Origin: an uncultured Gammaproteobacteria bacterium
GTDB lineage: Bacteria; Patescibacteriota; Microgenomatia; JALYQM01
Assembly: GCA_964403585.1 (NCBI GenBank)
Contig: CAYOFQ010000001.1
Coordinates: forward strand, 799,008 to 863,007
Direction of reading: 5' to 3'
Length of the DNA: 64,000 nt
The translations under genes and the position numbers were made by a program. Position 1 is the stretch's first letter. Each line of letters starts with the position of its first letter. Shown piece after piece: positions 1 through 64,000 of this stretch. The notes under the pieces are model-generated. The model did not search any database. It saw only the letters and a list, made by a program, of their open reading frames with translations, and was not told where the DNA came from.

Positions 1-496
1 ATATCGCCAGATAGGTAGTCAGGTGAATAAAGAACCACAGTTCATAGCGCAACCTTTTACGGACAATATATATTGAACTAATTATCACAGCAATCAGGAG
101 GAGCAATCCTATAAAAGCATTCAATACATCTTCATAGGTAAAGAGAAAAAGGCCAAGCTGAACCAACAGCGATTTACGCGACGTGAGAGAGTACCCAAGG
201 GTTAATAGAATTGGATGCAGTACCAGAAGCGAAATCGCCACATAGCCATTCTTTTTGTGCAGCTTATCCATCGTCATAAAACCAAGATACTTTTCTACCG
301 GTTGAATACGCGAACGGAGAAGAACCTGCAGGAAAATGGAGAAGACGCCGAGCAGGCCACATAATCTGCCTGCCGCTATCAGAAAAAGCCCGGGGGACAC
401 CGTTGCCGTTACTCCCGAATTTGACCACCAGAAATACAGTATCGGTACAACCAGGATTACCAACGACAGATATAGCCAATAGATTCTGTTATTCAT
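1..496 (-). CDS. Ferric reductase-like (FRD/MsrQ-YedZ-like) heme-b transmembrane protein, N-terminal fragment; gene runs off window start
   Basis: ATG at 496 on minus strand. Translation MNNRIYWLYLSLVILVVPILYFWW... is polytopic with an H-x13-H pair in one helix (KLHKKNGYVAISLLVLH). The ORF track does not list it because it is truncated by the window edge. Paralogous to the N-terminal domain of 59716..61248. Confidence 0.5.
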   Translation of the reverse strand, partial: MNNRIYWLYLSLVILVVPILYFWWSNSGVTATVSPGLFLIAAGRLCGLLGVFSIFLQVLLRSRIQPVEKYLGFMTMDKLHKKNGYVAISLLVLHPILLTLGYSLTSRKSLLVQLGLFLFTYEDVLNAFIGLLLLIAVIISSIYIVRKRLRYELWFFIHLTTYLAI

Positions 497-555
497 ACTA
501 AGTTGCGATAGTATACACTATTTATTGCCGTAATAAAAGGAATATCTTCAAAAAA

Positions 556-1221
556 TTAATTAATAACAATCTTAACGCGTGATTGCGTCAAAATTACATC
601 CTTGGACTGAGATGATTTTAATTGCACCCGGTATGTTTTTGTGCCCTCAAGCGTAATCGGCAACGACGTAACCAAATGCGGCGACGAGTTAGTGGTACTG
701 ACATCGGAGTAAGCCAGCGGCACATTATCCGTTACATTAAACAACCGCGCATAGGCAATTCCATTCGTTGAAGGGATACTCAGTGTTGCTTCAAAGTAAG
801 CTGCCGACAGTGTCGGATAGCTACTGCGTGAGACAGGTATTGCCGGTGTCTCAATAAATGTCCAGTCACCCCCGGCAGTCGAACCACTCCCGATTGAGAC
901 AAAAACATCTTTTAATCGGGCTGCCAACGCCGGCGTTACTTTCGGTGTCGCTACAGGCACTGTCGAGGTTACCGGCGAAGCTAATTTGATAGACGCTGTT
1001 GCCTCAGAGACAATCTTTCGCACACACTGTTCATCACAGTTTGGTTGTTGCTGCACAATCGGTGATGATGTCGGTGATGCGGGTTGACGGGCAGAAGCAG
1101 TACTCTGGCGATAGAGGACATAATTAACCGCGGCAAGATTAATAGCGATTCCTATCAGCACAATCCAAATTAACGGCTTAAAGTACGATCGCTCACCGGT
1201 CGATATTGAATTTGTTTCCAT
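556..1221 (-). CDS. Hypothetical membrane-anchored extracytoplasmic protein
   Basis: N-terminal TM helix (LIWIVLIGIAINLAAVNYVLY) followed by a Ser/Thr/Pro-rich secreted region. No recognisable motif. Confidence 0.4.
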   Translation of the reverse strand: METNSISTGERSYFKPLIWIVLIGIAINLAAVNYVLYRQSTASARQPASPTSSPIVQQQPNCDEQCVRKIVSEATASIKLASPVTSTVPVATPKVTPALAARLKDVFVSIGSGSTAGGDWTFIETPAIPVSRSSYPTLSAAYFEATLSIPSTNGIAYARLFNVTDNVPLAYSDVSTTNSSPHLVTSLPITLEGTKTYRVQLKSSQSKDVILTQSRVKIVIN

Positions 1222-1328
1222 GCATTAATTAGTATACTATTTATATAGAGAGATATGTCTATACATCTTTTCTATCAGATCACCTTAATTACTGCATTAT
1301 GCAGTAATACTGCATTTTGGTATTACGG

Positions 1329-2684
1329 CTAACGGTTATTATAATGATCTGTCTCTGCATCCCACATAAATGTCGCATTACCGGGAAAATCGACACGTGC
1401 ATGATCGCTATTACCGAAACTGTTAATTGTTTGGGCATTAGCATCAGTTAAGAAACCAGTACCTGCCGCAACCCAATAATAATCGGAATTGGGCTGACGG
1501 GATGCTCCCTGCACCGGAGAATGTCCGATCATAATTGGAGCTTGTCCAATAGACTGGGTATTGTTTAAGGAAACAAAAGGACTGCCGTCAACACTAATCT
1601 TTATTTGAGATTGATTCCAGGTAGCAATAACTGTCTTGAGTGCTCCGATTGCAAATGTTTGTTTAGCCGATGCGACGGTAGCACTATGTGTTCGTTCAAA
1701 ATGAAAAGTATCGGAGCCGGCATCAAAATAGAGGAATAAGCTTTTGGTATCAGATTCACTCATATCTAATATATTTGGATCAGGTGAAAGTGTCGTGGTA
1801 TTGGGGAAGCCCATCTTCATACGGGTCGCCATCCACCCTTGAGCTGGTGTCACCAAATTCTCCGGTACCCGTATCGATGTGGATCTCGATCGTGAACTAT
1901 TTGCACTTGAATCAGTGTTATATACCACACCACTGGTAACTAAGTTACCTCCGCCACCATTTGTCGGTACCGGTGTTGCTGTCGGCGTCGCAGTGGGAGC
2001 CGGTGTTACCGTGGTAGTTGGTTGTGGTGTCTGTGAGGCATTTGGCCGAATTCCCACTATATACATAGAGTACGCGGGAGCGGATTGTACGTTATTTGAT
2101 GCGGCGCCAAAGTTTACTCTCCCGGTCACACCGGCCGAATTGGATTTCCACACATCATATAATCCGATTAATCCATTATCGGCATTCTTCCGCAACATAT
2201 AATCAGTCACTGCCACGTAATTATCCGGGGTAATCCGAGTATAACCGGCCACAGCCCACGAAGGAACCGTCGGGGCAATACCCGGTATCCGGCGGAAGAA
2301 TAAATACAACTGTGCCGCCCGGTTAAGTGTAATATTCCAGGTGAGATTGGGTAGGTCTTTTACTTCACTATTCGGTGTTTTAATATACGGCATATTCGCA
2401 TAAACCGGCGTTGGCTGAAAAAAGGTAAAGCGCGCGTCGTTAGTATATTGCTGTGCGGCATTAACCAGGCAACTGACCGAGAAAGTAAAACCCTGCGGTG
2501 AGCCAATTGACACCAGGTTCGCATTGCCGCCGCCTATATCACATGGGTCAACCTGCGCCTCGCCGGAGTCAAATTTGAACAAATCCGGAGCCGAAGAGCG
2601 AAAAAGACCTAGCGAAAGAATAACGGTAGCAGCCAGCGCGGAAAAGAAAATAATAAAATGAGAAGAAATTCTCTGGTCAGCCAT
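1329..2684 (-). CDS. Membrane-anchored surface protein with Thr/Pro-rich linker and C-terminal lectin/LamG-like beta-sandwich
   Basis: N-terminal TM anchor, two domains joined by a TPAPTATPTATPVPT linker, many Asn/Ser/Thr. Family not assigned. Confidence 0.4.
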   Translation of the reverse strand: MADQRISSHFIIFFSALAATVILSLGLFRSSAPDLFKFDSGEAQVDPCDIGGGNANLVSIGSPQGFTFSVSCLVNAAQQYTNDARFTFFQPTPVYANMPYIKTPNSEVKDLPNLTWNITLNRAAQLYLFFRRIPGIAPTVPSWAVAGYTRITPDNYVAVTDYMLRKNADNGLIGLYDVWKSNSAGVTGRVNFGAASNNVQSAPAYSMYIVGIRPNASQTPQPTTTVTPAPTATPTATPVPTNGGGGNLVTSGVVYNTDSSANSSRSRSTSIRVPENLVTPAQGWMATRMKMGFPNTTTLSPDPNILDMSESDTKSLFLYFDAGSDTFHFERTHSATVASAKQTFAIGALKTVIATWNQSQIKISVDGSPFVSLNNTQSIGQAPIMIGHSPVQGASRQPNSDYYWVAAGTGFLTDANAQTINSFGNSDHARVDFPGNATFMWDAETDHYNNR

Positions 2685-2752
2685 GTCAGTAGTTGTACTC
2701 TTCTACGATAAAAGATCGTACAGTCTGTTGTCAATCTAAACAGGCATAATTT

Positions 2753-3982
2753 ATGTCACTGTTACGAGTGAAAAAAGCCGTTATACTAATAAAGAGAATT
2801 AGGGCCCCTATGAAAAAACTGATCACGTTCAAATTACTTCTTATTATTACATCACTCATACTGGGAACGTTTGTCTCTGTCCGTCAAACTCATGGCGTAA
2901 CGAACCTCCGCTCAGAGGAGGATAGCCTCCTTTCCAGAGAAGAAATTATTAACCAGGACTATTTTTCGGCCGGAAATACGGTTATGGCGAGTGGCACGGT
3001 AAACGGTGATGCATATCTCGCCGGTGGAACAGTGATTGTTAACGGAATAATAAATGGAGACGTCCTGGTGGCCGGAGGGAACATCAGCATCACCGGAACG
3101 GTTAACGGCAATGTCCGCTCCGCAGGAGGCCAGGTAAGTATTTCCGGACAGGTTGCTAAAAATGTCACTGCGGTAGGTGGATCGGTCACTATTCAGGAAC
3201 CGGGCAGTGTAGGCGGATCGATTGTTGGAGCAGCAGGTATGCTCGCCCTGTTTGCACCGGTCGAAAAAGGAGCAACCCTCGCCGGGAGTCAAGTGAGCAT
3301 TAACAGCTCAATTGGTGGAAGTGTTACCAGCGCAGCCGAAACACTAACTCTTTCTCCACATGCCCAAATATATGGCAATTTAAATTACTGGAGTGATCAG
3401 AAGGCCACTATAGCCACCGAAGCAGCCGTCAAAGACCAGGTGGTGTTTCATAAGACAGACTGGAAAAAGGATCAGGCTAAACAAACAAAAGAAAAAGCCT
3501 CTCAAGCGTTGTCAAAATTTGCCATTAGCATGGCGGTTATCAGTCTTCTCGGCTCGTTTTTATTAGGATTACTTTTGCGACGATATCTCCCTGTATTTAT
3601 TGAAAATGTTTCTACAACAGTCCTTTCCAAACCGCTGGAGAGTTTGGGTATCGGCTCTTTAGTATTGATGCTTATGCCTGTGGTAAGTATATTTTTATTA
3701 GTAAGCATAATCGGTATCCCTATTTTTATTGCACTGATAATGGCAGTTATTATGCTGGCCATGCTCAATGACATTTTCATCGCCTTCGCACTGGCAAAGA
3801 AATTTTTACAACAGTATCGAACATGGGGCTTCCTGGCAACATTGGTGGCAATTGGTTTAATAAAACTTATTCCGGTCGTTGGCTGGTTGATCGGGTTAGT
3901 GGCCTATATCTTCGGACTTGGAGCAATCTTAATTACCAAGAAACAAATGTACGTTTCCTTGCGACAGAAGGAACTCATCTGA
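2753..3982 (+). CDS. Beta-helical repeat protein (bactofilin/DUF4097-like G-x-V-x-G repeats) fused to a C-terminal multi-TM domain
   Basis: Repeats GTVNGDAYLAGGTVIVNGIINGDVLVAGGNISITGTVNGNVRSAGG..., followed by about 5 hydrophobic helices. Confidence 0.4.
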   Translation: MSLLRVKKAVILIKRIRAPMKKLITFKLLLIITSLILGTFVSVRQTHGVTNLRSEEDSLLSREEIINQDYFSAGNTVMASGTVNGDAYLAGGTVIVNGIINGDVLVAGGNISITGTVNGNVRSAGGQVSISGQVAKNVTAVGGSVTIQEPGSVGGSIVGAAGMLALFAPVEKGATLAGSQVSINSSIGGSVTSAAETLTLSPHAQIYGNLNYWSDQKATIATEAAVKDQVVFHKTDWKKDQAKQTKEKASQALSKFAISMAVISLLGSFLLGLLLRRYLPVFIENVSTTVLSKPLESLGIGSLVLMLMPVVSIFLLVSIIGIPIFIALIMAVIMLAMLNDIFIAFALAKKFLQQYRTWGFLATLVAIGLIKLIPVVGWLIGLVAYIFGLGAILITKKQMYVSLRQKELI

Positions 3983-4262
3983 ATCTGGCTACTAACATCT
4001 CACTAATACGTACGGGATCAGAGCAATAAATAAATAACTGCTGTTTAGAACTGGTCCCGCGAACCTCAACCCGAAGTCCGCCTGTAATTGCCAGACACTT
4101 TATTCGATGTATGCCGGTTGGTAAACCCGCCGTGATTTTACCAAGTGAAATTTTACTCACTTCCGGTAGAGATTCGGCAAGTGTTATAACCTTGATTGCA
4201 GCATCAATAACGGTTGTATGGGAATGGTTTATTTTCCCGCCGGCTACGTGTTTAGGCATAGT

Positions 4263-4619
4263 TCATGAAATTAATTTTCCCACTTCTCCTAGAAGTTGGT
4301 CAACAGAAAATGGTTTGGCGACAAAACTATCGGCACCACACTCTCGTACCGAATTCTTTGCTGAGGGGTGGGCAGAGATCATAATAATCGGAATTTGTTT
4401 GGTGCGATCATCACTCTTGAGCTTTTTGCATATATGACGTCCGTCGTTACCCGACAGCAGCACATCTAAAATAATAACGTCCGGCTGGTACTCTCTAACC
4501 TTTTGACAGGTTTCATCCCCTTTGGTCGTACATATGGTCGCATATCCTCCTGTCTCGAGGATCAATTGCACAGCCTCAACTATATCCGGATCGTCATCAA
4601 TTACTAACACTTTCTTCAT
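4263..4619 (-). CDS. Stand-alone response-regulator receiver (CheY-like)
   Basis: VLVIDDDPDIVE...IILDVLLSGNDG...IMISAHP receiver signature. 4-nt overlap with the upstream kinase. Confidence 0.8.
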   Translation of the reverse strand: MKKVLVIDDDPDIVEAVQLILETGGYATICTTKGDETCQKVREYQPDVIILDVLLSGNDGRHICKKLKSDDRTKQIPIIMISAHPSAKNSVRECGADSFVAKPFSVDQLLGEVGKLIS

Positions 4620-5767
4620 AAAATACGATCTCGCTTTACATAGGGTAAATAAAACGTGAACTTCGAACCTTTACCTTTAGTGCTTTCAACACTAATTGTA
4701 CCGCCATGTGAGAGTACAATCTCTTTACTTAAGTGGAGTCCAATTCCCATACCGGGATATGTTTTTTCGTCCTCACCGGTAACTCTAAAAAAACGTTCAA
4801 ATATTTTCTCATGATACTCTTTCGGAATACCTATACCATAATCCTGCACCGACACGGCGACCATTTCTCCTGCAAGGGCTATTGTAACAGTTACTTTATG
4901 CGCGCGGGGTGAGTACTTTATCGCATTAGACAGCAGGTTGGTTAGCACCTGACCAATACGTTCACGGTCACCATGGACAGCTACCCGGGCACTGCCCTCA
5001 CGTTCAATAGTATGTTTGGTTGTCATTTGAACATTTTCAGAGGCTTCTTCAATAAGAGAGTCCAGGTCAAAATTTTGCTTATCCATTTTTAGACGGCCGG
5101 TTTGGGCACGGGAAAGTTCAACCAGATCTTCAACTAATTTAGCCAGTTTTTCGGTCTGCAAGTTTATTTTGGTAATATACGGCTTCAATTCGGAATAATT
5201 TTTTTCGTCTATAATTCCCGCCAGTAACTCTCCAAATGCCTTCTGACTGGTAAGGGGAGTTTTTAATTCATGGCTGGCCGTGCTGACAAACTCATCACGC
5301 CGCTTCTCATTTTCAACACGATCAGTAATATCCCGGGCTATCTTTGATGCACCAATGATATTTCCTTTGGAATCACGAATTGGCGAAACAGTGAGCGAAA
5401 CGTGAATGATGCGTCCGTCTTTGGTCAAACGCTGCGTTTCATAGTGTTCGATGCGCTTGCCTTCATGCAGCTCACGCATGATATACGGGAAATCATCTTT
5501 TTTCTCCGGAGGCATCAGCACAGAAACCGGCTGTCCGACAATTTCTTCTGCCGTATATCCGTACAGACGTTCCGCACCACGATTCCAACTGGTAATATAC
5601 CCGTCGGCAGATTTACTGATAATAGCGTCATCCGAGGATTCAATAATCGCTGCCCAATGCAACAATTTTTCCATCATCTTCAGGATATTACTCATTTCGG
5701 GGTTATCGGTATAAATTCCTTCGGAGAGAATCCAATTCCTGGATTTTGAAACAACCGTTTGTTCCAT
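4616..5767 (-). CDS. PAS-domain sensor histidine kinase
   Basis: PAS region, H-box HELKTPLTS, N-box LLSNAIKYS, G-box GMGIGL and GGTISVES. Confidence 0.85.
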   Translation of the reverse strand: MEQTVVSKSRNWILSEGIYTDNPEMSNILKMMEKLLHWAAIIESSDDAIISKSADGYITSWNRGAERLYGYTAEEIVGQPVSVLMPPEKKDDFPYIMRELHEGKRIEHYETQRLTKDGRIIHVSLTVSPIRDSKGNIIGASKIARDITDRVENEKRRDEFVSTASHELKTPLTSQKAFGELLAGIIDEKNYSELKPYITKINLQTEKLAKLVEDLVELSRAQTGRLKMDKQNFDLDSLIEEASENVQMTTKHTIEREGSARVAVHGDRERIGQVLTNLLSNAIKYSPRAHKVTVTIALAGEMVAVSVQDYGIGIPKEYHEKIFERFFRVTGEDEKTYPGMGIGLHLSKEIVLSHGGTISVESTKGKGSKFTFYLPYVKRDRIL

Positions 5768-5905
5768 ATAATCCTTTCACTAGGGTGTACTATAACAAGT
5801 AATGCCTTTTATATCAACATTATAATTAATTGTACTAGCAGGTAAGCAATATATCGAAATTAGTTGCAGCATCTAAAGGTTGCACAGACTTGGTACAATA
5901 CATAT

Positions 5906-6547
5906 ATGACCAAAGAAGAAAAACAACAAAAAGTCCTCAAAGTTATTGAACGGCTCAAACCGGTCTATCCGGATGCAAAAATCGCACTTAATTTTGATAA
6001 TCCGTATCAGCTATTAATTGCCACGATTTTGGCCGCCCAATCAACCGATGTCGGGGTGAACAAAGCAACACCGGCCTTATTTCAGGCCTATCCGACTCCA
6101 GAAGCCATGGTCAAAGCTACCCGTGAAGAGCTGGATAAATACATCCCCGACGTCAATTTTCACTGGAATAAAACACGGTTAATCAAAGACACCGCGCAAA
6201 TGATCATGGATAAATTCGGCGGTAACGTACCTGACAACATGAAAGATTTGGATTCCTTACCGGGAGTTGCCCGCAAGACAGCCAATGTCGTATTAAGCTG
6301 TGCCTTCAATAAACCTGCCGGAATCATTATTGATACGCACATGATTAGAATGTCCAACCGCTTGGGGCTAACCGAATCCAAAGATCCGGTCCAAATCGAG
6401 AAAGACCTTATGGACGTAGTCCCCAAAGAGCACTGGACAGATTTTGCCTTAATGCTGATTCTCCATGGACGGCATTTTTGTACTGCCCGGCCGCATACCT
6501 GCGAGAATTGCCCGCTTGGGGATATTTGCCCTGACATGAAGAAGTAA
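5906..6547 (+). CDS. nth: Endonuclease III (Nth, HhH-GPD, 4Fe-4S)
   Basis: LPGVARKTANVVL HhH motif. C-terminal C-x6-C-x2-C-x5-C cluster (CTARPHTCENCPLGDIC). The track ORF begins at a TTG at 5864; alignment to Nth supports the ATG at 5906. Confidence 0.85.
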   Translation: MTKEEKQQKVLKVIERLKPVYPDAKIALNFDNPYQLLIATILAAQSTDVGVNKATPALFQAYPTPEAMVKATREELDKYIPDVNFHWNKTRLIKDTAQMIMDKFGGNVPDNMKDLDSLPGVARKTANVVLSCAFNKPAGIIIDTHMIRMSNRLGLTESKDPVQIEKDLMDVVPKEHWTDFALMLILHGRHFCTARPHTCENCPLGDICPDMKK

Positions 6548-6586
6548 ATCTTGCACAATTTGCCAATGTAAGTACATAATTATGGT

Positions 6587-7381
6587 ATGCATTCTATCTG
6601 GACAGGCTCCCTTAGTTTTGGACTGATTAATATTCCGATCAAAATATATAGCGGCACGGCCGGTACTACAGTTGAGTTTAATATGCTGCACAAAACCGAT
6701 CATTCACCAATCCGGTATGCGAAAGTATGCCGGCGCGATGGTAAAGAACTAACTCAGGATGATATCGTGAAAGGCTACGAATATAAAGCCGGTGACTATA
6801 TTGTTCTTACCAACGAAGACCTCAAAAAACTCAATGCCGAGCGGTCACAAATGATAGATGTGGTCGGCTTTGTTAAAGAACAGGAAATCGACACGATCTA
6901 CTTTGAAAAACCGTACTATCTTGAACCCGGCAAAGGAGCTGACAAAGCCTATTTTGTTTTACGTGAATCACTTAAGAAATCAAAAAAAGTTGGCGTAGCA
7001 AAATTTGTAATCCACAGCCGCGAACACCTCGGGATTATCAAACCGCACGACGAAATATTAGTACTCGAACAAATGAGATTTGAAGATCAGATCGCTGCCT
7101 GGGATAAACTGGATATTCCAAAACACCCGAATTTACGTACAAAAGAACTCACCATTGCGACATCATTCATTGATCACCTAACTGAACATTTTGACCCCTC
7201 AGAATACAAAGATACCTTTGAAACTAAATTAAAGGCTTTAATTAAACAAAAATTAAAGGGTAAAGCTATTAAAATTGCCAAAGAAAAAACGGTCGTTCCA
7301 ACTAAAAGCGCCGACCTGATGCTGCTCCTTCAGGAAAGTCTGGAAAAAGCGAAAAAAGATCCACGCGCCTTTCAATTTTAA
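6587..7381 (+). CDS. ku: Ku DNA end-binding protein (NHEJ)
   Basis: MHSIWTGSLSFGLINIPIKIYSGT... canonical bacterial Ku N-terminus, about 260 aa. Confidence 0.85.
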   Translation: MHSIWTGSLSFGLINIPIKIYSGTAGTTVEFNMLHKTDHSPIRYAKVCRRDGKELTQDDIVKGYEYKAGDYIVLTNEDLKKLNAERSQMIDVVGFVKEQEIDTIYFEKPYYLEPGKGADKAYFVLRESLKKSKKVGVAKFVIHSREHLGIIKPHDEILVLEQMRFEDQIAAWDKLDIPKHPNLRTKELTIATSFIDHLTEHFDPSEYKDTFETKLKALIKQKLKGKAIKIAKEKTVVPTKSADLMLLLQESLEKAKKDPRAFQF

Positions 7382-7384
7382 AAA

Positions 7385-9874
7385 ATGAGCTTAAAAGACT
7401 ATCATAAAAAACGCCAGTTTACTAAAACGCCCGAACCAAAAGGCTCCGAAAAAAAAACGGCCGGACCGCTATCGTTCGTTATCCAAAAACATGAGGCCAC
7501 CCGTCTCCATTATGATTTTCGCCTCGAACTCAACGGCGTGCTTAAAAGCTGGGCAGTTCCCAAAGGCCCTTCTTTGAATCCGCATGATAAGCGCCTGGCA
7601 ATGATGGTCGAAGATCATCCCATCGATTATGCTAACTTTGAAGGGATTATTCCCAAAGGTAATTATGGAGCCGGTACAGTAATGGTCTGGGACCGGGGCG
7701 TTTATACTTCGTATGATGCTACTGAACGCGACGAAGCCGAAAAGATCCTGGAAAAACAGCTGAAGGCCGGACATCTCACTTTTATTATGCTGGGTGAAAA
7801 ACTCAAAGGAGAATTCGCACTTATTAAAACACATAACGGCGAGGAAAATGCCTGGATCCTGATCAAAAAAGGGGACGAGTATGCGTCCGAAACAACAGAC
7901 ATTCTTAAGCAGGATACATCAGTTATCTCCGGGCGCTCAATGAAAGAGATCGCCTCGCAAGCCGAAAAAAGGAAAGAAGTCTGGTACAGCAAACCCAAAG
8001 ACCTCGACATATCTAATCTGCCCAAAGGCACAATGCCCCACAAAATTAAACCAATGCTGGCCGGAACTGCCGATGAACCATTTGACCGGGAGGAGTGGCT
8101 ATTTGAAATTAAATATGACGGATATCGTGCGATTGCCGAGATTGAATCGGGTAAGGTGAAGCTGTATTCCCGAAACCAGCTTGCCTATAATCAAAAATTT
8201 GTACCGGTAGTACAGTCATTACAAAAATTTCCGGGGGATGCCGTTCTGGACGGGGAGATTGTAGTCGTCGACGAGATCGGACATCCGCGCTTTCAATGGT
8301 TGCAGGATTATCCCAACGACAAAGGAGAACTCATCTACTATGTTTTTGATATCTTATATTACGGTGGACGGGACTTAACATCGTTGCCGCTCATAGAGCG
8401 TAAGGAATTTCTCAAAGAGATCCTGCCGCCATTGACTCACCTCAAATTTAGCGGACACGTTGAAAAGGCCGGCATCGCCATGTTTCAGCAGGCTGAGCTG
8501 CTTGGAATTGAGGGAATCATGGCCAAAAACGCGGAAAGCACATACAAACAGGGTAGACGAAGCGATGACTGGCTAAAAATTAAAGCGATTAACAGGCAGG
8601 AAGTTGTAATTGCCGGTTTTACCGAACCGCGCGGGAGCCGGAAACACTTTGGCTCGCTCATTACAGGCATTTATAAAAATAAGAAACTAACCTATGTCGG
8701 GCACATTGGCACCGGCTTTGATGAGAAATTGCTTAAACACCTGTACGAAAAAATGAAACCACTTGAACAAAAGACCTGTCCGTTTTCAAAAGTGCCGGTA
8801 ACCAATGCTCCAGCCACCTGGCTAAAACCGAAACTACTTGCTGAGGTCTCATTCACACACCTCACTCAGGATGGGCAAATGCGACACCCGGTATTCCTTG
8901 GACTCAGAGAAGATAAAGCTGCAAATCATCTTAAATCAGAGCAAAACACATTTGCACTAACACCAAAAGACGCTTCAAGCAAAAAGACGACCATCGGCAG
9001 TCAGGATCTTACCTTTACCAATCTCTCCAAAATATTCTTTCCCGAAGAGAAATACACTAAAGGTGACCTCATTGAGTATTACCGGCAAATGGCACCCGTT
9101 ATTCTACCGTATTTAAAAGATAGGCCGGAGTCGTTATTACGCTATCCGAATGGCATAAAAAGTAAAGGATTTTACCAAAAAGATGCATCACTGCTGCATG
9201 AAGACTGGTTCGACAAAGTAAGTGTATATTCTGAATCAAATGACAAAAATATCGACTATTTACTCTGTCAGAATGAAGCTACGTTGCTCTATCTCATCAA
9301 TTTGGGCTGTATCGATTTGAACCCCTGGAGTTCCCGCGTAGTTCAACTAAATCATCCTGATTTTCTGATCATCGACCTGGACCCGGAGAAAACAGAATTC
9401 ACAAATGTTGTGAAGGCGGCACAAGCTACTCGTGAAGTACTGGAAGCGTGGGATATTCCTGCATATCCTAAAACTTCAGGAGCTACCGGCATGCATATTT
9501 ATGTACCGCTGGGCGCCAAATATACCTATGAACAGTCCCGGCAACTCGCCGAAATTCTCTGTATTCATATCCACGCTAAAGTTCCGCACATTACCAGTCT
9601 GGAACGTAGTCCCTCCAAACGCCAAGGCAAAGTATATCTCGACTACCTTCAAAACAGTGAAGGGCAGACATTAGCCAGCGTGTACAGCGTGCGACCGAAA
9701 CTCGGCGCAACTGTTTCAACTCCTCTCGAATGGTCGGAAGTTACGGCAAAATTGCATCCGTCACAATTTACCATCAAAAACATGCACAAACGAATTGAGA
9801 AAAAGGGCGATCTGTTTAAGCCGGTGTTAGGTAAGGGTATTGATATAGCACAAATTCTTAAGAAAATAACCTGA
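7385..9874 (+). CDS. ligD: DNA ligase D (phosphoesterase-ligase-polymerase, PE-Lig-Pol order)
   Basis: PE domain HYDFRLE. Ligase KxDG motif EIKYDGYRA. C-terminal primase-polymerase domain (LIIDLDP...). 829 aa. Confidence 0.9.
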   Translation: MSLKDYHKKRQFTKTPEPKGSEKKTAGPLSFVIQKHEATRLHYDFRLELNGVLKSWAVPKGPSLNPHDKRLAMMVEDHPIDYANFEGIIPKGNYGAGTVMVWDRGVYTSYDATERDEAEKILEKQLKAGHLTFIMLGEKLKGEFALIKTHNGEENAWILIKKGDEYASETTDILKQDTSVISGRSMKEIASQAEKRKEVWYSKPKDLDISNLPKGTMPHKIKPMLAGTADEPFDREEWLFEIKYDGYRAIAEIESGKVKLYSRNQLAYNQKFVPVVQSLQKFPGDAVLDGEIVVVDEIGHPRFQWLQDYPNDKGELIYYVFDILYYGGRDLTSLPLIERKEFLKEILPPLTHLKFSGHVEKAGIAMFQQAELLGIEGIMAKNAESTYKQGRRSDDWLKIKAINRQEVVIAGFTEPRGSRKHFGSLITGIYKNKKLTYVGHIGTGFDEKLLKHLYEKMKPLEQKTCPFSKVPVTNAPATWLKPKLLAEVSFTHLTQDGQMRHPVFLGLREDKAANHLKSEQNTFALTPKDASSKKTTIGSQDLTFTNLSKIFFPEEKYTKGDLIEYYRQMAPVILPYLKDRPESLLRYPNGIKSKGFYQKDASLLHEDWFDKVSVYSESNDKNIDYLLCQNEATLLYLINLGCIDLNPWSSRVVQLNHPDFLIIDLDPEKTEFTNVVKAAQATREVLEAWDIPAYPKTSGATGMHIYVPLGAKYTYEQSRQLAEILCIHIHAKVPHITSLERSPSKRQGKVYLDYLQNSEGQTLASVYSVRPKLGATVSTPLEWSEVTAKLHPSQFTIKNMHKRIEKKGDLFKPVLGKGIDIAQILKKIT

Positions 9875-9877
9875 ACG

Positions 9878-10468
9878 CTATAAGGAGTTTATCTTATCTG
9901 TAATGCGCTGGTAAAAATACGCACTGTACTTTTGCGCAAACGGCACAAAGAACGCGCGGGTATCTTCCACAAACCGCTTAAATTCGGCAGGACGGGATCC
10001 CTTAAAATCATCAATAGTCAGCAAGTTAACAGTTCTATCCGCCAACTTTACGATTCGTGCTTCATGCGAAGAATTCTCTAGTCGTTTCAGAATTTTTTGC
10101 GTCGCGGTAAAAAATTCTTCGCCCCAAACAGGATGCTCATTTTCTGCGGAAGACTTTGTTAAAGTCATGACAATATTCGCAACGTCAGCAGGATATTCAT
10201 ATCGCAATTGTTGCTCGGAAAATTCGGGATCATCCTCAACTGCATCGTGAAGTAACGCAGAAGCAACGGCTATTTCAGGTACTACATCCGAACCGTATGA
10301 AATAATAACCTCTGCCGCGACAGGTAAAATATGCCCTTCCAATACCGACGAACCGTCAAAACGTTTTTGTTTAGAGTGAGACTTTTCAGCTTGAGAGAAT
10401 GCACGCTGGATAATCAAAGAATTTATTTGTCTGGAAGCAAGTAATTTATTAAATTCGGTTACCACCAT
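9878..10468 (-). CDS. HD-domain phosphohydrolase, RelA/SpoT-like small alarmone hydrolase candidate
   Basis: ...GHILPVAAEVI...IAVASALLHDAVEDD matches the SpoT HD signature. 196 aa with no synthetase domain. Confidence 0.55.
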   Translation of the reverse strand: MVVTEFNKLLASRQINSLIIQRAFSQAEKSHSKQKRFDGSSVLEGHILPVAAEVIISYGSDVVPEIAVASALLHDAVEDDPEFSEQQLRYEYPADVANIVMTLTKSSAENEHPVWGEEFFTATQKILKRLENSSHEARIVKLADRTVNLLTIDDFKGSRPAEFKRFVEDTRAFFVPFAQKYSAYFYQRITDKINSL

Positions 10469-10590
10469 ACATTCTTAGTTTAATTATAGCAAACTAAACA
10501 CAATACTGTCATATGCTAATATGTGAGCATTTTAACACATTTAAGTGATTGCAGAGGTGAAAGCTTCTGCTATAATCTATAAATTATTTT

Positions 10591-11358
10591 ATGTCAACAG
10601 AAGCAGCATCTCCTATCATCCATATCGACACACTTCCCGATGCACCGGGCCAGCTTTTACCGCTCGTTCCAATCAGGGCCTTACTTCAGGAGACTATGAT
10701 AGGTATTGTACGGCCCGAAACACTGCAAAATAACTTGCAGCTCCTTGGGCAACCGGAACAACTACGAAGGCTAATAGTAGAGCTCCTCGAAGACGCCGAT
10801 GCAGTTATGGCGAATGCTGCAATTTCCGAACACCACGACCTTGGATTCGACAAATTGGTACTCGTTTCGGGAACAAACGGCCATCAACTCAGACTTCATT
10901 TATACGGTAAAGACACCAGAGAAGTAAAACCAGAAGGAGTTCATAATCATAAATTTGATTTTGGATCATACATCCTCTATGGCCGACTTGATAGTGAGAT
11001 ATTTCATCGACATCAGGGAGGTAAACCATTACATGAATATGTCGCCATGCCGTCTATAGATGCGCAAGTAGAAGCTTTTGACTATCGAGGAATGGCGGAG
11101 CTAATTCGGGTACATGCACTCTCTTTTGAACAAGGAACAATCTATACTATGAGCCACGGTGTGATCCATCGAGTTTGCTCCGTAGATGCGACCCGTCCAA
11201 CGGCAACTTTATTTCTCAGAACAGCAGCAATGCAAGCATCAGATTCTATCTTCACTCGGGATCTACTCACTAATGCCAGAGAGGTAAAACGCAGCCTTTT
11301 CACAACTGCGGAATACAGAAGGGTTTTGATAGAATTCCTGGAAAATCTACCAGAATAA
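10591..11358 (+). CDS. Hypothetical cupin-like protein (possible PCO/ADO-type thiol dioxygenase)
   Basis: His-rich cupin-like segment VHNHKFDFGSYILYG...FHRH. Assignment is tentative. Confidence 0.3.
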   Translation: MSTEAASPIIHIDTLPDAPGQLLPLVPIRALLQETMIGIVRPETLQNNLQLLGQPEQLRRLIVELLEDADAVMANAAISEHHDLGFDKLVLVSGTNGHQLRLHLYGKDTREVKPEGVHNHKFDFGSYILYGRLDSEIFHRHQGGKPLHEYVAMPSIDAQVEAFDYRGMAELIRVHALSFEQGTIYTMSHGVIHRVCSVDATRPTATLFLRTAAMQASDSIFTRDLLTNAREVKRSLFTTAEYRRVLIEFLENLPE

Positions 11359-11425
11359 ACACATTAAATTCGATTAAGAATACTTTGCACAACATTTTTA
11401 GTGAATTCAGCAAGTGTCATAACCC

Positions 11426-12016
11426 TTAGAACGAACCGGTTTTAACCTCTCCCGCCCGTTTATATGTCGCAACAATCACACCGGCAGGAGTAATGTGTGA
11501 CTCAGTTAACGCAAACGCTGCCGTAATTGACCCGGTATCAAACAATCGCTTGCCCTTTCCTAACGTCACCGGAAAAATTTTCAGCCACAACTCATCAACC
11601 AGATCATGCTTCAATAACGTCTGAATCAACGAAGCGCTTCCATGAACTTGAAGATCGGGTCCATCGGTTTCCTTTACTTTTTTGATGTCTTCGACGGTTT
11701 TTAGGAATACTGATGTCGCCCAGGGATGTTCGGTCATCGTTGTCGAAACAACATATTTGGTTGCCTTATTAATCCCGCCGCCGTCTTCATTATGATCCGG
11801 CCAATACGCTGCAAATATTTCGAATGTTTTACGACCGAGCAGTAAGTCAAACGGTTTACCCATTTGTTCACCCATAACCTTACCAAGTGATTCATCAAAG
11901 TATGGTACCGTCCATCCACCAAGGGTAAAATTACCGCTTGGATCTTCGGTTGGCCCGCCGGGACCTTGCATAACACCATCTAAAGACACAAAAGTTAAGA
12001 CATTGATTTTTCTCAT
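11426..12016 (-). CDS. RibD C-terminal domain / dihydrofolate-reductase-like family protein
   Basis: INVLTFVSLDGVMQGPGGP... signature. Paralog of 15173..15685. Confidence 0.7.
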   Translation of the reverse strand: MRKINVLTFVSLDGVMQGPGGPTEDPSGNFTLGGWTVPYFDESLGKVMGEQMGKPFDLLLGRKTFEIFAAYWPDHNEDGGGINKATKYVVSTTMTEHPWATSVFLKTVEDIKKVKETDGPDLQVHGSASLIQTLLKHDLVDELWLKIFPVTLGKGKRLFDTGSITAAFALTESHITPAGVIVATYKRAGEVKTGSF

Positions 12017-12054
12017 ATATCTTATTCTATCACTTATTGTTATATAGGTACATG

Positions 12055-12561
12055 TTATTTTGAAATCTCATCGAGGATCATAGCGACCACTGCATCTACT
12101 GTAATGGTCGTAGTATCTATGCGAAGTTCATTCTTGAGCAGCACCCGCTGAGACACTTCCGTGTTCCATTCGATCGCTTTTTCAAAGTTTTTGTATCCGC
12201 TATCTCTGGTCTCCTCTAATACCCGATTCTTGAGAACGGTATCATCAGTAACAACAAGCGTAAATATTTTATATTCACTTTTCTGAAATAGCTGCGGGAT
12301 CTGCTGTGTGCGAAACTCCTGTAAGTCGTTAACAATAACGTTTGAATACCCGTATTTAACGTAATTTCTTAGAATAAATACAAGATTTTCAAAAGACATT
12401 TGCTCATCCAGCTCACTTTGATTTGTCCACTCCCGGTTCAGGTGAAACTCGCGTAGCCAGCCAAATTCAACCAGTGGGGAATCTAATTTCGCTTTAAGAA
12501 GTTTACTAACCGTTGTCTTGCCAACACCCGGAGCACCGTTAACGAAAATAAGCGGAATCAT
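12055..12561 (-). CDS. P-loop kinase (AAA_33 / chloramphenicol-phosphotransferase-like)
   Basis: Walker A GAPGVGKTT near the N-terminus, about 170 aa. Confidence 0.55.
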   Translation of the reverse strand: MIPLIFVNGAPGVGKTTVSKLLKAKLDSPLVEFGWLREFHLNREWTNQSELDEQMSFENLVFILRNYVKYGYSNVIVNDLQEFRTQQIPQLFQKSEYKIFTLVVTDDTVLKNRVLEETRDSGYKNFEKAIEWNTEVSQRVLLKNELRIDTTTITVDAVVAMILDEISK

Positions 12562-12580
12562 AGTGTAAGAGCCTCAACTT

Positions 12581-12805
12581 TCAACTCATAATATCCGTTA
12601 ATAGTGAAACAATCTCCATTTTCTCTTCAAAAGTACGAATATCTGACATATCCGGCGTTGCGCCAGCCATTCGCACCACAGCTTTATCTACACAACCCAC
12701 TGCAGTTACGATAATACCTGCTTGAATATGATGTTCTATAACAAACTGCTTAATTTCCTTTTTGAGATCTTGACCCCGATGAAGCCGGAAAGCATGGGTT
12801 TTCAT
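12581..12805 (-). CDS. Small hypothetical protein (DUF296/PPC-like fragment?)
   Basis: 74 aa, overlaps neighbours by a few nt. No strong motif. Confidence 0.3.
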   Translation of the reverse strand: MKTHAFRLHRGQDLKKEIKQFVIEHHIQAGIIVTAVGCVDKAVVRMAGATPDMSDIRTFEEKMEIVSLLTDIMS

Positions 12806-12809
12806 AAGA

Positions 12810-13364
12810 TTACCACCCTATATTTCTTTTAATTGTATCAGTTGTTTCATAAACAGTCTGATTTGTCGTATCCAATACAATCCAATCAGGAAAATTTTCT
12901 GGTAACATCAGCGGATAGAGAGAATCAATAATACTTTCCGGTAAATTTTTACTTCTGGAACGGTTACGTTCAAGAATTTTCTCTTTGGTTGGCGCCAGCA
13001 GCGCAGTCGCATACGACACCCCGGCAAAATAGTTTTTCCAAACTGCAAACAGATCATGATGATTGTGAACAACATCCTCAACAATCACTTTGAAATTTTT
13101 GGCAATAAAATTCCGCGCGAGAGACGCTTCATTCTCGAAAGAAAGATAATACTGCAATCTATGTTCATCAGTCCACGCTTCAGCCGGACTCTTGAATTCG
13201 CTTTTTACTAATGCACGAACATCGTCACCGGAAATTACCACTGCCCGATCAATTGTTTTTGCCAGAGCACTGGCAACTGAACTTTTTCCCGATCCGGGTG
13301 CGCCGGTAATAAGGACAACATCAAAAGACTGTGGTGCCATAAATATACAAACTAAGTATATCAA
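12810..13364 (-). CDS. P-loop kinase (zeta-toxin/CPT-like fold)
   Basis: Walker A GAPGSGKSS. Second kinase-like gene in the same operon. Confidence 0.55.
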   Translation of the reverse strand: MIYLVCIFMAPQSFDVVLITGAPGSGKSSVASALAKTIDRAVVISGDDVRALVKSEFKSPAEAWTDEHRLQYYLSFENEASLARNFIAKNFKVIVEDVVHNHHDLFAVWKNYFAGVSYATALLAPTKEKILERNRSRSKNLPESIIDSLYPLMLPENFPDWIVLDTTNQTVYETTDTIKRNIGW

Positions 13365-13400
13365 ATTCCATTTTCACTGTTTCAAGTGTAGAATCTCTTT

Positions 13401-13805
13401 ATGGACAAGACATTTATAGACAAACTTGCTTTTATTGAAATTCAAAAGCGTAAAGTACTCGTTTCCCTCAGTAAAGGAAAAGCTACCTGGTATATTCCGG
13501 GTGGAAAACGCGAAAACGGGGAAACCGATGAACAGGCGCTGATTCGCGAAGTACAAGAAGAACTTTCGGTTACTCTAAAACCCGAAACGATCAAACTTTA
13601 TGGCGTCTTTGAATCACAAGCTCATGGAAAACCTGAAGGAACCGTAGTCAGGATGAATTGTTATACTGCAGAATTTGAAGGCACTTTAACTCCCAGTGCA
13701 GAAATTGAACAATTAGAATTTTTTAACCATAGACAGAAAGTGCTGTGTTCACCGGTAGACAACTTAATATTCGATGATCTGAATAACAAAGGATTAATTG
13801 ATTAA
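13401..13805 (+). CDS. NUDIX hydrolase
   Basis: Nudix box GGKRENGETDEQALIREVQEELS. Confidence 0.8.
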   Translation: MDKTFIDKLAFIEIQKRKVLVSLSKGKATWYIPGGKRENGETDEQALIREVQEELSVTLKPETIKLYGVFESQAHGKPEGTVVRMNCYTAEFEGTLTPSAEIEQLEFFNHRQKVLCSPVDNLIFDDLNNKGLID

Positions 13806-14277
13806 TATGACCATTAAAAACATCATCTATGAAACCGACAACTTCTTTGTCGACACTCCCGAACATCCGTTGATTGACCGGCTCGAAGGTGGGCATATTA
13901 GAATTACTCCGAAAGTCAAAGTCAGAGACAGAACCCGGTTATCGCCGGATTTGGCCAAAGAATACATGATGCTGTCAATGCTTGTCGGCGAAGCAATGAA
14001 AAATGGGCTTAGCAAAAGAGGCATAGATATCGGCTTAATAAACTATCAGGAAATGGGGAACTGGGCAGTATTTGAACCTGAAGGACCGTTAATGCACACG
14101 CATGTGTTCGGCCGAGCAACAACGGCAACTGTGCAAAAATACGGAGAAGCAGTTAATTTACCGAAAATCGAATCCGGATTTTATAAAAACTTCCAGCGGT
14201 TAAGTGATGAGGATATCAACGCAATAAAGGAAGAAGTACTAACATTAGTAACTACTGAAAAATACCGGAACTTTTAA
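13798..14277 (+). CDS. Hypothetical protein (weak HIT-like HTHVFG motif)
   Basis: ORF of 159 aa overlapping the upstream stop. Only a weak His-triad-like motif. Confidence 0.35.
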   Translation: MINMTIKNIIYETDNFFVDTPEHPLIDRLEGGHIRITPKVKVRDRTRLSPDLAKEYMMLSMLVGEAMKNGLSKRGIDIGLINYQEMGNWAVFEPEGPLMHTHVFGRATTATVQKYGEAVNLPKIESGFYKNFQRLSDEDINAIKEEVLTLVTTEKYRNF

Positions 14278-14286
14278 ATCCGCATT

Positions 14287-14649
14287 TTGCAAACAATGTA
14301 TAATACACCTATGGAAAAAGAAAATTCACCGGAGTCACCAACGCAATCAACGGCAGGCGGCACATCCTTCATAACGCTACAGAAAGCAATTGAACTAGGG
14401 GAATATGAACCGGTCAACCTTGCTAAGTTCGACGAGTGGCACAAACTCAGCCAACATGCCCAATTCCAGCTTATTCGTAAAGGACTGGATAATCATGAGC
14501 ACCAGCTAATGAAGGAGTGGGCTGAAATAAATAATGTCCTCGATTTTAGCAAAAAACCCCAATTGCAAACGGTGCTGAGAAACATCGAGGCAAGAATCCG
14601 TCAGGTACACCTGGACAGAGAACGATTGTATATGGAGTTTATAAAATAA
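14287..14649 (+). CDS. Hypothetical protein
   Basis: 120 aa ORF in operon context. Confidence 0.35.
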   Translation: MQTMYNTPMEKENSPESPTQSTAGGTSFITLQKAIELGEYEPVNLAKFDEWHKLSQHAQFQLIRKGLDNHEHQLMKEWAEINNVLDFSKKPQLQTVLRNIEARIRQVHLDRERLYMEFIK

Positions 14650-14663
14650 TTAATGGAGTACAT

Positions 14664-15056
14664 ATGACAGCTTCAGAAAATACTTCCGCAGCACAAGAGA
14701 TCGACGCCATAATTAGCAAGTACGACGACTGGCGTGGTCAGAAACTTCATCAAATTCGTACACTAATCAAAGAGGCCAATCCTGAAATAATCGAAGAGGT
14801 TAAATGGAAAAAACCAACTAACCCAGATGGAATTCCGGTTTGGTCGCATAATGGCATTGTCTGCATGGGAGAAACATATAAAGCTCATCTGAGGATTACC
14901 TTCGCCAAAGGAAAATCGCTCAATGATCCTAAAGGGCTGATTAATTCGTTTCGGGCAATGATTCTCCACGAGGAGGATAGTTTTGACGAGGCAGCGTTTA
15001 AAAAACTTATCCAAGAAGCGGTTGCACTGAATAATAAAACCAAAAACCAAAAATAA
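14664..15056 (+). CDS. DUF1801 (YdhG-like) family protein
   Basis: KYDDWRGQKLHQIRTLIKEANPEIIEEVKWKKP pattern typical of DUF1801. Confidence 0.5.
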   Translation: MTASENTSAAQEIDAIISKYDDWRGQKLHQIRTLIKEANPEIIEEVKWKKPTNPDGIPVWSHNGIVCMGETYKAHLRITFAKGKSLNDPKGLINSFRAMILHEEDSFDEAAFKKLIQEAVALNNKTKNQK

Positions 15057-15172
15057 AATGTGTTCCAGCCACACAATTACGATAATTTCGCTGAAAATTC
15101 GTACGTAGCAAACACTACACCTGTCTTAGTAATCTGTCCGTCAACCGCTTTAAAGCGCTGAGGCATGGTCCC

Positions 15173-15685
15173 CTAGGCAAACAACTTTTTGCCACTGCCA
15201 AGAGTAACCGGGTACGTCCGGATATGCATTCGATCGATAAGATCATGTTTAAGGAGGGTTTGGATGAGATTTCCGCTTCCCCAAACACACAGATCCGGAC
15301 CTTCCGAATTTTTGAGTTTTTTAATTTCTTCTACTACATTTCCGGTTATCAATTGCGGGTTACTCCAGGGTAGCTCAATGGTATTATGCGAAACAACATA
15401 TTTAGTGGCCCGATCAAAAGGAACGCCCCAACGGGGTTCATCCTTGTGAAATGGCCAAAAACCGGACCAGATATCATAGGTTACCCGTCCAAGCAATAAA
15501 TCGAACGGCGCCGCGAGTATTCTGGTGTCCGTCATAGCATCCGCGCCACCATCTTCATCAGCCCAGTCCATTTGCCATCCACCATACTTAAAACCATTTG
15601 AGGTATCTCCCTGAGGACCACCCGGAGCCTGCATAACGCCATCAAGAGTAATAAATGTTGTAGTAATGATTTTTCTCATAAGCAA
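15173..15685 (-). CDS. RibD C-terminal / DHFR-like family protein (paralog)
   Basis: ITTTFITLDGVMQAPGGP..., clear paralog of 11426..12016. Confidence 0.7.
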   Translation of the reverse strand: MLMRKIITTTFITLDGVMQAPGGPQGDTSNGFKYGGWQMDWADEDGGADAMTDTRILAAPFDLLLGRVTYDIWSGFWPFHKDEPRWGVPFDRATKYVVSHNTIELPWSNPQLITGNVVEEIKKLKNSEGPDLCVWGSGNLIQTLLKHDLIDRMHIRTYPVTLGSGKKLFA

Positions 15686-15722
15686 TTTCTCAACTAAGTG
15701 TGTTTAAAATACCATAAGGTCT

Positions 15723-16340
15723 ATGGCGAAATACTTCGACACCGTGCTGATCATTATCTCCGCCTTAATATGGCTCGCTATCACGGCATATTTGCGAATT
15801 AAAAAGAAAAAAGACTTCGCCTGGCTCCTGTTCTTTACAATTTTTTACATCTATTTTCTCAAGGTTTTAGATTACACTTTATTTCAGTACCAGTCGTTAC
15901 TGATTATAAAATCCATTAACCCAAATATTATTTTAAACGGAACCACTGCAGGCGAAGAAGTTAATCTCATACCTCTGATGACACTCACGTCCCGGGATAT
16001 CCAGACATCGGTATTAAATATTCTGCTGTTTATACCGTTTGGATCCGGACTGCCTTTTATTACCAATCTTCGAATGAAGAAAATACTTGGTACAGGCGCA
16101 CTGGTGAGTATCAGTATTGAACTACTTCAACTCGTATCAGGCTATCTGGGAGGAATCACTTTCAGAGTTACGGACATCAATGATGTGCTATTTAATACTG
16201 CCGGAGTTGCCATAGGTTATGCACTGTTCAGGGTATTTTCACTAACCTACCAAATGGTAATTCCCAACTCTGAAACTACCACTAACTCTATCTTTCGATA
16301 TATACATAAAATGACAAGGGTAACTAAGCAAATTCCATGA
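15723..16340 (+). CDS. VanZ-like membrane protein
   Basis: Four-helix VanZ pattern with the LNILLFIPFGSGLPF segment. Confidence 0.55.
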   Translation: MAKYFDTVLIIISALIWLAITAYLRIKKKKDFAWLLFFTIFYIYFLKVLDYTLFQYQSLLIIKSINPNIILNGTTAGEEVNLIPLMTLTSRDIQTSVLNILLFIPFGSGLPFITNLRMKKILGTGALVSISIELLQLVSGYLGGITFRVTDINDVLFNTAGVAIGYALFRVFSLTYQMVIPNSETTTNSIFRYIHKMTRVTKQIP

Positions 16341-16443
16341 TACCCACAAGTGTGGTTACAAATTACTTTTATTAGGAACTGCTTGCTATTTCTTTGCTAT
16401 ACTTTGTACAATTAGGCAATTACTCTTCTTAAAACTTTGTTGT

Positions 16444-16872
16444 ATGGCTGAATTTATATATCTCTATATTGTTCTCAGTCTTTCAATGCTCGTTTCCCCT
16501 TACGTTGTCCCGTTAGCAATTATTTCTGGGCTTACCCTTTTTATTCTACATAAAAAAATGGGTCGAAAACCTATGAGATTCTTTGCAGCAAGCTCAATTA
16601 TACTTATTATCTTTACATATCCCTTATTTTTTTTCTCTACTGTATTTGGTAGTGTAAACCTTGAGCAAGCTTTATTTACTTTTGGAATATTAACAGGAAT
16701 TATTGTAAGTGTTTCGGCGGCAATATGTGCTCTTTATTTTAATAAAAATATTAAAAAATTAACTTTTCATGAATATCGCAATTACGTATTAATCACAGCC
16801 ACCCCTGGAATTAGTTTTATAGCTTTGTTATTAACTTTTAATGTGATTGAGTATTATTTGTCATATAGATAA
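16444..16872 (+). CDS. Hypothetical 4-TM membrane protein (AT-rich)
   Basis: Hydrophobic 142-aa ORF. Composition differs from the backbone. Confidence 0.35.
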   Translation: MAEFIYLYIVLSLSMLVSPYVVPLAIISGLTLFILHKKMGRKPMRFFAASSIILIIFTYPLFFFSTVFGSVNLEQALFTFGILTGIIVSVSAAICALYFNKNIKKLTFHEYRNYVLITATPGISFIALLLTFNVIEYYLSYR

Positions 16873-17164
16873 GTTATTGTTAAGAGTACAAAATTTCACT
16901 CTTAATACTTGAAAATAGCCAATATATAAATCTGTTATCAAGATATAAGCCATTTTATCAACGAGTATTCTTAGTCAAAAGAGAAGGTTGTCGTTGTTTT
17001 GTTCGGAATCTACAACAGAAGCAAAGATCCTCACGCCCGCTTAGTTAATATCCATCTAATCTTACGAGCTAAGGATATATTGACAAGTTAATAGTATAAT
17101 AGCATAATATTAACAGTAGTTGATATATCATTAATATAAGAAATAAGCTCAACACGAAGGGGGG

Positions 17165-17437
17165 GTGATAATAATGGGTATTATTGTAACTTTAATCATT
17201 GCCGGTATTATTGGCTGGATAGCATCAATGATCATGAAGACTGATGGACAAATGGGTATACTTGCTAATGTAATTGCTGGCATAGTCGGTGGCTTCATAG
17301 GTACGTTTCTTTTCGGATTTATTGCTCCGGCTACCCCTACAGATAATGGACTTAATTTAGCAGGGATAGTTGTTGGTGTTATTGGCGCATGTATCGCAAT
17401 TTTCATTTGGAAGGCTTTATCGAAAAACAGGCTTTAA
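17165..17437 (+). CDS. GlsB/YeaQ/YmgE transglycosylase-associated family small membrane protein
   Basis: Gly-rich helices IIAGIIGWIASMIM...GIVGGFIGTFLFGFIAP. Strong SD (aagggggggtga) 8 nt upstream. Confidence 0.75.
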   Translation: MIIMGIIVTLIIAGIIGWIASMIMKTDGQMGILANVIAGIVGGFIGTFLFGFIAPATPTDNGLNLAGIVVGVIGACIAIFIWKALSKNRL

Positions 17438-17918
17438 AATAAATAAAGTTCTAACTATCCTAATCATCTTTTATTAGGAAATGTTAGAACTTTTTTATAT
17501 GGTGGTGGAAAGGGGCGGTTCCATTAGCTGGATCCAAAGTCCCAGATACTTAGGATAAGTAAAACGAATGACCCAACAACTTTGTAAGAACAAAATTTAT
17601 GTAAAGAAGATCCAATCTCTAGTAATAATAAATATGAGTTACATTTCAATCAAATTTTATCGCAGGTAATAAACTCAAGTTCGAAAACTTTACCTCCCAC
17701 ACATATCTGCCAGTAGGAGGATGTTGTTGGGATTAATGAATGAAATTAGAACTTATTTTTGTAGGTTAGATGAATCTAATTAAGACTAAATAGTAGAAAT
17801 AATTGAATACAATAATTGTTCATTAAGGCGAGATTATGGTATAATCCCTTAAATATTAGTTTTCTTAATGATTGTTAATTAGAGTACGGAGAGTTATTAT
17901 AAAAGTAATACTATACTT

Positions 17919-18911
17919 ATGTTAAATACAAATATTAAGTCTAAAATAAAAGAACTTTCCAAAATTAGAGGTAACTCTGAAATAATAGTCTATTTTACTT
18001 CAAATTCTAGACCAGAAAATTTATTTGCATCAAATATTGCATCTGACGTTCTACCTTTTTTAGGAACAATATTAGAAAAGTTGGGAAAAAAGAAAAAAAT
18101 ATCACTTTTTATATTTAGCCTTGGCGGATTCTTAGAAACTCCCTGGCCATTTGTGAATATAATTAAAGAATATTGTGAAGAATTCGAGGTTATAGTCCCA
18201 GACAAAGCCTTTAGCGCAGCAACATTAATTTGTTTAGGTGCAGATAAAATTATAATGACTCCTAAAAGTTTACTTAGTCCAGTAGATCCTTCAGCCGACT
18301 TACAATTAAGTGAAAAAATTCGTAGAAATATTCAAGTAGAAGATATTTTTGGATTTATTGAGTTTACTAAAGAAAAGTTCGGCATTAACAAAGAAGAACT
18401 ACAAATTGAAAGCCTAAAGCTTTTAAGCAGTGAAATACCTCCCTCATTTTTAGGATCAATTTATAGAACACAAAAATTAATATCGAGTTTGACTAAACGA
18501 CTTCTTTCCTTACATAAAGATAAGATTAAAGAGGCTGAGTTAAATAAGATTGTAGAAAAAATGACTCGTGATCTGTTTGCACATAATCATGTAATAAACA
18601 GAAGAGAAGCTAAAGACGATATTGGATTACCCAATATTGAATATGCAAATGAAAAAGAAGAAAAATTAATTAATGAGATTTTTTCCTTATATTCAGACGA
18701 GATGAAACTTGATAGAGAATTCGACGTCAAAGGATACTTAGGAGATAACACATCAAAACAATATGATTTAGTTAGAAGCATAATTGACTCAACAGACATT
18801 ACATATGGATTTTTATCAAAATATCAAATAAATATAGTTGATGATCAATTTAATATATTAAATACTTACAATAATTGGCAACTATTAAATGGAGGTACAA
18901 ATGAGCACTAA
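17919..18911 (+). CDS. ClpP/crotonase-fold serine peptidase-like protein (SDH/S49 family candidate)
   Basis: EIIVYFTS...ISLFIFSLGGFLETPW...VIVPDKAFSAATLICLGADKIIM resembles the S49/SDH catalytic Ser core. Confidence 0.5.
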   Translation: MLNTNIKSKIKELSKIRGNSEIIVYFTSNSRPENLFASNIASDVLPFLGTILEKLGKKKKISLFIFSLGGFLETPWPFVNIIKEYCEEFEVIVPDKAFSAATLICLGADKIIMTPKSLLSPVDPSADLQLSEKIRRNIQVEDIFGFIEFTKEKFGINKEELQIESLKLLSSEIPPSFLGSIYRTQKLISSLTKRLLSLHKDKIKEAELNKIVEKMTRDLFAHNHVINRREAKDDIGLPNIEYANEKEEKLINEIFSLYSDEMKLDREFDVKGYLGDNTSKQYDLVRSIIDSTDITYGFLSKYQINIVDDQFNILNTYNNWQLLNGGTNEH

Positions 18912-19119
18912 ATTAAATTCTTTAACTAATAACAAATATATTACAAAAATGCCTTATACAACTGATTCATATACAAATTCATCATCTAAGAATATAAATA
19001 CAATAAACTATAAGTCTTTAAACGATTTAATCATATCTAAAAACATTAAGGTTCAAACTAAAGATATACCTGAAAGAGAAATTAAAGAAATGTCGAGAAT
19101 TATATCAAAAAGTATTTAA
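18889..19119 (+). CDS. Hypothetical small protein
   Basis: 76 aa, N/S/T/K-rich, overlaps the upstream gene end. Could be spurious. Confidence 0.25.
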   Translation: MEVQMSTKLNSLTNNKYITKMPYTTDSYTNSSSKNINTINYKSLNDLIISKNIKVQTKDIPEREIKEMSRIISKSI

Positions 19120-19124
19120 TATAG

Positions 19125-19634
19125 ATGTATTCCACTCCGCCAGATAACAATAAACTATATCAAGGTGACATAATTCAAAACGGCTCTTTTTATATGCCTG
19201 CCAAGGTAGATCCTAATAACTCGTCCGGCATAAAGACGCCGCAAATTTATTCTGGCAAATTAATGATTATGACCCAAACATGTGATATTAGAGACAATGA
19301 TATTGTCCATGTTTGTCGCGTTCTTAGTTCGGCAGATTTTACACAAAAACTAATTGAAAAAGGTAAAACAATGGAGCAAATTTCTGGAGTATTAGGATTA
19401 CTTCGAAGCAAGAAAACTCATTGGAAAGAAAAAAGCTTATTTAACTGGTTTTATCTTCCTGAGAAGGACGATCTAGAAGAATCAATTGCGATATTAGACA
19501 GCAACGGAATGGTCAATTTAGATGAATTATTGATAGAAGATAGAGTTGCGTATCTTTCTGATCGAGCTCGACATTGGCTACAATATTATTTAATGCGATT
19601 ATGGGGAAGACCATTCTATTGGGAAGAAAACTAA
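19125..19634 (+). CDS. Hypothetical protein (island cargo)
   Basis: 169 aa with no recognisable motif. Sits in an operon with the peptidase. Confidence 0.4.
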   Translation: MYSTPPDNNKLYQGDIIQNGSFYMPAKVDPNNSSGIKTPQIYSGKLMIMTQTCDIRDNDIVHVCRVLSSADFTQKLIEKGKTMEQISGVLGLLRSKKTHWKEKSLFNWFYLPEKDDLEESIAILDSNGMVNLDELLIEDRVAYLSDRARHWLQYYLMRLWGRPFYWEEN

Positions 19635-19650
19635 TCTTCTGCAATTTTAT

Positions 19651-19866
19651 TTAAAAAGGGAAAATATCCTTAACTTTCACACCTAATTTCTTAGCAATTT
19701 TCTCAAGCAAATCTAAAGAAGGAGATTTTCTGCCTTGTTCAATATGTCCCATATGAGTACGGCTAATGCTCAAGAGTTCGGCTAACTGCTCTTGAGTTAT
19801 TCCTTTTTCTTGGCGAAGTGCTTTTATGTGCTTTCCTAATTTTTGTGACTTAGATCCAACTGGCAT
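19651..19866 (-). CDS. XRE-family (Cro/CI-type) HTH transcriptional regulator
   Basis: GITQEQLAELLSISRTHMGHIEQGRKSPSLDLLEKIAKKL HTH_3 signature. Confidence 0.8.
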   Translation of the reverse strand: MPVGSKSQKLGKHIKALRQEKGITQEQLAELLSISRTHMGHIEQGRKSPSLDLLEKIAKKLGVKVKDIFPF

Positions 19867-19867
19867 T

Positions 19868-19884
19868 AGCTATATTTGATAGCT
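19868..19884. promoter_or_regulatory. Inverted repeat AGCTAT-N5-ATAGCT at the XRE start, candidate operator
   Basis: Perfect 6-bp arms read directly from the sequence, immediately upstream of the ATG at 19866. Confidence 0.3.
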
Positions 19885-19940
19885 GTGAGCAAGAAAACAC
19901 CACTCTAGCCATGAGCTAGCATTTGTACCAAAAAATGCGC

Positions 19941-19968
19941 TTGACACAATAAAATACAAATCTATACT
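19941..19968 (+). promoter_or_regulatory. Sigma70-like promoter TTGACA-N16-TATACT, divergent from the XRE gene
   Basis: Near-consensus hexamers read directly. A small ORF with an SD follows. Confidence 0.4.
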
Positions 19969-19994
19969 AAAGAAAGTAGAGGAAAAGCAGATTT

Positions 19995-20162
19995 ATGAAA
20001 ACTATAGATAAAACAGATAAGATGTTTTTATTTTTAATAGCTCTCTTTATTATTCTCATCGCGATATATTACTTTTTCATCTATAAAGCTAAATGCGAGA
20101 ACCTTACAAATTTACCAATAGGACTAGTCCCCTTAAGATGTTTGCCGTTGTCCAGTTTTTAA
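19995..20162 (+). CDS. Small single-TM peptide (55 aa), unlisted in the ORF track
   Basis: SD GGAAAAG 6 nt upstream of the ATG. Translation MKTIDKTDKMFLFLIALFIILIAIYYFFIYKAKCEN... Confidence 0.3.
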   Translation: MKTIDKTDKMFLFLIALFIILIAIYYFFIYKAKCENLTNLPIGLVPLRCLPLSSF

Positions 20163-20662
20163 GGTAAAATTTAAATACATAGGCACACAAATAAAAAAAT
20201 GCGCTACTAAATAAATCCGTACAAAATAGCCGACCGGTCTAGTCGGACACACGGGCCCAAACCAGAAACGAGCGCCTGGTTATCGAATAGCCTACAAACC
20301 AATCTTAAAAGTAAGAGGGGCTATTCGATGAAACTTCCCAAAGAGGCAGTTGAGGAATTTCAACAAATTTATAATTCAAAATATCCAGATAAAATAAACT
20401 ACGAAGAAGCAGAAGTAAAAGCGTCTCAATTCCTGCGATTGCTCGCTCCGGAGCACGGCAGCGATAATAGCGATACGCAAAACGGGAATGCTACGGAGTG
20501 TGTGTCAAGGGCGAATGCCCTTGACACGAGTTCCCCCGTGTAATAAGACGGGAGGAAATGGAACATTTCCTCCTAATAGCACTTTACGGTTTCTTGGTTT
20601 TGGAAGCGTCGCGGGCAGTAGGGTGTTGTAACACCTTCTGAACCGCTAACCGGTTAGCATTT

Positions 20663-22047
20663 ATGAAAAAAGTATTTCAATATTGTCGAAAATCCACGGA
20701 ATCTGAAGACAGGCAAGTCATTTCTATTGACTCTCAAAAAGCCGAATTAAAAAAGTTTGCTGACTCTCACGGTTTAGAAATAGTTAAGATATTTACAGAA
20801 TCAAAATCTGCAAAAGAACCCGGCAGACCTATCTTCAACGAAATGATGGCAAGAGTTTATAAGGGCGAAGTTTCTGGAATATTATGTTGGAAATTAGATA
20901 GGCTTGCTCGAAATCCTGTTGATGGTGGCTCTGTAATCTGGTCTTTAAAAAGCAACGGAATAGAAATATTCACTCCTTCACAAACATATACTCAAGATAA
21001 TGATTCAGTCGTGATGATGTATTTAGAATTTGGAATGGCTCAGAAATATATAGATGATTTAAGTAAAAATGTTAAAAGAGGATTAAGAACTAAAGTTGAG
21101 TTAGGATGGTATCCATCACTTGCTCCACTTGGATATATAAATATAAAAACTCCAGAATATAAATTCCCAATAATCGCCAATGATACACTGCGCTTTGAAA
21201 AAGTAAAAAACCTATTCATACAAATACTAGAGGGATTACCACCAGCTTATGTATGGAGAAAAGCTACAGAAGAGAAACTCTTAAATACTAAACTGGCAAA
21301 CCTATACCATACTCATCATTCTATGCGCTTCTAAACAATCCTTTCTATTCAGGAACTTTCGAATATCCTAGAGATAGTAGCAATTTCTATATTGGTAAGC
21401 ATGAAGCAATGCTCTCGAAGTCTCAACATCAAAAAGTTCTCCACATCCTTCATAATAAATTTAAAAATCGAAGAAGAGTACATAATATTGATTTAACCAA
21501 CGTTTTTAAATGTGGCGAATGTGGTAATCAAATAACGGCCACCAAGAAATTAAAGTATTATCCGAGAACAAATAATTTTGCTGAATATATATACTATCAC
21601 TGTACTCAGATTAGTAAGAAAACAAAGTGTTCACAAAAGCCAATCGCCGAAAAAGATTTAGTAATTCAATTGAATGATCTCTTTGGCAAATTATACGCAC
21701 CGCAAGACTTCTACACCTGGGCTAAAAAGTGGATGAAAGTACTTCATGAAGAAGAGACTCATAAAATGTCCAATAACCAGAATATGCAAAGTAAGGAGCT
21801 CTCAGCATTACAAGATAAATTAGATACATTGATCGAATGGCGAATGAATGAAAAAATTGACGAAGAAACGTTTGAACGGAATGAAAAGAAACTTAAAAAA
21901 CAAATAATTCATCAAAAAGAATTATTAAACAACACTTATTACGATCGAGAATGCTGGCATGAGAAAGTAGAAAAATCTCTCAACCTAGCTCAGAGCATTT
22001 CGATGAAGTACAAACAAGCTGAACCAGAAGAAAACGTAGCATTCTAA
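20663..22047 (+). pseudogene. Large serine recombinase disrupted by a frameshift (two ORFs: 20663..21334 and 21409..22047)
   Basis: ORF1 has the catalytic YCRKSTESEDRQ resolvase domain. Reading frame +1 across 21301..21408 gives IPYSSFYALLNNPFYSGTFEYPRDSSNFYIGKHEAMLSK, the canonical recombinase-domain motif, continuing into ORF2 (zinc ribbon CGECGN...YHCTQ...C plus coiled coil). The frames switch between about 21290 and 21330. Confidence 0.75.
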
Positions 22048-22226
22048 ATATTATTGGATCGAACTTTATTTTAAAAGACAAAAAAGCTTATTTTAAGACT
22101 AATTTTTCTTATTCTATTTATGCGGACAGTGATAAATGGGTGAAAGAGAAAAATGACAGAATCGAACTAGCGGAACATACCAATATAATAACTAAAAACC
22201 CTGAATTACAACCTGACAATCTAGTT

Positions 22227-22300
22227 TGGTTGGGAAGCCTGGATTCGAACCAGAAATAAAGGCTTCAAAGGCCTCTGTGATACCGTTTCACCACTTCCCA
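22227..22300 (-). tRNA. tRNA-Gln (anticodon UUG)
   Basis: Manual fold of the reverse complement. Acceptor stem TGGGAAG/CTTCCCA with U1-A72, D-stem GTGA/TCAC, anticodon stem GAGGC/GCCTT with loop CTTTGAA, T-loop TTCGAAT, encoded CCA. Confidence 0.75.
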
Positions 22301-22425
22301 TCGTATTCGCTGGACACATAAAGGACAAAAGGGCATTGATATACCCTCATATCTTTGGTAGTATACATAAATAGTTATATTTAGACAATATTAGAAGGAT
22401 AAGCGGCTAAGACGGCCGTTTTTTA

Positions 22426-23868
22426 TTGCGTATGGATCACCATTCAATAGATTCATTAAAAAAGACTAAAATCGTCTCAACTTTGGGACCGTCAACCAAC
22501 TCAAAAGAAATGATACACCAGTTGGCTACTCATGGGATGAACGTTGCCCGTTTGAACTTTTCGCACGGCACCCATGACGAGCTCCAACATCGTCTGGATA
22601 TTGTTCGTACGGTGTCGAAAGAACTCAACAAACCTATCGCCGTAATGCAAGACCTCCAGGGCCCACGTATCCGTTTAGGTGCTTTGGCAGATGAACCTCA
22701 AATGCTCACCAAAGGACAGGAAGTAACGTTGTTTTTTGGCAAAGAACAGACAGACGACCGCATTCCGGTAGCCTTTGATATGTTCCCGTACTTGAAAGTA
22801 GGGGATAGAATTCTTATCAAAGACGGCTTAATTCGACTGTCAGTTGAAGAAACTCACAAAGATCACTGTCTATGTATTGTTCGTGTACCGGGTGATATAG
22901 GTTCCCGAAAAGGTATTAACTTACCGGATACCAAATTACCTAGCATTTCCTTCACTGAAAAAGATGCCGAAGATCTCGTATTTGGACTCAAAAATAAGGT
23001 TGACTACGTTGCCTTATCATTCGTCCAGGATGCCGAAGATATTCATAAACTCCGAACTGCGATCAATAAACATTATCATCACCCAAAAATCGTTGCTAAA
23101 ATCGAATGTCAGGAAGCCATACGCAACCTGAAGGCTATAGTTGAAGCAACCGACGTCGTCATGGTCGCCCGAGGTGACATGGCCACAGAAGTAGGACAAG
23201 AAGATGTACCAATCATTCAACGGGAACTTATTCACCTGTGTCGCGCGACTCATACACCGGTTATCGTTGCAACCCAGATGCTGGAATCAATGATTAAAAA
23301 CCCCGTACCAACGCGCGCAGAAGTAAATGACATCGCCTCTGCAGTAATGGATCACGCCGACGCATGTATGCTCTCCGGAGAAACCGCTAACGGTGATTAT
23401 CCCATTGAAGCAATCGCAACTATGGAACGAATCATTAAACGAGTAGAGCGTCACCATCGTGAAACGTTAACCGACTTCGCACTCACTACTCTTGAAGAGA
23501 GTGACGAACAGACCACTGCTATCGCCGCTGCGACAACCATATTAGCTCATCAGCTAAAGGCAGAAGTAATATTGGTGGCAACGTCAACCGGTAAAACAGC
23601 TCAGAGAATTGCTTCCTATCGCCCACCTGTTTCAGTAGCTGCTATCACCGATAACTTACTTACATACAATCAATTAGCTATGGTTTACGGAGTTACCTCG
23701 TTCTTTGTACCTAAACTATCTAAAAACGAAGAAGGATTAGAGAAGATTTTAGCTGAAATGCAAGAACTCGGTCATGTAAAACCCGGTGATAAAGTGGTCC
23801 ATGTTACCGGTGAAAAACCGGGTGAAATGGGCGGCACGAGTATGATCAAAGTGGAAATCGTCAAATAA
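22426..23868 (+). CDS. pyk: Pyruvate kinase
   Basis: KIVSTLGPST...NVARLNFSHG and the rest of the PK barrel. 480 aa. Confidence 0.9.
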   Translation: MRMDHHSIDSLKKTKIVSTLGPSTNSKEMIHQLATHGMNVARLNFSHGTHDELQHRLDIVRTVSKELNKPIAVMQDLQGPRIRLGALADEPQMLTKGQEVTLFFGKEQTDDRIPVAFDMFPYLKVGDRILIKDGLIRLSVEETHKDHCLCIVRVPGDIGSRKGINLPDTKLPSISFTEKDAEDLVFGLKNKVDYVALSFVQDAEDIHKLRTAINKHYHHPKIVAKIECQEAIRNLKAIVEATDVVMVARGDMATEVGQEDVPIIQRELIHLCRATHTPVIVATQMLESMIKNPVPTRAEVNDIASAVMDHADACMLSGETANGDYPIEAIATMERIIKRVERHHRETLTDFALTTLEESDEQTTAIAAATTILAHQLKAEVILVATSTGKTAQRIASYRPPVSVAAITDNLLTYNQLAMVYGVTSFFVPKLSKNEEGLEKILAEMQELGHVKPGDKVVHVTGEKPGEMGGTSMIKVEIVK

Positions 23869-23885
23869 TCCAACTAAATACGCAC

Positions 23886-23914
23886 AAAAAAGGAGCCGCT
23901 TAAGGCTCCTTTTT
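23886..23914. terminator. Bidirectional rho-independent terminator between pyk and galU
   Basis: aaaaAGGAGCCgcttaaGGCTCCTtttt: 7-bp GC-rich stem flanked by an A-tract and a T-tract. Confidence 0.6.
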
Positions 23915-23928
23915 CGTATGTAACGTGA

Positions 23929-24834
23929 TTAGAATGTACTGACAAGATCTTTAAGATACTGTTTAAATTCCGAACCAATATCTTCACGACCAATAGCAAC
24001 TTCAACTAACGTCATTAAATACTTTGATTTGGTACCGGTATCCATGAATTTCAAATCTTTCATCTCAACACCATAAACAGCTTTACCCTGTTCGATAAGG
24101 ATATTAACCCCATCAACGTATACAACTTCGCGTGTTTCACCGGCTTCTTTAAGGCGAGCTGTTGATTCCTCAATAGCTCCGAAGATTTCGGGGGTATATA
24201 CCTGTCCACCCGGTGCAGCGTACGGGCTCGGCATGTGGTCCGGCTCGGGCTTCTCAACAAAACCACTTAATTTCAAAACTCCGGGTTCAATCTCATTACC
24301 GGCCATAACACCATATTTCTTTGAATCTTCAGGATCAATTCGCATTGCACCGATAATAGTACTATTATAGGATTCGTAGGCTTTAACCAGCTGTTGACAA
24401 CGGGTTGGTGTACCTTCAGCAGTCGGAATCATAAAATCATCGGCCCAGAGCACAATGAACGGCTCATCCCCAATTGCTTCTTTAGCATTCAAAATTGGAG
24501 TAGCATTACCGAGCGGACCTTTTTGACGAATGTATATGAAATTAGCCATTTCAGCTACTTTTTTTACCTGCTCAGCTTCTTTACCTTTACCGGCGGCTTC
24601 AAGACGATAAAGAAGCTCAAACGGGTAATCGAAGTGATCCTCAATTGTGCGTTTATGCCAACCGGTTACAATAATAATATCTTCGATTCCGGCGGAAATG
24701 GCATCCTCGACAACATATTGGATCGTTGGCTTATCTACAATAGGGAGCATTTCTTTAGGCATCGCCTTGGTGGCTGGCAAGAAACGGGTACCGTATCCTG
24801 CTGCCGGAATAACAGCTTTGCGGATCTTTTTCAT
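23929..24834 (-). CDS. galU: UTP--glucose-1-phosphate uridylyltransferase
   Basis: AVIPAAGYGTRFLPATKAMPKEMLPIVDKP signature. Confidence 0.85.
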   Translation of the reverse strand: MKKIRKAVIPAAGYGTRFLPATKAMPKEMLPIVDKPTIQYVVEDAISAGIEDIIIVTGWHKRTIEDHFDYPFELLYRLEAAGKGKEAEQVKKVAEMANFIYIRQKGPLGNATPILNAKEAIGDEPFIVLWADDFMIPTAEGTPTRCQQLVKAYESYNSTIIGAMRIDPEDSKKYGVMAGNEIEPGVLKLSGFVEKPEPDHMPSPYAAPGGQVYTPEIFGAIEESTARLKEAGETREVVYVDGVNILIEQGKAVYGVEMKDLKFMDTGTKSKYLMTLVEVAIGREDIGSEFKQYLKDLVSTF

Positions 24835-24962
24835 ACGAATAGGTCTTTCTCAAAGGTAATACTAATAATAAAGCTATAGGATTATAGCATTTCACGTCCA
24901 AAAACGCAAATTACCACCTACACTAATAGGATAATAGCTCCCGTTGAGTTTATGCAAGAGAG

Positions 24963-25205
24963 ATGATATACTCCCGTTTACGTATGTCATCCGAAACACA
25001 AACTGTGGCAAAAAAAGCCTCGATACTTGATTTTTTTCGAACCACTGTGTTAGAATTAAAAAAAGTAGACTGGCCGAGCAGAGAAAAAACGATCAGATTA
25101 ACCCTCATTGTTATAGGTGTTAGCCTCATAATTGGAGTATTCATTGGCGGCTTAGATATCCTACTAACACAAGCAGTTCAGCAATTATTGTCGTTAAAAA
25201 AATAA
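24963..25205 (+). CDS. secE: Preprotein translocase subunit SecE
   Basis: Small protein with a C-terminal TM helix, immediately upstream of nusG (conserved synteny). Confidence 0.65.
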   Translation: MIYSRLRMSSETQTVAKKASILDFFRTTVLELKKVDWPSREKTIRLTLIVIGVSLIIGVFIGGLDILLTQAVQQLLSLKK

Positions 25206-25217
25206 ATAGGAAGTAAG

Positions 25218-25808
25218 ATGGACACTTCTGTGAGCTCAAATAATGTAGTCGAAGAGAAGCAGGAACCGGTAGTGCACGATAACCCCAACGCAAGATGGTA
25301 TGTCGTTCACACCTACTCCGGCCACGAAAACAAGGTTGAAGCAACGCTCAAACAGCGTATCGCAATGAACCATTTACAGGATAAAATAGTGGACATCAAA
25401 GTTCCTACCCATGATCAGGTTCAAATCAAAGAAGGAAAAAAGTCTACCGTTAAGGAAAAAATCTTTCCAGGGTACATTCTCGTTAAAATGGAGCTTAATG
25501 ACGATACCTGGTCTTTAGTGCGTACGACCCAGGGTGTAACATCCTTCGTCGGAATGGGTAACAAACCAACCCCACTTCCGGAGAAAGAAGTCCAGACCAT
25601 CATGAAATTCATGGAAGTTGCTTCACCTCGATATAAAGTTCGCTTTGAAAACGGTGAAGCAGTTAAAATCATTGACGGACCATTCGCAGATTTCGTTGGA
25701 ACCGTTTCTGAAATTAATGATGAAAAAGGCAAAGTTACTGTATTAGTTTCAATTTTCGGCCGTGAAACACCGGTTGAGTTGGATTTCTTACAAATATCTA
25801 AGTTATAA
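25218..25808 (+). CDS. nusG: Transcription antiterminator NusG (with about 20-aa N-terminal extension)
   Basis: [18 protein letters not shown] domain and C-terminal [23 protein letters not shown] aggaag upstream. Confidence 0.9.
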
Positions 25809-25814
25809 AGGTAT

Positions 25815-26069
25815 ATGGCATCACTTGCAGAAGTAATCCGAGCTTATTATAAAGCTGAAAAGGAACTTCAAATCGCAGTAGAATATCATGGGTCTACCGA
25901 TGCGCGCAGGATTTGGCCTGAGCTTGGATGGAAAGTTGCACTGACATTTAGTGAAGCAGTACGACATCCGGAATTAGAAGAAGGAATGATGGAAGAAGCG
26001 TATCGAAGAGTCAGAGAAGAAGTAGGACTGCCGATTGGTGTAACGATTGAAAAAGTTAATAAAGTATAA
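25815..26069 (+). CDS. Hypothetical 84-aa protein inserted between nusG and rplK
   Basis: ORF tightly packed in the operon (6 nt after the nusG stop). No known motif. Confidence 0.4.
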   Translation: MASLAEVIRAYYKAEKELQIAVEYHGSTDARRIWPELGWKVALTFSEAVRHPELEEGMMEEAYRRVREEVGLPIGVTIEKVNKV

Positions 26070-26122
26070 TTTATTTAAGAGGATTCTAGTCGCCCGTCAG
26101 ACAGGCATCTAGTCTTAAATCT

Positions 26123-26548
26123 ATGGCTGCAAAAAAAGTAAAAGCCATTTTAAAACTTAATATTCCCGCAGGTGAGGCAACACCCGCACCTCCACTCGGT
26201 CCGGCACTTGGTCAGCAGGGTGTGCCAATCATGGACTTCGTGAAGCAGTACAATGCTGCAACGGCTAATCAGAAGGGCACCATTGTACCGGCTGTTATTA
26301 CCGTTTACGAAGACCGTTCCTTTACCTTCGTTACCAAAGTAGCCCCGATGTCCGACTTGATCAAAAAGAAGTTGGGCGTTGCCAAAGGCTCAGGTAAAGC
26401 AGGACGAGAATCGGCCGGGACATTAACCCAGGACCAAATCCGTGAAATAGCTCAAACCAAACTTCCTGATTTGAATACCAAAAGTATCGAACAGGCAATG
26501 AAAATGGTTGAGGGAACTGCCCGTTCAATGGGAATCAAAATTCAGTAA
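26123..26548 (+). CDS. rplK: 50S ribosomal protein L11
   Basis: [34 protein letters not shown] canonical L11. Confidence 0.95.
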
Positions 26549-26601
26549 TTTATTAGTAACTGTGGGAGCTTCAAAAGCGCATGTACCACAAGGAGTAACA
26601 T

Positions 26602-27474
26602 ATGGCACGGCCAAAAAAAGAAGATTCTGCTAAGCAGAAACGATTAAAAGAATTATCAGCTCGCATTGGCGAACCTGAGAACATATTTGATACCGAAGCC
26701 GAACAGGCTAAAGTAGCTGAAACCAAAAAAGAAGAATCCAAGATTGAAGCACCAGTTGAAGAAGGAGCTGAGGCTGCCGCCGAAGCACCTGCAGAAGAAA
26801 AAGTAAAGAAAGACCCAAAAGTACGGGGCAAAAAACACGTCAATGCATCTTCATTAGTTGCCAAGAACACCAAATATCCGCTCGATGAGGCCATCGAACT
26901 TATTAAAAAAGCATCATACTCAAGTTTTCCCGGTACACTCGAAGTACACTTAACACTCGCAGATAAAGAACTCCGCGGTACATTGTCCCTGCCAAACGGA
27001 ACAGGCAAAAATGTTAAAGTATTTGCCTTCGTTTCCGAAGGTAAAGTAAAAGAAGCTACCGATGCCGGCGCCGACCAGGCAGGAGCACAGGATCTCGTTG
27101 CGCAGATTAAAGAAGGTAAATTTGTACCTGGCAAAGACTTTAACGCAGTGGTAGCCGAACCTGCAATGATGCCGGTTATCGCTCCATTAGCAAAAGTACT
27201 CGGTCCAAAGGGATTAATGCCTAATCCAAAAACCAACACCGTTGGTGCAAATGTTGCCGGCATGGTAACTAATCTCAAAAAAGGTCAGGTAAACTATAAA
27301 GCCGAAACACCCAATCCATACTTAGTTCATTTACCAATTGGGAAAGTTTCATTCAGCGTTGAACAGATCACCGAAAACTTTCAGACAATTGTCCAGAATT
27401 TTGGTGCGAATAAAATCAAACGTGCCTATCTCTCAGCCACTATGGCACCAAGCGTAGAAATAAAGTTGGGATAA
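26602..27474 (+). CDS. rplA: 50S ribosomal protein L1 with about 60-70-aa K/E/A-rich N-terminal extension
   Basis: L1 core from about residue 70 (GKKHVNASSL...TLEVHLTL...), preceded by a low-complexity charged extension. Confidence 0.9.
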   Translation: MARPKKEDSAKQKRLKELSARIGEPENIFDTEAEQAKVAETKKEESKIEAPVEEGAEAAAEAPAEEKVKKDPKVRGKKHVNASSLVAKNTKYPLDEAIELIKKASYSSFPGTLEVHLTLADKELRGTLSLPNGTGKNVKVFAFVSEGKVKEATDAGADQAGAQDLVAQIKEGKFVPGKDFNAVVAEPAMMPVIAPLAKVLGPKGLMPNPKTNTVGANVAGMVTNLKKGQVNYKAETPNPYLVHLPIGKVSFSVEQITENFQTIVQNFGANKIKRAYLSATMAPSVEIKLG

Positions 27475-27495
27475 AATATCCTACAACTACGAAAA

Positions 27496-27521
27496 AGACC
27501 CCAATAATGGGGTCTTTTTTT
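27496..27521. terminator. Rho-independent terminator after rplA (bidirectional with the convergent gene)
   Basis: AGACCCCAataaTGGGGTCT followed by a T-run. Confidence 0.6.
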
Positions 27522-27533
27522 GTATCCAATGAT

Positions 27534-28322
27534 TTATTTTACCAGTAACAAAGCTGGAGAGGTTTCACTTGACGCTTCGCGAGAAGAATAGTTAACACCA
27601 TCGCTACCGTCAGTTGAGACTTTAAAGGTATAGGTTTTCCCACTCTGAATATAGTTGGTAACTTCAACAAATTTTGCGACCCGTGAAGATACCGAACCAA
27701 GCGGACCAATACGAACTTCACCATTTGAAGGGCGGGCATCGAATGTCAGTAATCGCTCTGACCATAAATTATCGCTCATTACCGAAAGTGCACCGCCATT
27801 CTCATTTGAATCCTGAGGGTAAAGCCGCAAAATTACTTTGGTAAACTTCTCATTAGCCGGTACTTTAAACTTAAGGTACGCAAACCGCTGAGGATTTTTA
27901 TCTACTTTCAGAAACGCTTCCGATCCAAAACTTTTCTGAGGTGAGTCGGCACTAACGTAGCCGTCTTCGGAAGGAATTACCGGAACGGAATCACGATATA
28001 CTTCGGCAGGATTCTCGGCAGCACTGCTGGTATCGGCTGAGAAAATATCCGCAGCCGGACGCTGTTCTGTCTTAATTATACGCATGTCGGCCAGTTGCGA
28101 ACCGTCTCTGTTAATAAATCCCGAAAAATCAGGCAGATACCCGCTAAAAACACCCACTACCAAAACCGATGCAAATAACCCTAATCCCACAATCGGATCA
28201 AACAAAAAGTTACGGTTTTGCTGGAATTCGCGCTCTTTTTTGTAATTCATGATCTGTTCAAAAACAGATGAATAAAAATTCTGACGTGGATTCATAGGGC
28301 AGTTAATCCTTTTCTTATTCAT
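27534..28322 (-). CDS. Membrane-anchored hypothetical protein with C-terminal beta-sandwich (carbohydrate-binding/DNRLRE-like?)
   Basis: One TM helix (FLFDPIVGLGLFASVLVVGVF), then a secreted domain YLKFKVP...LRLYPQDSNENGG... Confidence 0.4.
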   Translation of the reverse strand: MNKKRINCPMNPRQNFYSSVFEQIMNYKKEREFQQNRNFLFDPIVGLGLFASVLVVGVFSGYLPDFSGFINRDGSQLADMRIIKTEQRPAADIFSADTSSAAENPAEVYRDSVPVIPSEDGYVSADSPQKSFGSEAFLKVDKNPQRFAYLKFKVPANEKFTKVILRLYPQDSNENGGALSVMSDNLWSERLLTFDARPSNGEVRIGPLGSVSSRVAKFVEVTNYIQSGKTYTFKVSTDGSDGVNYSSREASSETSPALLLVK

Positions 28323-28346
28323 TACAGCACGATATTGCTGCTATTG

Positions 28347-29774
28347 TCAACGGCTTTTTTTAACTTTTTGACCACCCGGTGTATCCTCTATTACATAACC
28401 ATGTGTTTGTGCTGTCTGCCGTATCATATCCGACAACTCCCAATCTCTCGCTTTCCGGGCATTCGCACGCTCCTCTAAAATATCTTTTACCGGTTTTCCA
28501 TCTATCTGCAGGGTAGAAAGTACTTCTTCGGAAAGGAAAAGACTCTGCCGAAGAGTATCACTGAATCCGAGACCAAGCACACGATCAAAAGCAAGTAAAT
28601 GAGCTCGTTTTTGATCGTCGGATAAACCGGAGGAAAGCATTTCATGGAGGACACTCAGCGCGCGGGGAGTATCCAGATCCGTATTGATTGCATCAATAAA
28701 TCGGGTATAAAATTCCGAACTTTTATCACGCAACTCGACAGTTTCAGAATGATCATAGAGCCACCTTCGAATCCCGGCCAGCGTTCCTTCAGCAGCGCGT
28801 AACGACTCAACCGAAAACTCCAGCTCGGACCGGTAGTTGGCAGTTAGAACAAAGTACCGGAAGACCATCGGTTCAAATCCTTGTTCGATTACCTTTTGGA
28901 GGGTGTAAAAGTTATCTCCGGATTTCGCCATTTTAGCACCACCCACAATTGTCAGAAAATTGTTATGCATCCAGTAACGGGAAAAAGGTTTCCCGGTAGC
29001 GCCTTCCGATTGGGCGATTTCATTGGTATGGTGAACGGGGATATGATCGATACCACCGCAGTGAATATCAATTGTTTCGCCGAGCAACTTAATAGCCATT
29101 GCCGAGCACTCCACATGCCAACCGGGAAATCCCTTACCCCACGGTGAGTCCCATTCCATTTGTCGGTGCTCATCAGGTTTAGAAAATTTCCACAAATAAA
29201 AATCGGTCGGATTTTTCTTTTCAGTATCGGCTTCGACACGAGCACCTTCCTTTAACTCATGCATTTTCATTCGTGAAAGCTTGGCATAATTGGAAAATTT
29301 GGCGCTGTCATAGGCAATACCGTTTGAAGTCCGGTAGGTATATCCTTTTTCTTCAAGTTTTTCTATCAATTCAATTTGCTCCTGAATATATTCGGTAGCT
29401 TTTGGCTCAATTGTGGGAGGAATTATCCCTAACGCACGTACATCCGCGTGGTACGCATCCGTATAAAATTTGGCAACATCCCACACGCTTTTACCTTCGC
29501 GCCGGGCTCCTTTTTCCATCTTATCTTCACCACTGTCATCACTATCGTGTTCGGCAACCAAATGACCGACATCGGTAATATTCATAACGTGCTTAACTGC
29601 GTAACCGTTTTCCTGCAATATCCGCTTTAAGGTGTCGTAGAATACAAATGCCCTGAGGTTGCCAATATGCGCATAGTGATAAACCGTCGGACCACAGGTA
29701 TAGAGGGTGACTTCTTTTTCGTTTAACGGTACAAATTCTTCTAACTGTCGACTTAAAGTATTATAGATTATCAT
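28347..29774 (-). CDS. cysS: Cysteinyl-tRNA synthetase
   Basis: HIGH motif YHYAHIGNLR and KMAKSGDN (KMSKS). The track ORF starts at 29837, but alignment to CysRS N-termini (MIIYNTLSRQLEEF) supports the ATG at 29774. Confidence 0.9.
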   Translation of the reverse strand: MIIYNTLSRQLEEFVPLNEKEVTLYTCGPTVYHYAHIGNLRAFVFYDTLKRILQENGYAVKHVMNITDVGHLVAEHDSDDSGEDKMEKGARREGKSVWDVAKFYTDAYHADVRALGIIPPTIEPKATEYIQEQIELIEKLEEKGYTYRTSNGIAYDSAKFSNYAKLSRMKMHELKEGARVEADTEKKNPTDFYLWKFSKPDEHRQMEWDSPWGKGFPGWHVECSAMAIKLLGETIDIHCGGIDHIPVHHTNEIAQSEGATGKPFSRYWMHNNFLTIVGGAKMAKSGDNFYTLQKVIEQGFEPMVFRYFVLTANYRSELEFSVESLRAAEGTLAGIRRWLYDHSETVELRDKSSEFYTRFIDAINTDLDTPRALSVLHEMLSSGLSDDQKRAHLLAFDRVLGLGFSDTLRQSLFLSEEVLSTLQIDGKPVKDILEERANARKARDWELSDMIRQTAQTHGYVIEDTPGGQKVKKSR

Positions 29775-29868
29775 AGCTGTAGTGTAATAAATTGATCTAA
29801 AAAATAAAGAAGAGGACTGAAGAATTAACAACAGCAATGAGTAGCATTAGTCATACGCAGATTATAAC

Positions 29869-31074
29869 TTATAGGTTTAATTCCCGCAATTTCGCGATTA
29901 TTGAGGGCAAAGCCGTTATAAGCCGCTGAATCTCTTCTTCGGTAGAATACTTACTTGTGCTTACCCTCAAGGCCGCCGAACGGTGAGCATCAAAACCGGA
30001 CAACGGAAGCGCTTCAATTACATGCGACTGTCGAACAACCCCTGAAGAACAGGCTGAACCGGAGGAGACTGCAATACCTTCACGATCAAGGGCCGTGATC
30101 AAAGCTTCTCCGTCAACTTTCTCAAAAATAAAACTGGTAATATGTGGTGCACGATACTCGGGATGACCAGTCAAATGAGCATCCGGAACTCCGCGCAACA
30201 CTTCATCACGCAGTTTTTGCTGCAAAGCAACTAACGCTTCCTTTGTTTCAGGTGAACGCGAAATTTGGGCCAAAGCCTCTCCCATACCGACAATTCCGGC
30301 CACATTTTCGGTACCGGCGCGCTTGTAATACTCCTGGCCACCCCCGTCAATCTGACGGGAAATCTGGACTCCGTCGCGCATATATAAAACACCTGCACCT
30401 TTTGGTCCATACAGTTTATGCCCAGTCATCGAAAGCAAATCTACACCGATAGCCTGGACATCGCACTCGAAATACTGAATCGCCTGTACTGCATCACAAT
30501 GGAAATAGAGCGGCAGAACAGTTCGTTCATCGGCATTTTGTAACCTTGACCAGCGTGTTTTACGCACGAGGGATCCGATCTCCTGAACCGGCTGCACCGT
30601 TCCAATCTCATTATTCACATACATCACCGAAACGAGAACCGTGCGCTCTGTGATAGCAGCTTGTACTGCTTCGGCAGCAATACGCCCAAACGCATCAACC
30701 GGCAGCCACACAATTTTTGCCCAACCCAATGATTCAAAATGTTTGAGCGATTCAATAACACAGGGGTGCTCGGTCGGGTTAGCAACTATTTCAGGTAAAA
30801 AATCCAACTCCCGCTTCTGTCGCAGATAATCTAGCACTCCCTTAATCGCCAAATTGTTTGCTTCAGTAGCACTCGATGTAAAAACAATATCCTTCGCCTG
30901 GGCACCAATAGCTGTAGCCACTTGCTGGCGTGCCCGCTCCACCGCCATCCGTGCATCTCGACCGAGAGAATGGACCGAGGAGGCATTTCCGTAGATTTCA
31001 CTGAAATACGACAGCATTTTATCAAGAATAGGTGAATCTAATGCCGTTGTAGCGGCGTTATCGAGATAAATCAT
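29869..31074 (-). CDS. Cysteine desulfurase (class V aminotransferase, IscS/NifS-like)
   Basis: IYLDNAATT... and the PLP-lysine motif SMTGHKLYGPKGAGVLY. SD AGGGAGG upstream. Confidence 0.85.
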   Translation of the reverse strand: MIYLDNAATTALDSPILDKMLSYFSEIYGNASSVHSLGRDARMAVERARQQVATAIGAQAKDIVFTSSATEANNLAIKGVLDYLRQKRELDFLPEIVANPTEHPCVIESLKHFESLGWAKIVWLPVDAFGRIAAEAVQAAITERTVLVSVMYVNNEIGTVQPVQEIGSLVRKTRWSRLQNADERTVLPLYFHCDAVQAIQYFECDVQAIGVDLLSMTGHKLYGPKGAGVLYMRDGVQISRQIDGGGQEYYKRAGTENVAGIVGMGEALAQISRSPETKEALVALQQKLRDEVLRGVPDAHLTGHPEYRAPHITSFIFEKVDGEALITALDREGIAVSSGSACSSGVVRQSHVIEALPLSGFDAHRSAALRVSTSKYSTEEEIQRLITALPSIIAKLRELNL

Positions 31075-31139
31075 TAAGACATTTTATCATAAACCTCCCT
31101 CTATTGCTCAATACCGGCAATATAGTAAAATCAACCCAT

Positions 31140-34100
31140 ATGTCATTTAAAGCCGTCGATCCAACCAAAACCTTACAACAACTTGAAGATGAAACCATCC
31201 AGTACTGGAAGGAAAATAAAACCTTCGAAAAATCAGTCGAGTCCAAACCCAGGGACAACACCTACACATTTGTAGACGGACCGCCGTTTGTCTCCGGTAT
31301 GCCTCATTACGGCCATCTAATGACCTCAATTGCCAAAGACTTAGTTCCCCGGTACTGGACTATGAAAGGTAAACGCGTCCGCAGGGTATGGGGCTGGGAC
31401 TGTCACGGGTTGCCAATCGAAAACAAAGTTAATCAGAAACTCAAAATAAAATCCGCATCCGAGATCGAGGAACGGGTTGGAATCGACAAGTACATTGAAG
31501 AGTGCCGTAACTATGTTTCCAGTTATTCGGCCGACTGGCGCTGGTACATCGACAAAATCGGACGCTGGGCAGATCTGGATAATGCCTACTACACCATGAG
31601 CACACACTATATGGAATCTGTGATCTGGGCTTTCAGACAAATTTATGACAAAGGCTTAATATATAAAGGGAAACGCGTTTCCTTGTTCTCAACAGATACA
31701 TCAACTCCGGTATCCAATTTCGAAGTTCAGATGGATCCCGATAACTATGCTGATACCCAGGACCTGGCAATCTTCACTAAATTTGAGTTGGAAGATGCTT
31801 CCCGCATAGTTGATACCCAGGGTAAACCCGCCTATCTGATAGCCTGGACAACGACACCGTGGACCATCCCCTCAAATGTAGCCCTGGCAGTAAACAAATC
31901 GTATACCTATGCCGTTGTTGAATATGAAAATCAGATTCTGATTGTAGCCATGGACCGTCTTGCCTATACGTTTAATGAAGACGAAGGCCATATCGGTACA
32001 GAAGAGGGGAAGGTCGTTCGAATTTTGAAAGAAGTTAAGGGAACAGAGCTCGAAGGATTTTCGTATAAACCGGTCTATGATTTCTTTGTTGCGGATAAAA
32101 CCGATAACGACTTCAAAGTATATCTTTCCGATGATGTTGTAAATACTGAAGGAACCGGTGTCCTGCATATCGCTCCGGCGTTTGGTGAGGTCGACTTCCA
32201 GATGGGGAAGAAACACAATTTAAGTGCGCCCGCCGATATCGATCAGGAAGGACTACTGACTGTCGGTCCGTGGACCGGTGTGTACCTGCGACAGGCTTCA
32301 CCCGCTATTACCGAAAATCTCCAGGAAAAAGGTAATTTGCTCCGTTCCGAAATGTATACACACCGCTTACCATATTATCGTGGTGATAATCCTCTTATTT
32401 ACATGGCCCAGGATGCCTGGTTTATTGACATCCAGAAAATGAAAGACCGCATGCTGGAATTGGGTGAGGACATCAACTGGGTTCCCGAACATGTTAAAGA
32501 AAACCGCTGGAAACACACTCTTTCCACTTCTCCCGACTGGTGTATTTCCCGTAACCGTTACTGGCTAACGATTATGCCGGTTTGGCAGGCTGAAGACGGC
32601 GAAGAGCTGGTCGTGGGCAGTATCGAGGAGATGACACAGTTCACCGACCAGATAACCAGGAAAGAAGAAAATGGAAAAATAACCTACTGGTTTGGGGAAC
32701 GGCCAATGGATTTGCATCGTGACGTCTGCGATAAGATAATTCTCACCAAAAACGGCAAACAATTTAAACGCATTCCGGAAGTTCTGGATAACTGGATGGA
32801 TTCAGGTTCGGCACCATTTGCGGAATATCACTATCCATTTGAGAATAAAGATACCTTCGAAAAATCCATGCCGGCAGATTACATTATTGAATATGTCGGC
32901 CAGGTCCGTGCCTGGTTCAATGTGCTCCACCGCGTTTCTACCATGTTGTTTGACCGTCGCTGTTTCACCAACGTTATCTGCCACGGTGTGTTGGCCGGTA
33001 ATGATGGCCGTAAAATGAGTAAAACCTACGGCAATTACCCCGATCCGAAGATGGTACTCGAAAAATACGGCGCCGATGCAGTTCGTTTGTATTTTACTAC
33101 CAACCCGATCTTCCTTGGCGAAGACATGAACATCAATGAAAACGACATCGCCGATCAGGTAAAGTCGGTATTAAATATACTATGGAATTCGTACAAGTAT
33201 TTCAGCACCTATGCGATCGCCAACAACTTTGAAGGAAAGCCCGATAAAGCACTTGGCGATACTCCCTGGATTTCGGAACCGGAAGACACCTTTTTAGACA
33301 AATGGATCAAAACACGCTTAAAGGAAACTGCATACGAAATTAGCACCGGACTGGACAACTACAATATTCCACAGGCCGCCCGAACAATACGACCCTTCGT
33401 TGATGACTTGTCCACCTGGTATATCCGCCGCTCACGTAACAGGTTCGTCTCGGGAGATAAACACGCCTTATCGACACTCTTTAGGATCCTGGTTGGTTTC
33501 TCACGCGTGGCAGCACCGATTATCCCGTTTATTACCGAATCAATGTACCGCAATTTAACGGGGGAAGAGTCCGTGCATTTGGCTAACTATCCCGCTACCA
33601 AAGCACTCACTGATGAGGAAAAGAAACTGCTCGAATGTATGGCAGTAACACGTCAAATTTCCTCGCTCGGACAGGCAGCACGTTTGCAGGCTAAACAACC
33701 AATCAAACAGCCGCTCCAGACTGTTCAATTGAAGACCGAAAACTCAGCCGAACTTCCCGACGAATACCTCGAAATCATCAAGGAAGAATTAAACGTTAAG
33801 TTGGCAACTTTTGTCGATACCGTGGATAATTCTTTTGTTACGGTTGAGGAACGAGGTATTACCCTCGGTCTTGATACCACACTGAATGAGGACCTCCTTT
33901 TGGAAGGGAAACTACGCGAAGTACTCCGAGGCTTACAGGAAGAGCGTAAAAACGCAGGACTGCAGGTAGCCGACGAAGTCGAATTACACTGGTTTTCCAA
34001 TGACGAAACAATTGGCAAAGTATTTGAAAAATTTGCGCAACAAATTAAGACAAATATCAAAGCATCAGCGCTAATTAGAGAAAGTTCGGAAGACGGTTTG

Positions 34101-34145
34101 ATCAAACTGGAGAAAACAAATCTTGCTGTGACCTTGAAGCGGTAG
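31140..34145 (+). CDS. ileS: Isoleucyl-tRNA synthetase (type-2/eukaryote-like form, about 1000 aa)
   Basis: PPFVSGMPHYGHL (HIGH-like), KMSKTYGN (KMSKS), CP1 editing region. The track start is a TTG at 31104. The ATG at 31140 is preferred because it leaves room for the divergent promoter. Confidence 0.9.
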   Translation: MSFKAVDPTKTLQQLEDETIQYWKENKTFEKSVESKPRDNTYTFVDGPPFVSGMPHYGHLMTSIAKDLVPRYWTMKGKRVRRVWGWDCHGLPIENKVNQKLKIKSASEIEERVGIDKYIEECRNYVSSYSADWRWYIDKIGRWADLDNAYYTMSTHYMESVIWAFRQIYDKGLIYKGKRVSLFSTDTSTPVSNFEVQMDPDNYADTQDLAIFTKFELEDASRIVDTQGKPAYLIAWTTTPWTIPSNVALAVNKSYTYAVVEYENQILIVAMDRLAYTFNEDEGHIGTEEGKVVRILKEVKGTELEGFSYKPVYDFFVADKTDNDFKVYLSDDVVNTEGTGVLHIAPAFGEVDFQMGKKHNLSAPADIDQEGLLTVGPWTGVYLRQASPAITENLQEKGNLLRSEMYTHRLPYYRGDNPLIYMAQDAWFIDIQKMKDRMLELGEDINWVPEHVKENRWKHTLSTSPDWCISRNRYWLTIMPVWQAEDGEELVVGSIEEMTQFTDQITRKEENGKITYWFGERPMDLHRDVCDKIILTKNGKQFKRIPEVLDNWMDSGSAPFAEYHYPFENKDTFEKSMPADYIIEYVGQVRAWFNVLHRVSTMLFDRRCFTNVICHGVLAGNDGRKMSKTYGNYPDPKMVLEKYGADAVRLYFTTNPIFLGEDMNINENDIADQVKSVLNILWNSYKYFSTYAIANNFEGKPDKALGDTPWISEPEDTFLDKWIKTRLKETAYEISTGLDNYNIPQAARTIRPFVDDLSTWYIRRSRNRFVSGDKHALSTLFRILVGFSRVAAPIIPFITESMYRNLTGEESVHLANYPATKALTDEEKKLLECMAVTRQISSLGQAARLQAKQPIKQPLQTVQLKTENSAELPDEYLEIIKEELNVKLATFVDTVDNSFVTVEERGITLGLDTTLNEDLLLEGKLREVLRGLQEERKNAGLQVADEVELHWFSNDETIGKVFEKFAQQIKTNIKASALIRESSEDGLIKLEKTNLAVTLKR

Positions 34146-34157
34146 TAAACTGCTTAC

Positions 34158-36017
34158 ATGGATACACAAAAATTTGAACTAATCGCGAAACTTCTTCGTT
34201 ATTATAGCATTGTCTGCTCGTCTAAAGCCGGCTCGGGACACCCCACCTCTTCACTCTCCGCGGCCGATATTATGGCGGTGTTGTATTTTAACTTTTTAAA
34301 ATACGACTTCGACCATCCCAATAACCGGTTCAACGACCGCTTAATTTTTTCGAAAGGCCATGCCACTCCACTGCTGTATTCCTTATTCAAAGTTGCCGGC
34401 CGCATCGACGAAGAAGAGCTTTTAACCTACCGAACCCTCTATAGCCCGCTCCAGGGCCATCCAACACCCGAAACACCGTATACCGACGTCGCAACCGGAT
34501 CACTAGGAATGGGACTATCTTTTGGGCTAGGCATGGCACTCGCGAATAAAATGGATGGTATTCCCAATAAAACCTATGTACTCCTTGGCGATGGTGAGAT
34601 GGCCGAGGGAAACGTCTGGGAGGCGCTTGAAGTTGCTTCACACTACCAGGTAAACAATCTGATCGGAATTATCGATGTAAACAGACTGGAACAAACAGGT
34701 ACGACTATGCTCGCCCATGATGTTGATACATATCAGCACAGAGTTGCCAGTTTTGGCTGGCAAACTGCAGTCATTGACGGTCACAATGTAGAGGCGATCG
34801 AACAGGCTTTTACCCAGGCGCATAATCAAACGGCACCATTCATGATCATCGCCAAAACGATTAAAGGCAAAGGTATTTCCATTTGGGAAGACCAAGAGAA
34901 CTGGCATTCAAAAATACTCAATGAAGAGCAACTTGCCGAAGCAAAAAAAGAATTAAACCTGCAATCCGGTCAACTAGAGCAAACCTTCAAGGTGAATAAA
35001 CCTGAACAGGACAGTCCAATTGCAAAGAAGAAACCGGACACCTCCAGCTTTGAATTTTCTTATGAGAAACACATTTCCAACGGAAAAATCGCCACCAAAG
35101 CTGCCTTTGGCTCCGCGCTGGCTGAGCTCGCCAAAAACAATCACGATCTGCTCGTGCTGGACGGAGACGTCTCCAACTCCAGCATGACCGGTGAAGTAAA
35201 ACAAACCACACCAGACCAGTTTCTTAACCTTTTTATCGCTGAACAAAATATGATTGGTGTTGGCGTAGGCATGGCCAAGATGGGTAAGGCAGTGTACGCA
35301 GCAACTTTTGCCGCGTTTTTAACCCGGGCCTATGATCAAATCCGTATTGCCTCACTTTCCGAAGCAAATCTTAAACTGAATGGATCCTACGTCGGAGTTT
35401 CGATTGGTATGGACGGCGCTTCACAAATGGGACTTGAAGACATCGCGATGATGCGGGCTGTCCTCAACAGTACGGTTTTATATCCGTGCGATCCGGTCTC
35501 CACCGGCAAACTAACACAATCCATGCTCCAGCTGGACGGGGTTTCGTACATCAGAACTACGCGCGAGCCGACACCTGTTATTTATTCTTCGTATGAGCAA
35601 TTCCCTGTCGGCGGGTCAAAAACGCTCCGCCAGTCTGATTCCGACCAGCTGCTCATCATCGCAGCCGGGATAACCCTCCACGAGGCACTCAAAGCCCATA
35701 CAGAGCTCCAAAACCAGGGAATTAACGTCCGTGTTGTCGATCTCTACTCAATTAAGCCAATCGATGCTGACGGGCTCAAAACAGCTGCTCAAGCCAGTCA
35801 AAACCGCATCATCACCATTGAAGACCACTATTATGAAGGGGGCATAGGGGATGCGGTACTCAATGTATTCGCCCAAACTCCGGTGCAGATTACAAAAATG
35901 GCCATTACCGGCCGGCCACATTCCGGCAAGCCTGATGAGCTTATTGAGCACTATGGCATTTCCGCCAAACACCTGATTGAAAAAGTCAAAGAGCTTGTTA
36001 CAATACATCAAAATTAA
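34158..36017 (+). CDS. tkt: Transketolase (single-chain, short form)
   Basis: GHPTSSLSAADIMAVLYF TPP-binding N-domain plus Pyr and C-terminal domains. 619 aa. Confidence 0.85.
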   Translation: MDTQKFELIAKLLRYYSIVCSSKAGSGHPTSSLSAADIMAVLYFNFLKYDFDHPNNRFNDRLIFSKGHATPLLYSLFKVAGRIDEEELLTYRTLYSPLQGHPTPETPYTDVATGSLGMGLSFGLGMALANKMDGIPNKTYVLLGDGEMAEGNVWEALEVASHYQVNNLIGIIDVNRLEQTGTTMLAHDVDTYQHRVASFGWQTAVIDGHNVEAIEQAFTQAHNQTAPFMIIAKTIKGKGISIWEDQENWHSKILNEEQLAEAKKELNLQSGQLEQTFKVNKPEQDSPIAKKKPDTSSFEFSYEKHISNGKIATKAAFGSALAELAKNNHDLLVLDGDVSNSSMTGEVKQTTPDQFLNLFIAEQNMIGVGVGMAKMGKAVYAATFAAFLTRAYDQIRIASLSEANLKLNGSYVGVSIGMDGASQMGLEDIAMMRAVLNSTVLYPCDPVSTGKLTQSMLQLDGVSYIRTTREPTPVIYSSYEQFPVGGSKTLRQSDSDQLLIIAAGITLHEALKAHTELQNQGINVRVVDLYSIKPIDADGLKTAAQASQNRIITIEDHYYEGGIGDAVLNVFAQTPVQITKMAITGRPHSGKPDELIEHYGISAKHLIEKVKELVTIHQN

Positions 36018-36094
36018 ACGAATTACCCGTTGACCCGATATAGTACTATAGGATATAATTCACGTACCAATTTATTGGCATTTTTAGCGTACTT

Positions 36095-37045
36095 ATGAGC
36101 GATAACAATAATGCACCATACCAGTGGACACCGGGTTCACAGCAGGGAACTCCTGAAAAGGGGAAGCAGTCGGCCACGTACAAGCTTCCATCCGATCTGG
36201 GGGTACCCTTTGGTGAGCTTGCTATGGCTCAGGCCATTCAAAATAGTATGGAATCAAAAAGCCGACAGCAAGCCGAACAACAGCCGGTTATGGCTATTCC
36301 GACTATCGAAAATCCCTACGAGGCAATAAATCAGCTACCCGTTGCCGCAATTCCGCTTAATCTTAATCAGCAGTTAAATTTTGACATGTCCGCCATGCTG
36401 GCTGCCGGTACATTGCCACCTGTTCAGTCCGAACAACGTCCATCGCTCCCTCCACAGCCACAACACAATGTTGCGGCCCGACCAGGTGCGATTATGGACT
36501 TTACCAGCGAATTGATGAAAGGGTTTGCATCCTCGATCACCGAACAAGCCAAATCGGCTACCAGCGCAGTAACCGGTGAAATTATTGGTCAGGTGACCAA
36601 TACTGATGTTCATGCCTCACTACGGCGCCAACAGGAGAGATTGGCCGAGCAGCGAAGAATTCTCCAGGCAATGGCCCCGCAAATCCGCCGACAGCACTCC
36701 GATGCCCAACAGGTACAAATACAGAATCTGAGCCAAAGCCGTGACTATGGTGATACAATGCGCCGAATGCAAAATGAACAGGTTGCCAAGGAAATGGACC
36801 AGGCCAAAGATGTCTTACGCGCAGCTAGCAAACTTTCAACACTCGACAGATTCAAAGCCATTGTTTTCAAAAAAGAGATGGCCGAAAATGCTGAAAAAAC
36901 AGTCATGAAGCGTATAGAAGCCAAGAAAAAACCACCTCAGGCTACGGCCAAAGCGCCATCCGGACCGGGAGCACATCTTAATAAAAAACAATCAATGGTA
37001 GATAAAGGCGGCCGGGAACTTTCAGGCGCCGGTGGCGTGCAATAA
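36095..37045 (+). CDS. Hypothetical low-complexity Q/A/P-rich coiled-coil protein
   Basis: 316 aa, compositionally biased, no catalytic motif. Confidence 0.4.
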   Translation: MSDNNNAPYQWTPGSQQGTPEKGKQSATYKLPSDLGVPFGELAMAQAIQNSMESKSRQQAEQQPVMAIPTIENPYEAINQLPVAAIPLNLNQQLNFDMSAMLAAGTLPPVQSEQRPSLPPQPQHNVAARPGAIMDFTSELMKGFASSITEQAKSATSAVTGEIIGQVTNTDVHASLRRQQERLAEQRRILQAMAPQIRRQHSDAQQVQIQNLSQSRDYGDTMRRMQNEQVAKEMDQAKDVLRAASKLSTLDRFKAIVFKKEMAENAEKTVMKRIEAKKKPPQATAKAPSGPGAHLNKKQSMVDKGGRELSGAGGVQ

Positions 37046-37537
37046 GACAAATTCAACAGCCCGGACTGTCTCCGGCATAATCTGACGGGCTTCTCCTCCC
37101 AAAAGTATCTCCTCTGGAGAAAACACCTTAAATCCTGTCACAGATTCCGCTTGCGGTTCCGGAATCGAATCTAGCTCTGTTGTAAAAACGCCAACGTATA
37201 CCGGCTGTCCCTCATCAGTCGTATCGTTGAACGGGAACGCTCCGATATACCGGTAATCATACAGACGTCCAATTTCCTCCTCAGTTTCACGCACAACAGC
37301 TTCTTCAAGACTCTCACGGTGACGAACAACTCCGGAAGCAAAGGACGCGTACCAACCCGGAAGATAACTCACAATCGGTTCTAGTGCCCGTCGCTGCAAT
37401 ACAATCTGCCCGTGATGAAACGCCACTAAATGCACCGACTGATACCGCAATCTATTCTCGATAGCTGCTTTTCTGGTTGTATGACCCTGATACGATCCAT
37501 CACGGTCAACAATATCGACCAGCTCATGACTTGGCAT
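37022..37537 (-). CDS. NUDIX hydrolase
   Basis: Nudix box GVVRHRESLEEAVVRETEEEIG. Confidence 0.6.
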   Translation of the reverse strand: MPSHELVDIVDRDGSYQGHTTRKAAIENRLRYQSVHLVAFHHGQIVLQRRALEPIVSYLPGWYASFASGVVRHRESLEEAVVRETEEEIGRLYDYRYIGAFPFNDTTDEGQPVYVGVFTTELDSIPEPQAESVTGFKVFSPEEILLGGEARQIMPETVRAVEFVLLHATGA

Positions 37538-37593
37538 GAAAAAGATTTTATTAATCGCATTAATGAAGTTCTAGTGAGGATCGACTGGCAAAG

Positions 37594-38313
37594 CTAAACA
37601 CTTGGAACTACTTTTTGTTCCTGAGTATGAAAGTAGGGAATTGCCTGAGGTTTATTTTCTACCAGCTGTTCAAAGTATTTAACCAGAGCTATACTTCCTT
37701 GACTTGAATATTGTTCAAATTTAATTGCCGTGGGTAAATCACTCCAGAAGTGCACACCAAATTCGTTATCCGGCTCCGGTTCACCTTCACTAATCTCCGC
37801 AACACACACATGATAAAAAATGTCGCTGAATAGGTTACCCTCCGAAGTATAGCGTGAATGCCTGATGAGTCCGGCTTCGGTAAATTCTGCTTCAATTCCG
37901 GTTTCTTTTTTGACCTGGTGGGACATCGACTCTTCGATTGAAAATCCCTTAAGAATGGGCCCCCCTATGATTCCCACATTGCCGAAAAACGGATGATTTT
38001 TGCGCATTTGTGAAAGAATCTTAGTTATCCCGTCAATCTGCTTTAAAACTATTCCCAGACCATTTACTCTGAACAGGGTATACACCTCTCCGGCAGCATC
38101 CATGGGTGATTCTTCGGTAACAAATTTCTTGCCAGCCTGACTTAAGTAATAAAGGCCATCATTCTTAATTACCAGCTCGGACTCAAGTAATGACTTCAAA
38201 TGGTAGGGAAAAAGGTCATTTTCGACGTCTTTTGGACGAAGGGCAGAGTACCTGGCACCATTTGTTTTGAGTAGTTGAGTCAAAATGTGTTTCTGGGTTT
38301 TATTTTGCAACAT
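37594..38313 (-). CDS. Winged-HTH + NUDIX-like protein
   Basis: N-terminal HTH (ILTQLLKTNGARYSAL), C-terminal Nudix-like GGPILKGFSIEESMSHQVKKETGIE. Confidence 0.45.
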   Translation of the reverse strand: MLQNKTQKHILTQLLKTNGARYSALRPKDVENDLFPYHLKSLLESELVIKNDGLYYLSQAGKKFVTEESPMDAAGEVYTLFRVNGLGIVLKQIDGITKILSQMRKNHPFFGNVGIIGGPILKGFSIEESMSHQVKKETGIEAEFTEAGLIRHSRYTSEGNLFSDIFYHVCVAEISEGEPEPDNEFGVHFWSDLPTAIKFEQYSSQGSIALVKYFEQLVENKPQAIPYFHTQEQKVVPSV

Positions 38314-38341
38314 GGCCTATATTGTACTATAATAGGCCTTA

Positions 38342-39244
38342 TTAGGGAAGATCCCCACTATATTCAAATGCAGAGGTGAAAATTTTGCTTAAATGCGTAC
38401 GGTCAGTTATTGAACCCCAGGTTATCCTACTATCATGTGAATCTGCAGCTTCAATCCAGCGGTCGCTGCCTTTTGACTTCTGATGAGTCCAAATCAACCC
38501 GTCGGCACTGATATATAGATATCGATGTTTTCGGGAGGCCCTGTTTTTGGTCACAATCTCAATTCTACCGGTAGGTTCAGATAGCTGACTAACTGCCTGA
38601 TCATACTCGTGATCGGAAATCTCGTACTGTACACGGTTACGAAAACCCAGCGGCCCAATTGGCATGAATTGAAAAAGTTCCCATCGGGTCACTGCCGGCA
38701 AGCCCTGAAGCAGTGGCAATATGTTCGAAATGTCATCAATATTCTGCTTATGAACAACAGTATTGATACTAATCTTCTTCTGTAAGCGATCAAATTCTTC
38801 AAGCAGAGCCATGGTCTCATCAAGAATAGCCGGCCTTCCTTTTCTAAACAGACGACAAATTTCGTTAGTTGAACCGTCAACGGGTAACCCGAGAACATCA
38901 ACCAGTGGTGCGATTACAGACGGCGAGATATACGGAACAACTCGTTTACTGTTCATCACCAGTTGAGCGTCACGCAACATCGCCGTACCAACCGTATCAA
39001 GGGTAATTGAATAGCCCAGCTTCTTTGTCATTTCGAGAATCTCAATAATAGCATCTCTACTGAGCGGATCACCCCCCGCAAACGTTACACGCGAAACACC
39101 AAATAATTCTTTAAGCATTTTGAGAGAATAGAATAAGTCCTCAGTAAGAAAATCGGGATTTTTATTGAAGTAGTTATAACAACCAGGGCAGGCAACAAAA
39201 CAGGCATGTCCGATCAGAATATTAACCGTTCTGGTCATTTCCAT
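38342..39244 (-). CDS. Radical SAM protein (MoaA/PqqE-like core, no SPASM domain)
   Basis: CFVACPGC is a CxxxCxxC cluster near the N-terminus. FAGGDPL. ...QFMPIG. Confidence 0.75.
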   Translation of the reverse strand: MEMTRTVNILIGHACFVACPGCYNYFNKNPDFLTEDLFYSLKMLKELFGVSRVTFAGGDPLSRDAIIEILEMTKKLGYSITLDTVGTAMLRDAQLVMNSKRVVPYISPSVIAPLVDVLGLPVDGSTNEICRLFRKGRPAILDETMALLEEFDRLQKKISINTVVHKQNIDDISNILPLLQGLPAVTRWELFQFMPIGPLGFRNRVQYEISDHEYDQAVSQLSEPTGRIEIVTKNRASRKHRYLYISADGLIWTHQKSKGSDRWIEAADSHDSRITWGSITDRTHLSKIFTSAFEYSGDLP

Positions 39245-39311
39245 GCCAAGAATTTTAATTTTGGTACTACTTACGGATCAAGTGAAGAGCGACTGGCATA
39301 AATTTGAGTAT

Positions 39312-40226
39312 TTATTTCACTTCGACAGTAAATGACGCCAACTGAACCTCACCCTGATGCTTAAACTGCAAAAACATACGATACACACCTTTAGAGAACA
39401 CTTTTTCAGTCATCGACATTGGAGTAAATTCTATCAACGGTCCACCACGATCGCCCGACTGAAGTACTGCAGTATTGGTGGGATGCACATGGATGTATTC
39501 ATACTTCTGCTGATGGATCATGACTAAGTGACCATAGGCTCCCAAATACGGCTCCAGATCAGATATATTCTGCTTAGTACGACTGTTTTTAATCGTAAAC
39601 GATACCTGTTGCATACCGTGGGTTAGCGCTTCGGACATAAGCTGACCACCGGTATTTAAGGTAACCTCATACTCGCCAATAATTTTACTGAAATGAATAT
39701 CCGGCTTCTGAGAACTTAGCGGGGCAGGCGGGCTTTCTGCAGTTAATAGATTAAACATCCCGATCTGCTCGGTGGAACCAAGCGGAGTATAATTCAAAAA
39801 CACAAAGTATTTTCCATTCGTAGGAAGCGACGTGCGCAAATGGAAAACGCTGCCTTCCTGCTCGGGATGCACGTGGTCATAATAGGTAAGCGAACTATCG
39901 GTAATTATTGCATGCATTATTTTCTCATACTGCACCTCAAACAAACTGATATTTCTTTTTTCTTTAGTATCAAAAATAGTAAATACTTTATCAATTTCCT
40001 TACCGAGCGTTACCGGTAAATTATCATTTTCCACCACGACAAAACGTTCAGGGTCATGATTTTTCACCATCATGCTGTGGTCCATGGTAGACGGAGCGCG
40101 ACTTGCAACAGGCTGGCGTTCACTATTGTAAACCCTGTTCGAAAAGGACCAGTATTGCCAGATACCTGTTATAAATGGAACTATAAAAAGGAGAACCAGC
40201 CAACGATAATTTACCGATAACTTCAT
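39312..40226 (-). CDS. Membrane-anchored protein with His-rich extracytoplasmic domain (paralog of the C-terminal domain of 59716..61248)
   Basis: Shares motifs YEKIMHAII, HVHPEQEG, LEPYLGAYGHLVM, HVHP and FTPM...KGVYRMFLQFKH with the FRD-fusion protein. N-terminal TM anchor. Confidence 0.5.
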   Translation of the reverse strand: MKLSVNYRWLVLLFIVPFITGIWQYWSFSNRVYNSERQPVASRAPSTMDHSMMVKNHDPERFVVVENDNLPVTLGKEIDKVFTIFDTKEKRNISLFEVQYEKIMHAIITDSSLTYYDHVHPEQEGSVFHLRTSLPTNGKYFVFLNYTPLGSTEQIGMFNLLTAESPPAPLSSQKPDIHFSKIIGEYEVTLNTGGQLMSEALTHGMQQVSFTIKNSRTKQNISDLEPYLGAYGHLVMIHQQKYEYIHVHPTNTAVLQSGDRGGPLIEFTPMSMTEKVFSKGVYRMFLQFKHQGEVQLASFTVEVK

Positions 40227-40313
40227 AACTTCAGTTAATTGTACCCGGGCACAACCGGATTAGTAAACCACTAGCCAACAGGTAAAATAAAGCTTTTTTT
40301 ATCACCTAAATAT

Positions 40314-40937
40314 TTATTCGGGAAGAATTGAAGCCTGCAGACCAGCGTACTCAACTTTTGCCAATGTTGATAAATATTCAGATACATTCAGCAACCCGTA
40401 ATTGTCATTAATTCTCCGCAAAATCGCATCATCGTCGGCATTCCCCATACCTTTTCTATAAACATTAAATCCATACCCTTCGACGAGATCCCATGTGTCT
40501 ACCACAAACACTCGCCGTAAACGTTCATCAAATTGGCCATACGTACTACATATAAAACGTCTACCTGTTCTAAAGTCAACCTCAGTAATAAAGTGTGGAA
40601 CATGAGTCGGCTCATACGTTACATAGACAATGCGAGCTTTATCATTTCCCACCAAGCGTCGAACCGAACGTGTTATAGCTTCGGCTGCAGGGGCGCATAA
40701 AGCCACCTCACCTGCAGCACCTTCAAAAGCCTCGGCGATGGCGGTATTACGCTGAAATAATCCCATTATTACAGCACCCCGCACGCGGTCCAACTGGTCG
40801 TAAAATTGACGTCGTCGTGACTTAAGATGTGAATAGACTATCCCTCGAGCTGAGAACGATACTGGATTTCTCTCGTTGGAATAAACTTCTAAGGCCATAT
40901 GTATTGAGACAGGGTTAATACAAAACAAGGTAAGCAT
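40314..40937 (-). CDS. Hypothetical protein
   Basis: 207 aa in a GC-normal region. No confident motif. Confidence 0.35.
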   Translation of the reverse strand: MLTLFCINPVSIHMALEVYSNERNPVSFSARGIVYSHLKSRRRQFYDQLDRVRGAVIMGLFQRNTAIAEAFEGAAGEVALCAPAAEAITRSVRRLVGNDKARIVYVTYEPTHVPHFITEVDFRTGRRFICSTYGQFDERLRRVFVVDTWDLVEGYGFNVYRKGMGNADDDAILRRINDNYGLLNVSEYLSTLAKVEYAGLQASILPE

Positions 40938-41079
40938 TTAGCTTACCTGAGTAAATTGAACAAACTTGAGCGGTCAATGCAAATTATATTGAACACCTTG
41001 AGAACCATTTCTCTGAAATCCTAGCTCATTTTAACAAACTCATGGAGACATATCAATTTGAAAGTAAGGAGGATCTATT

Positions 41080-41532
41080 ATGATCTCTTCTTTACTTGCA
41101 TCACAACTTCACGATGAGCACACATTCTATGAGACATTTATACGGGATTTGGAAACCTGTACAGGAGAGGTGATTATTGAAAGTCCATATATCACAAGCA
41201 ATAGAGTAAAAATGTTTTACCCAATCTTTGAAAGACTCATGAAAAGAAGTGTGAAAATTTATATAATTACGAAAAATCTTGATGATTTAGACGAACGGCT
41301 ACAATCTCAGTCAGAACAAGAAATAGAAAATTTTGAATTGATGGGGATTCAGCCTTTATTGTGCGTCGGAAATCATCACAGGAAATTAGCTATATTAGAT
41401 CGAAAAATACTTTGGGAAGGGAGTCTCAATATCCTTTCGCAAACTAGTAGTAGAGAAATTATGAGAAGAATCGAAGACGAAAAGCTAACAAGAGAAATGT
41501 TCGACTTTTTAAAGCTAAGCCAATTTATTTGA
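41080..41532 (+). CDS. PLD-family single-HKD nuclease (Nuc-like)
   Basis: Perfect HKD motif NHHRKLAILDRKILWEGSLN (H-x-K-x4-D-x6-G-S-x-N). 150 aa, so Nuc/BfiI-like. Confidence 0.75.
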   Translation: MISSLLASQLHDEHTFYETFIRDLETCTGEVIIESPYITSNRVKMFYPIFERLMKRSVKIYIITKNLDDLDERLQSQSEQEIENFELMGIQPLLCVGNHHRKLAILDRKILWEGSLNILSQTSSREIMRRIEDEKLTREMFDFLKLSQFI

Positions 41533-41947
41533 TCTCTTTCCAAAACCAAGTGTAAGTTTCTCCTGATTTGAAACCTAACCGCTGTCGTTCCATGACTGCG
41601 TTTAAATCATTTGTCGGAGCAGTATTGTGCATTTCACTATATCCGCGCTTTTTCAATAGATCCCCAGCAGACTGGATAAGTGCTTGTAAAATTGCATCCG
41701 CGTCGGTGGCAATGGGTGAAGCGATCAACCTAAAAAGAATAGCAATTCTCCCGTCTTCGATAACTGAAACACTGCCAACTATTTGTTCTTCGTGCTCTGC
41801 GACTAATAAGGACTCAGGGTCGCGCTCAATTTTTCTTGATACATTCACTTCAGAGTCAGTAACTTCATCAAATTTGAATTGATCTGAATGTTTATATAAT
41901 GTCGCGAGTTGTTTGTAGTCAGATGGTTGATATGGTCGGATATTCAT
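41525..41947 (-). CDS. GNAT family N-acetyltransferase
   Basis: VGSVSV...RLIASPI...LLKKRGY acetyl-CoA-binding pattern. 140 aa. Confidence 0.65.
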   Translation of the reverse strand: MNIRPYQPSDYKQLATLYKHSDQFKFDEVTDSEVNVSRKIERDPESLLVAEHEEQIVGSVSVIEDGRIAILFRLIASPIATDADAILQALIQSAGDLLKKRGYSEMHNTAPTNDLNAVMERQRLGFKSGETYTWFWKEIK

Positions 41948-41948
41948 A

Positions 41949-42152
41949 TTAAAAAGGTAAGATATCAGAAGACCGAATTTTCAATGTCTTCACTATTGCC
42001 TCTATGATCTCAAGGCTCGGATTTACCACACCGCGCTCAATCTGAGCGTAATAGTTAACGTGGATATCGGATTTTCGCGCTACATCTGCCTGAGTTAAGC
42101 CCTCTTTTAAGCGTGCTTTTTTTAGATTTTTACCTAGTTCCTTTGAGCCCAT
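41949..42152 (-). CDS. XRE-family HTH regulator
   Basis: LKEGLTQADVARKSDIHVNYYAQIERGVVNPSLEII. Confidence 0.75.
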   Translation of the reverse strand: MGSKELGKNLKKARLKEGLTQADVARKSDIHVNYYAQIERGVVNPSLEIIEAIVKTLKIRSSDILPF

Positions 42153-42213
42153 ACAACAATTATACCCCTTTTCAGAATTATACTACTTAAGCTTGTAAAA
42201 GTTTATCCGACAG

Positions 42214-42242
42214 TTGACTACAAATCATATCTGATGTATAAG
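42214..42242 (+). promoter_or_regulatory. Candidate promoter TTGACT-N17-TATAAG for the 42255 gene
   Basis: Hexamers read directly. Very short leader, so possibly leaderless. Confidence 0.3.
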
Positions 42243-42254
42243 ATAATATAAGTT

Positions 42255-42752
42255 ATGGATAAGTTACTTACAATTCAAGAGGCGGCAGCACTTCTCGGCG
42301 TGCATCCTGAGACATTAAGACGATGGGATAACGATGGGAAATTAAAAGCCATAAAAGTTGGAAATCGTGGGGATCGAAAATACCGGGAAGTGGAATTGTC
42401 AGCATTTCTTTCCAGCTATAACAGATCATCATACAAGAACTTTGATATTATTCCACATGGATTTGGCTTTGAAATATCGCCTGGCACATTAATAAGGATA
42501 GCATCTTTTATTGTCAAAAATGAAAAAACAATAAGTGGTTTTGCCTTCGCTGAAGGTATGCTAAATAGAATGAGTCACCCTGAAATTTCAGATGAAAATC
42601 TATTGGTTCAGGCAAATTCAATAATTAAAGAGTATATTAACACTGAAAAAATACAAAATTTTGAAGAATATACATTTGAACTTCATCATTTGGATTTTAT
42701 TGCTGTAAATGCTCCTCATTGGTGGAAAAAGACTTTAAAAATAACTAACTAA
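42255..42752 (+). CDS. Excisionase/MerR-like HTH (HTH_17) protein with unknown C-terminal domain
   Basis: LLTIQEAAALLGVHPETLRRWDNDGKLKAIKVGNRGDRKY. About 110 aa C-terminal extension of unknown function. Confidence 0.55.
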   Translation: MDKLLTIQEAAALLGVHPETLRRWDNDGKLKAIKVGNRGDRKYREVELSAFLSSYNRSSYKNFDIIPHGFGFEISPGTLIRIASFIVKNEKTISGFAFAEGMLNRMSHPEISDENLLVQANSIIKEYINTEKIQNFEEYTFELHHLDFIAVNAPHWWKKTLKITN

Positions 42753-42756
42753 TATT

Positions 42757-44148
42757 ATGAACCAAGATACGCCAGTTTCCCTCGCTAAATTTATTTATGA
42801 TCAGTTACTTGAAACTGGGCTTCCTGAATTAATTTTAGATGAGGAAAAACAACGTATTAAAATCCCGAATGGGGAAATACTAAACCTAAAGAATAAAGAA
42901 TATTCACTTGTTTTTTATTGGTATTCTGAACAGGATGCAAAATATAGCAAGCGCGACAAATACTCTGAGATAACTTTTCCTCAAGATTTTGACATTAGAC
43001 ACTTCCTGATCTTTAAACGTAGTGGCTCTTATAAACTAAAAAATGAACAAATTTTTAGAGACATTCTTAACCCTCTAAGCAAAGAGACTAGAAAAATAAA
43101 GGTAAGTAATGAATATAAGATATTAAGGTTTTATAAAAAAACTTTAATTTTGCCTACAGAAACCTTTGCAAGTGCAATGCGAGAAGCAAGTCTTATATCG
43201 AAAAAAGGAAACTCATACAGAAAATCTACCGAGCATTATTTATCCAATTTAAGATCACGAGACTATAGTAAGAATGTAAGAAAACAAACAACTTACCTTG
43301 AAAAAGGAGAGTTCAACTTTCTGATAGATCGCTTATATCTCAATTCAAAAAAAGGGAAGAAAGATTTTCTAAGATTTCTTGGAAATGAAGACATCACTTC
43401 TATTGAAGAACTAATAACTCAGTTGCTACGATATGAAGTTTTATCCGAAGACTTTATGCGAATGCTCAATGATTATTTTATTAGAGAAAAGTTAAAGGAT
43501 ATTATTATACTTGGGAAATCAATTTTAGACCTCAATAGTACTAATCTTCAGACAGTAGTAGCTAAAGAAATAATTACGAAACTTGGATTAACAAATGTTA
43601 GTCAACTAGAAACGCTTTGGCAAAAATATTTTGAAAAAAACTTACTTTATTTAATTTTCACCTATAAAAAGGTTTTCCCAAAAATTGAATTAAAAGATGT
43701 TGAGGGAGACAAAAAATATCCCGATTTCATTGGAATAAACCATTACAATGGTTTAGATATCATCGAAATTAAAACCCATCTCAAAAACGCACTGGTTTGG
43801 GATAGTAGCCATCAAAATTTTTATTTTTCTCCAGAGTTGAGCAAAGCTATAGTACAAACAACCAATTACATGGACGCAGTAATGCAAGAACGATTTAAGG
43901 TTCAAGAAGATAGAGAAAAAATTACAAAATTTACGGAAGAAGAAAATCTATTCCACCCTAGGGGTATCATTGTAATCTCATCAAACAAGAAGTTGACAAC
44001 TAAAGTAGGAGAGTCAGAAAAACTAAAAAGAGATTTTACAAAGTTGAGAAATAGTCTTCAAAATATAGAAATTTTAACATTTGATGAGATTATAAATATT
44101 GCTGATGAATATATTAAAAATATTATCCCCGATACGAAACCGATTTAG
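42757..44148 (+). CDS. Large protein with C-terminal PD-(D/E)xK nuclease signature (Shedu/DUF4263-like or Cas4/RecB-like core)
   Basis: KYPDFIGINHYNGLDIIEIKTH has D...E-x-K with 14-residue spacing, followed by QTTNY (QxxxY). Starts 5 nt after the HTH gene. Confidence 0.4.
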   Translation: MNQDTPVSLAKFIYDQLLETGLPELILDEEKQRIKIPNGEILNLKNKEYSLVFYWYSEQDAKYSKRDKYSEITFPQDFDIRHFLIFKRSGSYKLKNEQIFRDILNPLSKETRKIKVSNEYKILRFYKKTLILPTETFASAMREASLISKKGNSYRKSTEHYLSNLRSRDYSKNVRKQTTYLEKGEFNFLIDRLYLNSKKGKKDFLRFLGNEDITSIEELITQLLRYEVLSEDFMRMLNDYFIREKLKDIIILGKSILDLNSTNLQTVVAKEIITKLGLTNVSQLETLWQKYFEKNLLYLIFTYKKVFPKIELKDVEGDKKYPDFIGINHYNGLDIIEIKTHLKNALVWDSSHQNFYFSPELSKAIVQTTNYMDAVMQERFKVQEDREKITKFTEEENLFHPRGIIVISSNKKLTTKVGESEKLKRDFTKLRNSLQNIEILTFDEIINIADEYIKNIIPDTKPI

Positions 44149-44420
44149 GAATAGTTACATTCAAAGATTGAGTCTGACATACACAAATAAATAATCCCTT
44201 CCAATATCCCAACAAAAATCGGTATGCTTGTCCACGAAAAAATCAGGTAAACAATGCCCCAGCCCACTTTCCCTAAATAGAACTTATGCGCACCAATTCC
44301 ACCTAGAAAAATAGCTAATAACGCTGCGAGTGTTTTACTTCGTTTTGCTCTTTGAGGGTAGTTAGGGGGTCGATCCGTACTCATGTTCGTAAATATATCA
44401 AAATTGCCATTATAATGCAA
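44145..44420 (-). CDS. TM2-domain membrane protein
   Basis: ALLAIFLGGIGAHKFYLGKVGWGIVYLIF TM2 signature. Confidence 0.55.
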   Translation of the reverse strand: MHYNGNFDIFTNMSTDRPPNYPQRAKRSKTLAALLAIFLGGIGAHKFYLGKVGWGIVYLIFSWTSIPIFVGILEGIIYLCMSDSIFECNYS

Positions 44421-44434
44421 TTAATGTTGTTACT

Positions 44435-45058
44435 CTAAATTTTGTCGATAAAAACTCGGGGATTGGCCGGAACTCCATACACACGCACTTCAAAGTGTAA
44501 ATGCGGACCCGTAGCCCAACCAGTCTCGCCTTCAGTACCAATAATCTCTCCAGGAGAAACTTCCTGATCTTTCTTTACCGCGATATTGTCCAAATGAGCG
44601 TAGAGCGAAGTAATATTATCGCCATGATCAATGATTACATGCTTACCATATCCCCACGATATTTCTCCAGCATAAATAACTTTTCCTTTCAAAAAAGACC
44701 TAATCGGATCACCCGTCTTACCTCTGGAATTGGCAATGTCAACGCCTGTATGTAGTGGTTGATACGGCAAGTCTGATTCACCAAACTCCAATGTAACTAC
44801 ACCACTTACAGGCAATATAGAGTCAAGTTTAAGTACCTTCACAATATTACCTGTAGCAGGATCCCGAATCTCAACTAAGCGTCCCGCTACACTTACCGTT
44901 GCTAATTTATCCGAAACAACTTGCGTCCCCGTTTGAGTGATTACAACTACCGCAAGCAAGGGGAGAGTAAGAACAAATAAAAACGTAAAGAAAACGATCT
45001 TAAGTTGTTGCTTAAATGAAAAAGTAAAAAATAAAGTTTTGAATATAGCAGGGTTCAT
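44435..45058 (-). CDS. M23 family peptidase (membrane-anchored; likely T4SS-associated cell-wall hydrolase)
   Basis: HTGVDIA...LYAHLD...GPHLHFEV. Confidence 0.8.
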   Translation of the reverse strand: MNPAIFKTLFFTFSFKQQLKIVFFTFLFVLTLPLLAVVVITQTGTQVVSDKLATVSVAGRLVEIRDPATGNIVKVLKLDSILPVSGVVTLEFGESDLPYQPLHTGVDIANSRGKTGDPIRSFLKGKVIYAGEISWGYGKHVIIDHGDNITSLYAHLDNIAVKKDQEVSPGEIIGTEGETGWATGPHLHFEVRVYGVPANPRVFIDKI

Positions 45059-46860
45059 GCAACATATTTCTCTGCTGGATTGGTGGTAATCAAAGGGTGT
45101 TCTTTTTCCGAAGCAACAACACGTACCGCAACATGATTTTGATCTGCAATAAGAAGAGCCTCGCCCTTATCACATGTTAAAAGAAAGTTCTGTTCGTATT
45201 CACTCAAATTAAATTCTTCTGAAACATTTTTAATAGTTGTTGTATCTTGTCTCATCAAAATTCGCAGCGAAGATTGCGAAGCAATAGCTTTACCATAATC
45301 ATTATTTAGGAAATCATTGGCTTGTTGAGAAACAATACTTACCCCGAGGTAATATTTTCGAGCCCTTCGCGTGAGTCCTGAAATGAATCGAGCACTTTCT
45401 TCGTGTTGTAACAAAATCCATCCTTCATCTATAACCAACAATCTCTTTTCAAGTTTTGATTTTACTTGACCATAAACAAAGTTGGAGATTACAACCAACA
45501 TAATTTGTCGCAAAGATTCACTTAAGTCTTTTATATCAAAAACAATAAGCCTATTATCAAGTGCAATATTTGTCTGACTATTGAAAACACCAGATAATGA
45601 ACCTTTTGTAAATTTTTCAAGGCGGTCACAAAGGTTCTTCTGCTTAAGTGCTTTAAGAGTCGCATACAAATCTTTTAACAATGGATATTTACTCCCTGTG
45701 TGATTATTTCCCTCATCAAGCGACCAGCCGAATTTTTTATAGGTTGCTAAAATAGCTTTATCAACAATGGCTTTTTCCTCAGAACTAAGCCCTTCCGCCA
45801 TTAACGAAATAATCTCAGTAAGATCTTGTACATGCGTAGACAAACTGTCCTCTACCTCTGCAGAATTTACCGAAAGATCAAAGGGGTTAATCTTCTCTTT
45901 TGCATGAGCGGAAACTTTAACATATGTTCCACCAACAGATTTTGCTAATTGTTCATATTCTCCTTCAGGGTCAATGACAATTACTTTTGTACCTTGCATT
46001 AATTGTCGCAAGATTTCCACTTTTGATGTATAGCTTTTACCTGAACCAGATTGCGCGAAGATAATACTATTGGCATTATTAAGGGAGAATCGATCAACTA
46101 TAACAAGCGAATTATTAGATTTATTAATGCCATACAAAATTCCTGATTCTTGAACAAGCTCTGATGAAACAAAAGGAAAAGTCAGTGCTGTCGATGAGCT
46201 ATCTAAATTACGTTTTTGATTTAATAGATTTTCTGCTCGAGGTAATATTGATTGCAATCCATCAATTTGTTGGAATGTAGCAGGCTTCGTATAAAAGAGG
46301 CGAGTAGAAAGAACAGTATCGAGAAGTGTAGTAATTTTATTAAGCTCAGAGAGCGAGTCAGCAATAATCGCAATATAGATTGAAACTTGAAATAGCTTTT
46401 CCTGACCTCTTTGAATTTTATCTTTCAGTTCAATTGCCGATTCAAGAGGGTCAAGCAGTTCAGAACCAATAATTCTTCCTGACCGTTGCATAGACCTTTT
46501 AGTGGACTCAAGCTCGGTAATCTTTCTATTCAGTTTAGGAAGCGCAATATGCGCATCAATCTGCTCTATATGGGACGATATGTCGATATTATGATTAAAA
46601 TTAACTAGATTATTAAGCCATCCAGTTGTTGCAACATACGGATATCCTGAGACAAATAAAGTTCTGACATATTTATTTTCTATTAAGAGATAATCTGGTC
46701 GTTCTTCAAGTCCAGAATACGAAATAAGATCAATGTGATCCTGCATACCAAAATGAAAATGCTTGGTACTGCGCTTCACTCGTTGCTTCTCTTTATGTGA
46801 AGCCAGTGATCTTTTTATTAGGCGAGCATAAGCTCCGATGATTGGAATGTTATATATCAT
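45055..46860 (-). CDS. VirB4/TrbE/CagE-family type IV secretion ATPase (ATPase portion)
   Basis: RTLFVSGYPYVATTGWLNNL, Walker A AQSGSGKS, Walker B LLVIDEGW. 601 aa. Confidence 0.8.
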   Translation of the reverse strand: MIYNIPIIGAYARLIKRSLASHKEKQRVKRSTKHFHFGMQDHIDLISYSGLEERPDYLLIENKYVRTLFVSGYPYVATTGWLNNLVNFNHNIDISSHIEQIDAHIALPKLNRKITELESTKRSMQRSGRIIGSELLDPLESAIELKDKIQRGQEKLFQVSIYIAIIADSLSELNKITTLLDTVLSTRLFYTKPATFQQIDGLQSILPRAENLLNQKRNLDSSSTALTFPFVSSELVQESGILYGINKSNNSLVIVDRFSLNNANSIIFAQSGSGKSYTSKVEILRQLMQGTKVIVIDPEGEYEQLAKSVGGTYVKVSAHAKEKINPFDLSVNSAEVEDSLSTHVQDLTEIISLMAEGLSSEEKAIVDKAILATYKKFGWSLDEGNNHTGSKYPLLKDLYATLKALKQKNLCDRLEKFTKGSLSGVFNSQTNIALDNRLIVFDIKDLSESLRQIMLVVISNFVYGQVKSKLEKRLLVIDEGWILLQHEESARFISGLTRRARKYYLGVSIVSQQANDFLNNDYGKAIASQSSLRILMRQDTTTIKNVSEEFNLSEYEQNFLLTCDKGEALLIADQNHVAVRVVASEKEHPLITTNPAEKYVA

Positions 46861-47470
46861 ATGTTTGATTAAGAATTGATTGTACCGTTTGAGCCTTTAA
46901 TTCTTGAATTTTAGATCGAGTCGGATTATAAAATGAATAAAATAGGTCCAAAACTTCAATACTATCTAGAGGTTTCGCTTTCATTCCCATTTTTTCAAAT
47001 CCTTTTATTACAATATCTTGATAAAGAAATAACTGCTCTTTAATTAAGTTAAAGTCCGAGGTATCAGCAGAATTGTACGGAATAATAATATAAAACCGAC
47101 GCGATAAAATTTTATTACCTGATATCAGTTTTTGAATAAATTCAGAATAGTTTTGTAATTGTTCTTTATATCTTTGTTCGGATTCCTGCTTAGCATTTTG
47201 TGAAAGCTGATCTAAATAGCGATCAACTTCAACTTCGCGTATCCGCACTAAAATCTGTAAAGGACAAGGAAGTGAGTTAAGAAAATTTTGAAAATTATCA
47301 ATAAGTACATCTTGCTCGTCATCACTTTTCAGTTCAAAGTTTATTGAAGACGTCTCAACTACTGCGCAATATTTATTCTTAGGTAAAACTAAAATGCCAT
47401 CACGTACCTCTTTAATTGAAATTTGTTGACGCGAGGACGTCTTACGATGAGACTTGGAAAGTATCGACAT
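46850..47470 (-). CDS. VirB4 N-terminal-domain-like protein (possible split VirB4)
   Basis: ILVLPKNKYCAVVETSSINFELKSDDEQDVLIDNFQNFLNSL resembles the VirB4 N-terminal region. Overlaps the ATPase ORF by 11 nt. Combined length is about 800 aa. Confidence 0.45.
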   Translation of the reverse strand: MSILSKSHRKTSSRQQISIKEVRDGILVLPKNKYCAVVETSSINFELKSDDEQDVLIDNFQNFLNSLPCPLQILVRIREVEVDRYLDQLSQNAKQESEQRYKEQLQNYSEFIQKLISGNKILSRRFYIIIPYNSADTSDFNLIKEQLFLYQDIVIKGFEKMGMKAKPLDSIEVLDLFYSFYNPTRSKIQELKAQTVQSILNQTYDI

Positions 47471-47942
47471 GAACTCCTCCTTTCTTGAATCGGAAGCGGA
47501 CAGTAGATCCAGACCGAGAAATAAGTGATTTCAACTTAGAGGAATCTTCAATAGATAATTTAACTTCTTTATTATTGTCTGCATTCTCAATAAAGCTTTC
47601 CGGCGCACTGTCTTTCGGAGATAGTACAACTTCTCGAAGAGCAAAATCATTTTTATCAAAAATATAATAACGTGGACGCAAGTTGTAGCTGCTAAGAATA
47701 CCCAGCCAATGTAAAACAATCTTACCTCGTATTCGAAAAGCCAACGTAAAACACAGGATACTAACAATCCCAATAATTAAAAATTTATATAAAGAAAAAT
47801 GTAATTGGCTAGGTAGTACTGCATATACAAATACCGTAACAAACAGGGGTGTTAAGAATAAAAGAATTTGTGTCAAGGTAAAGTTGCCAGCAATTTTATC
47901 TTCAACAGTAGTAATTTGTGCAGGAATTATAGATGACTTCAT
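47442..47942 (-). CDS. VirB3-like small 2-TM protein
   Basis: Two hydrophobic helices. Position immediately upstream of virB4, which is the conserved order. Confidence 0.35.
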   Translation of the reverse strand: MKSSIIPAQITTVEDKIAGNFTLTQILLFLTPLFVTVFVYAVLPSQLHFSLYKFLIIGIVSILCFTLAFRIRGKIVLHWLGILSSYNLRPRYYIFDKNDFALREVVLSPKDSAPESFIENADNNKEVKLSIEDSSKLKSLISRSGSTVRFRFKKGGVHVDTFQVSS

Positions 47943-49189
47943 GCTTTAATCACCTTTCGTGTTGTTAACCTACTTGGAAAACGAGTCGGCCGTCGTGAAG
48001 AGTTTCGTTGAGGGTAATCTTGCGCATGCCCTTCTTGTTGTGAGTGCATAACATTAATGATTTGCCCGCCAACTTTTCGCATAGCGCCGTTAAATGAAGT
48101 GTAAAAAGCAAATTGCATAAGAGCTTGGGGTGTTTTAAGTAAGGTAAAAAGCAACGCAACACCCATAAGAATTGAGATAAACGAATTCGTTCCTGCTTGA
48201 CCAGGTATGGTCAAAAATGCAGAAGCAAGCTGAATAATCACCACATGCACGAATACGCTGAAAATATTGACGATATACGTCTTTATTGAGATTTCAGCAA
48301 AATCAGTAAACTTAGGTAGTATCCACAAAAGACAAATAAGAGGAGATAATACCGCACCAAGTGAAATAATAATAAGCCGCATTATATAGAATAGAAGTAA
48401 AACGACTGCCAAGATAATGAACATAAGCATAAAAATAAGCGTGATAATACTAGTTGTTGCAACGGAAACAGTCTTAGGATCAAAGGAATTAAGAATCCAC
48501 GCGCTATTAATTCCACCTGTAGCATGAAGCACCGCTTGTACCAGTACATTAGAGATATTAATAACCCAATCGACAAGAAAAATAGACATATTAGCACCCA
48601 AGAAGGCTAAAGCAATTCGTGGTAAGAGATGTTTAAGTTCGACTTCTTCAAATCCCAGCGTTGAAGCACTCATAAAATGGAATCCAATTAGAGCGATAAC
48701 TAAAGCAAATAACGAATCAGTAATTCCAACAATAGTAAGCCAGAAATTAAAAATAACCGAATTGTTAACAACGGAAGGTGCTGTGGTAAGAAAACTAATA
48801 ATTCCATCAGTGAGAGGCTTAGTAGCGCTTTGAATTATCGCTTGTAAAAACCCTACTACAGCGGTGATTAACACTTGAGTTAGCCCACTGGAAGGCTCTA
48901 TTGGTTGAATTGGTGTCAGAGAAATTTGCTCCGAATTGGTACTAGCGTGAGGTGTAGTAAATGCGTGCGAAAGCAGCGATGAAAATACTCCTGCTCCAAT
49001 AACAAAAAGAAGTCCTATCAAAGCATTACGAATAGTTTTCTTAGCTTCCTCGAGTGAATCAGGCTTACCTATTGAGGTAATATAAAGATAGCCACCTCGA
49101 ATAAGAAAGATAACCGAAATAAGAGAGGCAAGCACTGTCAGAACCGTCAGAGACTGGTTCGTAAATAAGGCAACTTCATTATTATTCAT
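47939..49189 (-). CDS. VirB6/TrbL-like polytopic protein with N-terminal pilin-like module
   Basis: The first about 75 aa parallel the pilin gene (GGYLYITSIGKPDSLEEAKKTIRNALIGL), followed by 6 or more TM helices. Confidence 0.45.
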   Translation of the reverse strand: MNNNEVALFTNQSLTVLTVLASLISVIFLIRGGYLYITSIGKPDSLEEAKKTIRNALIGLLFVIGAGVFSSLLSHAFTTPHASTNSEQISLTPIQPIEPSSGLTQVLITAVVGFLQAIIQSATKPLTDGIISFLTTAPSVVNNSVIFNFWLTIVGITDSLFALVIALIGFHFMSASTLGFEEVELKHLLPRIALAFLGANMSIFLVDWVINISNVLVQAVLHATGGINSAWILNSFDPKTVSVATTSIITLIFMLMFIILAVVLLLFYIMRLIIISLGAVLSPLICLLWILPKFTDFAEISIKTYIVNIFSVFVHVVIIQLASAFLTIPGQAGTNSFISILMGVALLFTLLKTPQALMQFAFYTSFNGAMRKVGGQIINVMHSQQEGHAQDYPQRNSSRRPTRFPSRLTTRKVIKA

Positions 49190-49198
49190 AATGCTTTC

Positions 49199-49564
49199 TT
49201 ATGGAGTTGCGCCAAACGCACTCGTGGCAAGTTGAGATACAATATTGCTGATCACATACGCGCCAAGCGTTATAGCCAATCCTACAGCCGAATAAAGGAT
49301 AGTTCTTTTCGATCTTTCAAGTGATTCAGGATTGCCGGAACTTGTAATATATCCAAAGCCACCCCAAACAATAAACCCAGCAGCAATAAAGCCGGAAAAG
49401 GTGACAAGTAGTTGAATAATATTCTTTATGAAATTTTGAACTTTATCTACATCCGCAGACTGTGCAAATGCGGGTGTCGCCAAAATCAAGAAATTAAGAG
49501 TAAAGAGTGCATAAACAAGAATTTTTTTCATATTTCTCTTTCTCGGCATAAAAAAAGCCGCCAT
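49199..49564 (-). CDS. VirB2/TrbC-like pilin
   Basis: Signal peptide ...ATPAFAQS, two hydrophobic helices, and GYITSSGNPESLERSKRTILYSAVGL. Confidence 0.5.
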   Translation of the reverse strand: MAAFFMPRKRNMKKILVYALFTLNFLILATPAFAQSADVDKVQNFIKNIIQLLVTFSGFIAAGFIVWGGFGYITSSGNPESLERSKRTILYSAVGLAITLGAYVISNIVSQLATSAFGATP

Positions 49565-49639
49565 TTATAAGGGCAGCAGTATCAATAGGTTCACAGTTTA
49601 TATCAAAATACGATATTAATAGCAATAGAGATCGCTTCG

Positions 49640-50167
49640 TTAAAAAACAACAGCATAGATTAACCACTCTCCAGAAGTAGAATTTGTCCGATCACCTTTT
49701 GTGTCATACTTAAACATACGGAATGCAAGCTTATCGGAGGAGACATCCGCCCAACCCTTTGTCTCAATTTCCCAATAGCCAAAATTGAATGAATAGTTCT
49801 TTGATATGTAACTAAGATTCCTCCCCCAGTGAGAGTTTAACCATTTAAGGGCAATAGTCTTTTCACTACTACTAGGTACTATTCCTTTAACTCGATCAAC
49901 TAAAGTAACATCGTCCCTCAGTATACTTTCCATTTTACTGGCATTAGTTGCTTGTAACGCACTAGTGATTTTTATGACGGCCTCGTCAATACCAATTAAT
50001 GCATATTCAGGAATTATGGACGAGCGAGGAATAGCGCTTCTAGTTGGAGTAAGGCTCGATGAAGTATTCGTTTGGTAGTCTTTAGAAGTTGATAATAGAA
50101 AGATACTGCTCAAGATAATAAGAATTATACTTATAGTAACTACAATAACAAAAGTTGGTTTTTTCAT
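49640..50167 (-). CDS. Hypothetical N-terminally anchored protein (first gene of the T4SS-like operon)
   Basis: TM anchor plus a secreted domain with no motif. Confidence 0.35.
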   Translation of the reverse strand: MKKPTFVIVVTISIILIILSSIFLLSTSKDYQTNTSSSLTPTRSAIPRSSIIPEYALIGIDEAVIKITSALQATNASKMESILRDDVTLVDRVKGIVPSSSEKTIALKWLNSHWGRNLSYISKNYSFNFGYWEIETKGWADVSSDKLAFRMFKYDTKGDRTNSTSGEWLIYAVVF

Positions 50168-50267
50168 TTATAATATATTATAGCATTAATTAAGGCTTGA
50201 GTATAACAAAATAATTTGATAGTATAACTACACTATGTAGTAATAGATAAAAGTAGGGAGTAAAATA

Positions 50268-50717
50268 ATGATAAACATCTCGAAGAAAAATCTAATCTTA
50301 GGAATAACCTTAGTAGGAGTTACTAGCTTATCCGCATGTAGTACCAACACTTCATCATCAGCCCCAAGCCCGACTCCACAGTCCGTACAATCAAATCAAG
50401 CTGTTTCATCAGAGTCACCTTCACAAAACTCAGGTCAAGAAAAAGTATTTACTGTAGAATCATCTAACTTTACTTTTGACATTAAAGAAATTAAAGTCAA
50501 AAAAGGCGATAAAGTAAAGATTGTTCTTAAAAATAAAGAAGGACTACATGACTGGGTAGTGGATGAGTTCAACGGTGGAAAAACTAAACAACTCAAAGCA
50601 GGCGAAGAAGATACCATTGAATTTGTTGCAGATAAAGTAGGAACTTTTGAATATTACTGCTCTGTTATGAAGCATCGTCAAATGGGCATGGTTGGCAAAC
50701 TTATAGTAGAAGAATAA
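50268..50717 (+). CDS. Cupredoxin (plastocyanin/azurin-like) lipoprotein
   Basis: Lipobox LSAC. GLHDW (His ligand). C-terminal YYCSVMKHRQMGMVGKLIV supplies the Cys, His and Met ligands. Confidence 0.75.
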   Translation: MINISKKNLILGITLVGVTSLSACSTNTSSSAPSPTPQSVQSNQAVSSESPSQNSGQEKVFTVESSNFTFDIKEIKVKKGDKVKIVLKNKEGLHDWVVDEFNGGKTKQLKAGEEDTIEFVADKVGTFEYYCSVMKHRQMGMVGKLIVEE

Positions 50718-50919
50718 TCTGCTAATACTATGTTTGACAAAACCAGTACAACTTAGTATAAATATGTAGTTTTGTATTATAGTTTGAGTATAAAATTTGA
50801 GTCTACCTCATTAAATATACTCGGAAATACGATATATTCATACGCACTAAGTAATCTGCCATAACGAATTCAAGATCAAATTCCATTCACCCTAACTTGT
50901 CAGCACGTATGAACTTTCT

Positions 50920-51636
50920 ATGGTTTCTTCCCTCAAAAAGATTTTCAATAGAATTTCTATCTTATGGATTTCTATTCCATTAGTTCAACGACTTGTTTGC
51001 CCGCGTTTCGGTAGCACGTTGTTTTCGCGTCTTGGCAGAATAATATTGTTACGGACTAACGCCTCTACGTTCTTTGGGGGGGTGCTCGTTGGTCTTACGC
51101 TTCTCTTCTTCTTATATGCTCCAGTAATAGAGCAGTTTGATAACCAATACAGTATAGCTTTTGGAGGTCAGCGTTCAGCTTATGCCCAGGAAAGCGAAGT
51201 TATATCGGAATCAGATATTCCAAACTTTGTAACTCCAATTATCACCACAAGTTCTGGTGAGCACAAATATCAGTCACCACTGCGCGATCCTCCAAAATTA
51301 TTACTTACTTCGTATTTTAGCAAATGGCATCCCGGATATGATTTGGCTACAGATTATGGAACACCAATTTATGCATCAAAAGAAGGAATTGTTGAAAGTG
51401 TTGAATATAGTAAAGTAGGATATGGTAATGCAGTATATATAAGCCATGACGAGGAATTCGTTTCTTTATATGCTCATATGAGTCGAATTATAGTTAAAAC
51501 AAATCAACCAGTCTCTCCAGGAACTGTTATTGGCTATGTGGGATCAACTGGACGCTCGACTGGACCACATGTTCACTTTGAACTCCGTAAAAATCAAGTG
51601 CCCCTTAACCCCAAATCACTAATTGGCAGTTTATAG
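50920..51636 (+). CDS. M23 family peptidase
   Basis: YAHMS...GSTGRSTGPHVHFEL. Confidence 0.8.
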   Translation: MVSSLKKIFNRISILWISIPLVQRLVCPRFGSTLFSRLGRIILLRTNASTFFGGVLVGLTLLFFLYAPVIEQFDNQYSIAFGGQRSAYAQESEVISESDIPNFVTPIITTSSGEHKYQSPLRDPPKLLLTSYFSKWHPGYDLATDYGTPIYASKEGIVESVEYSKVGYGNAVYISHDEEFVSLYAHMSRIIVKTNQPVSPGTVIGYVGSTGRSTGPHVHFELRKNQVPLNPKSLIGSL

Positions 51637-51685
51637 TAATAAATTTTGACCTTTGAGCGTAATTCCACTACAATGAGTAGTAGCT

Positions 51686-52081
51686 ATGGATAAAGGTGCA
51701 AAAGTAGGACAAGTATTAGGCGAATTAGAATCAGAGATAATGAATATTCTCTGGCAAGATAAACACGCTTTATCAGTACGACAGGTTACTGGCACACTAC
51801 AGCTCAAACGTAAAATTGCGTACACTACCGTGATGACAGTTATGGGAAGACTAGTGGAAAAAAGATTGTTAAGACAACAAGTCACTCATGGTCGAGCGTT
51901 CGTATATAAAACTGTATATTCTAAGGAAAAGTTTCTCACAAAGATCACAAGACAAATTATAAAAAACTTAACTTCAAGTTTTGGTGATATGGCAATAGCT
52001 CATTTTGCAAAAGAAGTAGAAAATATACCTGAGGAAAAGAAACGAAAATTACTTAAAATTTTAAACGAAGTGACTAAGTAA
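51686..52081 (+). CDS. BlaI/MecI/CopY-family winged-helix repressor
   Basis: ESEIMNILWQDKHALSVRQV...YTTVMTVMGRLVEKRLL. No C-terminal Cys motif, so BlaI-like rather than CopY. Confidence 0.75.
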   Translation: MDKGAKVGQVLGELESEIMNILWQDKHALSVRQVTGTLQLKRKIAYTTVMTVMGRLVEKRLLRQQVTHGRAFVYKTVYSKEKFLTKITRQIIKNLTSSFGDMAIAHFAKEVENIPEEKKRKLLKILNEVTK

Positions 52082-52082
52082 T

Positions 52083-52970
52083 ATGGCTACATCTCATAGA
52101 GTTTTTAGATTGTATTTAGTACTAACAGGTATTGTTTTTCTATTGTTCATATATACAGTAACAAAGCTTTTACCACTTTCAATAAATCATGTTGTTTATT
52201 ATTGCCAAAAGTCTATAGAGCATACGATTCTTTCACTTTCTCATCCGTTTCCTAATGCAATAATGCTAATTTTTTCTATTGCTTTGATAGTGGGCTTTTC
52301 ATTATTTTGTATATATATTGTTAGAACAAAAAACTTTACAAACTCGCTTTTAAAAAATAAATATAACCCTTCCAACTTACAAATTGATACAAAAATATTA
52401 AATACAATAGATTTTATAGAAAGTAAGGATGAAATAAGTTTTTGTTATGGAGTTATTAGTCCGAGAATTTGCATAAGCTCTGCGCTAGTTTCCTCATTGT
52501 CTATTGACGAGCTTAAAGCAGTACTCTTGCATGAATATACACACCTTCAAAATAAAGATCCATTAAAGATACTTCTATTAAAATCAATTACCTCTATGTT
52601 CTTCTTTATACCAATCTTAAAAGATATCCAAAACTACTTTATGCTTGCCAAAGAAATTGATGCTGACCAAATGGTAATGGCCGATATCAACAACAAACCT
52701 TATTTAAAATCAGCACTGACAAAAATTTTAGGATCATCATTAAACAAATTTAATATCGCTAATTTTTCAGAGAGCACTATACTCGAGCAAAGAATATTAA
52801 TTGCTAGTGGTTATAAAAAAAAGGTCACGTTCAGAGCTTCTTCTCAAAGTATTATTGTCTCACTTTTGAGCATCCTGCTTTTCTTTACTTTTATCAAATC
52901 ACCTCTGGTTATTAGTGAACCTAACTCAACTAAATACGAATACTTTTGTCAGCAAGATCTTCAGAATTAA
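52083..52970 (+). CDS. BlaR1-like M56 peptidase membrane protein lacking the penicillin-binding sensor domain
   Basis: HEYTHLQNKDPL (HExxH) after about 3 TM helices. Only 295 aa. Adjacent to the BlaI-like repressor (2-nt gap). Confidence 0.7.
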   Translation: MATSHRVFRLYLVLTGIVFLLFIYTVTKLLPLSINHVVYYCQKSIEHTILSLSHPFPNAIMLIFSIALIVGFSLFCIYIVRTKNFTNSLLKNKYNPSNLQIDTKILNTIDFIESKDEISFCYGVISPRICISSALVSSLSIDELKAVLLHEYTHLQNKDPLKILLLKSITSMFFFIPILKDIQNYFMLAKEIDADQMVMADINNKPYLKSALTKILGSSLNKFNIANFSESTILEQRILIASGYKKKVTFRASSQSIIVSLLSILLFFTFIKSPLVISEPNSTKYEYFCQQDLQN

Positions 52971-52983
52971 AAAAGTCAAACTT

Positions 52984-53871
52984 TTATATAACTTTCACCA
53001 TTTTCAAAACAAGAACTACTCCAATTAATATAATAATCACTGAACTAATTAAGGGGAAAAATTGTGAGACTTTTTGATTTGGAACATACTTATCAAAAAT
53101 CTGTTTAGAAGAAACCATTACAATTCCAATCGCTGCAATAACTGAAGCCATACCTAAACTAAAAACAGCAATTAATATCATTCCAAGTACTATTTTATTA
53201 AGACTAATAGCAATAATCATTATTGCAAGGGCTTCCGGGCAAGGTATCAGACCACCAGAAAACCCCAAGGAGATGATTTGTTTCATGTTTTTCTTACCGG
53301 GTATATCATTCAAGGAATGTACATGGTTAATATGTCCTGAGTCGTGAATATGAGAATGATGATAAGTTGAGTCATTGGACGCTTTATTGCCTTTGTATTC
53401 ATAGTATCTTTTTTGAAGAAGCCATATTCCTAAACTAAAAATTAACATCGCCGAAATGAGCTCAAGTAGTGGAATAATTTTTTCAGGTAAAAAATATTTT
53501 GTAGCAAATATTGAGATAAGTCCCAAAATATAAATTGATGAAGTATGTGTTATGGTTGTTACTCCAGCAAGAATAAGAGCATCCTTTTTAGTGCCATGTT
53601 GTCCAACAAGATAGGCAGCAACCAGAGTCTTGCCATGTCCTGGTGTCAACGAGTGAAGCCCTCCTAAAATAAATGCTATCCCTAGTGCCCAAAAATAAAC
53701 ATCAACCCCCGCCTTATCATTTTTTAACATAGTGGCTATTTGGTTGACCTTACTCTGTGCAGATTCATTTGGACTGGAGTTTGTATTCGATTGTCCATAG
53801 ACGAGAGAACTACCGCTGCTAATAGCAAGTAGACTTACAAAAAGAAATAATGTCGTAATAAAGTTCTTCAT
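52984..53871 (-). CDS. NicO/RcnA-family nickel/cobalt transporter
   Basis: HSLTPGHGKT motif, His-rich loop HHSHIHDSGHINHVH, 6 TM helices. Confidence 0.75.
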   Translation of the reverse strand: MKNFITTLFLFVSLLAISSGSSLVYGQSNTNSSPNESAQSKVNQIATMLKNDKAGVDVYFWALGIAFILGGLHSLTPGHGKTLVAAYLVGQHGTKKDALILAGVTTITHTSSIYILGLISIFATKYFLPEKIIPLLELISAMLIFSLGIWLLQKRYYEYKGNKASNDSTYHHSHIHDSGHINHVHSLNDIPGKKNMKQIISLGFSGGLIPCPEALAIMIIAISLNKIVLGMILIAVFSLGMASVIAAIGIVMVSSKQIFDKYVPNQKVSQFFPLISSVIIILIGVVLVLKMVKVI

Positions 53872-54035
53872 GGTTTATGCTTTCAGTAATAGTAAGTGCA
53901 CAACATTATTCTACTACGTCAAGTAGTAGGATAATATGAGATGCGATGAGGTTGTCTGTTTAAGAATTCCCAGATAGCCAATAGTACGATATAATACTAC
54001 GACGTGTAGTAATTGAGATACCTGAAAGAGAGACT

Positions 54036-54470
54036 GTGTTCATGAAGGAACTACTAAAAAAATATATTCTCTATATCGCTTGGATTCAGGCTATTATAGC
54101 AATGCTCGGAAGTCTTTATTTTAGTGAAATTGCAAAGTTTACTCCCTGCGTACTCTGTTGGTATCAACGCATTTTAATGTACCCACTTGTCGCACTGATC
54201 CCAGTTGGGATTTTGAGAAAAGATAAGGGACTTCCCACTTATGTGTTGCCTCTAACTGTAACAGGATTATTAATCTCGGGTTATCATAATCTACTGTATT
54301 ACAAGATTATTCCCGAAAGCGCAGCACCATGTAAGTTAGGTGTTTCATGCACGACTAAATTCATTCAATGGTTTGGATTTGTTACTATTCCATTCTTATC
54401 ATTTGTTGCATTTGCAGTTATCACTATATGTATGGTTATTTATCGGAGGTCGCAAAAAAAAGAACTATGA
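54036..54470 (+). CDS. bdbC: Disulfide bond formation protein (DsbB/BdbC family)
   Basis: LGSLYFSEIAKFTPCVLCWYQRILMYP resembles Bacillus BdbC. Second Cys pair in the later loop. Confidence 0.8.
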   Translation: MFMKELLKKYILYIAWIQAIIAMLGSLYFSEIAKFTPCVLCWYQRILMYPLVALIPVGILRKDKGLPTYVLPLTVTGLLISGYHNLLYYKIIPESAAPCKLGVSCTTKFIQWFGFVTIPFLSFVAFAVITICMVIYRRSQKKEL

Positions 54471-55123
54471 CAGGAGAAACAAAAATCATAACAACCGTAA
54501 TTGTAGTAACTATGCTGATATTAGTAGGAGGAGCTTATTTTGCAACAAGCTTTGGTCCAAAAGAAGCATTAACGATACTACCTAAAGAACAACTCAAATT
54601 ACTTTCGCGAGATGGTGATAATAAAATAGTTGCGGAAAAATCTAAAGTTACCATCACTGAATTTGCAGACTTCGAATGTGAGGCATGTGGAGCTACGTTT
54701 CCTATCGTCAAAAAGGTATTGGAAGAATACAAAGGAAGAGTTACCTTTGTTCACAAATATTTTCCCCTTCCCAATCACCGAAGTGGACGATTAGCTGCAC
54801 AAAGTGCCGGAGCTGCTGGAAAGCAGGGAAAGTTCTGGGAAATGTATAACAAATTATTTGAAAAACAGGCAGAGTGGGGAGAGCAGCAGACACCTCAAAA
54901 AGAGAAGTTCATCAGTTACGCAAAAGAAATCGGATTAGATATAGCTAATTTTGAAAAAGACCTTGATAATAAAGAATTAGAAGAACGTATTCAGCAGGAT
55001 ATTAACGATGGCAACGAGTTAGGAGTGAACTCAACACCTACATTTTTTATTAATGACGAGCGAATAGTAGGTGGAATGCCATATGAAGACTTTAAGAAAA
55101 AACTTGATGAAAAATTAAAATAG
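54467..55123 (+). CDS. Thiol-disulfide oxidoreductase (DsbA/BdbD family)
   Basis: TEFADFECEACG is a CxxC motif. N-terminal TM anchor. Start taken as the ATG overlapping the bdbC stop (ATGA); the track ORF begins earlier inside bdbC. Confidence 0.8.
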   Translation: MTGETKIITTVIVVTMLILVGGAYFATSFGPKEALTILPKEQLKLLSRDGDNKIVAEKSKVTITEFADFECEACGATFPIVKKVLEEYKGRVTFVHKYFPLPNHRSGRLAAQSAGAAGKQGKFWEMYNKLFEKQAEWGEQQTPQKEKFISYAKEIGLDIANFEKDLDNKELEERIQQDINDGNELGVNSTPTFFINDERIVGGMPYEDFKKKLDEKLK

Positions 55124-55132
55124 AGAGTAGCT

Positions 55133-57031
55133 ATGATAAACGACTTACTAAAAAATAAAAAGTTTACCTACTTACTTATTGCACTCGTAATTGTTGTTCC
55201 GCTTGAAATTTTATCTCTACTTAATGTCGAAATACCGTTAATTTTAGAGATATCACTATTTTCCATTATCATAATTTTATTTGGAAGGGGCGTTATCAAG
55301 AATGGTCTTGAAAGCCTTATCCACTTTAACTTCTCAAATATAAATCTGCTTATGACTATCGCTGTTATTGGTGCAGCGTATTTAGGAGAGTTTGAAGAGG
55401 CTGCAATTATTATTGTACTTTTTTCACTGGGAGAAACACTTGAAGAGTTTGGCATTGATAGAAGTCAGGGAGCACTTAAGGAGCTCGTCGATAATTCGCC
55501 TAAATCTGCTCAACTTAAAGGAAGAGAGGATAGAACTCTATTAGAAAATCTGAAAATAGGCGAAATAGTAATTATTAAGCCAGGGGATCAGATTCCGCTT
55601 GATGGAACTATCGTACGGGGCAGTTCCCTAGTCGATGAAAGTGCCATAACAGGTGAACCATTACCGAAAAGTAAAATAACAGGGGATCTAGTTTATGCCG
55701 GTACACATAATACGGGCGGCTACTTAGAAGTACAAATAACTAAAGATCCGAAAGATACGACGCTCTCAAAGATAATAAATTTGGCTTATAATGCCGCAGA
55801 GAAAAAATCACGAACACAGAGATTTATCGAAAAATTCGCAGGATATTATGTACCTTCAGTAATTATAATTTCGGTGGCACTCGTTATTATTCCTGTTTTC
55901 TTGCTGGGACAACCGTTCAATCCATGGTTTATTCAAGCATTAACCATTTTATTAATTTCGTGCCCATGTGCTCTCGTTATTTCAACCCCAATAAGTGTTT
56001 TTTCGGCAATCGGCAATGCCTCCAAAAAAGGAATACTAATAAAAGGAGGCTTGTATATCGAAGAAATCGGAAATATTAAGGCACTAGCATTAGACAAAAC
56101 ACGTACCCTAACAAAAGGTGAACCAATCGTATCTGACATCGTGGGATTTAATGGGGCATCACAGGATGACGTTTTAGAGTGCATCTCTGGCATCGAAGCA
56201 TTATCCGAACATCCCGTCGCCAAAAGTGTAGTAGACAAAGCGAAGCAAAAAGCACTAAATTCTCATGAATTTAAGAATTTTGAATCGATCATGGGAAAGG
56301 GAGTAAAAGGCGAATGTGCAATATGTTCAGATGCACATCATTGTGTTGGATCACTAAAGTTTATAACAGAAGAACATGCCGTTAACGATGAGGTAATCAA
56401 GAAAGTAGAAGAATTCGAAAAACAAGGTAAAACAACCATAGTTATGAGTGACCATAACAGAGTCACTGGTGTAATTGGAGTAATGGATGAGGTGCGACCA
56501 GAGAGTAAATCATTAATCAACCAACTGAAAGAAATGGGCATTACTCCAGTTATGCTCACAGGAGATAATACTTCGGCCGCAAATTATGTCTCTCAACAAC
56601 TTGGGATTACCGAGGTTCGATCTCAGTTACTTCCTCAGAATAAAGTTGAAGAAATCCAAGCTCTATTAAAAAAATATTCTTCGGTAGGAATGATTGGAGA
56701 TGGTGTAAATGATGCCCCTGCGCTTGCCACAGCGTCTGTAGGGATTGCAATGGGGGCAATTGGATCTGATGCGGCAATAGAGAATGCAGATATTGCATTA
56801 ATGAACAATAATTTAAGCGTTATCCCTTATCTTATCAGATTAAGTAAAACGACTGTAGCTAAAATACGATTTAACACTGCCTTGGCCATTGGGGTGAAAG
56901 CTCTTTTTCTTATATTCGCCTTCGTGGGGGTAAGCAACTTAGCTTTAGCAATTTTTGCCGACGTAGGAGTGACTGTGTTTGTCATACTTAATAGTTTGCG
57001 TTTATATGGCTATAATGAAACTACTTTATAA
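55133..57031 (+). CDS. P1B-type heavy-metal ATPase without N-terminal HMA domain; atypical DKTRT phosphorylation motif
   Basis: TGEP, CPCALVISTP, DKTRTLTKGE (canonical DKTGT), MIGDGVNDAPAL. 632 aa and starts directly with TM helices. Confidence 0.85.
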   Translation: MINDLLKNKKFTYLLIALVIVVPLEILSLLNVEIPLILEISLFSIIIILFGRGVIKNGLESLIHFNFSNINLLMTIAVIGAAYLGEFEEAAIIIVLFSLGETLEEFGIDRSQGALKELVDNSPKSAQLKGREDRTLLENLKIGEIVIIKPGDQIPLDGTIVRGSSLVDESAITGEPLPKSKITGDLVYAGTHNTGGYLEVQITKDPKDTTLSKIINLAYNAAEKKSRTQRFIEKFAGYYVPSVIIISVALVIIPVFLLGQPFNPWFIQALTILLISCPCALVISTPISVFSAIGNASKKGILIKGGLYIEEIGNIKALALDKTRTLTKGEPIVSDIVGFNGASQDDVLECISGIEALSEHPVAKSVVDKAKQKALNSHEFKNFESIMGKGVKGECAICSDAHHCVGSLKFITEEHAVNDEVIKKVEEFEKQGKTTIVMSDHNRVTGVIGVMDEVRPESKSLINQLKEMGITPVMLTGDNTSAANYVSQQLGITEVRSQLLPQNKVEEIQALLKKYSSVGMIGDGVNDAPALATASVGIAMGAIGSDAAIENADIALMNNNLSVIPYLIRLSKTTVAKIRFNTALAIGVKALFLIFAFVGVSNLALAIFADVGVTVFVILNSLRLYGYNETTL

Positions 57032-57052
57032 GTATTGAACTAATCAAGACAA

Positions 57053-57769
57053 ATGAAACATATTCTTGCCTTTCTATTTGCCACTGTCTTAGCAAGTATT
57101 CTCTATTATGGGACTACTTCATTAAATAAGAATGTACAGTTATCGTCATTCAGGAACATCACGGCACAACTTCTGTCTGAAGATTATGTAAAGGAAAATA
57201 TTTTATCTCAAAATGGAGAATTTAAAGAAAACGAATCTGAATATATCTTCAATAATAAAACATTCCCAGCCCCAGCAAATTATCTAAAATCTCTATCTAA
57301 TAAACCTGATTTATTACAAACAGTGCTGGGATCAACAACAGAAAGCAAAAAAATTATAGTGGATCTTGCTGCGCAACGTGTCTATGCTTATGAAGGTGAC
57401 CGACTTGCCTTTAACTTTTTAGTTTCAACGGGGAAATGGGACGCAACTCCTCCGGGAAATTATAAGATTTGGTATAAAGTAAGATCACAGACCATGAAAG
57501 GAGGCAGCAAAGAATTAGGAACATATTACTATTTACCCAACGTACAGTGGATACAATATTTTAATAATGGTATTGGTTTTCATAGCACATACTGGCATAA
57601 CAATTTTGGTACACCAATGTCACATGGTTGTGTGAATATGACTATCATTGATGCTGAAACACTGTATCATTGGGCAAGTCCTACAATGACCGAAAATAGA
57701 AAAATATTTAGATCCACGTCTGAAAACCCCGGTACTCCTGTAGAAGTAGTAAACTCCTGGGATTTTTAA
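57053..57769 (+). CDS. L,D-transpeptidase (YkuD domain)
   Basis: HSTYWHNNFGTPMSHGCVNM catalytic motif. Confidence 0.8.
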   Translation: MKHILAFLFATVLASILYYGTTSLNKNVQLSSFRNITAQLLSEDYVKENILSQNGEFKENESEYIFNNKTFPAPANYLKSLSNKPDLLQTVLGSTTESKKIIVDLAAQRVYAYEGDRLAFNFLVSTGKWDATPPGNYKIWYKVRSQTMKGGSKELGTYYYLPNVQWIQYFNNGIGFHSTYWHNNFGTPMSHGCVNMTIIDAETLYHWASPTMTENRKIFRSTSENPGTPVEVVNSWDF

Positions 57770-57775
57770 TGGAAA

Positions 57776-58096
57776 TTATCCGGTCATTTCATATTTTAAC
57801 AATGATAAAGTTTCCTCTTTAGCTTTTTCTACTGATTGTCCCCATGCCTTGGCAGCTTTATCGAATATTTCTTCAAGCTCTGGTTGTGGAGTAGCAGGAT
57901 CTTCTAACCATTTAAGCACAAGTTCTTTCGATTCCTTTGTTGATTTTTTCCATTTTTTCGCAATGTGCGAAAATGTCTCGGTTGTTATGTTATCTCCATT
58001 ACCCATAGAGTCATCGGGAGCCCAACATCCACAGTTGTAACACATATAATTCTCCTTTTTGAGGAGGTGCATGTCTTCTTCCATGAACCTCCTCAT
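57776..58096 (-). CDS. Small cytoplasmic Cys-motif protein (CYNCGC)
   Basis: 106 aa with N-terminal YMCYNCGCW. No signal peptide. Confidence 0.3.
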   Translation of the reverse strand: MRRFMEEDMHLLKKENYMCYNCGCWAPDDSMGNGDNITTETFSHIAKKWKKSTKESKELVLKWLEDPATPQPELEEIFDKAAKAWGQSVEKAKEETLSLLKYEMTG

Positions 58097-58109
58097 AACT
58101 GTTTATGAT

Positions 58110-58778
58110 TTATCTTTTTCTTAAATGAAGTGCTAACGAAATGGCTCCCAATAATAATCCACCATATGATACCCAAGTCGTAGAATTATTATTGTTTTGT
58201 GCAACCGCTTTAGTATTGTTCTGCGCAACAGCAGGCTTCTCTTCCTTTGCAAGGTCATCTATTACCTTAGTTTCAGAATATGGACGTGGTGCATTATGAT
58301 CATCTTCTTGTCCTTCTTTAGGCGGATTTTTTTCTGCATACTCCTTAACTACTTCAGGGCTATTTTCCCACGCTACAATATCTCCGTCTCCGTAAGTTTG
58401 ATACGCTTTCCAAACGATAGTTGTCTTTGAAGCGGGAGCCTGAGCACTAAATACAAATTCGTCTCTCTGCTCGGAAGGAATACTTCCACCAGTCCAGATA
58501 ATTTCTTTAACAACAGAATCTTCACCTTGCCCACTTTTCTTTAACTCAATTTTCCAGCCCGGTTTTACATTAGGTCGCACACTTTGTATACCTTCAGGAA
58601 TGATCAATCTCACAGCCACAGTTGGATCATCTTCTTCTGTCGGAACACTAACTACAAAGTTAGTTCTGGCTGCAACACCGATCTCACTTGGCTTAACACT
58701 AACATGCGCAAAAGCTGAAGAAGTACTTAAAGATAAAAATATTGGAACACTCAAAAGTACTATTAAATTCTTTTTCAT
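58110..58778 (-). CDS. ycnI: YcnI-like (DUF1775) copper-binding protein, C-terminally membrane-anchored
   Basis: Signal peptide ...SSAFA then HVSVKPSE. WKAYQTYGDGDIVAW parallels Bacillus YcnI. C-terminal TM helix. Confidence 0.8.
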   Translation of the reverse strand: MKKNLIVLLSVPIFLSLSTSSAFAHVSVKPSEIGVAARTNFVVSVPTEEDDPTVAVRLIIPEGIQSVRPNVKPGWKIELKKSGQGEDSVVKEIIWTGGSIPSEQRDEFVFSAQAPASKTTIVWKAYQTYGDGDIVAWENSPEVVKEYAEKNPPKEGQEDDHNAPRPYSETKVIDDLAKEEKPAVAQNNTKAVAQNNNNSTTWVSYGGLLLGAISLALHLRKR

Positions 58779-58812
58779 ATAATCTTTCGTAATAAAATCA
58801 AAAATAAAAATT

Positions 58813-59694
58813 TTACGAAAGAGAGTGAGGGGGAGATTTGTTCTTTATGGTCTCGCTGTTTTTATAGTAATATGTGGTTAGTCTGGCTTGACGAAACTGA
58901 GAGAAAAGTTCTAATTGTGGAGAAATATCAAGTGCTATTAAAGGTGAAGCTGTTTGTGTCGTACAGCACGGGTGTACTTGATGATCAGAGTGGGATGAAT
59001 TCTGTGCTTCTGCATGCTTAGTGTGAGTATCGTTTTCAATAAGTATCTGCGATTGGAAGCAGAGATTGAGTAATGTAACCGAGCTAATTAGGATAAAAAC
59101 AATTATTGAAGTTAAAGTTTTCGCGTTTTTTTTCGATTTATCACCTCTAAATTTATTCCAGAAGACAATTATGATAAATACTGCTGCAATAACACTAAGT
59201 ATCACATAGTGGAGTATGCTTTGCTGAGTGAAATCGCTGACATTACTCGTTTGAACGGGTAAATTTTGCTTGTCTGATTCTCTACTAACGCGTATTTCAT
59301 AGACAAGAGAAAACGAATCGAAAGTAAACGATTCAATCGGCATTCCATTAACCATTATTTTATAAATGCCTTTTTCTGGGAAAGTGTACCCAAAACTTGA
59401 ACTAGTTAAACTCGGATCACCATTGTGCTGACTAAACGTCGTGGAATAGATAACTCTTTCATCCTTGACTACTAGTGCTTCGCAATGACATTTCGATAAT
59501 TGAAATTTATTCTCTTTATCCTTAATTTCAAAGAAAAAATCTGATTGTTCACCAACAATAGGATCATCTTCTGGGCTAATATGAATTACAGCACCAATTG
59601 GACCATCTGTCTTAAGAGTATGAGCATCAACAGGCTCCACAAAAGAAACCACTGAAAGTACAATCGCAAGAATAATAATAAACTTTTTTACCAT
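58813..59694 (-). CDS. Secreted N-terminal-His protein (CopC-like pattern) with TM helix and Cys/His-rich tail
   Basis: Predicted cleavage VDA|HTLKTDGPIGAVIHISPEDDP. Mid TM helix. Tail HTKHAEAQNSSHSDHQVHPCC. Confidence 0.4.
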   Translation of the reverse strand: MVKKFIIILAIVLSVVSFVEPVDAHTLKTDGPIGAVIHISPEDDPIVGEQSDFFFEIKDKENKFQLSKCHCEALVVKDERVIYSTTFSQHNGDPSLTSSSFGYTFPEKGIYKIMVNGMPIESFTFDSFSLVYEIRVSRESDKQNLPVQTSNVSDFTQQSILHYVILSVIAAVFIIIVFWNKFRGDKSKKNAKTLTSIIVFILISSVTLLNLCFQSQILIENDTHTKHAEAQNSSHSDHQVHPCCTTQTASPLIALDISPQLELFSQFRQARLTTYYYKNSETIKNKSPPHSLS

Positions 59695-59715
59695 AGAATC
59701 ACCCTAATTATCACT

Positions 59716-61248
59716 TTACTTGACTTCAATTGTAAATTCCGCAAGATTTACCACATCTTTATGCTTGAACTGTGCAAAGATACGATATACTCCCTTTTCT
59801 AAAATCTTACCTTGTAATGGCATGGGCGTAAACTCAATAGTTGGACCACCTTGCTCTTCAAGTTGAGCCATTGCCATCTTGCCTCCAATTGAAGGATGAA
59901 CATGAGTATAGTCTCTATTGCTTTGACGAAGCATAATTAAATGTCCAAAAGCACCTAGGTAAGGTTGTAAATCAGTAATAGGTTTCTTCGTAGCTTTGTC
60001 CTTAACCGTAAGAGATATCGATTGTCTTCCAAGAGATAGTTGTGCCGACTGTAAGGTATCGCTTGTAGAAAGAGTAACTTCATAGTTACCAAACAGTTTT
60101 GTTAAATTAGTATCTGGTTTCTGAATGCTAGGTGCTACCTCTGTAACATTTCCCACTGAAATAGTAAAACCGTCAGTCTGTTCAGTAAAGCCAAATGGAT
60201 CATAATTGAGATAAATGTAATATGTCCCGTCTTTAGGGAATTGTGTCTTTAAATGAAACGTATTACCCTCCTGTTCAGGGTGAGTATGCTCATAGTACGA
60301 AAGCGTACTATCTACAATAATTGTATGCATAACTTTCTCGTACATAATTTTAAAAAGAGAAATGGGTCTATCGGTACCATTTTCAAGAATTTGAAAGGGA
60401 ATATCAACATCTGTCCTGGGAAGATTATTACCCGAGTCTGAAGTAACTACTCGGAATTTATCAATTGGAGTAGAACCTGAGTTATTCAGATGAGAAGTAT
60501 TGGTCGATGCAGTTTTATGTAAACCATGAATACTTACCGACTTAGTTCCCTCTAGATAAGGTCGAGCAGAAAGAAAATAGAATCCAACAAGTAAGAGCGT
60601 ACCAACACCAAAAATAAAATATTTTCGTATAACGGGGAATTTACTAGTGATATAACAATCTATTCGGTACAGTTCCAGTAGAAATAATATTACCAGTGCA
60701 GTAAGGAAAATGAATGGAATAGTTTGAGAAAGATCAGAGAAGTGACTACCCAACATAAGTGCATGAGTCACAATCAATATTCCTGCAATATAGACCGTTC
60801 TATGAATTCGTTTCCAATTACTTTTGAGTATTATTACAAAAATTCGCATTGATGTTAATGCCAGAATGGATAGAATGATTAACGCAGTTAAACTAGAAAG
60901 GATAGGAAGTATATAATTTTTGCTTAAAAAAGGAAGTCCTTCGAACCCGCCAAGTGACTTAAAAAATGCAAAATATGCATGAAGACATCCGAATAAAAAT
61001 GCCGATAAACCCAATGATTGACGAGCTCTTATCCACAAAATTCTTCCTGGAAGATGATTGAAGGCTATATAAAGTGGGCTGGGGAGTAGAGTTACATACA
61101 AGAATGTAAGGGATGTGAGACCATAAAACTGGACAAGTCGTATTATTTGAAGATTCTCAGGATAATAATAGTGAACGAATCCATAGAAAGCTACTGATAA
61201 GGCTAGGGATATAATAAGAATTACTGGTCTAATGTAGCTATATATCAT
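59716..61248 (-). CDS. Ferric-reductase-domain (bis-heme b) membrane protein fused to His-rich extracytoplasmic domain; candidate metal (cupric) reductase
   Basis: N-terminal about 230 aa polytopic with H-x12-H (IHRTVYIAGILIVTH) and a further TM His. The C-terminal about 250 aa carries YEKVMHTII, HTHPEQEG, LQPYLGAFGHLIM, HVHPS and FTPM...KGVYRIFAQFKH. Overlaps the next gene by 11 nt. Confidence 0.6.
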   Translation of the reverse strand: MIYSYIRPVILIISLALSVAFYGFVHYYYPENLQIIRLVQFYGLTSLTFLYVTLLPSPLYIAFNHLPGRILWIRARQSLGLSAFLFGCLHAYFAFFKSLGGFEGLPFLSKNYILPILSSLTALIILSILALTSMRIFVIILKSNWKRIHRTVYIAGILIVTHALMLGSHFSDLSQTIPFIFLTALVILFLLELYRIDCYITSKFPVIRKYFIFGVGTLLLVGFYFLSARPYLEGTKSVSIHGLHKTASTNTSHLNNSGSTPIDKFRVVTSDSGNNLPRTDVDIPFQILENGTDRPISLFKIMYEKVMHTIIVDSTLSYYEHTHPEQEGNTFHLKTQFPKDGTYYIYLNYDPFGFTEQTDGFTISVGNVTEVAPSIQKPDTNLTKLFGNYEVTLSTSDTLQSAQLSLGRQSISLTVKDKATKKPITDLQPYLGAFGHLIMLRQSNRDYTHVHPSIGGKMAMAQLEEQGGPTIEFTPMPLQGKILEKGVYRIFAQFKHKDVVNLAEFTIEVK

Positions 61249-62128
61249 TGTTCTTTTTCTTTCGTCTCTTTCTCATAATATAGATTATATCTAAGGCAAC
61301 CACTAATCCAATAACTAAAGGCGAGCCAAAAAAAGTAACGAGCGTAATAATTCGACTTTTCAAACTAATCGTGGATGCGTTTGGATCGGTAGGATCATAT
61401 ATTGCAACATCTTTTACTTCTCCAGAAAGTGTAACAATTGCATATCCTACAAAACCATTCGAGTCTGTAATACGCAAAACAGTAGATTTGATAAGTGAAC
61501 CAGTTTCTTTATATTGATAGGTCGGACTTTCTTCGGTTTTATATATATTTTCGTCCAGTTTCCACAGGTAAGAAACTACCTTAGCGGATGGATCAGTTTC
61601 AGCATTACTTCTGAATGTAACAGGCTTCCTGGCATCAATACCAAAATTAAATACTCCTATTCGAGCAATTGGCAATTTATACTTTAAGTTAGGAACAACA
61701 TCAAGTTTTACGCTATTTATAAGAGTATAGGTATTTTCTTGTGGAAGTTTCATTTCCATAATCAGCTGATGCGAACCAATTTTTTTATAGGTGTGTGAAA
61801 GTTTGGTCCCTGAAGAGTATTCAGCAATACCTTCATCCCAAGTCCATCTAAACTCAACTAGTGGTTTTAACTCTCCTGCAATCTGGAGATTCTGCATATC
61901 AATTTCAAAATTAATAGGCACATTCACAAGGTATTTTTCTTCAGGTGGCAAATCTTGCGCTACATTAAGTTTTTTATCTTGCACTGTAAGCGAGGGGTTT
62001 GATTGCGCATACTTACCGTTAATTTTAAGAAACGGTGGACCACTGCCATGAGCAAAGGCCTGATTAAAATTAGCTGTTGCAAACAAGCTAACGATGATTA
62101 CAATAATAATTCCAAGAGCTAATTTCAT
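61238..62128 (-). CDS. Secreted N-terminal-His protein with PKD-like domain and C-terminal TM anchor
   Basis: Predicted cleavage AFA|HGSGPPF. FRWTWDEGI...SHTYKKIGSH is PKD-like. C-terminal TM plus KRRKKK. Confidence 0.4.
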   Translation of the reverse strand: MKLALGIIIVIIVSLFATANFNQAFAHGSGPPFLKINGKYAQSNPSLTVQDKKLNVAQDLPPEEKYLVNVPINFEIDMQNLQIAGELKPLVEFRWTWDEGIAEYSSGTKLSHTYKKIGSHQLIMEMKLPQENTYTLINSVKLDVVPNLKYKLPIARIGVFNFGIDARKPVTFRSNAETDPSAKVVSYLWKLDENIYKTEESPTYQYKETGSLIKSTVLRITDSNGFVGYAIVTLSGEVKDVAIYDPTDPNASTISLKSRIITLVTFFGSPLVIGLVVALDIIYIMRKRRKKKNNDI

Positions 62129-62206
62129 AGCAGTTACTCCTACTCATTGTAGTAGAAAAGAGATTGGAGGGCAAACCCCTTTTAAATAGGAGATTTTGAG
62201 TGAAGG

Positions 62207-62521
62207 CTAACCAGCTTTTCGAACAACTTTCATTACTTCTTCGATAGAAACTTTTGTTTCTCCCTTTTTTATATGGTCGACGACACACGTATTCATATGA
62301 TGCTCAAGCATAAGAAAATCAGTTTCTTTCAAAGCTCTTTGAACAGCCTGTGACTGATGAATAATGTCTACACAATACTCATCCTTTTCCATCATATCAA
62401 TGACTTTACTAAGATGTCCTCGAGCGATTTTAAGCCTATGAACAATCCGATTTTTTAAATCTTCGTTCGTTTTTAACATACTATTCCTTTCATGCTTGCA
62501 CAGTATATCCAGCAGTTTCAA
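62207..62521 (-). CDS. csoR: CsoR-family copper-sensing repressor
   Basis: RLKIARGHLSKVIDM...YCVDIIHQ...LEHHMNTCVV. The x-C-H-C fingerprint with H-x4-C spacing is CsoR-type rather than RcnR-type. Confidence 0.8.
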   Translation of the reverse strand: MKLLDILCKHERNSMLKTNEDLKNRIVHRLKIARGHLSKVIDMMEKDEYCVDIIHQSQAVQRALKETDFLMLEHHMNTCVVDHIKKGETKVSIEEVMKVVRKAG

Positions 62522-62699
62522 TAACTCGCTTTAGCTGATCTACCGATACTTTTGTCTCCTCATATTCAATTTCAGATAGCCCTTTAGCAAAATTTGTCTG
62601 CGAAGTCTTTACACCCTCTAATTCTTCAAGATCCCCATCAATTCGCATCGAACAACTAGAACAATGCATACCAGATATTTTTATTATCGTTTTTGTCAT
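62490..62699 (-). CDS. copZ: HMA-domain copper chaperone (CopZ)
   Basis: GMHCSSC MxCxxC motif. 69 aa. Confidence 0.85.
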   Translation of the reverse strand: MTKTIIKISGMHCSSCSMRIDGDLEELEGVKTSQTNFAKGLSEIEYEETKVSVDQLKRVIETAGYTVQA

Positions 62700-62711
62700 T
62701 AATAGATCCTC

Positions 62712-63767
62712 CTACTCAACTATAAAATTACCTCTATACATTCCCATAGAGCAACTATAAGCAAGCAGTCCTGTAGACTCAGGAATAAATGTAAGAACTT
62801 CTTTACCTGTTGCGGGAAGTATTTTTTGGATATCTAACTTTGGAATTGTAAATGCGCTTGCGCAGGAATACGTGTTACTTGTTTTTAAAGTTAACCTTAC
62901 CGGGACTCCTTTTTTGAGCTTCACCTTATCAGCGCTATATCCTGATGAAGTAACATTTATGGTAACGTCTTGCACTTCAAAGTTAGCCGGGATAGCAGAA
63001 CTATTTTCCAATGCTACTTGCTCTGCGCCTAGAACATCTTCAGACGAGCTAGTGTAAATAGAAGTAATAGTATCAAACGTATACCGTGCACCGAGTAAAT
63101 TCAGTCCACCATTAAAAGACATCCCTGCAAGAATAATTAGTACTGCTGACGTAGCTTTATAAAAATACTGTTGCATAAATTGATTAAATTTAGTTGCAGC
63201 AATTCCAACAGCCAAGAATATCCAAGAAGAAGAAAGGGTGAAAAGAAACATTATTAAAGCACCGCTCAATGCACTACCTGACGATATCGCAAGAGCCTCC
63301 ATAGCAAGGGTAGTACCGCAAGGGATAATTAAAGTCGTAAGGCCGAGCAACAATGGAGTGGTTAATTCATCGTTTCCCTTTGCTATTTTACGAACCATTC
63401 TTTGTAATGATGAAGGGGGTTGAAGAATAAAATAACGAAATAGGGGATGAACATTCAATAGTTGTAAAGCAACACCAACCATATAGATCGCAACTATGAT
63501 TTGTATCCACCCTTGCATTGTAGTACTAATACTAAAAAAGGAACCAAAAATACCTAAGAGTGCTCCAAACAAAGTATAAATTGCTATCTTACCTGCAAGA
63601 AAAGCAAAAGTAGGTTTCAGATTCGACAACAAGGTATTCTCTTCTATTTCATTTTTTTTCTTTATTTGCGACAGTACAGAGGTCAGTAACCCTCCTTGTA
63701 TTGCAAAACAAGTAAGACCTCCTGTTGTAATGCCAGCAATAACGATTGGTATAAAACTTATATCCAT
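62712..63767 (-). CDS. Polytopic membrane protein (DsbD_2/CcdA-like TM core?) with C-terminal cupredoxin-like beta-domain
   Basis: 6 or more TM helices. C-terminal KLKKGVPVRLTLKTSNTYSCASAF...YSCSMGMYRGNFIVE resembles the Cupredoxin_1-type ending. Confidence 0.4.
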   Translation of the reverse strand: MDISFIPIVIAGITTGGLTCFAIQGGLLTSVLSQIKKKNEIEENTLLSNLKPTFAFLAGKIAIYTLFGALLGIFGSFFSISTTMQGWIQIIVAIYMVGVALQLLNVHPLFRYFILQPPSSLQRMVRKIAKGNDELTTPLLLGLTTLIIPCGTTLAMEALAISSGSALSGALIMFLFTLSSSWIFLAVGIAATKFNQFMQQYFYKATSAVLIILAGMSFNGGLNLLGARYTFDTITSIYTSSSEDVLGAEQVALENSSAIPANFEVQDVTINVTSSGYSADKVKLKKGVPVRLTLKTSNTYSCASAFTIPKLDIQKILPATGKEVLTFIPESTGLLAYSCSMGMYRGNFIVE

Positions 63768-63776
63768 ATAGTTCCT

Positions 63777-64000
63777 CTACTTTTTAATGTTTACTAAATT
63801 AAGCCGTAGTGAATTCATCACTACACTTATCGAACTTAAAGCCATTGCAACAGAAGCAAATACAGGATTCAAAAGTATTCCCCACAACGGATATAAAACC
63901 CCTACGGCAACAGGAATTAAAATGACATTATATCCAAATGCCCAAAAGAGATTTTGCATAATATTAGACATTGTCTTTTTAGAGAGTCGTATTGCTTGAG
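63777..64000 (-). CDS. copA: P1B-type ATPase (CopA-like), C-terminal fragment; gene continues beyond the window end
   Basis: [23 protein letters not shown]...[16 protein letters not shown] is the conserved TM7-8 end of CopA-type ATPases. Upstream frame is open to position 64000. Confidence 0.75.

Follow-up and report, generated by a model that had tools for sequence, protein, structure and literature searches.

A mobile three-gene operon on a tRNA-Gln island with the look of a protease-controlled toxin system

Introduction

The CalpL-CalpT-CalpS system consists of a type III CRISPR-associated Lon-SAVED protease, a MazF-fold protein that proved to be an anti-sigma factor and an ECF sigma factor, and in it an otherwise inert complex, once proteolysed, gives rise to a response that arrests growth; CalpL and CalpT are thereby a precedent for a protease that acts on a MazF-fold partner (bioRxiv 10.1101/2021.12.06.471393, 10.1101/2024.05.08.593097). 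Among type II toxin-antitoxin systems with toxins of the CcdB/MazF fold (MazEF, PemIK and Kis-Kid), the antitoxin MazE is degraded by housekeeping ClpAP and Lon. A dedicated protease beside a small expected substrate, on mobile elements or in defence loci, is also a feature of ImmA/ImmR (ICEBs1), CapP/CapH (CBASS) and the COG2856-Xre three-component toxin-antitoxin loci, where the proteases are reportedly Zn metallopeptidases with HTH repressors as substrates.

Here we describe a three-gene operon, A-B-C, carried by a small island in a window of 64,000 nt (the whole stretch of DNA that was analysed). Like CalpL-CalpT-CalpS, it encodes a specific protease beside a MazF-fold protein with extra helices, but the protease is of the SDH/ClpP fold rather than Lon, the small protein B is encoded in addition, and the module has no SAVED/CARF or cA4 sensor, sigma factor or DUF2080 domain and does not lie in a CRISPR locus. 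In comparison with the type II systems, C is not a member at the sequence level, and the module has an obligatory third component, a dedicated ClpP-fold peptidase. The XRE regulator of the island matches the PADLOC capH model (5e-16); however, A is a serine enzyme of the ClpP fold, HTH domains are absent from B and an XRE gene accompanies the module in only 3 of ~17 loci. No PADLOC model matched the three cassette proteins, which bears out the first-pass annotation in its view that they match no named defence system, and we found no paper describing such an operon.

Table 1 Features of the island and its right boundary (positions in the window)
Feature	Position	Strand	Basis or remark
Island left AT-rich part	16341..17918	.	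GC falls directly after VanZ gene (end 16340)
Predicted membrane protein, 142 aa	16444..16872	+	GC 0.298, GC3 0.217
GlsB/YeaQ/YmgE-type (Transgly_assoc) small membrane protein, 90 aa	17165..17437	+	PF04226 5.7e-11
Gene A, SDH-family ClpP-fold serine peptidase, 330 aa	17919..18911	+	PF01972 4.7e-13
Gene B, polar protein, 72 aa, 40% S/T/N/Q	18901..19119	+	Overlaps gene A end by 11 nt
Gene C, MazF/CcdB-fold protein, 169 aa	19125..19634	+	Predicted structure and Foldseek
XRE-family HTH regulator, 71 aa	19651..19866	-	HTH_3 1.4e-16
Imperfect palindrome CTAGCCATGAGCTAG	19905-19919	+	Between XRE gene and rightward genes
Promoter-like site TTGACA-16-TATACT	19941-19968	+	Between XRE gene and rightward genes
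Hydrophobic ORF, 55 aa	19995..20162	+	Weak phrog_8950 match (1.2e-3) only
GC-richer, strongly structured stretch 5' of recombinase gene	20170..20665	+	RNA fold z-score -5.5
Large serine recombinase gene, -1 frameshift between 21292 and 21334	20663..22047	+	Two ORFs with recombinase domains
tRNA-Gln(UUG), anticodon ttg	22227-22300	-	Rfam 63.4 bits; sole tRNA of window

Results

A compositionally foreign island at tRNA-Gln

Using 500-nt windows, we found a GC content of 0.26-0.35 across positions 16250-22250 compared with 0.41-0.45 in both flanks; the lowest value, 0.256, falls at 18500-18999, and at 20250-21000 GC rises locally to 0.40-0.44. The drop reported at first pass is therefore real, but it starts from a baseline of ~43% rather than ~50%. 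Codon usage points the same way, with GC3 values of 0.18-0.34 in island genes versus 0.33-0.46 in 12 flanking genes. Overall, the data support an island of ~6 kb that is compositionally foreign, lies at tRNA-Gln and carries a large serine recombinase.

On the right, the island ends at the 3' end of tRNA-Gln, where homology to four related genomes begins (22225-22231), and this end points at the recombinase gene, as had been noted from the sequence. The left boundary is uncertain and was placed, by composition only, at ~16341-16443; the two genes of the left AT-rich part have GC3 values of 0.22 and 0.31 versus 0.33-0.46 in host genes. A search for att repeats found none, and neither attL nor attR was definable. 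Both recombinase and cassette are absent from the tRNA-Gln site of two relatives (L080 and L091), and different serine-recombinase elements occupy it in two others (L089 and L090), with recombinases 33-34% identical to that of the island. The presence of these other elements makes the site an integration hotspot.

The recombinase gene is split into two ORFs (20663-21334, Resolvase, 1.4e-24; 21409-22047, Zn_ribbon_recom), and the frame change adjoins an AAA run. With 1 nt added, the two ORFs join into a 461-aa recombinase in which Resolvase, Recombinase and Zn_ribbon_recom domains are all present. The frameshift seen at first pass is thus present in the sequence, and the recombinase may now be disabled; however, because the change sits at a homopolymer and outside the part of the island that an independent assembly (L001) covers at 100% identity (16888-20588), it could be an assembly error. 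The domain architecture, a recombinase gene abutting the integration site and variable cargo and the presence of sister elements at this tRNA-Gln are all in line with other large-serine-recombinase islands, from which this one differs in its interrupted recombinase ORF, its lack of definable att ends and its very small size.

Several smaller features accompany the cassette. The 142-aa membrane protein is an orphan, forming a protein cluster of one member, and the 90-aa Transgly_assoc gene is accompanied by a promoter-like site (17080-17108) and by a hairpin (17442-17496). The structured stretch 5' of the recombinase gene, which no shuffle matched in folding (0/100), contains a perfect 11-nt inverted repeat at 20282/20319 and a 71-aa ORF (20328-20543) without homologues, and gave no match in an Rfam search. 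The XRE gene, the palindrome and the promoter-like site had been read as a switch with operator and divergent promoter. All three are present, but the XRE gene is convergent to the cassette, as it is in L002, and divergent from the recombinase-side genes, and so it cannot switch the cassette as a divergent regulator. The palindrome and the promoter-like site are likewise in the wrong place for cassette control. Counts of promoter-like sites in the region do not exceed those of shuffled sequence (31 versus 27.6 +/- 5 expected), so that 'consensus-like promoter' and 'operator' are descriptions, not evidence. The sister element in L089 holds an XRE protein at 41% identity.

The three cassette proteins

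Gene A scores 49.3 bits against PF01972, above the gathering cut-off of 31.3, in a match limited to residues 57-125, confirming the first-pass call of a ClpP-fold SDH/S49-like peptidase. It also matches phrog_11747 (1.4e-34) and has 78 homologues. The predicted nucleophile, Ser99 in the motif FSAAT, is invariant across 26 family sequences, together with G69, G70, D123, E141, H222, R228 and E230, and in profile alignment it takes the position of the nucleophile Ser of both the PH1510-N protease and ClpP. Because Ser99 is invariant and aligned in this way, the peptidase is likely to be active. These features place A near the SDH, NfeD (PH1510-N, 'STOPP'), ClpP and S49 self-compartmentalising peptidases, phage prohead proteases included, and its close relatives are phage-borne. 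It differs from them in a C-terminal half that is particular to its family and includes the invariant H222, R228 and E230, in positions corresponding to the ClpP His/Asp and NfeD Lys that are not conserved, and in a score against the NCBIfam equivalog NF047768 that is far too low (51.7 against 250 bits).

Gene B most likely starts at ATG 18901, 5 nt downstream of a Shine-Dalgarno sequence, GGAGG (18891-18895); the ORF annotated at first pass is present, but this start gives 72 rather than 76 aa. It is a fast-evolving polar protein of ~70 aa, with a positional equivalent of 61-87 aa in every three-gene locus. Family searches with B gave no match, and B proteins of different module types had no detectable mutual homology (hhalign probability <= 5.7%). 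The C-terminus is an amphipathic helix (PEREIKEMSRIISKSI), and B shares its C-terminal motif with L002, L003, L058 and L050. Unlike type II antitoxins, B lacks a DNA-binding domain (AbrB, RHH or HTH), and it carries no consistent acidic charge.

The 169-aa product of gene C, present as annotated but left unassigned there, was modelled with confidence (pLDDT 92.9), and Foldseek searches of the PDB and of viral models agree on a MazF/CcdB fold. Sequence similarity to MazF/PemK was not detectable. C differs from MazF-kind toxins in a helical insertion of ~40 residues (about 69-107), in MazF catalytic Arg and Thr positions that, on inspection of the alignment, are not conserved, in its own invariant residues (Q13, G14, D15 and C53) and in its acidity (median pI 5.9 for the family), in which it departs from RNA-cleaving MazF toxins. 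Family motifs are MY..QGDI, SQTCDI, FYLP and FGRP. [quoted passage not shown]

Conservation of the operon and its third slot

Orthologous trios are found in L002 and L003 at 46-60% identity in different surroundings. Of the metagenome loci that combine a strong C homologue with sufficient DNA upstream, 11 of 11 have a peptidase and an intervening small ORF, six truncated metagenome loci have partial peptidases, and additional trios were found beyond these. The third slot behind related peptidases holds PemK_toxin (8e-12, 110 aa) in L010 and PIN in L007, L009 and L024, following a small ORF each time. Immediately upstream, the module has a restriction-modification system in L064, L054 and L065/L067, a different one in each of the three cases; Bro-N and AbiEii flank it in L083/L084, and transposases adjoin it in L003 and L087. 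Its two-gene form is found in E. coli within a lambdoid prophage, at the moron position flanked by Q and holin genes (47/5,426 genomes). Judged by these comparisons, the same-strand cassette, all of whose ORFs are present as first described, is not idiosyncratic cargo but a conserved, widely mobile operon.

Discussion

We consider A-B-C to be a candidate protease-gated toxin-antitoxin-like conflict module that probably acts by abortive infection, and give this reading a probability of roughly 0.5. The MazF fold of C, PemK and PIN in the same slot, and the restriction-modification and AbiE neighbours lend circumstantial support to the defence role first suggested for the cassette. Points against the reading are the lack of detectable sequence similarity between C and MazF/PemK, the acidity of C and its non-conserved MazF catalytic positions, the absence from B of a DNA-binding domain and of consistent acidic charge, the missing homology among B proteins of different module types, the non-conserved ClpP His and NfeD Lys positions in A, the lack of a PADLOC match, and the fact that a recognisable toxin is absent from most phage-borne relatives.

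Although we think it unlikely, protease A could itself be the toxic or executive part, attacking, in the manner of Lit, a protein essential to the host or the phage, with B as its inhibitor or pro-region and the MazF-fold, PemK or PIN gene as an optional hitch-hiker. Most phage-borne relatives, that of E. coli included, consist of A and the small ORF without a recognisable toxin; a toxin is therefore not essential to the role of the A-B core. This overlapping pair is the invariant core in 46 viral contigs, as it is in E. coli prophages, with no toxin gene after it. The small ORF is, moreover, translationally coupled to A (11-nt overlap) rather than to C. Nonetheless, every strong C-family locus retains all three genes, and the repeated filling of the third slot by classical toxins, in antitoxin-toxin order after the small ORF, is hard to explain by hitch-hiking.

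The helical insertion of C recalls the CalpT helices that block the MazF groove, and also GajC of type II Gabija, whose MazF-like domain is split and bears a helical insertion (PMC13069673). By analogy with CalpL-CalpT, A might cleave C, for example in or near this insertion, activating a latent toxin or destroying an inhibitor domain and freeing a partner, with B as adaptor or regulator of A. The acidity of C and its missing MazF catalytic residues would be expected of a non-nuclease adaptor, but the module has none of the sensor, sigma factor or CRISPR context of CalpL-CalpT, and canonical PemK and PIN fill the same slot without a cleavable insertion, which makes such processing distinctly improbable.

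A type VI-like logic, in which A (perhaps with B as adaptor) is the antitoxin and degrades C continuously, so that C builds up and arrests growth once phage shut-off or island loss stops expression of the module, appears very unlikely. ATPase-free degradation of a barrel as compact as the modelled one is implausible, and the operon offers an SDH/NfeD-type peptidase no unfoldase partner, a ClpB-like gene lying nearby only in L060. In favour of this logic are a ClpP-fold enzyme as first gene of the operon, a B without typical antitoxin features, and the precedent of SocA-SocB, whose antitoxin is reportedly a ClpXP adaptor for the toxin.

Most improbable of all is a non-conflict role, in which the genes are relics of phage head assembly (a prohead protease and scaffold-like proteins) or an NfeD-stomatin-related membrane or stress proteostasis module carried passively on a decaying island: prohead proteases are commonly ClpP-fold, A has weak matches to head-maturation protease families and PH1510-N as its closest solved sequence relative, distant relatives lie inside the head module of Porphyromonas phages, L046 comes after a portal gene and a GlsB-type gene is upstream of the cassette, but no portal, capsid, terminase or stomatin gene is near the cassette in the window or any three-gene locus, close phage relatives are placed like morons (some with Q on one side and holin on the other, some next to terminase on variable strands), MazF-fold, PemK and PIN proteins have no known role in capsid assembly, and A has no predicted membrane segment.

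The protease-gated reading that we prefer starts from an island that a large serine recombinase placed, in a Patescibacteria-like genome, beside tRNA-Gln at its 3' end, with the mobile A-B-C operon as cargo. C would be the growth-arresting effector; B, encoded directly 5' of C as antitoxins are, would keep it inactive through its C-terminal helix; and A, through cleavage of B, would decide which state the system is in. Phage attack would presumably be the trigger and abortive infection the outcome, with addiction to the island being incidental. Overall, A-B-C looks like an undescribed protease-controlled toxin system that is probably directed against phages.

Composition and limits of the island

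In 500-nt windows, GC content is 0.26-0.35 over positions 16250-22250 compared with 0.41-0.45 on both flanks, with a local rise to 0.40-0.44 at 20250-21000 inside the island. The first-pass annotation had described a fall from ~50% to ~30% GC; windowed GC bears out the AT-rich drop and places the baseline at ~43% rather than ~50%. The codon-usage check that it proposed points the same way, with GC3 values of 0.18-0.34 in the island genes, below the 0.33-0.46 of 12 flanking genes.

The right limit coincides with tRNA-Gln(UUG), which is the sole tRNA in the window and the sole match in an Rfam search of the island, and whose 3' end lies towards the serine recombinase gene, as had been noticed at first pass. 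This end of the island appears firmly placed at the tRNA 3' end because nucleotide homology begins at 22225-22231 in comparisons with all four related genomes. The left boundary lies just past the VanZ gene and is placed by composition only (see table). No left att site, displaced tRNA-Gln remnant or meaningful flanking repeat was found in the window. The best flanking direct repeat (16289-16310 and 22350-22371, 82% identical) was rejected as an att pair because its right copy is a motif that all five genomes keep in the spacer from tRNA-Gln to the pyruvate kinase gene, whether the element is present or absent.

Features in and around the AT-rich island (window positions)
Feature	Position	Strand	Remarks
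Small-enzyme gene tract	9846-16340		left of the island
Left boundary of island	~16341-16443		placed by composition only
GlsB/YeaQ/YmgE-type membrane protein gene with its promoter-like site and hairpin	17080-17496
Gene A, SDH-family ClpP-fold peptidase	17919-18911	+	330 aa
Gene B, small polar protein	18901-19119	+	72 aa; 11-nt overlap with A
Gene C, MazF/CcdB-fold protein	19125-19634	+	169 aa
XRE gene	19651-19866	-	convergent with cassette
Palindrome	19905-19919
Promoter-like site	19941-19968		TTGACA-16-TATACT
GC-richer structured region	20170-20665		just upstream of recombinase gene
Orphan ORF	20328-20543		71 aa
Recombinase ORF 1	20663-21334		Resolvase
Recombinase frame break	21292-21334		-1, beside AAA run
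Recombinase ORF 2	21409-22047		zinc ribbon
Right end of island	22227-22231		at tRNA 3' end
tRNA-Gln(UUG)	22227-22300	-

Left of the island, the small genes encode P-loop kinase-like, NUDIX, HIT-like, DUF1801-like, RibD_C-like and VanZ proteins; the four relatives lack counterparts in their flanks and have other small-enzyme genes there. The tract from a conserved 829-aa gene to tRNA-Gln is hypervariable, yet of native composition. Because the GlsB/YeaQ/YmgE-type gene has the region's best promoter-like match (TTGACA-17-CATAAT) and a 14-bp hairpin with a T-run downstream, it looks like an independent transcription unit.

The tRNA-Gln site in related genomes

The adjacent pyruvate kinase is 52-53% identical to its named relatives, which are Patescibacteria or Saccharimonadales; the host, represented by a 1.57-Mb contig, therefore most likely belongs to the CPR (candidate phyla radiation). 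For the closest genome (L080, CAZHTP010000007.1), the nearest named relatives of this enzyme are also Patescibacteria and Saccharimonadales; DUF5674, seen beside a Patescibacteria module, is present too.

The site was compared with four related genomes, whose pyruvate kinases are 91% (L080), 84% (L091), 82% (L089) and 82% (L090) identical to that of the window. L080 and L091 keep the order tRNA-Gln, pyruvate kinase, GalU, SecE and NusG and have neither recombinase nor cassette beside the tRNA. The comparison for an empty site, suggested at first pass, was therefore borne out for the genes only: a clean empty site was rejected, since the DNA left of the tRNA is wholly different in each of the four relatives. 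In the flanks of these relatives, we found no orthologues of the window genes at 9878-17437.

The other two relatives carry recombinases at the site. L089 has an XRE gene, a 71-aa ORF and a serine recombinase gene at exactly the position of the island, with a different cargo that includes a DUF4238 protein (PADLOC, 2.8e-8), and L090 has an intact 440-aa serine recombinase at tRNA-Gln; both recombinases are 33-34% identical to the window's. Together with the common point at which homology begins in all four comparisons, these recombinases mark the tRNA-Gln 3' flank as a hotspot of serine-recombinase elements whose cargo varies. As a serine-recombinase element, the island itself is ordinary.

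The acceptor stem of tRNA-Gln reads GGGAAG...CTTCCC in the three recombinase-bearing genomes (window, L089 and L090) and GGGCTG...CAGCCC in the two recombinase-free ones (L080 and L091); the spacer between tRNA and pyruvate kinase in the window is nonetheless closest to that of recombinase-free L080. Elements of this kind could bring or convert tRNA-Gln (n = 5 genomes, with no second tRNA copy).

Recombinase, regulator and intervening region

The recombinase gene had been called frameshifted, and the frame break is present in the sequence as assembled. The resolvase catalytic domain (PF00239) is matched at 1.4e-24 on the first ORF and at 5.6e-24 on the repaired protein. No uninterrupted polypeptide combines the Recombinase and zinc-ribbon domains: PF07508 (2.4e-5) and PF13408 (2.4e-6) are matched only after addition of one nucleotide, which gives a 461-aa protein with Resolvase, Recombinase and Zn_ribbon_recom domains. 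The frameshift may be an assembly error: it coincides with a homopolymer, and L001, an independent Logan assembly of this organism that is 100% identical to the window, covers only 16888-20588. The recombinase of L089 (8300-9837) is also split, into 306-aa and 206-aa ORFs with a 4-nt overlap and a different break point; the second of these runs into the tRNA-Gln 3' end.

An XRE switch with an operator palindrome and a consensus-like promoter had been proposed upstream. All three features exist, but promoter-like sites are not in excess (31 found versus 27.6 +/- 5 expected in shuffled sequence). The XRE gene converges with the cassette and hence faces the recombinase side, not the cassette promoter. 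It was rejected as a part of the module, being associated in only 3 of ~17 loci.

The predicted folding of the GC-richer region before the recombinase gene is far stronger than that of shuffled sequence (z = -5.5). The region holds several perfect hairpins, for example TGTGTCAAGGGC-GAAT-GCCCTTGACACG, and has no Rfam match; an 11-nt perfect inverted repeat surrounds the start of the orphan ORF. The 71-aa ORF that stands right before the recombinase gene in L089 has no sequence similarity to this one.

Components of the three-gene module

The cassette ORFs are present as first annotated. Gene A passes PF01972 (SDH ClpP-like proteinase; 49.3 bits versus a gathering threshold of 31.3) over residues 57-125 only, matches phrog_11747 at 1.4e-34 and stays far below the NCBIfam equivalog NF047768 'Clp_like_SDH' (51.7 bits versus a cut-off of 250). 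RefSeq annotation names its E. coli prophage relative as a protein of the Clp_like_SDH type ('SDH family Clp fold serine proteinase'). Eight residues (G69, G70, S99, D123, E141, H222, R228 and E230) are invariant in 26 homologues. The nucleophile serine, in a G-x-x-S-A-x-T elbow, is S99, which the family profile aligns with the nucleophile of the archaeal NfeD protease PH1510-N. The position of the ClpP histidine reads D123 and no lysine is conserved among the 26 homologues; the invariant H222 and E230 are candidates for the general base.

The most likely start of gene B is the ATG at 18901, 5 nt after GGAGG. The protein is 40% S/T/N/Q and has a C-terminal amphipathic helix in common with its closest counterparts. 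We found no known antitoxin domain in it, and PADLOC-DB v2 returned only a DpdC fragment (0.0018). Small proteins of different module types have no detectable homology to one another. An N-terminal [YF]xxTx[DE] motif, considered as a common protease site of all the small proteins, was rejected: it is visible by eye only, and neither HMM nor hhalign comparisons between the groups support it.

Protein C has an SH3-like barrel of the MazF/CcdB fold, into which a helical segment is inserted at about residues 69-107. Among 52 family members, none matches Pfam (PF02452 PemK_toxin or related), hhalign against a PemK protein gives a probability of 0.2%, and there is no PDB sequence match, phage record or plasmid record for C. 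A weak similarity to the 'anti-sigma factor' 8her_B (E = 0.6; 'STACDL' stretch) was rejected as a chance match because this protein is RsgI of Clostridium thermocellum. The catalytic Arg/Thr(Ser) positions of MazF appear unconserved by inspection of the family alignment (A3), and the family is acidic (median pI 5.9). The fold assignment of C is solid; RNase activity is not, owing to the absence of sequence similarity, the apparently unconserved catalytic positions and the acidic pI. The C family is a new sequence family of acidic MazF-fold proteins with a QGD/SQTCD signature, and a small gene always lies directly upstream.

In the Patescibacteria genome GCA_018900445.1, two pieces of 107 aa and 54 aa stand in place of a whole MazF-fold gene (L083 7212-7724, L084 3742-4065), beside an intact peptidase and small gene, which fits tolerated or selected inactivation of a toxin. 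Distant MazF-fold members (E ~1e-14) occur without an SDH peptidase on two contigs (L077 2423-4227, L078 3820-5504). There the C-like gene is last in an overlapping three-gene set, after ~270-aa and ~128-aa proteins that both have no Pfam match; the set may represent a parallel system that starts with another component.

Distribution and genomic context

In unrelated surroundings, the A-B-C order recurs with the two homologues closest to C (46-47% identical); one trio has a convergent XRE gene and the other lies beside an IS1595 transposase gene. Scanning metagenome contigs for C-family genes yielded 30 loci. Each of the 11 strong loci with enough upstream DNA has a peptidase gene 220-270 nt upstream and a 61-87-aa ORF between; in six truncated loci the end of the peptidase gene is visible, and further trios lie around other peptidase homologues. 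The module recurs in defence islands or mobile elements: its neighbours include an Eco57I-type restriction-modification fusion (L064), a C5 methylase with a BsaWI-like endonuclease (L054), an N6/N4 methylase with a MutH/Sau3AI-like endonuclease (L065, L067) and Bro-N and DUF6922-AbiEii genes (L083), and IS or transposase genes adjoin it in L003 and L087. One three-gene module is immediately preceded, on the same strand, by a gene for a ClpB/ClpC-like AAA+ unfoldase (AAA_2, ClpB_D2-small; L060 1-2142); this may be chance, or it may hint at an unfoldase as partner of some SDH peptidases.

On 46 IMG/VR viral contigs with the peptidase family, a small overlapping ORF nearly always comes next. In third place, two loci have a C-family gene (L006, L017), one has a genuine PemK/MazF toxin (L010, PF02452, 8e-12) and three have PIN-domain toxins (L007, L009, L024), with nothing recognisable at the remaining IMG/VR loci. 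Wherever toxins stand behind the peptidase pair, the order is small protein, then toxin. A prohead-protease reading of the phage relatives was rejected, their contexts being mixed and mostly non-structural.

A two-gene form is present in 47 of 5,426 complete E. coli genomes, where a 331-aa relative of A (33% identical) and an overlapping 59-aa S/T/N-rich ORF lie between the Q antiterminator and holin genes of a lambdoid prophage. The two-gene form also occurs on the E. coli plasmid NZ_CP081704.1 (L092 2229-3396); it occupies the Q/holin moron slot on the opposite strand, and its 59-aa ORF is unannotated.

Proposed function and alternatives

The first-pass annotation linked the cassette to no named defence system, and database searches agree: neither A nor C has a hit at E <= 0.1 in PADLOC-DB v2, nor does the E. 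coli relative of A match there; generic HTH/capH models are matched by the XRE protein only. Full-text searches of literature outside subscription journals gave no paper that connects SDH/PF01972 peptidases with defence or with MazF/PIN toxins, and none on a tripartite protease-MazF-PIN system.

The data fit a modular mobile conflict system in which three kinds of toxin are attached to an invariant peptidase and a tiny, fast-evolving protein. From the A-B-C order and the swappable toxins, we infer every functional step of the following model: B would keep the MazF-fold protein C inactive, A would control B by cleavage, and C would be released on a signal such as phage infection. The outcome would be an abortive-infection or addiction module with its own trigger protease. 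There are precedents for this idea: CalpL cleaves CalpT (see below), and similar protease logic operates in ImmA/ImmR, CapP/CapH and COG2856-Xre loci.

Four observations count against the model, namely that C is acidic with catalytic positions that cannot be assigned, that B has no antitoxin domain, that the small proteins of different module types share no detectable homology and that two-gene forms without any toxin are common. Alternatively, peptidase A could be the effector and B its inhibitor. Another candidate target of the peptidase is C itself, by analogy with the MazF-fold protein CalpT, which is cleaved by the CRISPR-associated Lon protease CalpL (bioRxiv 10.1101/2021.12.06.471393, 10.1101/2024.05.08.593097). 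The CalpL-CalpT-CalpS system, however, combines a Lon protease and SAVED sensor with an ECF sigma factor and type III CRISPR, whereas A has an SDH/ClpP fold and no SAVED domain, and neither a sigma factor gene nor a cas gene was found in the module or close to it. Protease A might also serve as the antitoxin, in a type VI-like arrangement. A morphogenetic or housekeeping relic is the least likely alternative: a prohead protease gene would be expected between portal and major capsid genes, whereas the island and the three-gene loci have no portal, capsid or terminase gene, and portal/capsid context occurs only in remote relatives of A (L046, Porphyromonas phages).

We infer that A-B-C is a tripartite toxin-antitoxin-like or abortive-infection system. 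We give roughly a three-in-ten chance to the broader reading that an SDH ClpP-fold peptidase and a tiny hypervariable protein form an unrecognised, widespread immune or addiction platform, from Patescibacteria to E. coli prophages, in which infection is sensed by the peptidase and a plugged-in toxin (MazF-fold QGD/SQTCD, PemK or PIN) is freed once the small protein is cleaved. The E. coli two-gene form offers a convenient experimental model, and the core is testable in a standard host. If the platform reading is true, it would define a new class of tripartite toxin-antitoxin-protease defence system. The A-B-C reading, if right, would itself mean a toxin-antitoxin type with its own trigger protease in place of housekeeping Lon or Clp, and would open the long-standing question of how type II toxins are released during phage attack to direct tests. 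A-B-C would also be a defence family missed by current catalogues, as the lack of PADLOC matches indicates; candidate immune modules native to Patescibacteria are few, and this would be among them.

Follow-up and report, generated by a model that had tools for sequence, protein, structure and literature searches.

YcnI of Bacillus subtilis is a specific, nanomolar 1:1 binder of Cu(II) that works in copper acquisition, and its mono-histidine brace consists of the N-terminal His, Glu50 and Trp137 in B. subtilis numbering (PMC8424229). It is encoded with the repressor YcnK and with YcnJ, a CopC-CopD-YtkA protein with which it exchanges Cu(II). The signal-strapping families DUF4198, DUF6702, Ang-1 and Ang-2 follow a plan akin to that proposed here: they are secreted bacterial proteins with a conserved N-terminal His that forms a mono- or bis-His metal site, and the Ig-like sandwich bearing this site is attached to a membrane partner, a HupE/UreJ permease in their case (PMC12537917). 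Regulatory precedents are CruR and the RAPP-type uORFs with transmembrane (TM) segments upstream of YcnI-family genes (PMC9426467, PMC12992588). In the tested peptides, the Arg of the RAPP arrest motif is irreplaceable. The locus studied here lies in a 64,000-nucleotide stretch of DNA (the window), and contains the following features.

57776-58045, minus strand: SC, a small cytoplasmic Cys-rich protein beginning MCYNCGC (ORF, sequence, ribosome-binding site)
58110-58778, minus strand: YcnI (DUF1775), with predicted signal peptide, mature His25 (codon 58704-58706), Glu48, Trp137 and a C-terminal TM anchor (Pfam and PDB match)
58783-58822, minus strand: perfect 10-bp stem with a 20-nt loop, pairing the 3' end of P3 with the ycnI upstream region (sequence, folding energy)
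58813-59694, minus strand: P3, whole gene
58813-59244, minus strand: module X, the C-terminal part of P3, with TM1, basic loop, TM2, His-rich stretch, HPCC, 41 variable residues, KSPP and the tail HSLS
59245-59694, minus strand: N-terminal part of P3, with predicted signal peptide 1-24 and an Ig-like beta-sandwich ectodomain
59716-61248, minus strand: P4, 510 aa, a seven-TM MsrQ/ferric-reductase-like haem-b domain followed by two homologous Ig-like ectodomains
61238-62128, minus strand: P5, with signal peptide 1-26, predicted mature His27 (codon 62048-62050), two PKD-like domains and a C-terminal TM helix followed by RKRRKKK
62207-62521, minus strand: CsoR-family copper-sensing repressor (Pfam Trns_repr_metal, 78 bits)
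62490-62699, minus strand: CopZ copper chaperone, HMA domain, MHCSSC motif (Pfam HMA, 54.5 bits; NCBIfam CopZ, E=1.9e-17)
62712-63767, minus strand: DsbD_2-type membrane protein fused to a C-terminal cupredoxin-like domain (Pfam DsbD_2, 97.5 bits; Cupredoxin_1, 43.3 bits)
63777-64000, minus strand: C-terminal end only of CopA, a Cu(I)-exporting P1B-type ATPase (translation; NCBIfam ATPase-IB1_Cu, E=1.5e-23; PDB CopA, E=1e-21)

The first-pass annotation had proposed three signal-peptide proteins with His as mature residue 1, and the three ORFs (YcnI, P3 and P5) are present where it placed them on the minus strand. It had also called their genes consecutive, but P4 separates P5 from P3, its start overlapping the P5 end by 11 nt. 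The N-termini, MKKNLIVLLSVPIFLSLSTSSAFA/HVSV in YcnI, MVKKFIIILAIVLSVVSFVEPVDA/HTLK in P3 and MKLALGIIIVIIVSLFATANFNQAFA/HGSG in P5 (the slash marks the predicted cut), each combine a basic n-region with a hydrophobic core of 13-15 residues, and positions -3 and -1 are occupied by small residues. Cleavage after AxA or VxA that leaves His at residue 1 is predicted for all three, the support being conservation among relatives.

The assignment of the first protein to DUF1775 was confirmed by Pfam PF07987 (88.4 bits against a cut-off of 25, E=7.7e-25) and by PDB entry 7me6, B. subtilis YcnI (E=4e-15). His25, Glu48 and Trp137 align gap-free to His1, Glu24 and Trp111 of the mature 7me6 chain, His25 being aligned with residue 1 of the crystallised mature protein. 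Judged by its sequence, the window YcnI is a bona fide DUF1775 protein with all three copper-site residues. Domain, mature N-terminal His, brace Glu and Trp, and C-terminal TM anchor are all common to it and B. subtilis YcnI (PDB 7ME6). The operon partners differ: in place of YcnK and YcnJ, the window YcnI is accompanied by the MsrQ-like haem protein, P3, P5 and an arrest-like module.

P3 belongs to a family of about 1,580 clusters, and it indeed fits no family that can be named, having no Pfam, NCBIfam or PDB sequence match. In 154 of 154 representatives at 50% identity the +1 residue is His, preceded at -1 by Ala (149), Gly (4) or Ser (1) and at -3 by A, V, I, T or S, with a median of 24 residues ahead of His1. 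The mature N-terminus of P3 is thus predicted to be a free His1 (His25, codon 59620-59622). His14 (His38, codon 59581-59583) and Asp19 (Asp43, in a PEDDP loop) complete the candidate site, and a CxC follows at Cys69/Cys71. All 154 representatives have His1, His14, Pro17, Asp19 and Pro21, as do no fewer than 90% of 70 sequences from the loci, distant Saccharibacteria among them. In the AF2 model (pLDDT 80.7), P3 is an Ig-like sandwich in which a 2-residue turn connects strands 2-6 and 9-16, so that residue 1 would face residue 14, a proximity given by the hairpin register alone. As the second His of a T-shaped N3 site, the mark of a histidine brace, P3 offers the invariant His14, placed cross-strand from His1 by predicted strands only. 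LPMO families (AA9-AA17) and X325 were also considered as a home for P3 and rejected, no such Pfam match being present in the window protein or in 142 relatives.

The annotation had seen in P3 a likeness to CopC in spacing only. The fold of the model is CopC-like: a Greek-key Ig-like sandwich, about 100 residues long, that matches CrdA, a CopC-like copper protein, best. The sequence is not. CopC (PF04234) gave no match to the window P3 ectodomain at E<=10 and none at E<=1 to 142 family members. No CopC came up when the PDB was searched with a P3 profile, and P3 has no sequence relationship with the CopC family or with Helicobacter pylori CrdA (PDB 5ICU, 9LL2). Although His1, His14 and Asp19 are invariant, their positions are unlike those of the CopC Cu(II) site (His1 with an Asp and a His of a C-terminal loop): the second His and the Asp of P3 are 13 and 18 residues from the terminus, in the N-terminal hairpin, whereas those of CopC lie near residue 85-91. 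P3 also differs from CopC and CrdA in its additional CxC and TM anchor, and CrdA, unlike P3, has no His at all. Neither P3 nor P5 matched any of the signal-strapping families, the phyla differ, and the partner here is a haem reductase-like protein instead of a permease (PMC12537917).

P4 scores 25.5 bits with Pfam Ferric_reduct, under the cut-off of 28, and 45 bits with NCBIfam MsrQ against a cut-off of 130 (E=8.8e-12); the Ferric_reduct Pfam match of its homologues is unmarked. These scores indicate membership of the MsrQ (YedZ)/ferric-reductase-domain group at the superfamily level only, and the candidate haem-ligand His residues in TM3 and TM5 are kept (H90 in 59/59, H162 in 60/60 and H169 in 58/61 homologues). 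As in MsrQ, electrons would be carried to an extracytoplasmic partner. P4 departs from MsrQ in falling under the equivalog cut-off, in its seventh TM helix, in its two fused three-His Ig-like ectodomains, and in that no MsrP is present with it. Each ectodomain carries one H-x12-H-x-H-P motif (H308/H321/H323 and H436/H449/H451), amounting to three invariant His per domain among 39-62 homologues, and the two domains are related to each other (hhalign probability 97.7%). Their sole Pfam hint is a weak YtkA-like match of 16-20 bits, under the gathering threshold. YtkA (CtaK), the C-terminus of YcnJ, is placed in the same way, outside the cell and following a membrane domain within a protein linked to ycnI; to our knowledge, H-x12-H-x-H-P has not been described as a YtkA feature. 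The body of P3 shows a weak profile similarity to the first Ig-like domain of P4 (probability 45%, E=2e-4), and the P3 CxC tracks the P4 ectodomains, being present in 35/35 loci with a long P4 versus 3/18 with a short one.

About 55 of 67 loci at species level contain the unit P4-P3-YcnI, and almost all of them belong to the ultra-small Patescibacteria; independent metagenome contigs show it as well. The cassette order is P5, P4, P3 (with or without module X) and YcnI, sometimes followed by a small CxxCxC protein. The conserved unit is P4-P3-YcnI, and the partners of P3 are the MsrQ-like haem membrane protein and YcnI. The first-pass annotation had argued for a copper role from the proximity of CsoR, CopZ and CopA. 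All three do lie directly upstream, in the case of CopA as the Cu-type C-terminal end of a gene that continues past the window edge, but such genes adjoin only 0-2 of 71 related loci (CsoR in 1 of 71). The argument does not generalise. CsoR was called as a 90-aa protein on an identical Logan contig, and the listed TTG probably lies upstream of the real start. Beside the cassette, SC homologues are encoded in 5 further species loci (L005, L015, L022 and L037 among them). SC has no match in Pfam or NCBIfam, and translation likely begins at Met18 of the listed ORF, which AAGGAG precedes by 6 nt.

P3 is tethered to the membrane, as had been proposed, by TM helices in its C-terminal part. This part, module X (residues ~186-293), looks regulatory and arrest-peptide-like, and not like a simple membrane tether. 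It contains Cys243/244 (58963-58968) and K286-S-P-P289 (58828-58839), and ends with HSLS and the stop. In about 12 loci of other genomes module X is an ORF of its own, of 103-156 aa, between P3 and ycnI. The motif [RK][SA]PP is found upstream of ycnI in 22-23 of 59 loci, 2-5 residues ahead of the stop, and the spacing from CC to [RK][SAP]PP is 40-42 residues in all 21 Cys-bearing members. Like CruR (DUF2946) and the RAPP-type peptides, module X is a small membrane or exported peptide with a Cys pair, directly upstream of a copper gene. The spacer is again of strictly fixed length (41 residues in module X, about 45 in CruR), and R-x-P-P stands at the C-terminus, a few residues short of the stop. 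The differences are that module X has CC where CruR has CxxC, is found within the operon and not at its head, is joined to a structural protein in the window, and often has RSPP or KSPP instead of RAPP. Its similarity to the CruR Pfam model is sub-threshold: PF11162 (DUF2946) has no match in the window module X and reaches 16.5 bits against 23.7 (E=0.015) in one member only, and a profile search with module X yielded 4 relatives, all without Pfam domains.

The 3' end of P3 is complementary to the ycnI ribosome-binding region. The arm TCTTTCGTAA (58813-58822) comprises the last P3 codons and the stop, and the arm TTACGAAAGA (58783-58792) is directly 5' of the ycnI ATG (58776-58778). The minimum free energy of the stem is -10.4 kcal/mol, its duplex energy of -11.5 is equalled in 0.3% of control 3' ends and in 0 of 300 shuffles, and complementarity of 3' ends to the ycnI ribosome-binding site extends across 23 loci (Wilcoxon P=8e-5).

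We propose that YcnI and P3, each held by a TM segment, capture Cu(II) with a free N-terminal His, YcnI by the known mono-His brace of His, Glu and Trp, and P3 by a new site made of His1, His14 across the N-terminal beta-hairpin and Asp19, for which copper would be the bound metal. P4 would carry electrons through the membrane, either delivering them to the bound copper or withdrawing them; the likeliest direction is reduction of Cu(II) to Cu(I), which would then be handed on. In this scheme P4 would take the place of CopD-YtkA in YcnJ, and P3 that of its CopC domain. The C-terminal third of P3 may be a fused CruR-like sensor, where a ribosome paused on the Pro-Pro codons would open the hairpin masking the ycnI ribosome-binding site and so tie YcnI synthesis to copper status or membrane insertion, a read-out differing from the Rho termination of CruR. 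Some observations count against this proposal. The window motif is KSPP and not RAPP, Lys occupying the first motif position in 7 of 23 module X members, and the placement of csoR-copZ ahead of the cassette would fit induction by copper excess, not scarcity. As the cassette has no recognisable copper permease (no CopD or Ctr), the uptake route is missing, and an electron partner for P4 is not evident because many Patescibacteria lack quinones and respiratory chains.

The part of P5 is the least clear. Its PKD-like domain was correctly recognised, two domains being above cut-off (Pfam PKD_4 33.1 versus 27, PKD 30.4 versus 23.5) and the PKD domains of ColH matching in the PDB (E=1.6e-9), and its membrane tether is the C-terminal TM helix. 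Its supposed lack of a family is true in that none is curated beyond generic Ig/PKD folds, which do match. In the preferred reading P5 is an accessory surface protein whose N-terminal His may add a weak site, the metal presumably being copper. There is a lesser but serious possibility that P5 is no metalloprotein and that the His is incidental to a conserved processing or packing motif A/H-x-x-G-P-P-F (HGSGPPFLKING); P5 would then be a surface scaffold or adhesin of the PKD type that goes with the cassette. In 3 of 28 relatives (L010, L013, L018) the His is replaced by Asn while GPPF, N37 and D59 are kept, P5 is missing from about half of the full cassettes and nearly all minimal ones, and the structural matches are only generic Ig/PKD, from a model of low confidence (pLDDT 62). 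Against this, His follows the nearly invariant Ala at the cleavage site in 25 of 28 relatives, far above the usual +1 His frequency, P5 is translationally coupled to P4 through the 11-nt overlap, and two other N-terminal-His proteins are present wherever it occurs. A second possible AxA site in the window protein (A17-T18-A19/N20) is not kept in relatives. With its His not invariant and its model poor, the His-brace label proposed for P5 is weak.

It is also conceivable, though we consider it unlikely, that the cassette serves detoxification: Cu(I) pumped by CopA would be oxidised at the P4 ectodomains, the electrons passing inward via the haem, and Cu(II) would be buffered at the surface on YcnI, P3 and P5, which would bind it with high affinity. 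In the window csoR-copZ and the cassette downstream of it share a strand and are separated by 78 bp that contain no convincing terminator, and the surrounding 12 kb is a metal-resistance island with a ZntA-like ATPase, a NicO/RcnA-like exporter and DsbA/DsbB. The absence of an importer from the cassette and the match to CrdA, a copper-resistance protein, point the same way. However, the rarity of adjoining Cop genes elsewhere and the acquisition role of B. subtilis YcnI (PMC8424229) argue otherwise, a promoter-like site lies in the csoR-P5 gap, so that csoR and P5 may not be co-transcribed, and by the CruR precedent arrest-type control turns genes on at copper scarcity. P3 might instead be catalytic, a membrane-tethered bis-His-brace oxidase or LPMO-like enzyme fed electrons by P4 and used episymbiotically against host envelope polymers, which we regard as very unlikely. 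Haem domains that feed LPMOs (CDH, CYBDOM) are an analogue, an invariant His1 with a second His is paired with a dedicated transmembrane haem protein in every genome, oxygenases and peroxygenases are known among histidine-brace proteins (PMC10952591), and Patescibacteria live on host cell surfaces. Yet the P3 ectodomain is small (about 115 residues), the nearest folds are the chaperone-type CrdA and CopC, no LPMO family sequence matches, and YcnI, its partner, is no enzyme but a binding protein. Finally, it is hardly probable that the N-terminal His residues bind Ni, Fe or Zn and that the cassette is a ferric-reductase or 'anglerase'-type capture system: YcnI is by homology a nanomolar Cu(II) binder with three intact ligand residues (PMC8424229), module X resembles the copper-responsive CruR, P19 and FetP are themselves copper-binding, and there is no Ftr1- or Feo-type permease in the cassette.

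Returning to the copper-capture proposal, P3 founds a large, hitherto undescribed family of proteins that likely bind copper. We give even chances to the broader view that the three genes with an N-terminal His belong together in a single autonomous cassette, conserved in Patescibacteria, which would handle copper on the outer face of the membrane.

The cassette genes (P5, P4, P3, ycnI and SC) and their neighbours are arranged as follows.

63777 to window end, minus: CopA, Cu-type, C-terminal end
62712-63767, minus: DsbD_2 membrane protein with a fused, C-terminal cupredoxin-like domain
62490-62699, minus: CopZ
62207-62521, minus: CsoR
61238-62128, minus: P5
59716-61248, minus: P4
58813-59694, minus: P3
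58110-58778, minus: YcnI
57776-58045, minus: SC, a small Cys-rich protein
51686-57769, adjoining the cassette: a metal and envelope-stress island with a BlaI/CopY-like repressor and a BlaR-like HExxH membrane protein, a NicO/RcnA-like exporter, DsbB-/DsbA-like proteins, a ZntA-type P1B ATPase without an HMA domain, and a YkuD L,D-transpeptidase

The reading frames of P5 and P4 share 11 nt, and gaps of 21, 34 and about 64 nt separate the other genes of the cassette. The N-termini of P5, P3 and YcnI are exactly as the first-pass annotation gave them, each having both a basic n-region and a hydrophobic core, with small residues at positions -3 and -1 before the His predicted to be the first mature residue (His1). 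The three genes had been described there as consecutive, which does not hold, as P4 separates P5 from P3.

We regard P3 as a member of an undescribed, widespread family, which is found neither in Pfam or NCBIfam nor among the signal-strapping families; the kind of site is known, but its predicted arrangement in P3 is new. Searches of Pfam, NCBIfam and the PDB, with the single sequence and with a profile, returned no sequence match, which bears out the earlier statement that P3 belongs to no family that could be named. A word-indexed search recovered nine relatives. When 1.84 billion cluster representatives were scanned in full with an HMM, 1,583 matched at E<=1e-3 (about 1,580 clusters at 50% identity), of which 275 reached E<=1e-30, and nearly all of the matches began at profile position 1, which is residue 20-30 of the protein. 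In the best 154 family members, His1, His14, Pro17, Asp19, Pro21 and Cys45 (numbered from His1) are present in 154/154, and the His is preceded by a median of 24 residues, with Ala at position -1 in 149 members (Gly in 4, Ser in 1) and A, V, I, T or S at position -3. Across 70 P3 sequences from species-level genomes, distant Saccharibacteria included, His1, His14, Pro17, Asp19 and Pro21 are conserved at >=90%, and the CxC motif (Cys45/Cys47) is missing in one clade.

The AlphaFold2 model of the mature P3 ectodomain (pLDDT 80.7) is an eight-stranded Ig-like sandwich in which an invariant Asp-Gly turn links strands 2-6 and 9-16. Because of the register of this hairpin in the secondary-structure string, we infer that residue 1 would lie directly opposite residue 14. 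Pfam searches with 142 family members gave weak, generic Ig matches (Ig-like_KY in 35, PKD in 19) and none to CopC, YtkA, DUF1775 or PCuAC; for lack of a sequence signal in these 142 members we reject P3 as a true CopC, and hhalign probabilities of 0.8% and 3.3% likewise lead us to reject a relationship with YcnI and P5, respectively.

YcnI (222 aa) is an ordinary member of the already known DUF1775 family, as had been proposed: it scores 88 bits against a cut-off of 25, its His25 aligns with residue 1 of the crystallised mature YcnI of B. subtilis, and Glu48 and Trp137 align with the Glu and Trp of the mono-histidine brace described for that protein (PMC8424229). At its C-terminus, a TM helix precedes the residues RKR.

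P5 is a PKD surface protein in which His1 is mostly conserved but dispensable. It consists of two PKD-type domains and a C-terminal TM helix, and has a conserved start, A|H-G-S-G-P-P-F-L-K-I-N-G. Among 28 relatives from the fetched loci, the residue after the cleavage Ala is His in 25 and Asn in 3, and GPPF, Asn37 and Asp59 are more constant than His1. In the P5 of the window, cleavage could also occur at another AxA sequence, ATA|N after residue 19, which is not conserved in the relatives. The structure model is of low confidence (pLDDT 62), has only generic tandem Ig/PKD matches in Foldseek and is uninformative on the His1 site, and a metagenome scan with a narrow P5 alignment found two loci with a search pattern that itself contained the His and was thus biased. 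A metal site at His1 of P5 is possible, and much less secure than that of P3. Two loci, L011 (7894-9731) and L012 (7861-9695), contain two tandem P5 paralogues after ycnI, both with A|H starts and with differing next motifs, HLSTQTPFF and HSGGIPF.

The remaining large gene of the cassette encodes a membrane protein, P4, for which seven TM helices are predicted. This membrane domain matches MsrQ (E=8.8e-12) and, for Ferric_reduct, scores just below the Pfam cut-off; His90, His162 and His169 are invariant. Outside the membrane, P4 has two homologous Ig-like domains (hhalign probability 97.7%), each with an invariant H-x12-H-x-H-P, for which the sole Pfam hint is a YtkA-like match of 16-20 bits; a single-sequence PDB search with P4 returned nothing useful. 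Two more conserved His, H241 and H244, directly follow the last TM helix. The body of P3 shows weak profile similarity to the first Ig-like domain of P4 (probability 45%, E=2e-4).

The same gene order, without the cop genes, is present on the contigs encoding the relatives. Scanning one genome per species yielded 67 loci, and, when all ORFs were typed by HMM, about 55 loci had P4-P3-YcnI, 29 had P5 and 6 had SC. Where a taxon is named, it is nearly always within the Patescibacteria, either of the Microgenomates type (Woyke-, Levyi-, Davies- and Curtissbacteria) or Saccharibacteria, and two loci are cyanobacterial. Many others are titled 'uncultured Gammaproteobacteria' MAGs, which we take to be mislabelled because they contain the same cassette as the named Patescibacteria. 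In the literature library searched, we found no paper linking YcnI/DUF1775 with Patescibacteria. Among the neighbours of the cassette in 71 loci, CsoR occurs once, CopZ never and P1B ATPases twice. These counts rule out a conserved linkage to csoR, copZ and copA, so the copper-efflux context, to which the first-pass annotation had turned for support, is special to this genome.

Two grades of the cassette can be told apart by their P4. With the long P4 (n=35), the CxC of P3 is present in 35/35 loci, P5 in 23 and module X, the C-terminal third of P3 or its separate counterpart, in 19; with the TM-only P4 (n=18, Saccharibacteria), CxC is found in 3 (2 of them on truncated contigs), P5 in 1 and module X in 1. 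Both grades share YcnI and His1, His14 and Asp19 of P3, and the split may simply follow phylogeny. The saccharibacterial P4 lacks both ectodomains.

P3 is a fusion whose C-terminal third looks regulatory. About 12 genomes have a separate ORF of 103-156 aa between a short P3 (~185 aa) and ycnI, which encodes two TM helices, a His-rich stretch, HPCC, and [RK][SA]PP 2-5 residues before the stop, and residues 186-293 of the P3 in the window (58813-59139) show the same features. The ORF directly upstream of ycnI ends in [RK][SA]PP near its stop in 22-23 of 59 loci, and the spacing from CC to this motif is 40-42 residues in 21/21 Cys-bearing members, the intervening sequence varying freely. CruR (DUF2946) is a copper-responsive arrest peptide with CxxC, a fixed spacer and RAPP (PMC9426467), and Fujiwara et al. 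have reported that small RAPP/RGPP proteins with TM segments are enriched upstream of YcnI-family genes (PMC12992588). Module X resembles CruR in its Cys pair, fixed spacer and C-terminal RAPP-like motif. However, the window has KSPP, and the arrest peptides tested did not tolerate replacement of the Arg of RAPP. Similarity of module X to DUF2946 in Pfam is sub-threshold and limited to one member, and a profile search with module X, which retrieved four unannotated proteins, did not find this link.

The 3' end of module X can also pair with the start of the following gene. In the window, a perfect 10-bp stem joins the last P3 codons and the stop (58813-58822) to the bases immediately 5' of the ycnI start (58783-58792). 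Over 23 loci, the 3' 27 nt of module X and the ycnI ribosome-binding window pair with a mean of -10.1 kcal/mol, compared to -5.2 kcal/mol for 3' ends of other genes (Wilcoxon P=8e-5, the loci being phylogenetically non-independent), and 11 of the 23 are within the top 5% of controls. The value for the window is reached by 0.3% of the controls and by 0/300 shuffles. CCUCC-GGAGG pairing accounts for part of this signal. A ribosome that pauses at the Pro-Pro codons would mask the stem's 5' arm and thereby free the ycnI ribosome-binding site. This fused arrest-like module and the conserved pairing with a haem membrane protein, neither seen in the first pass, are the most interesting parts of the cassette.

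Several other features of the region should be mentioned. SC has no family match; it is a cytoplasmic protein that begins MCYNCGC. Translation probably starts at Met18 of the ORF as listed, since AAGGAG lies 6 nt upstream of it. Homologues lie beside the cassette in five other species loci (L005, L015, L022 and L037 among them), and SC may act as a partner that binds Cu(I), or as a regulator. The DsbD_2-cupredoxin protein between copA and copZ has no NCBIfam name, and relatives are found near the cassette in the cyanobacterial loci L053 and L073. The 78-bp gap between csoR and P5 (62129-62206) contains a promoter-like TTGCCC-17-TACAAT (9/12 matches) and a short G4/C3 inverted repeat, and the cassette may have its own promoter; a promoter/terminator scan of 57-64 kb gave about as many hits as chance would (29 observed and 25.7 expected; 7 observed and 4.1 expected). 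Rfam returned one tRNA in the whole window and no riboswitch or leader near the cassette. G+C drops from ~42-47% to 32-38% across the last 22 kb (42000-64000), a stretch that includes a VirB4-like conjugal-transfer ATPase of the CD1110 family (45055-46860), and the metal island may belong to a mobile element or to the patescibacterial type IV system. In locus L007 (8954-10120, minus), a short P3 and YcnI read as one in-frame protein of 388 aa with the signal-peptide-like segment and A|H site of YcnI internal, so that either the fusion is genuine and cleaved internally or a stop or start was missed. A full-length three-domain LigD (phosphoesterase, ligase, polymerase; NHEJ DNA ligase D) lies at 7385-9874, in what appears to be a small patescibacterial genome.

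Regarding function, we favour Cu(II) capture by YcnI and P3 combined with electron transfer by P4, because the cassette parallels the YcnI/CopC/CopD-YtkA layout. Compared to YcnI/YcnJ of B. subtilis, YcnI is kept, but the CopC-like N-terminal-His domain is a separate tethered protein (P3) and CopD is replaced by an MsrQ-like haem domain with YtkA-like ectodomains (P4). YcnI and P3 would capture extracytoplasmic Cu(II), and P4 would couple transmembrane electron transfer to this capture, most likely reducing the metal so that Cu(I) can be handed on; P5 would have an accessory role, and the synthesis of YcnI would be tuned by module X. It counts against capture and reduction that the cassette contains no permease and that it is placed here behind csoR-copZ. 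The main rival is detoxification, in which Cu(I) would be oxidised and the Cu(II) then buffered. It is less likely that the cassette encodes a catalytic His-brace enzyme fed by P4, or that it serves a different metal.

A more far-reaching reading, which we consider a long shot, is that Patescibacteria have a self-contained redox machine on their surface: the MsrQ-like, haem-b P4 would wire cytoplasmic or membrane electrons to a membrane-tethered copper centre built in a new way (His1 and His14 as a hairpin brace, plus Asp19), and this centre would be either catalytic (an oxidase, or LPMO-like on the envelope of the host or its own) or the first dedicated bacterial cupric reductase, and YcnI would be gated by a copper-sensing ribosome-arrest peptide uniquely fused to the C-terminus of a structural protein.

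Copper binders with a free N-terminal His are few and comprise LPMOs, CopC, YcnI, X325 and the recent 'anglerases', and to our knowledge each new family of this kind has altered how copper chemistry or trafficking is understood. With P3, a further and large family of some 1,580 clusters (50% identity, without a Pfam model) would join them, with a different site architecture and in the Patescibacteria. Judging from sequence, the arrest-like module fused to P3, which has a spacer of exactly 41 residues and an anti-Shine-Dalgarno tail, would be an example on which the class of RAPP-type uORFs recently proposed to precede YcnI genes can be tested directly, and the constant association of P3 with a haem protein of the membrane is a testable candidate for copper reduction or oxidation outside a cell that has no periplasm.
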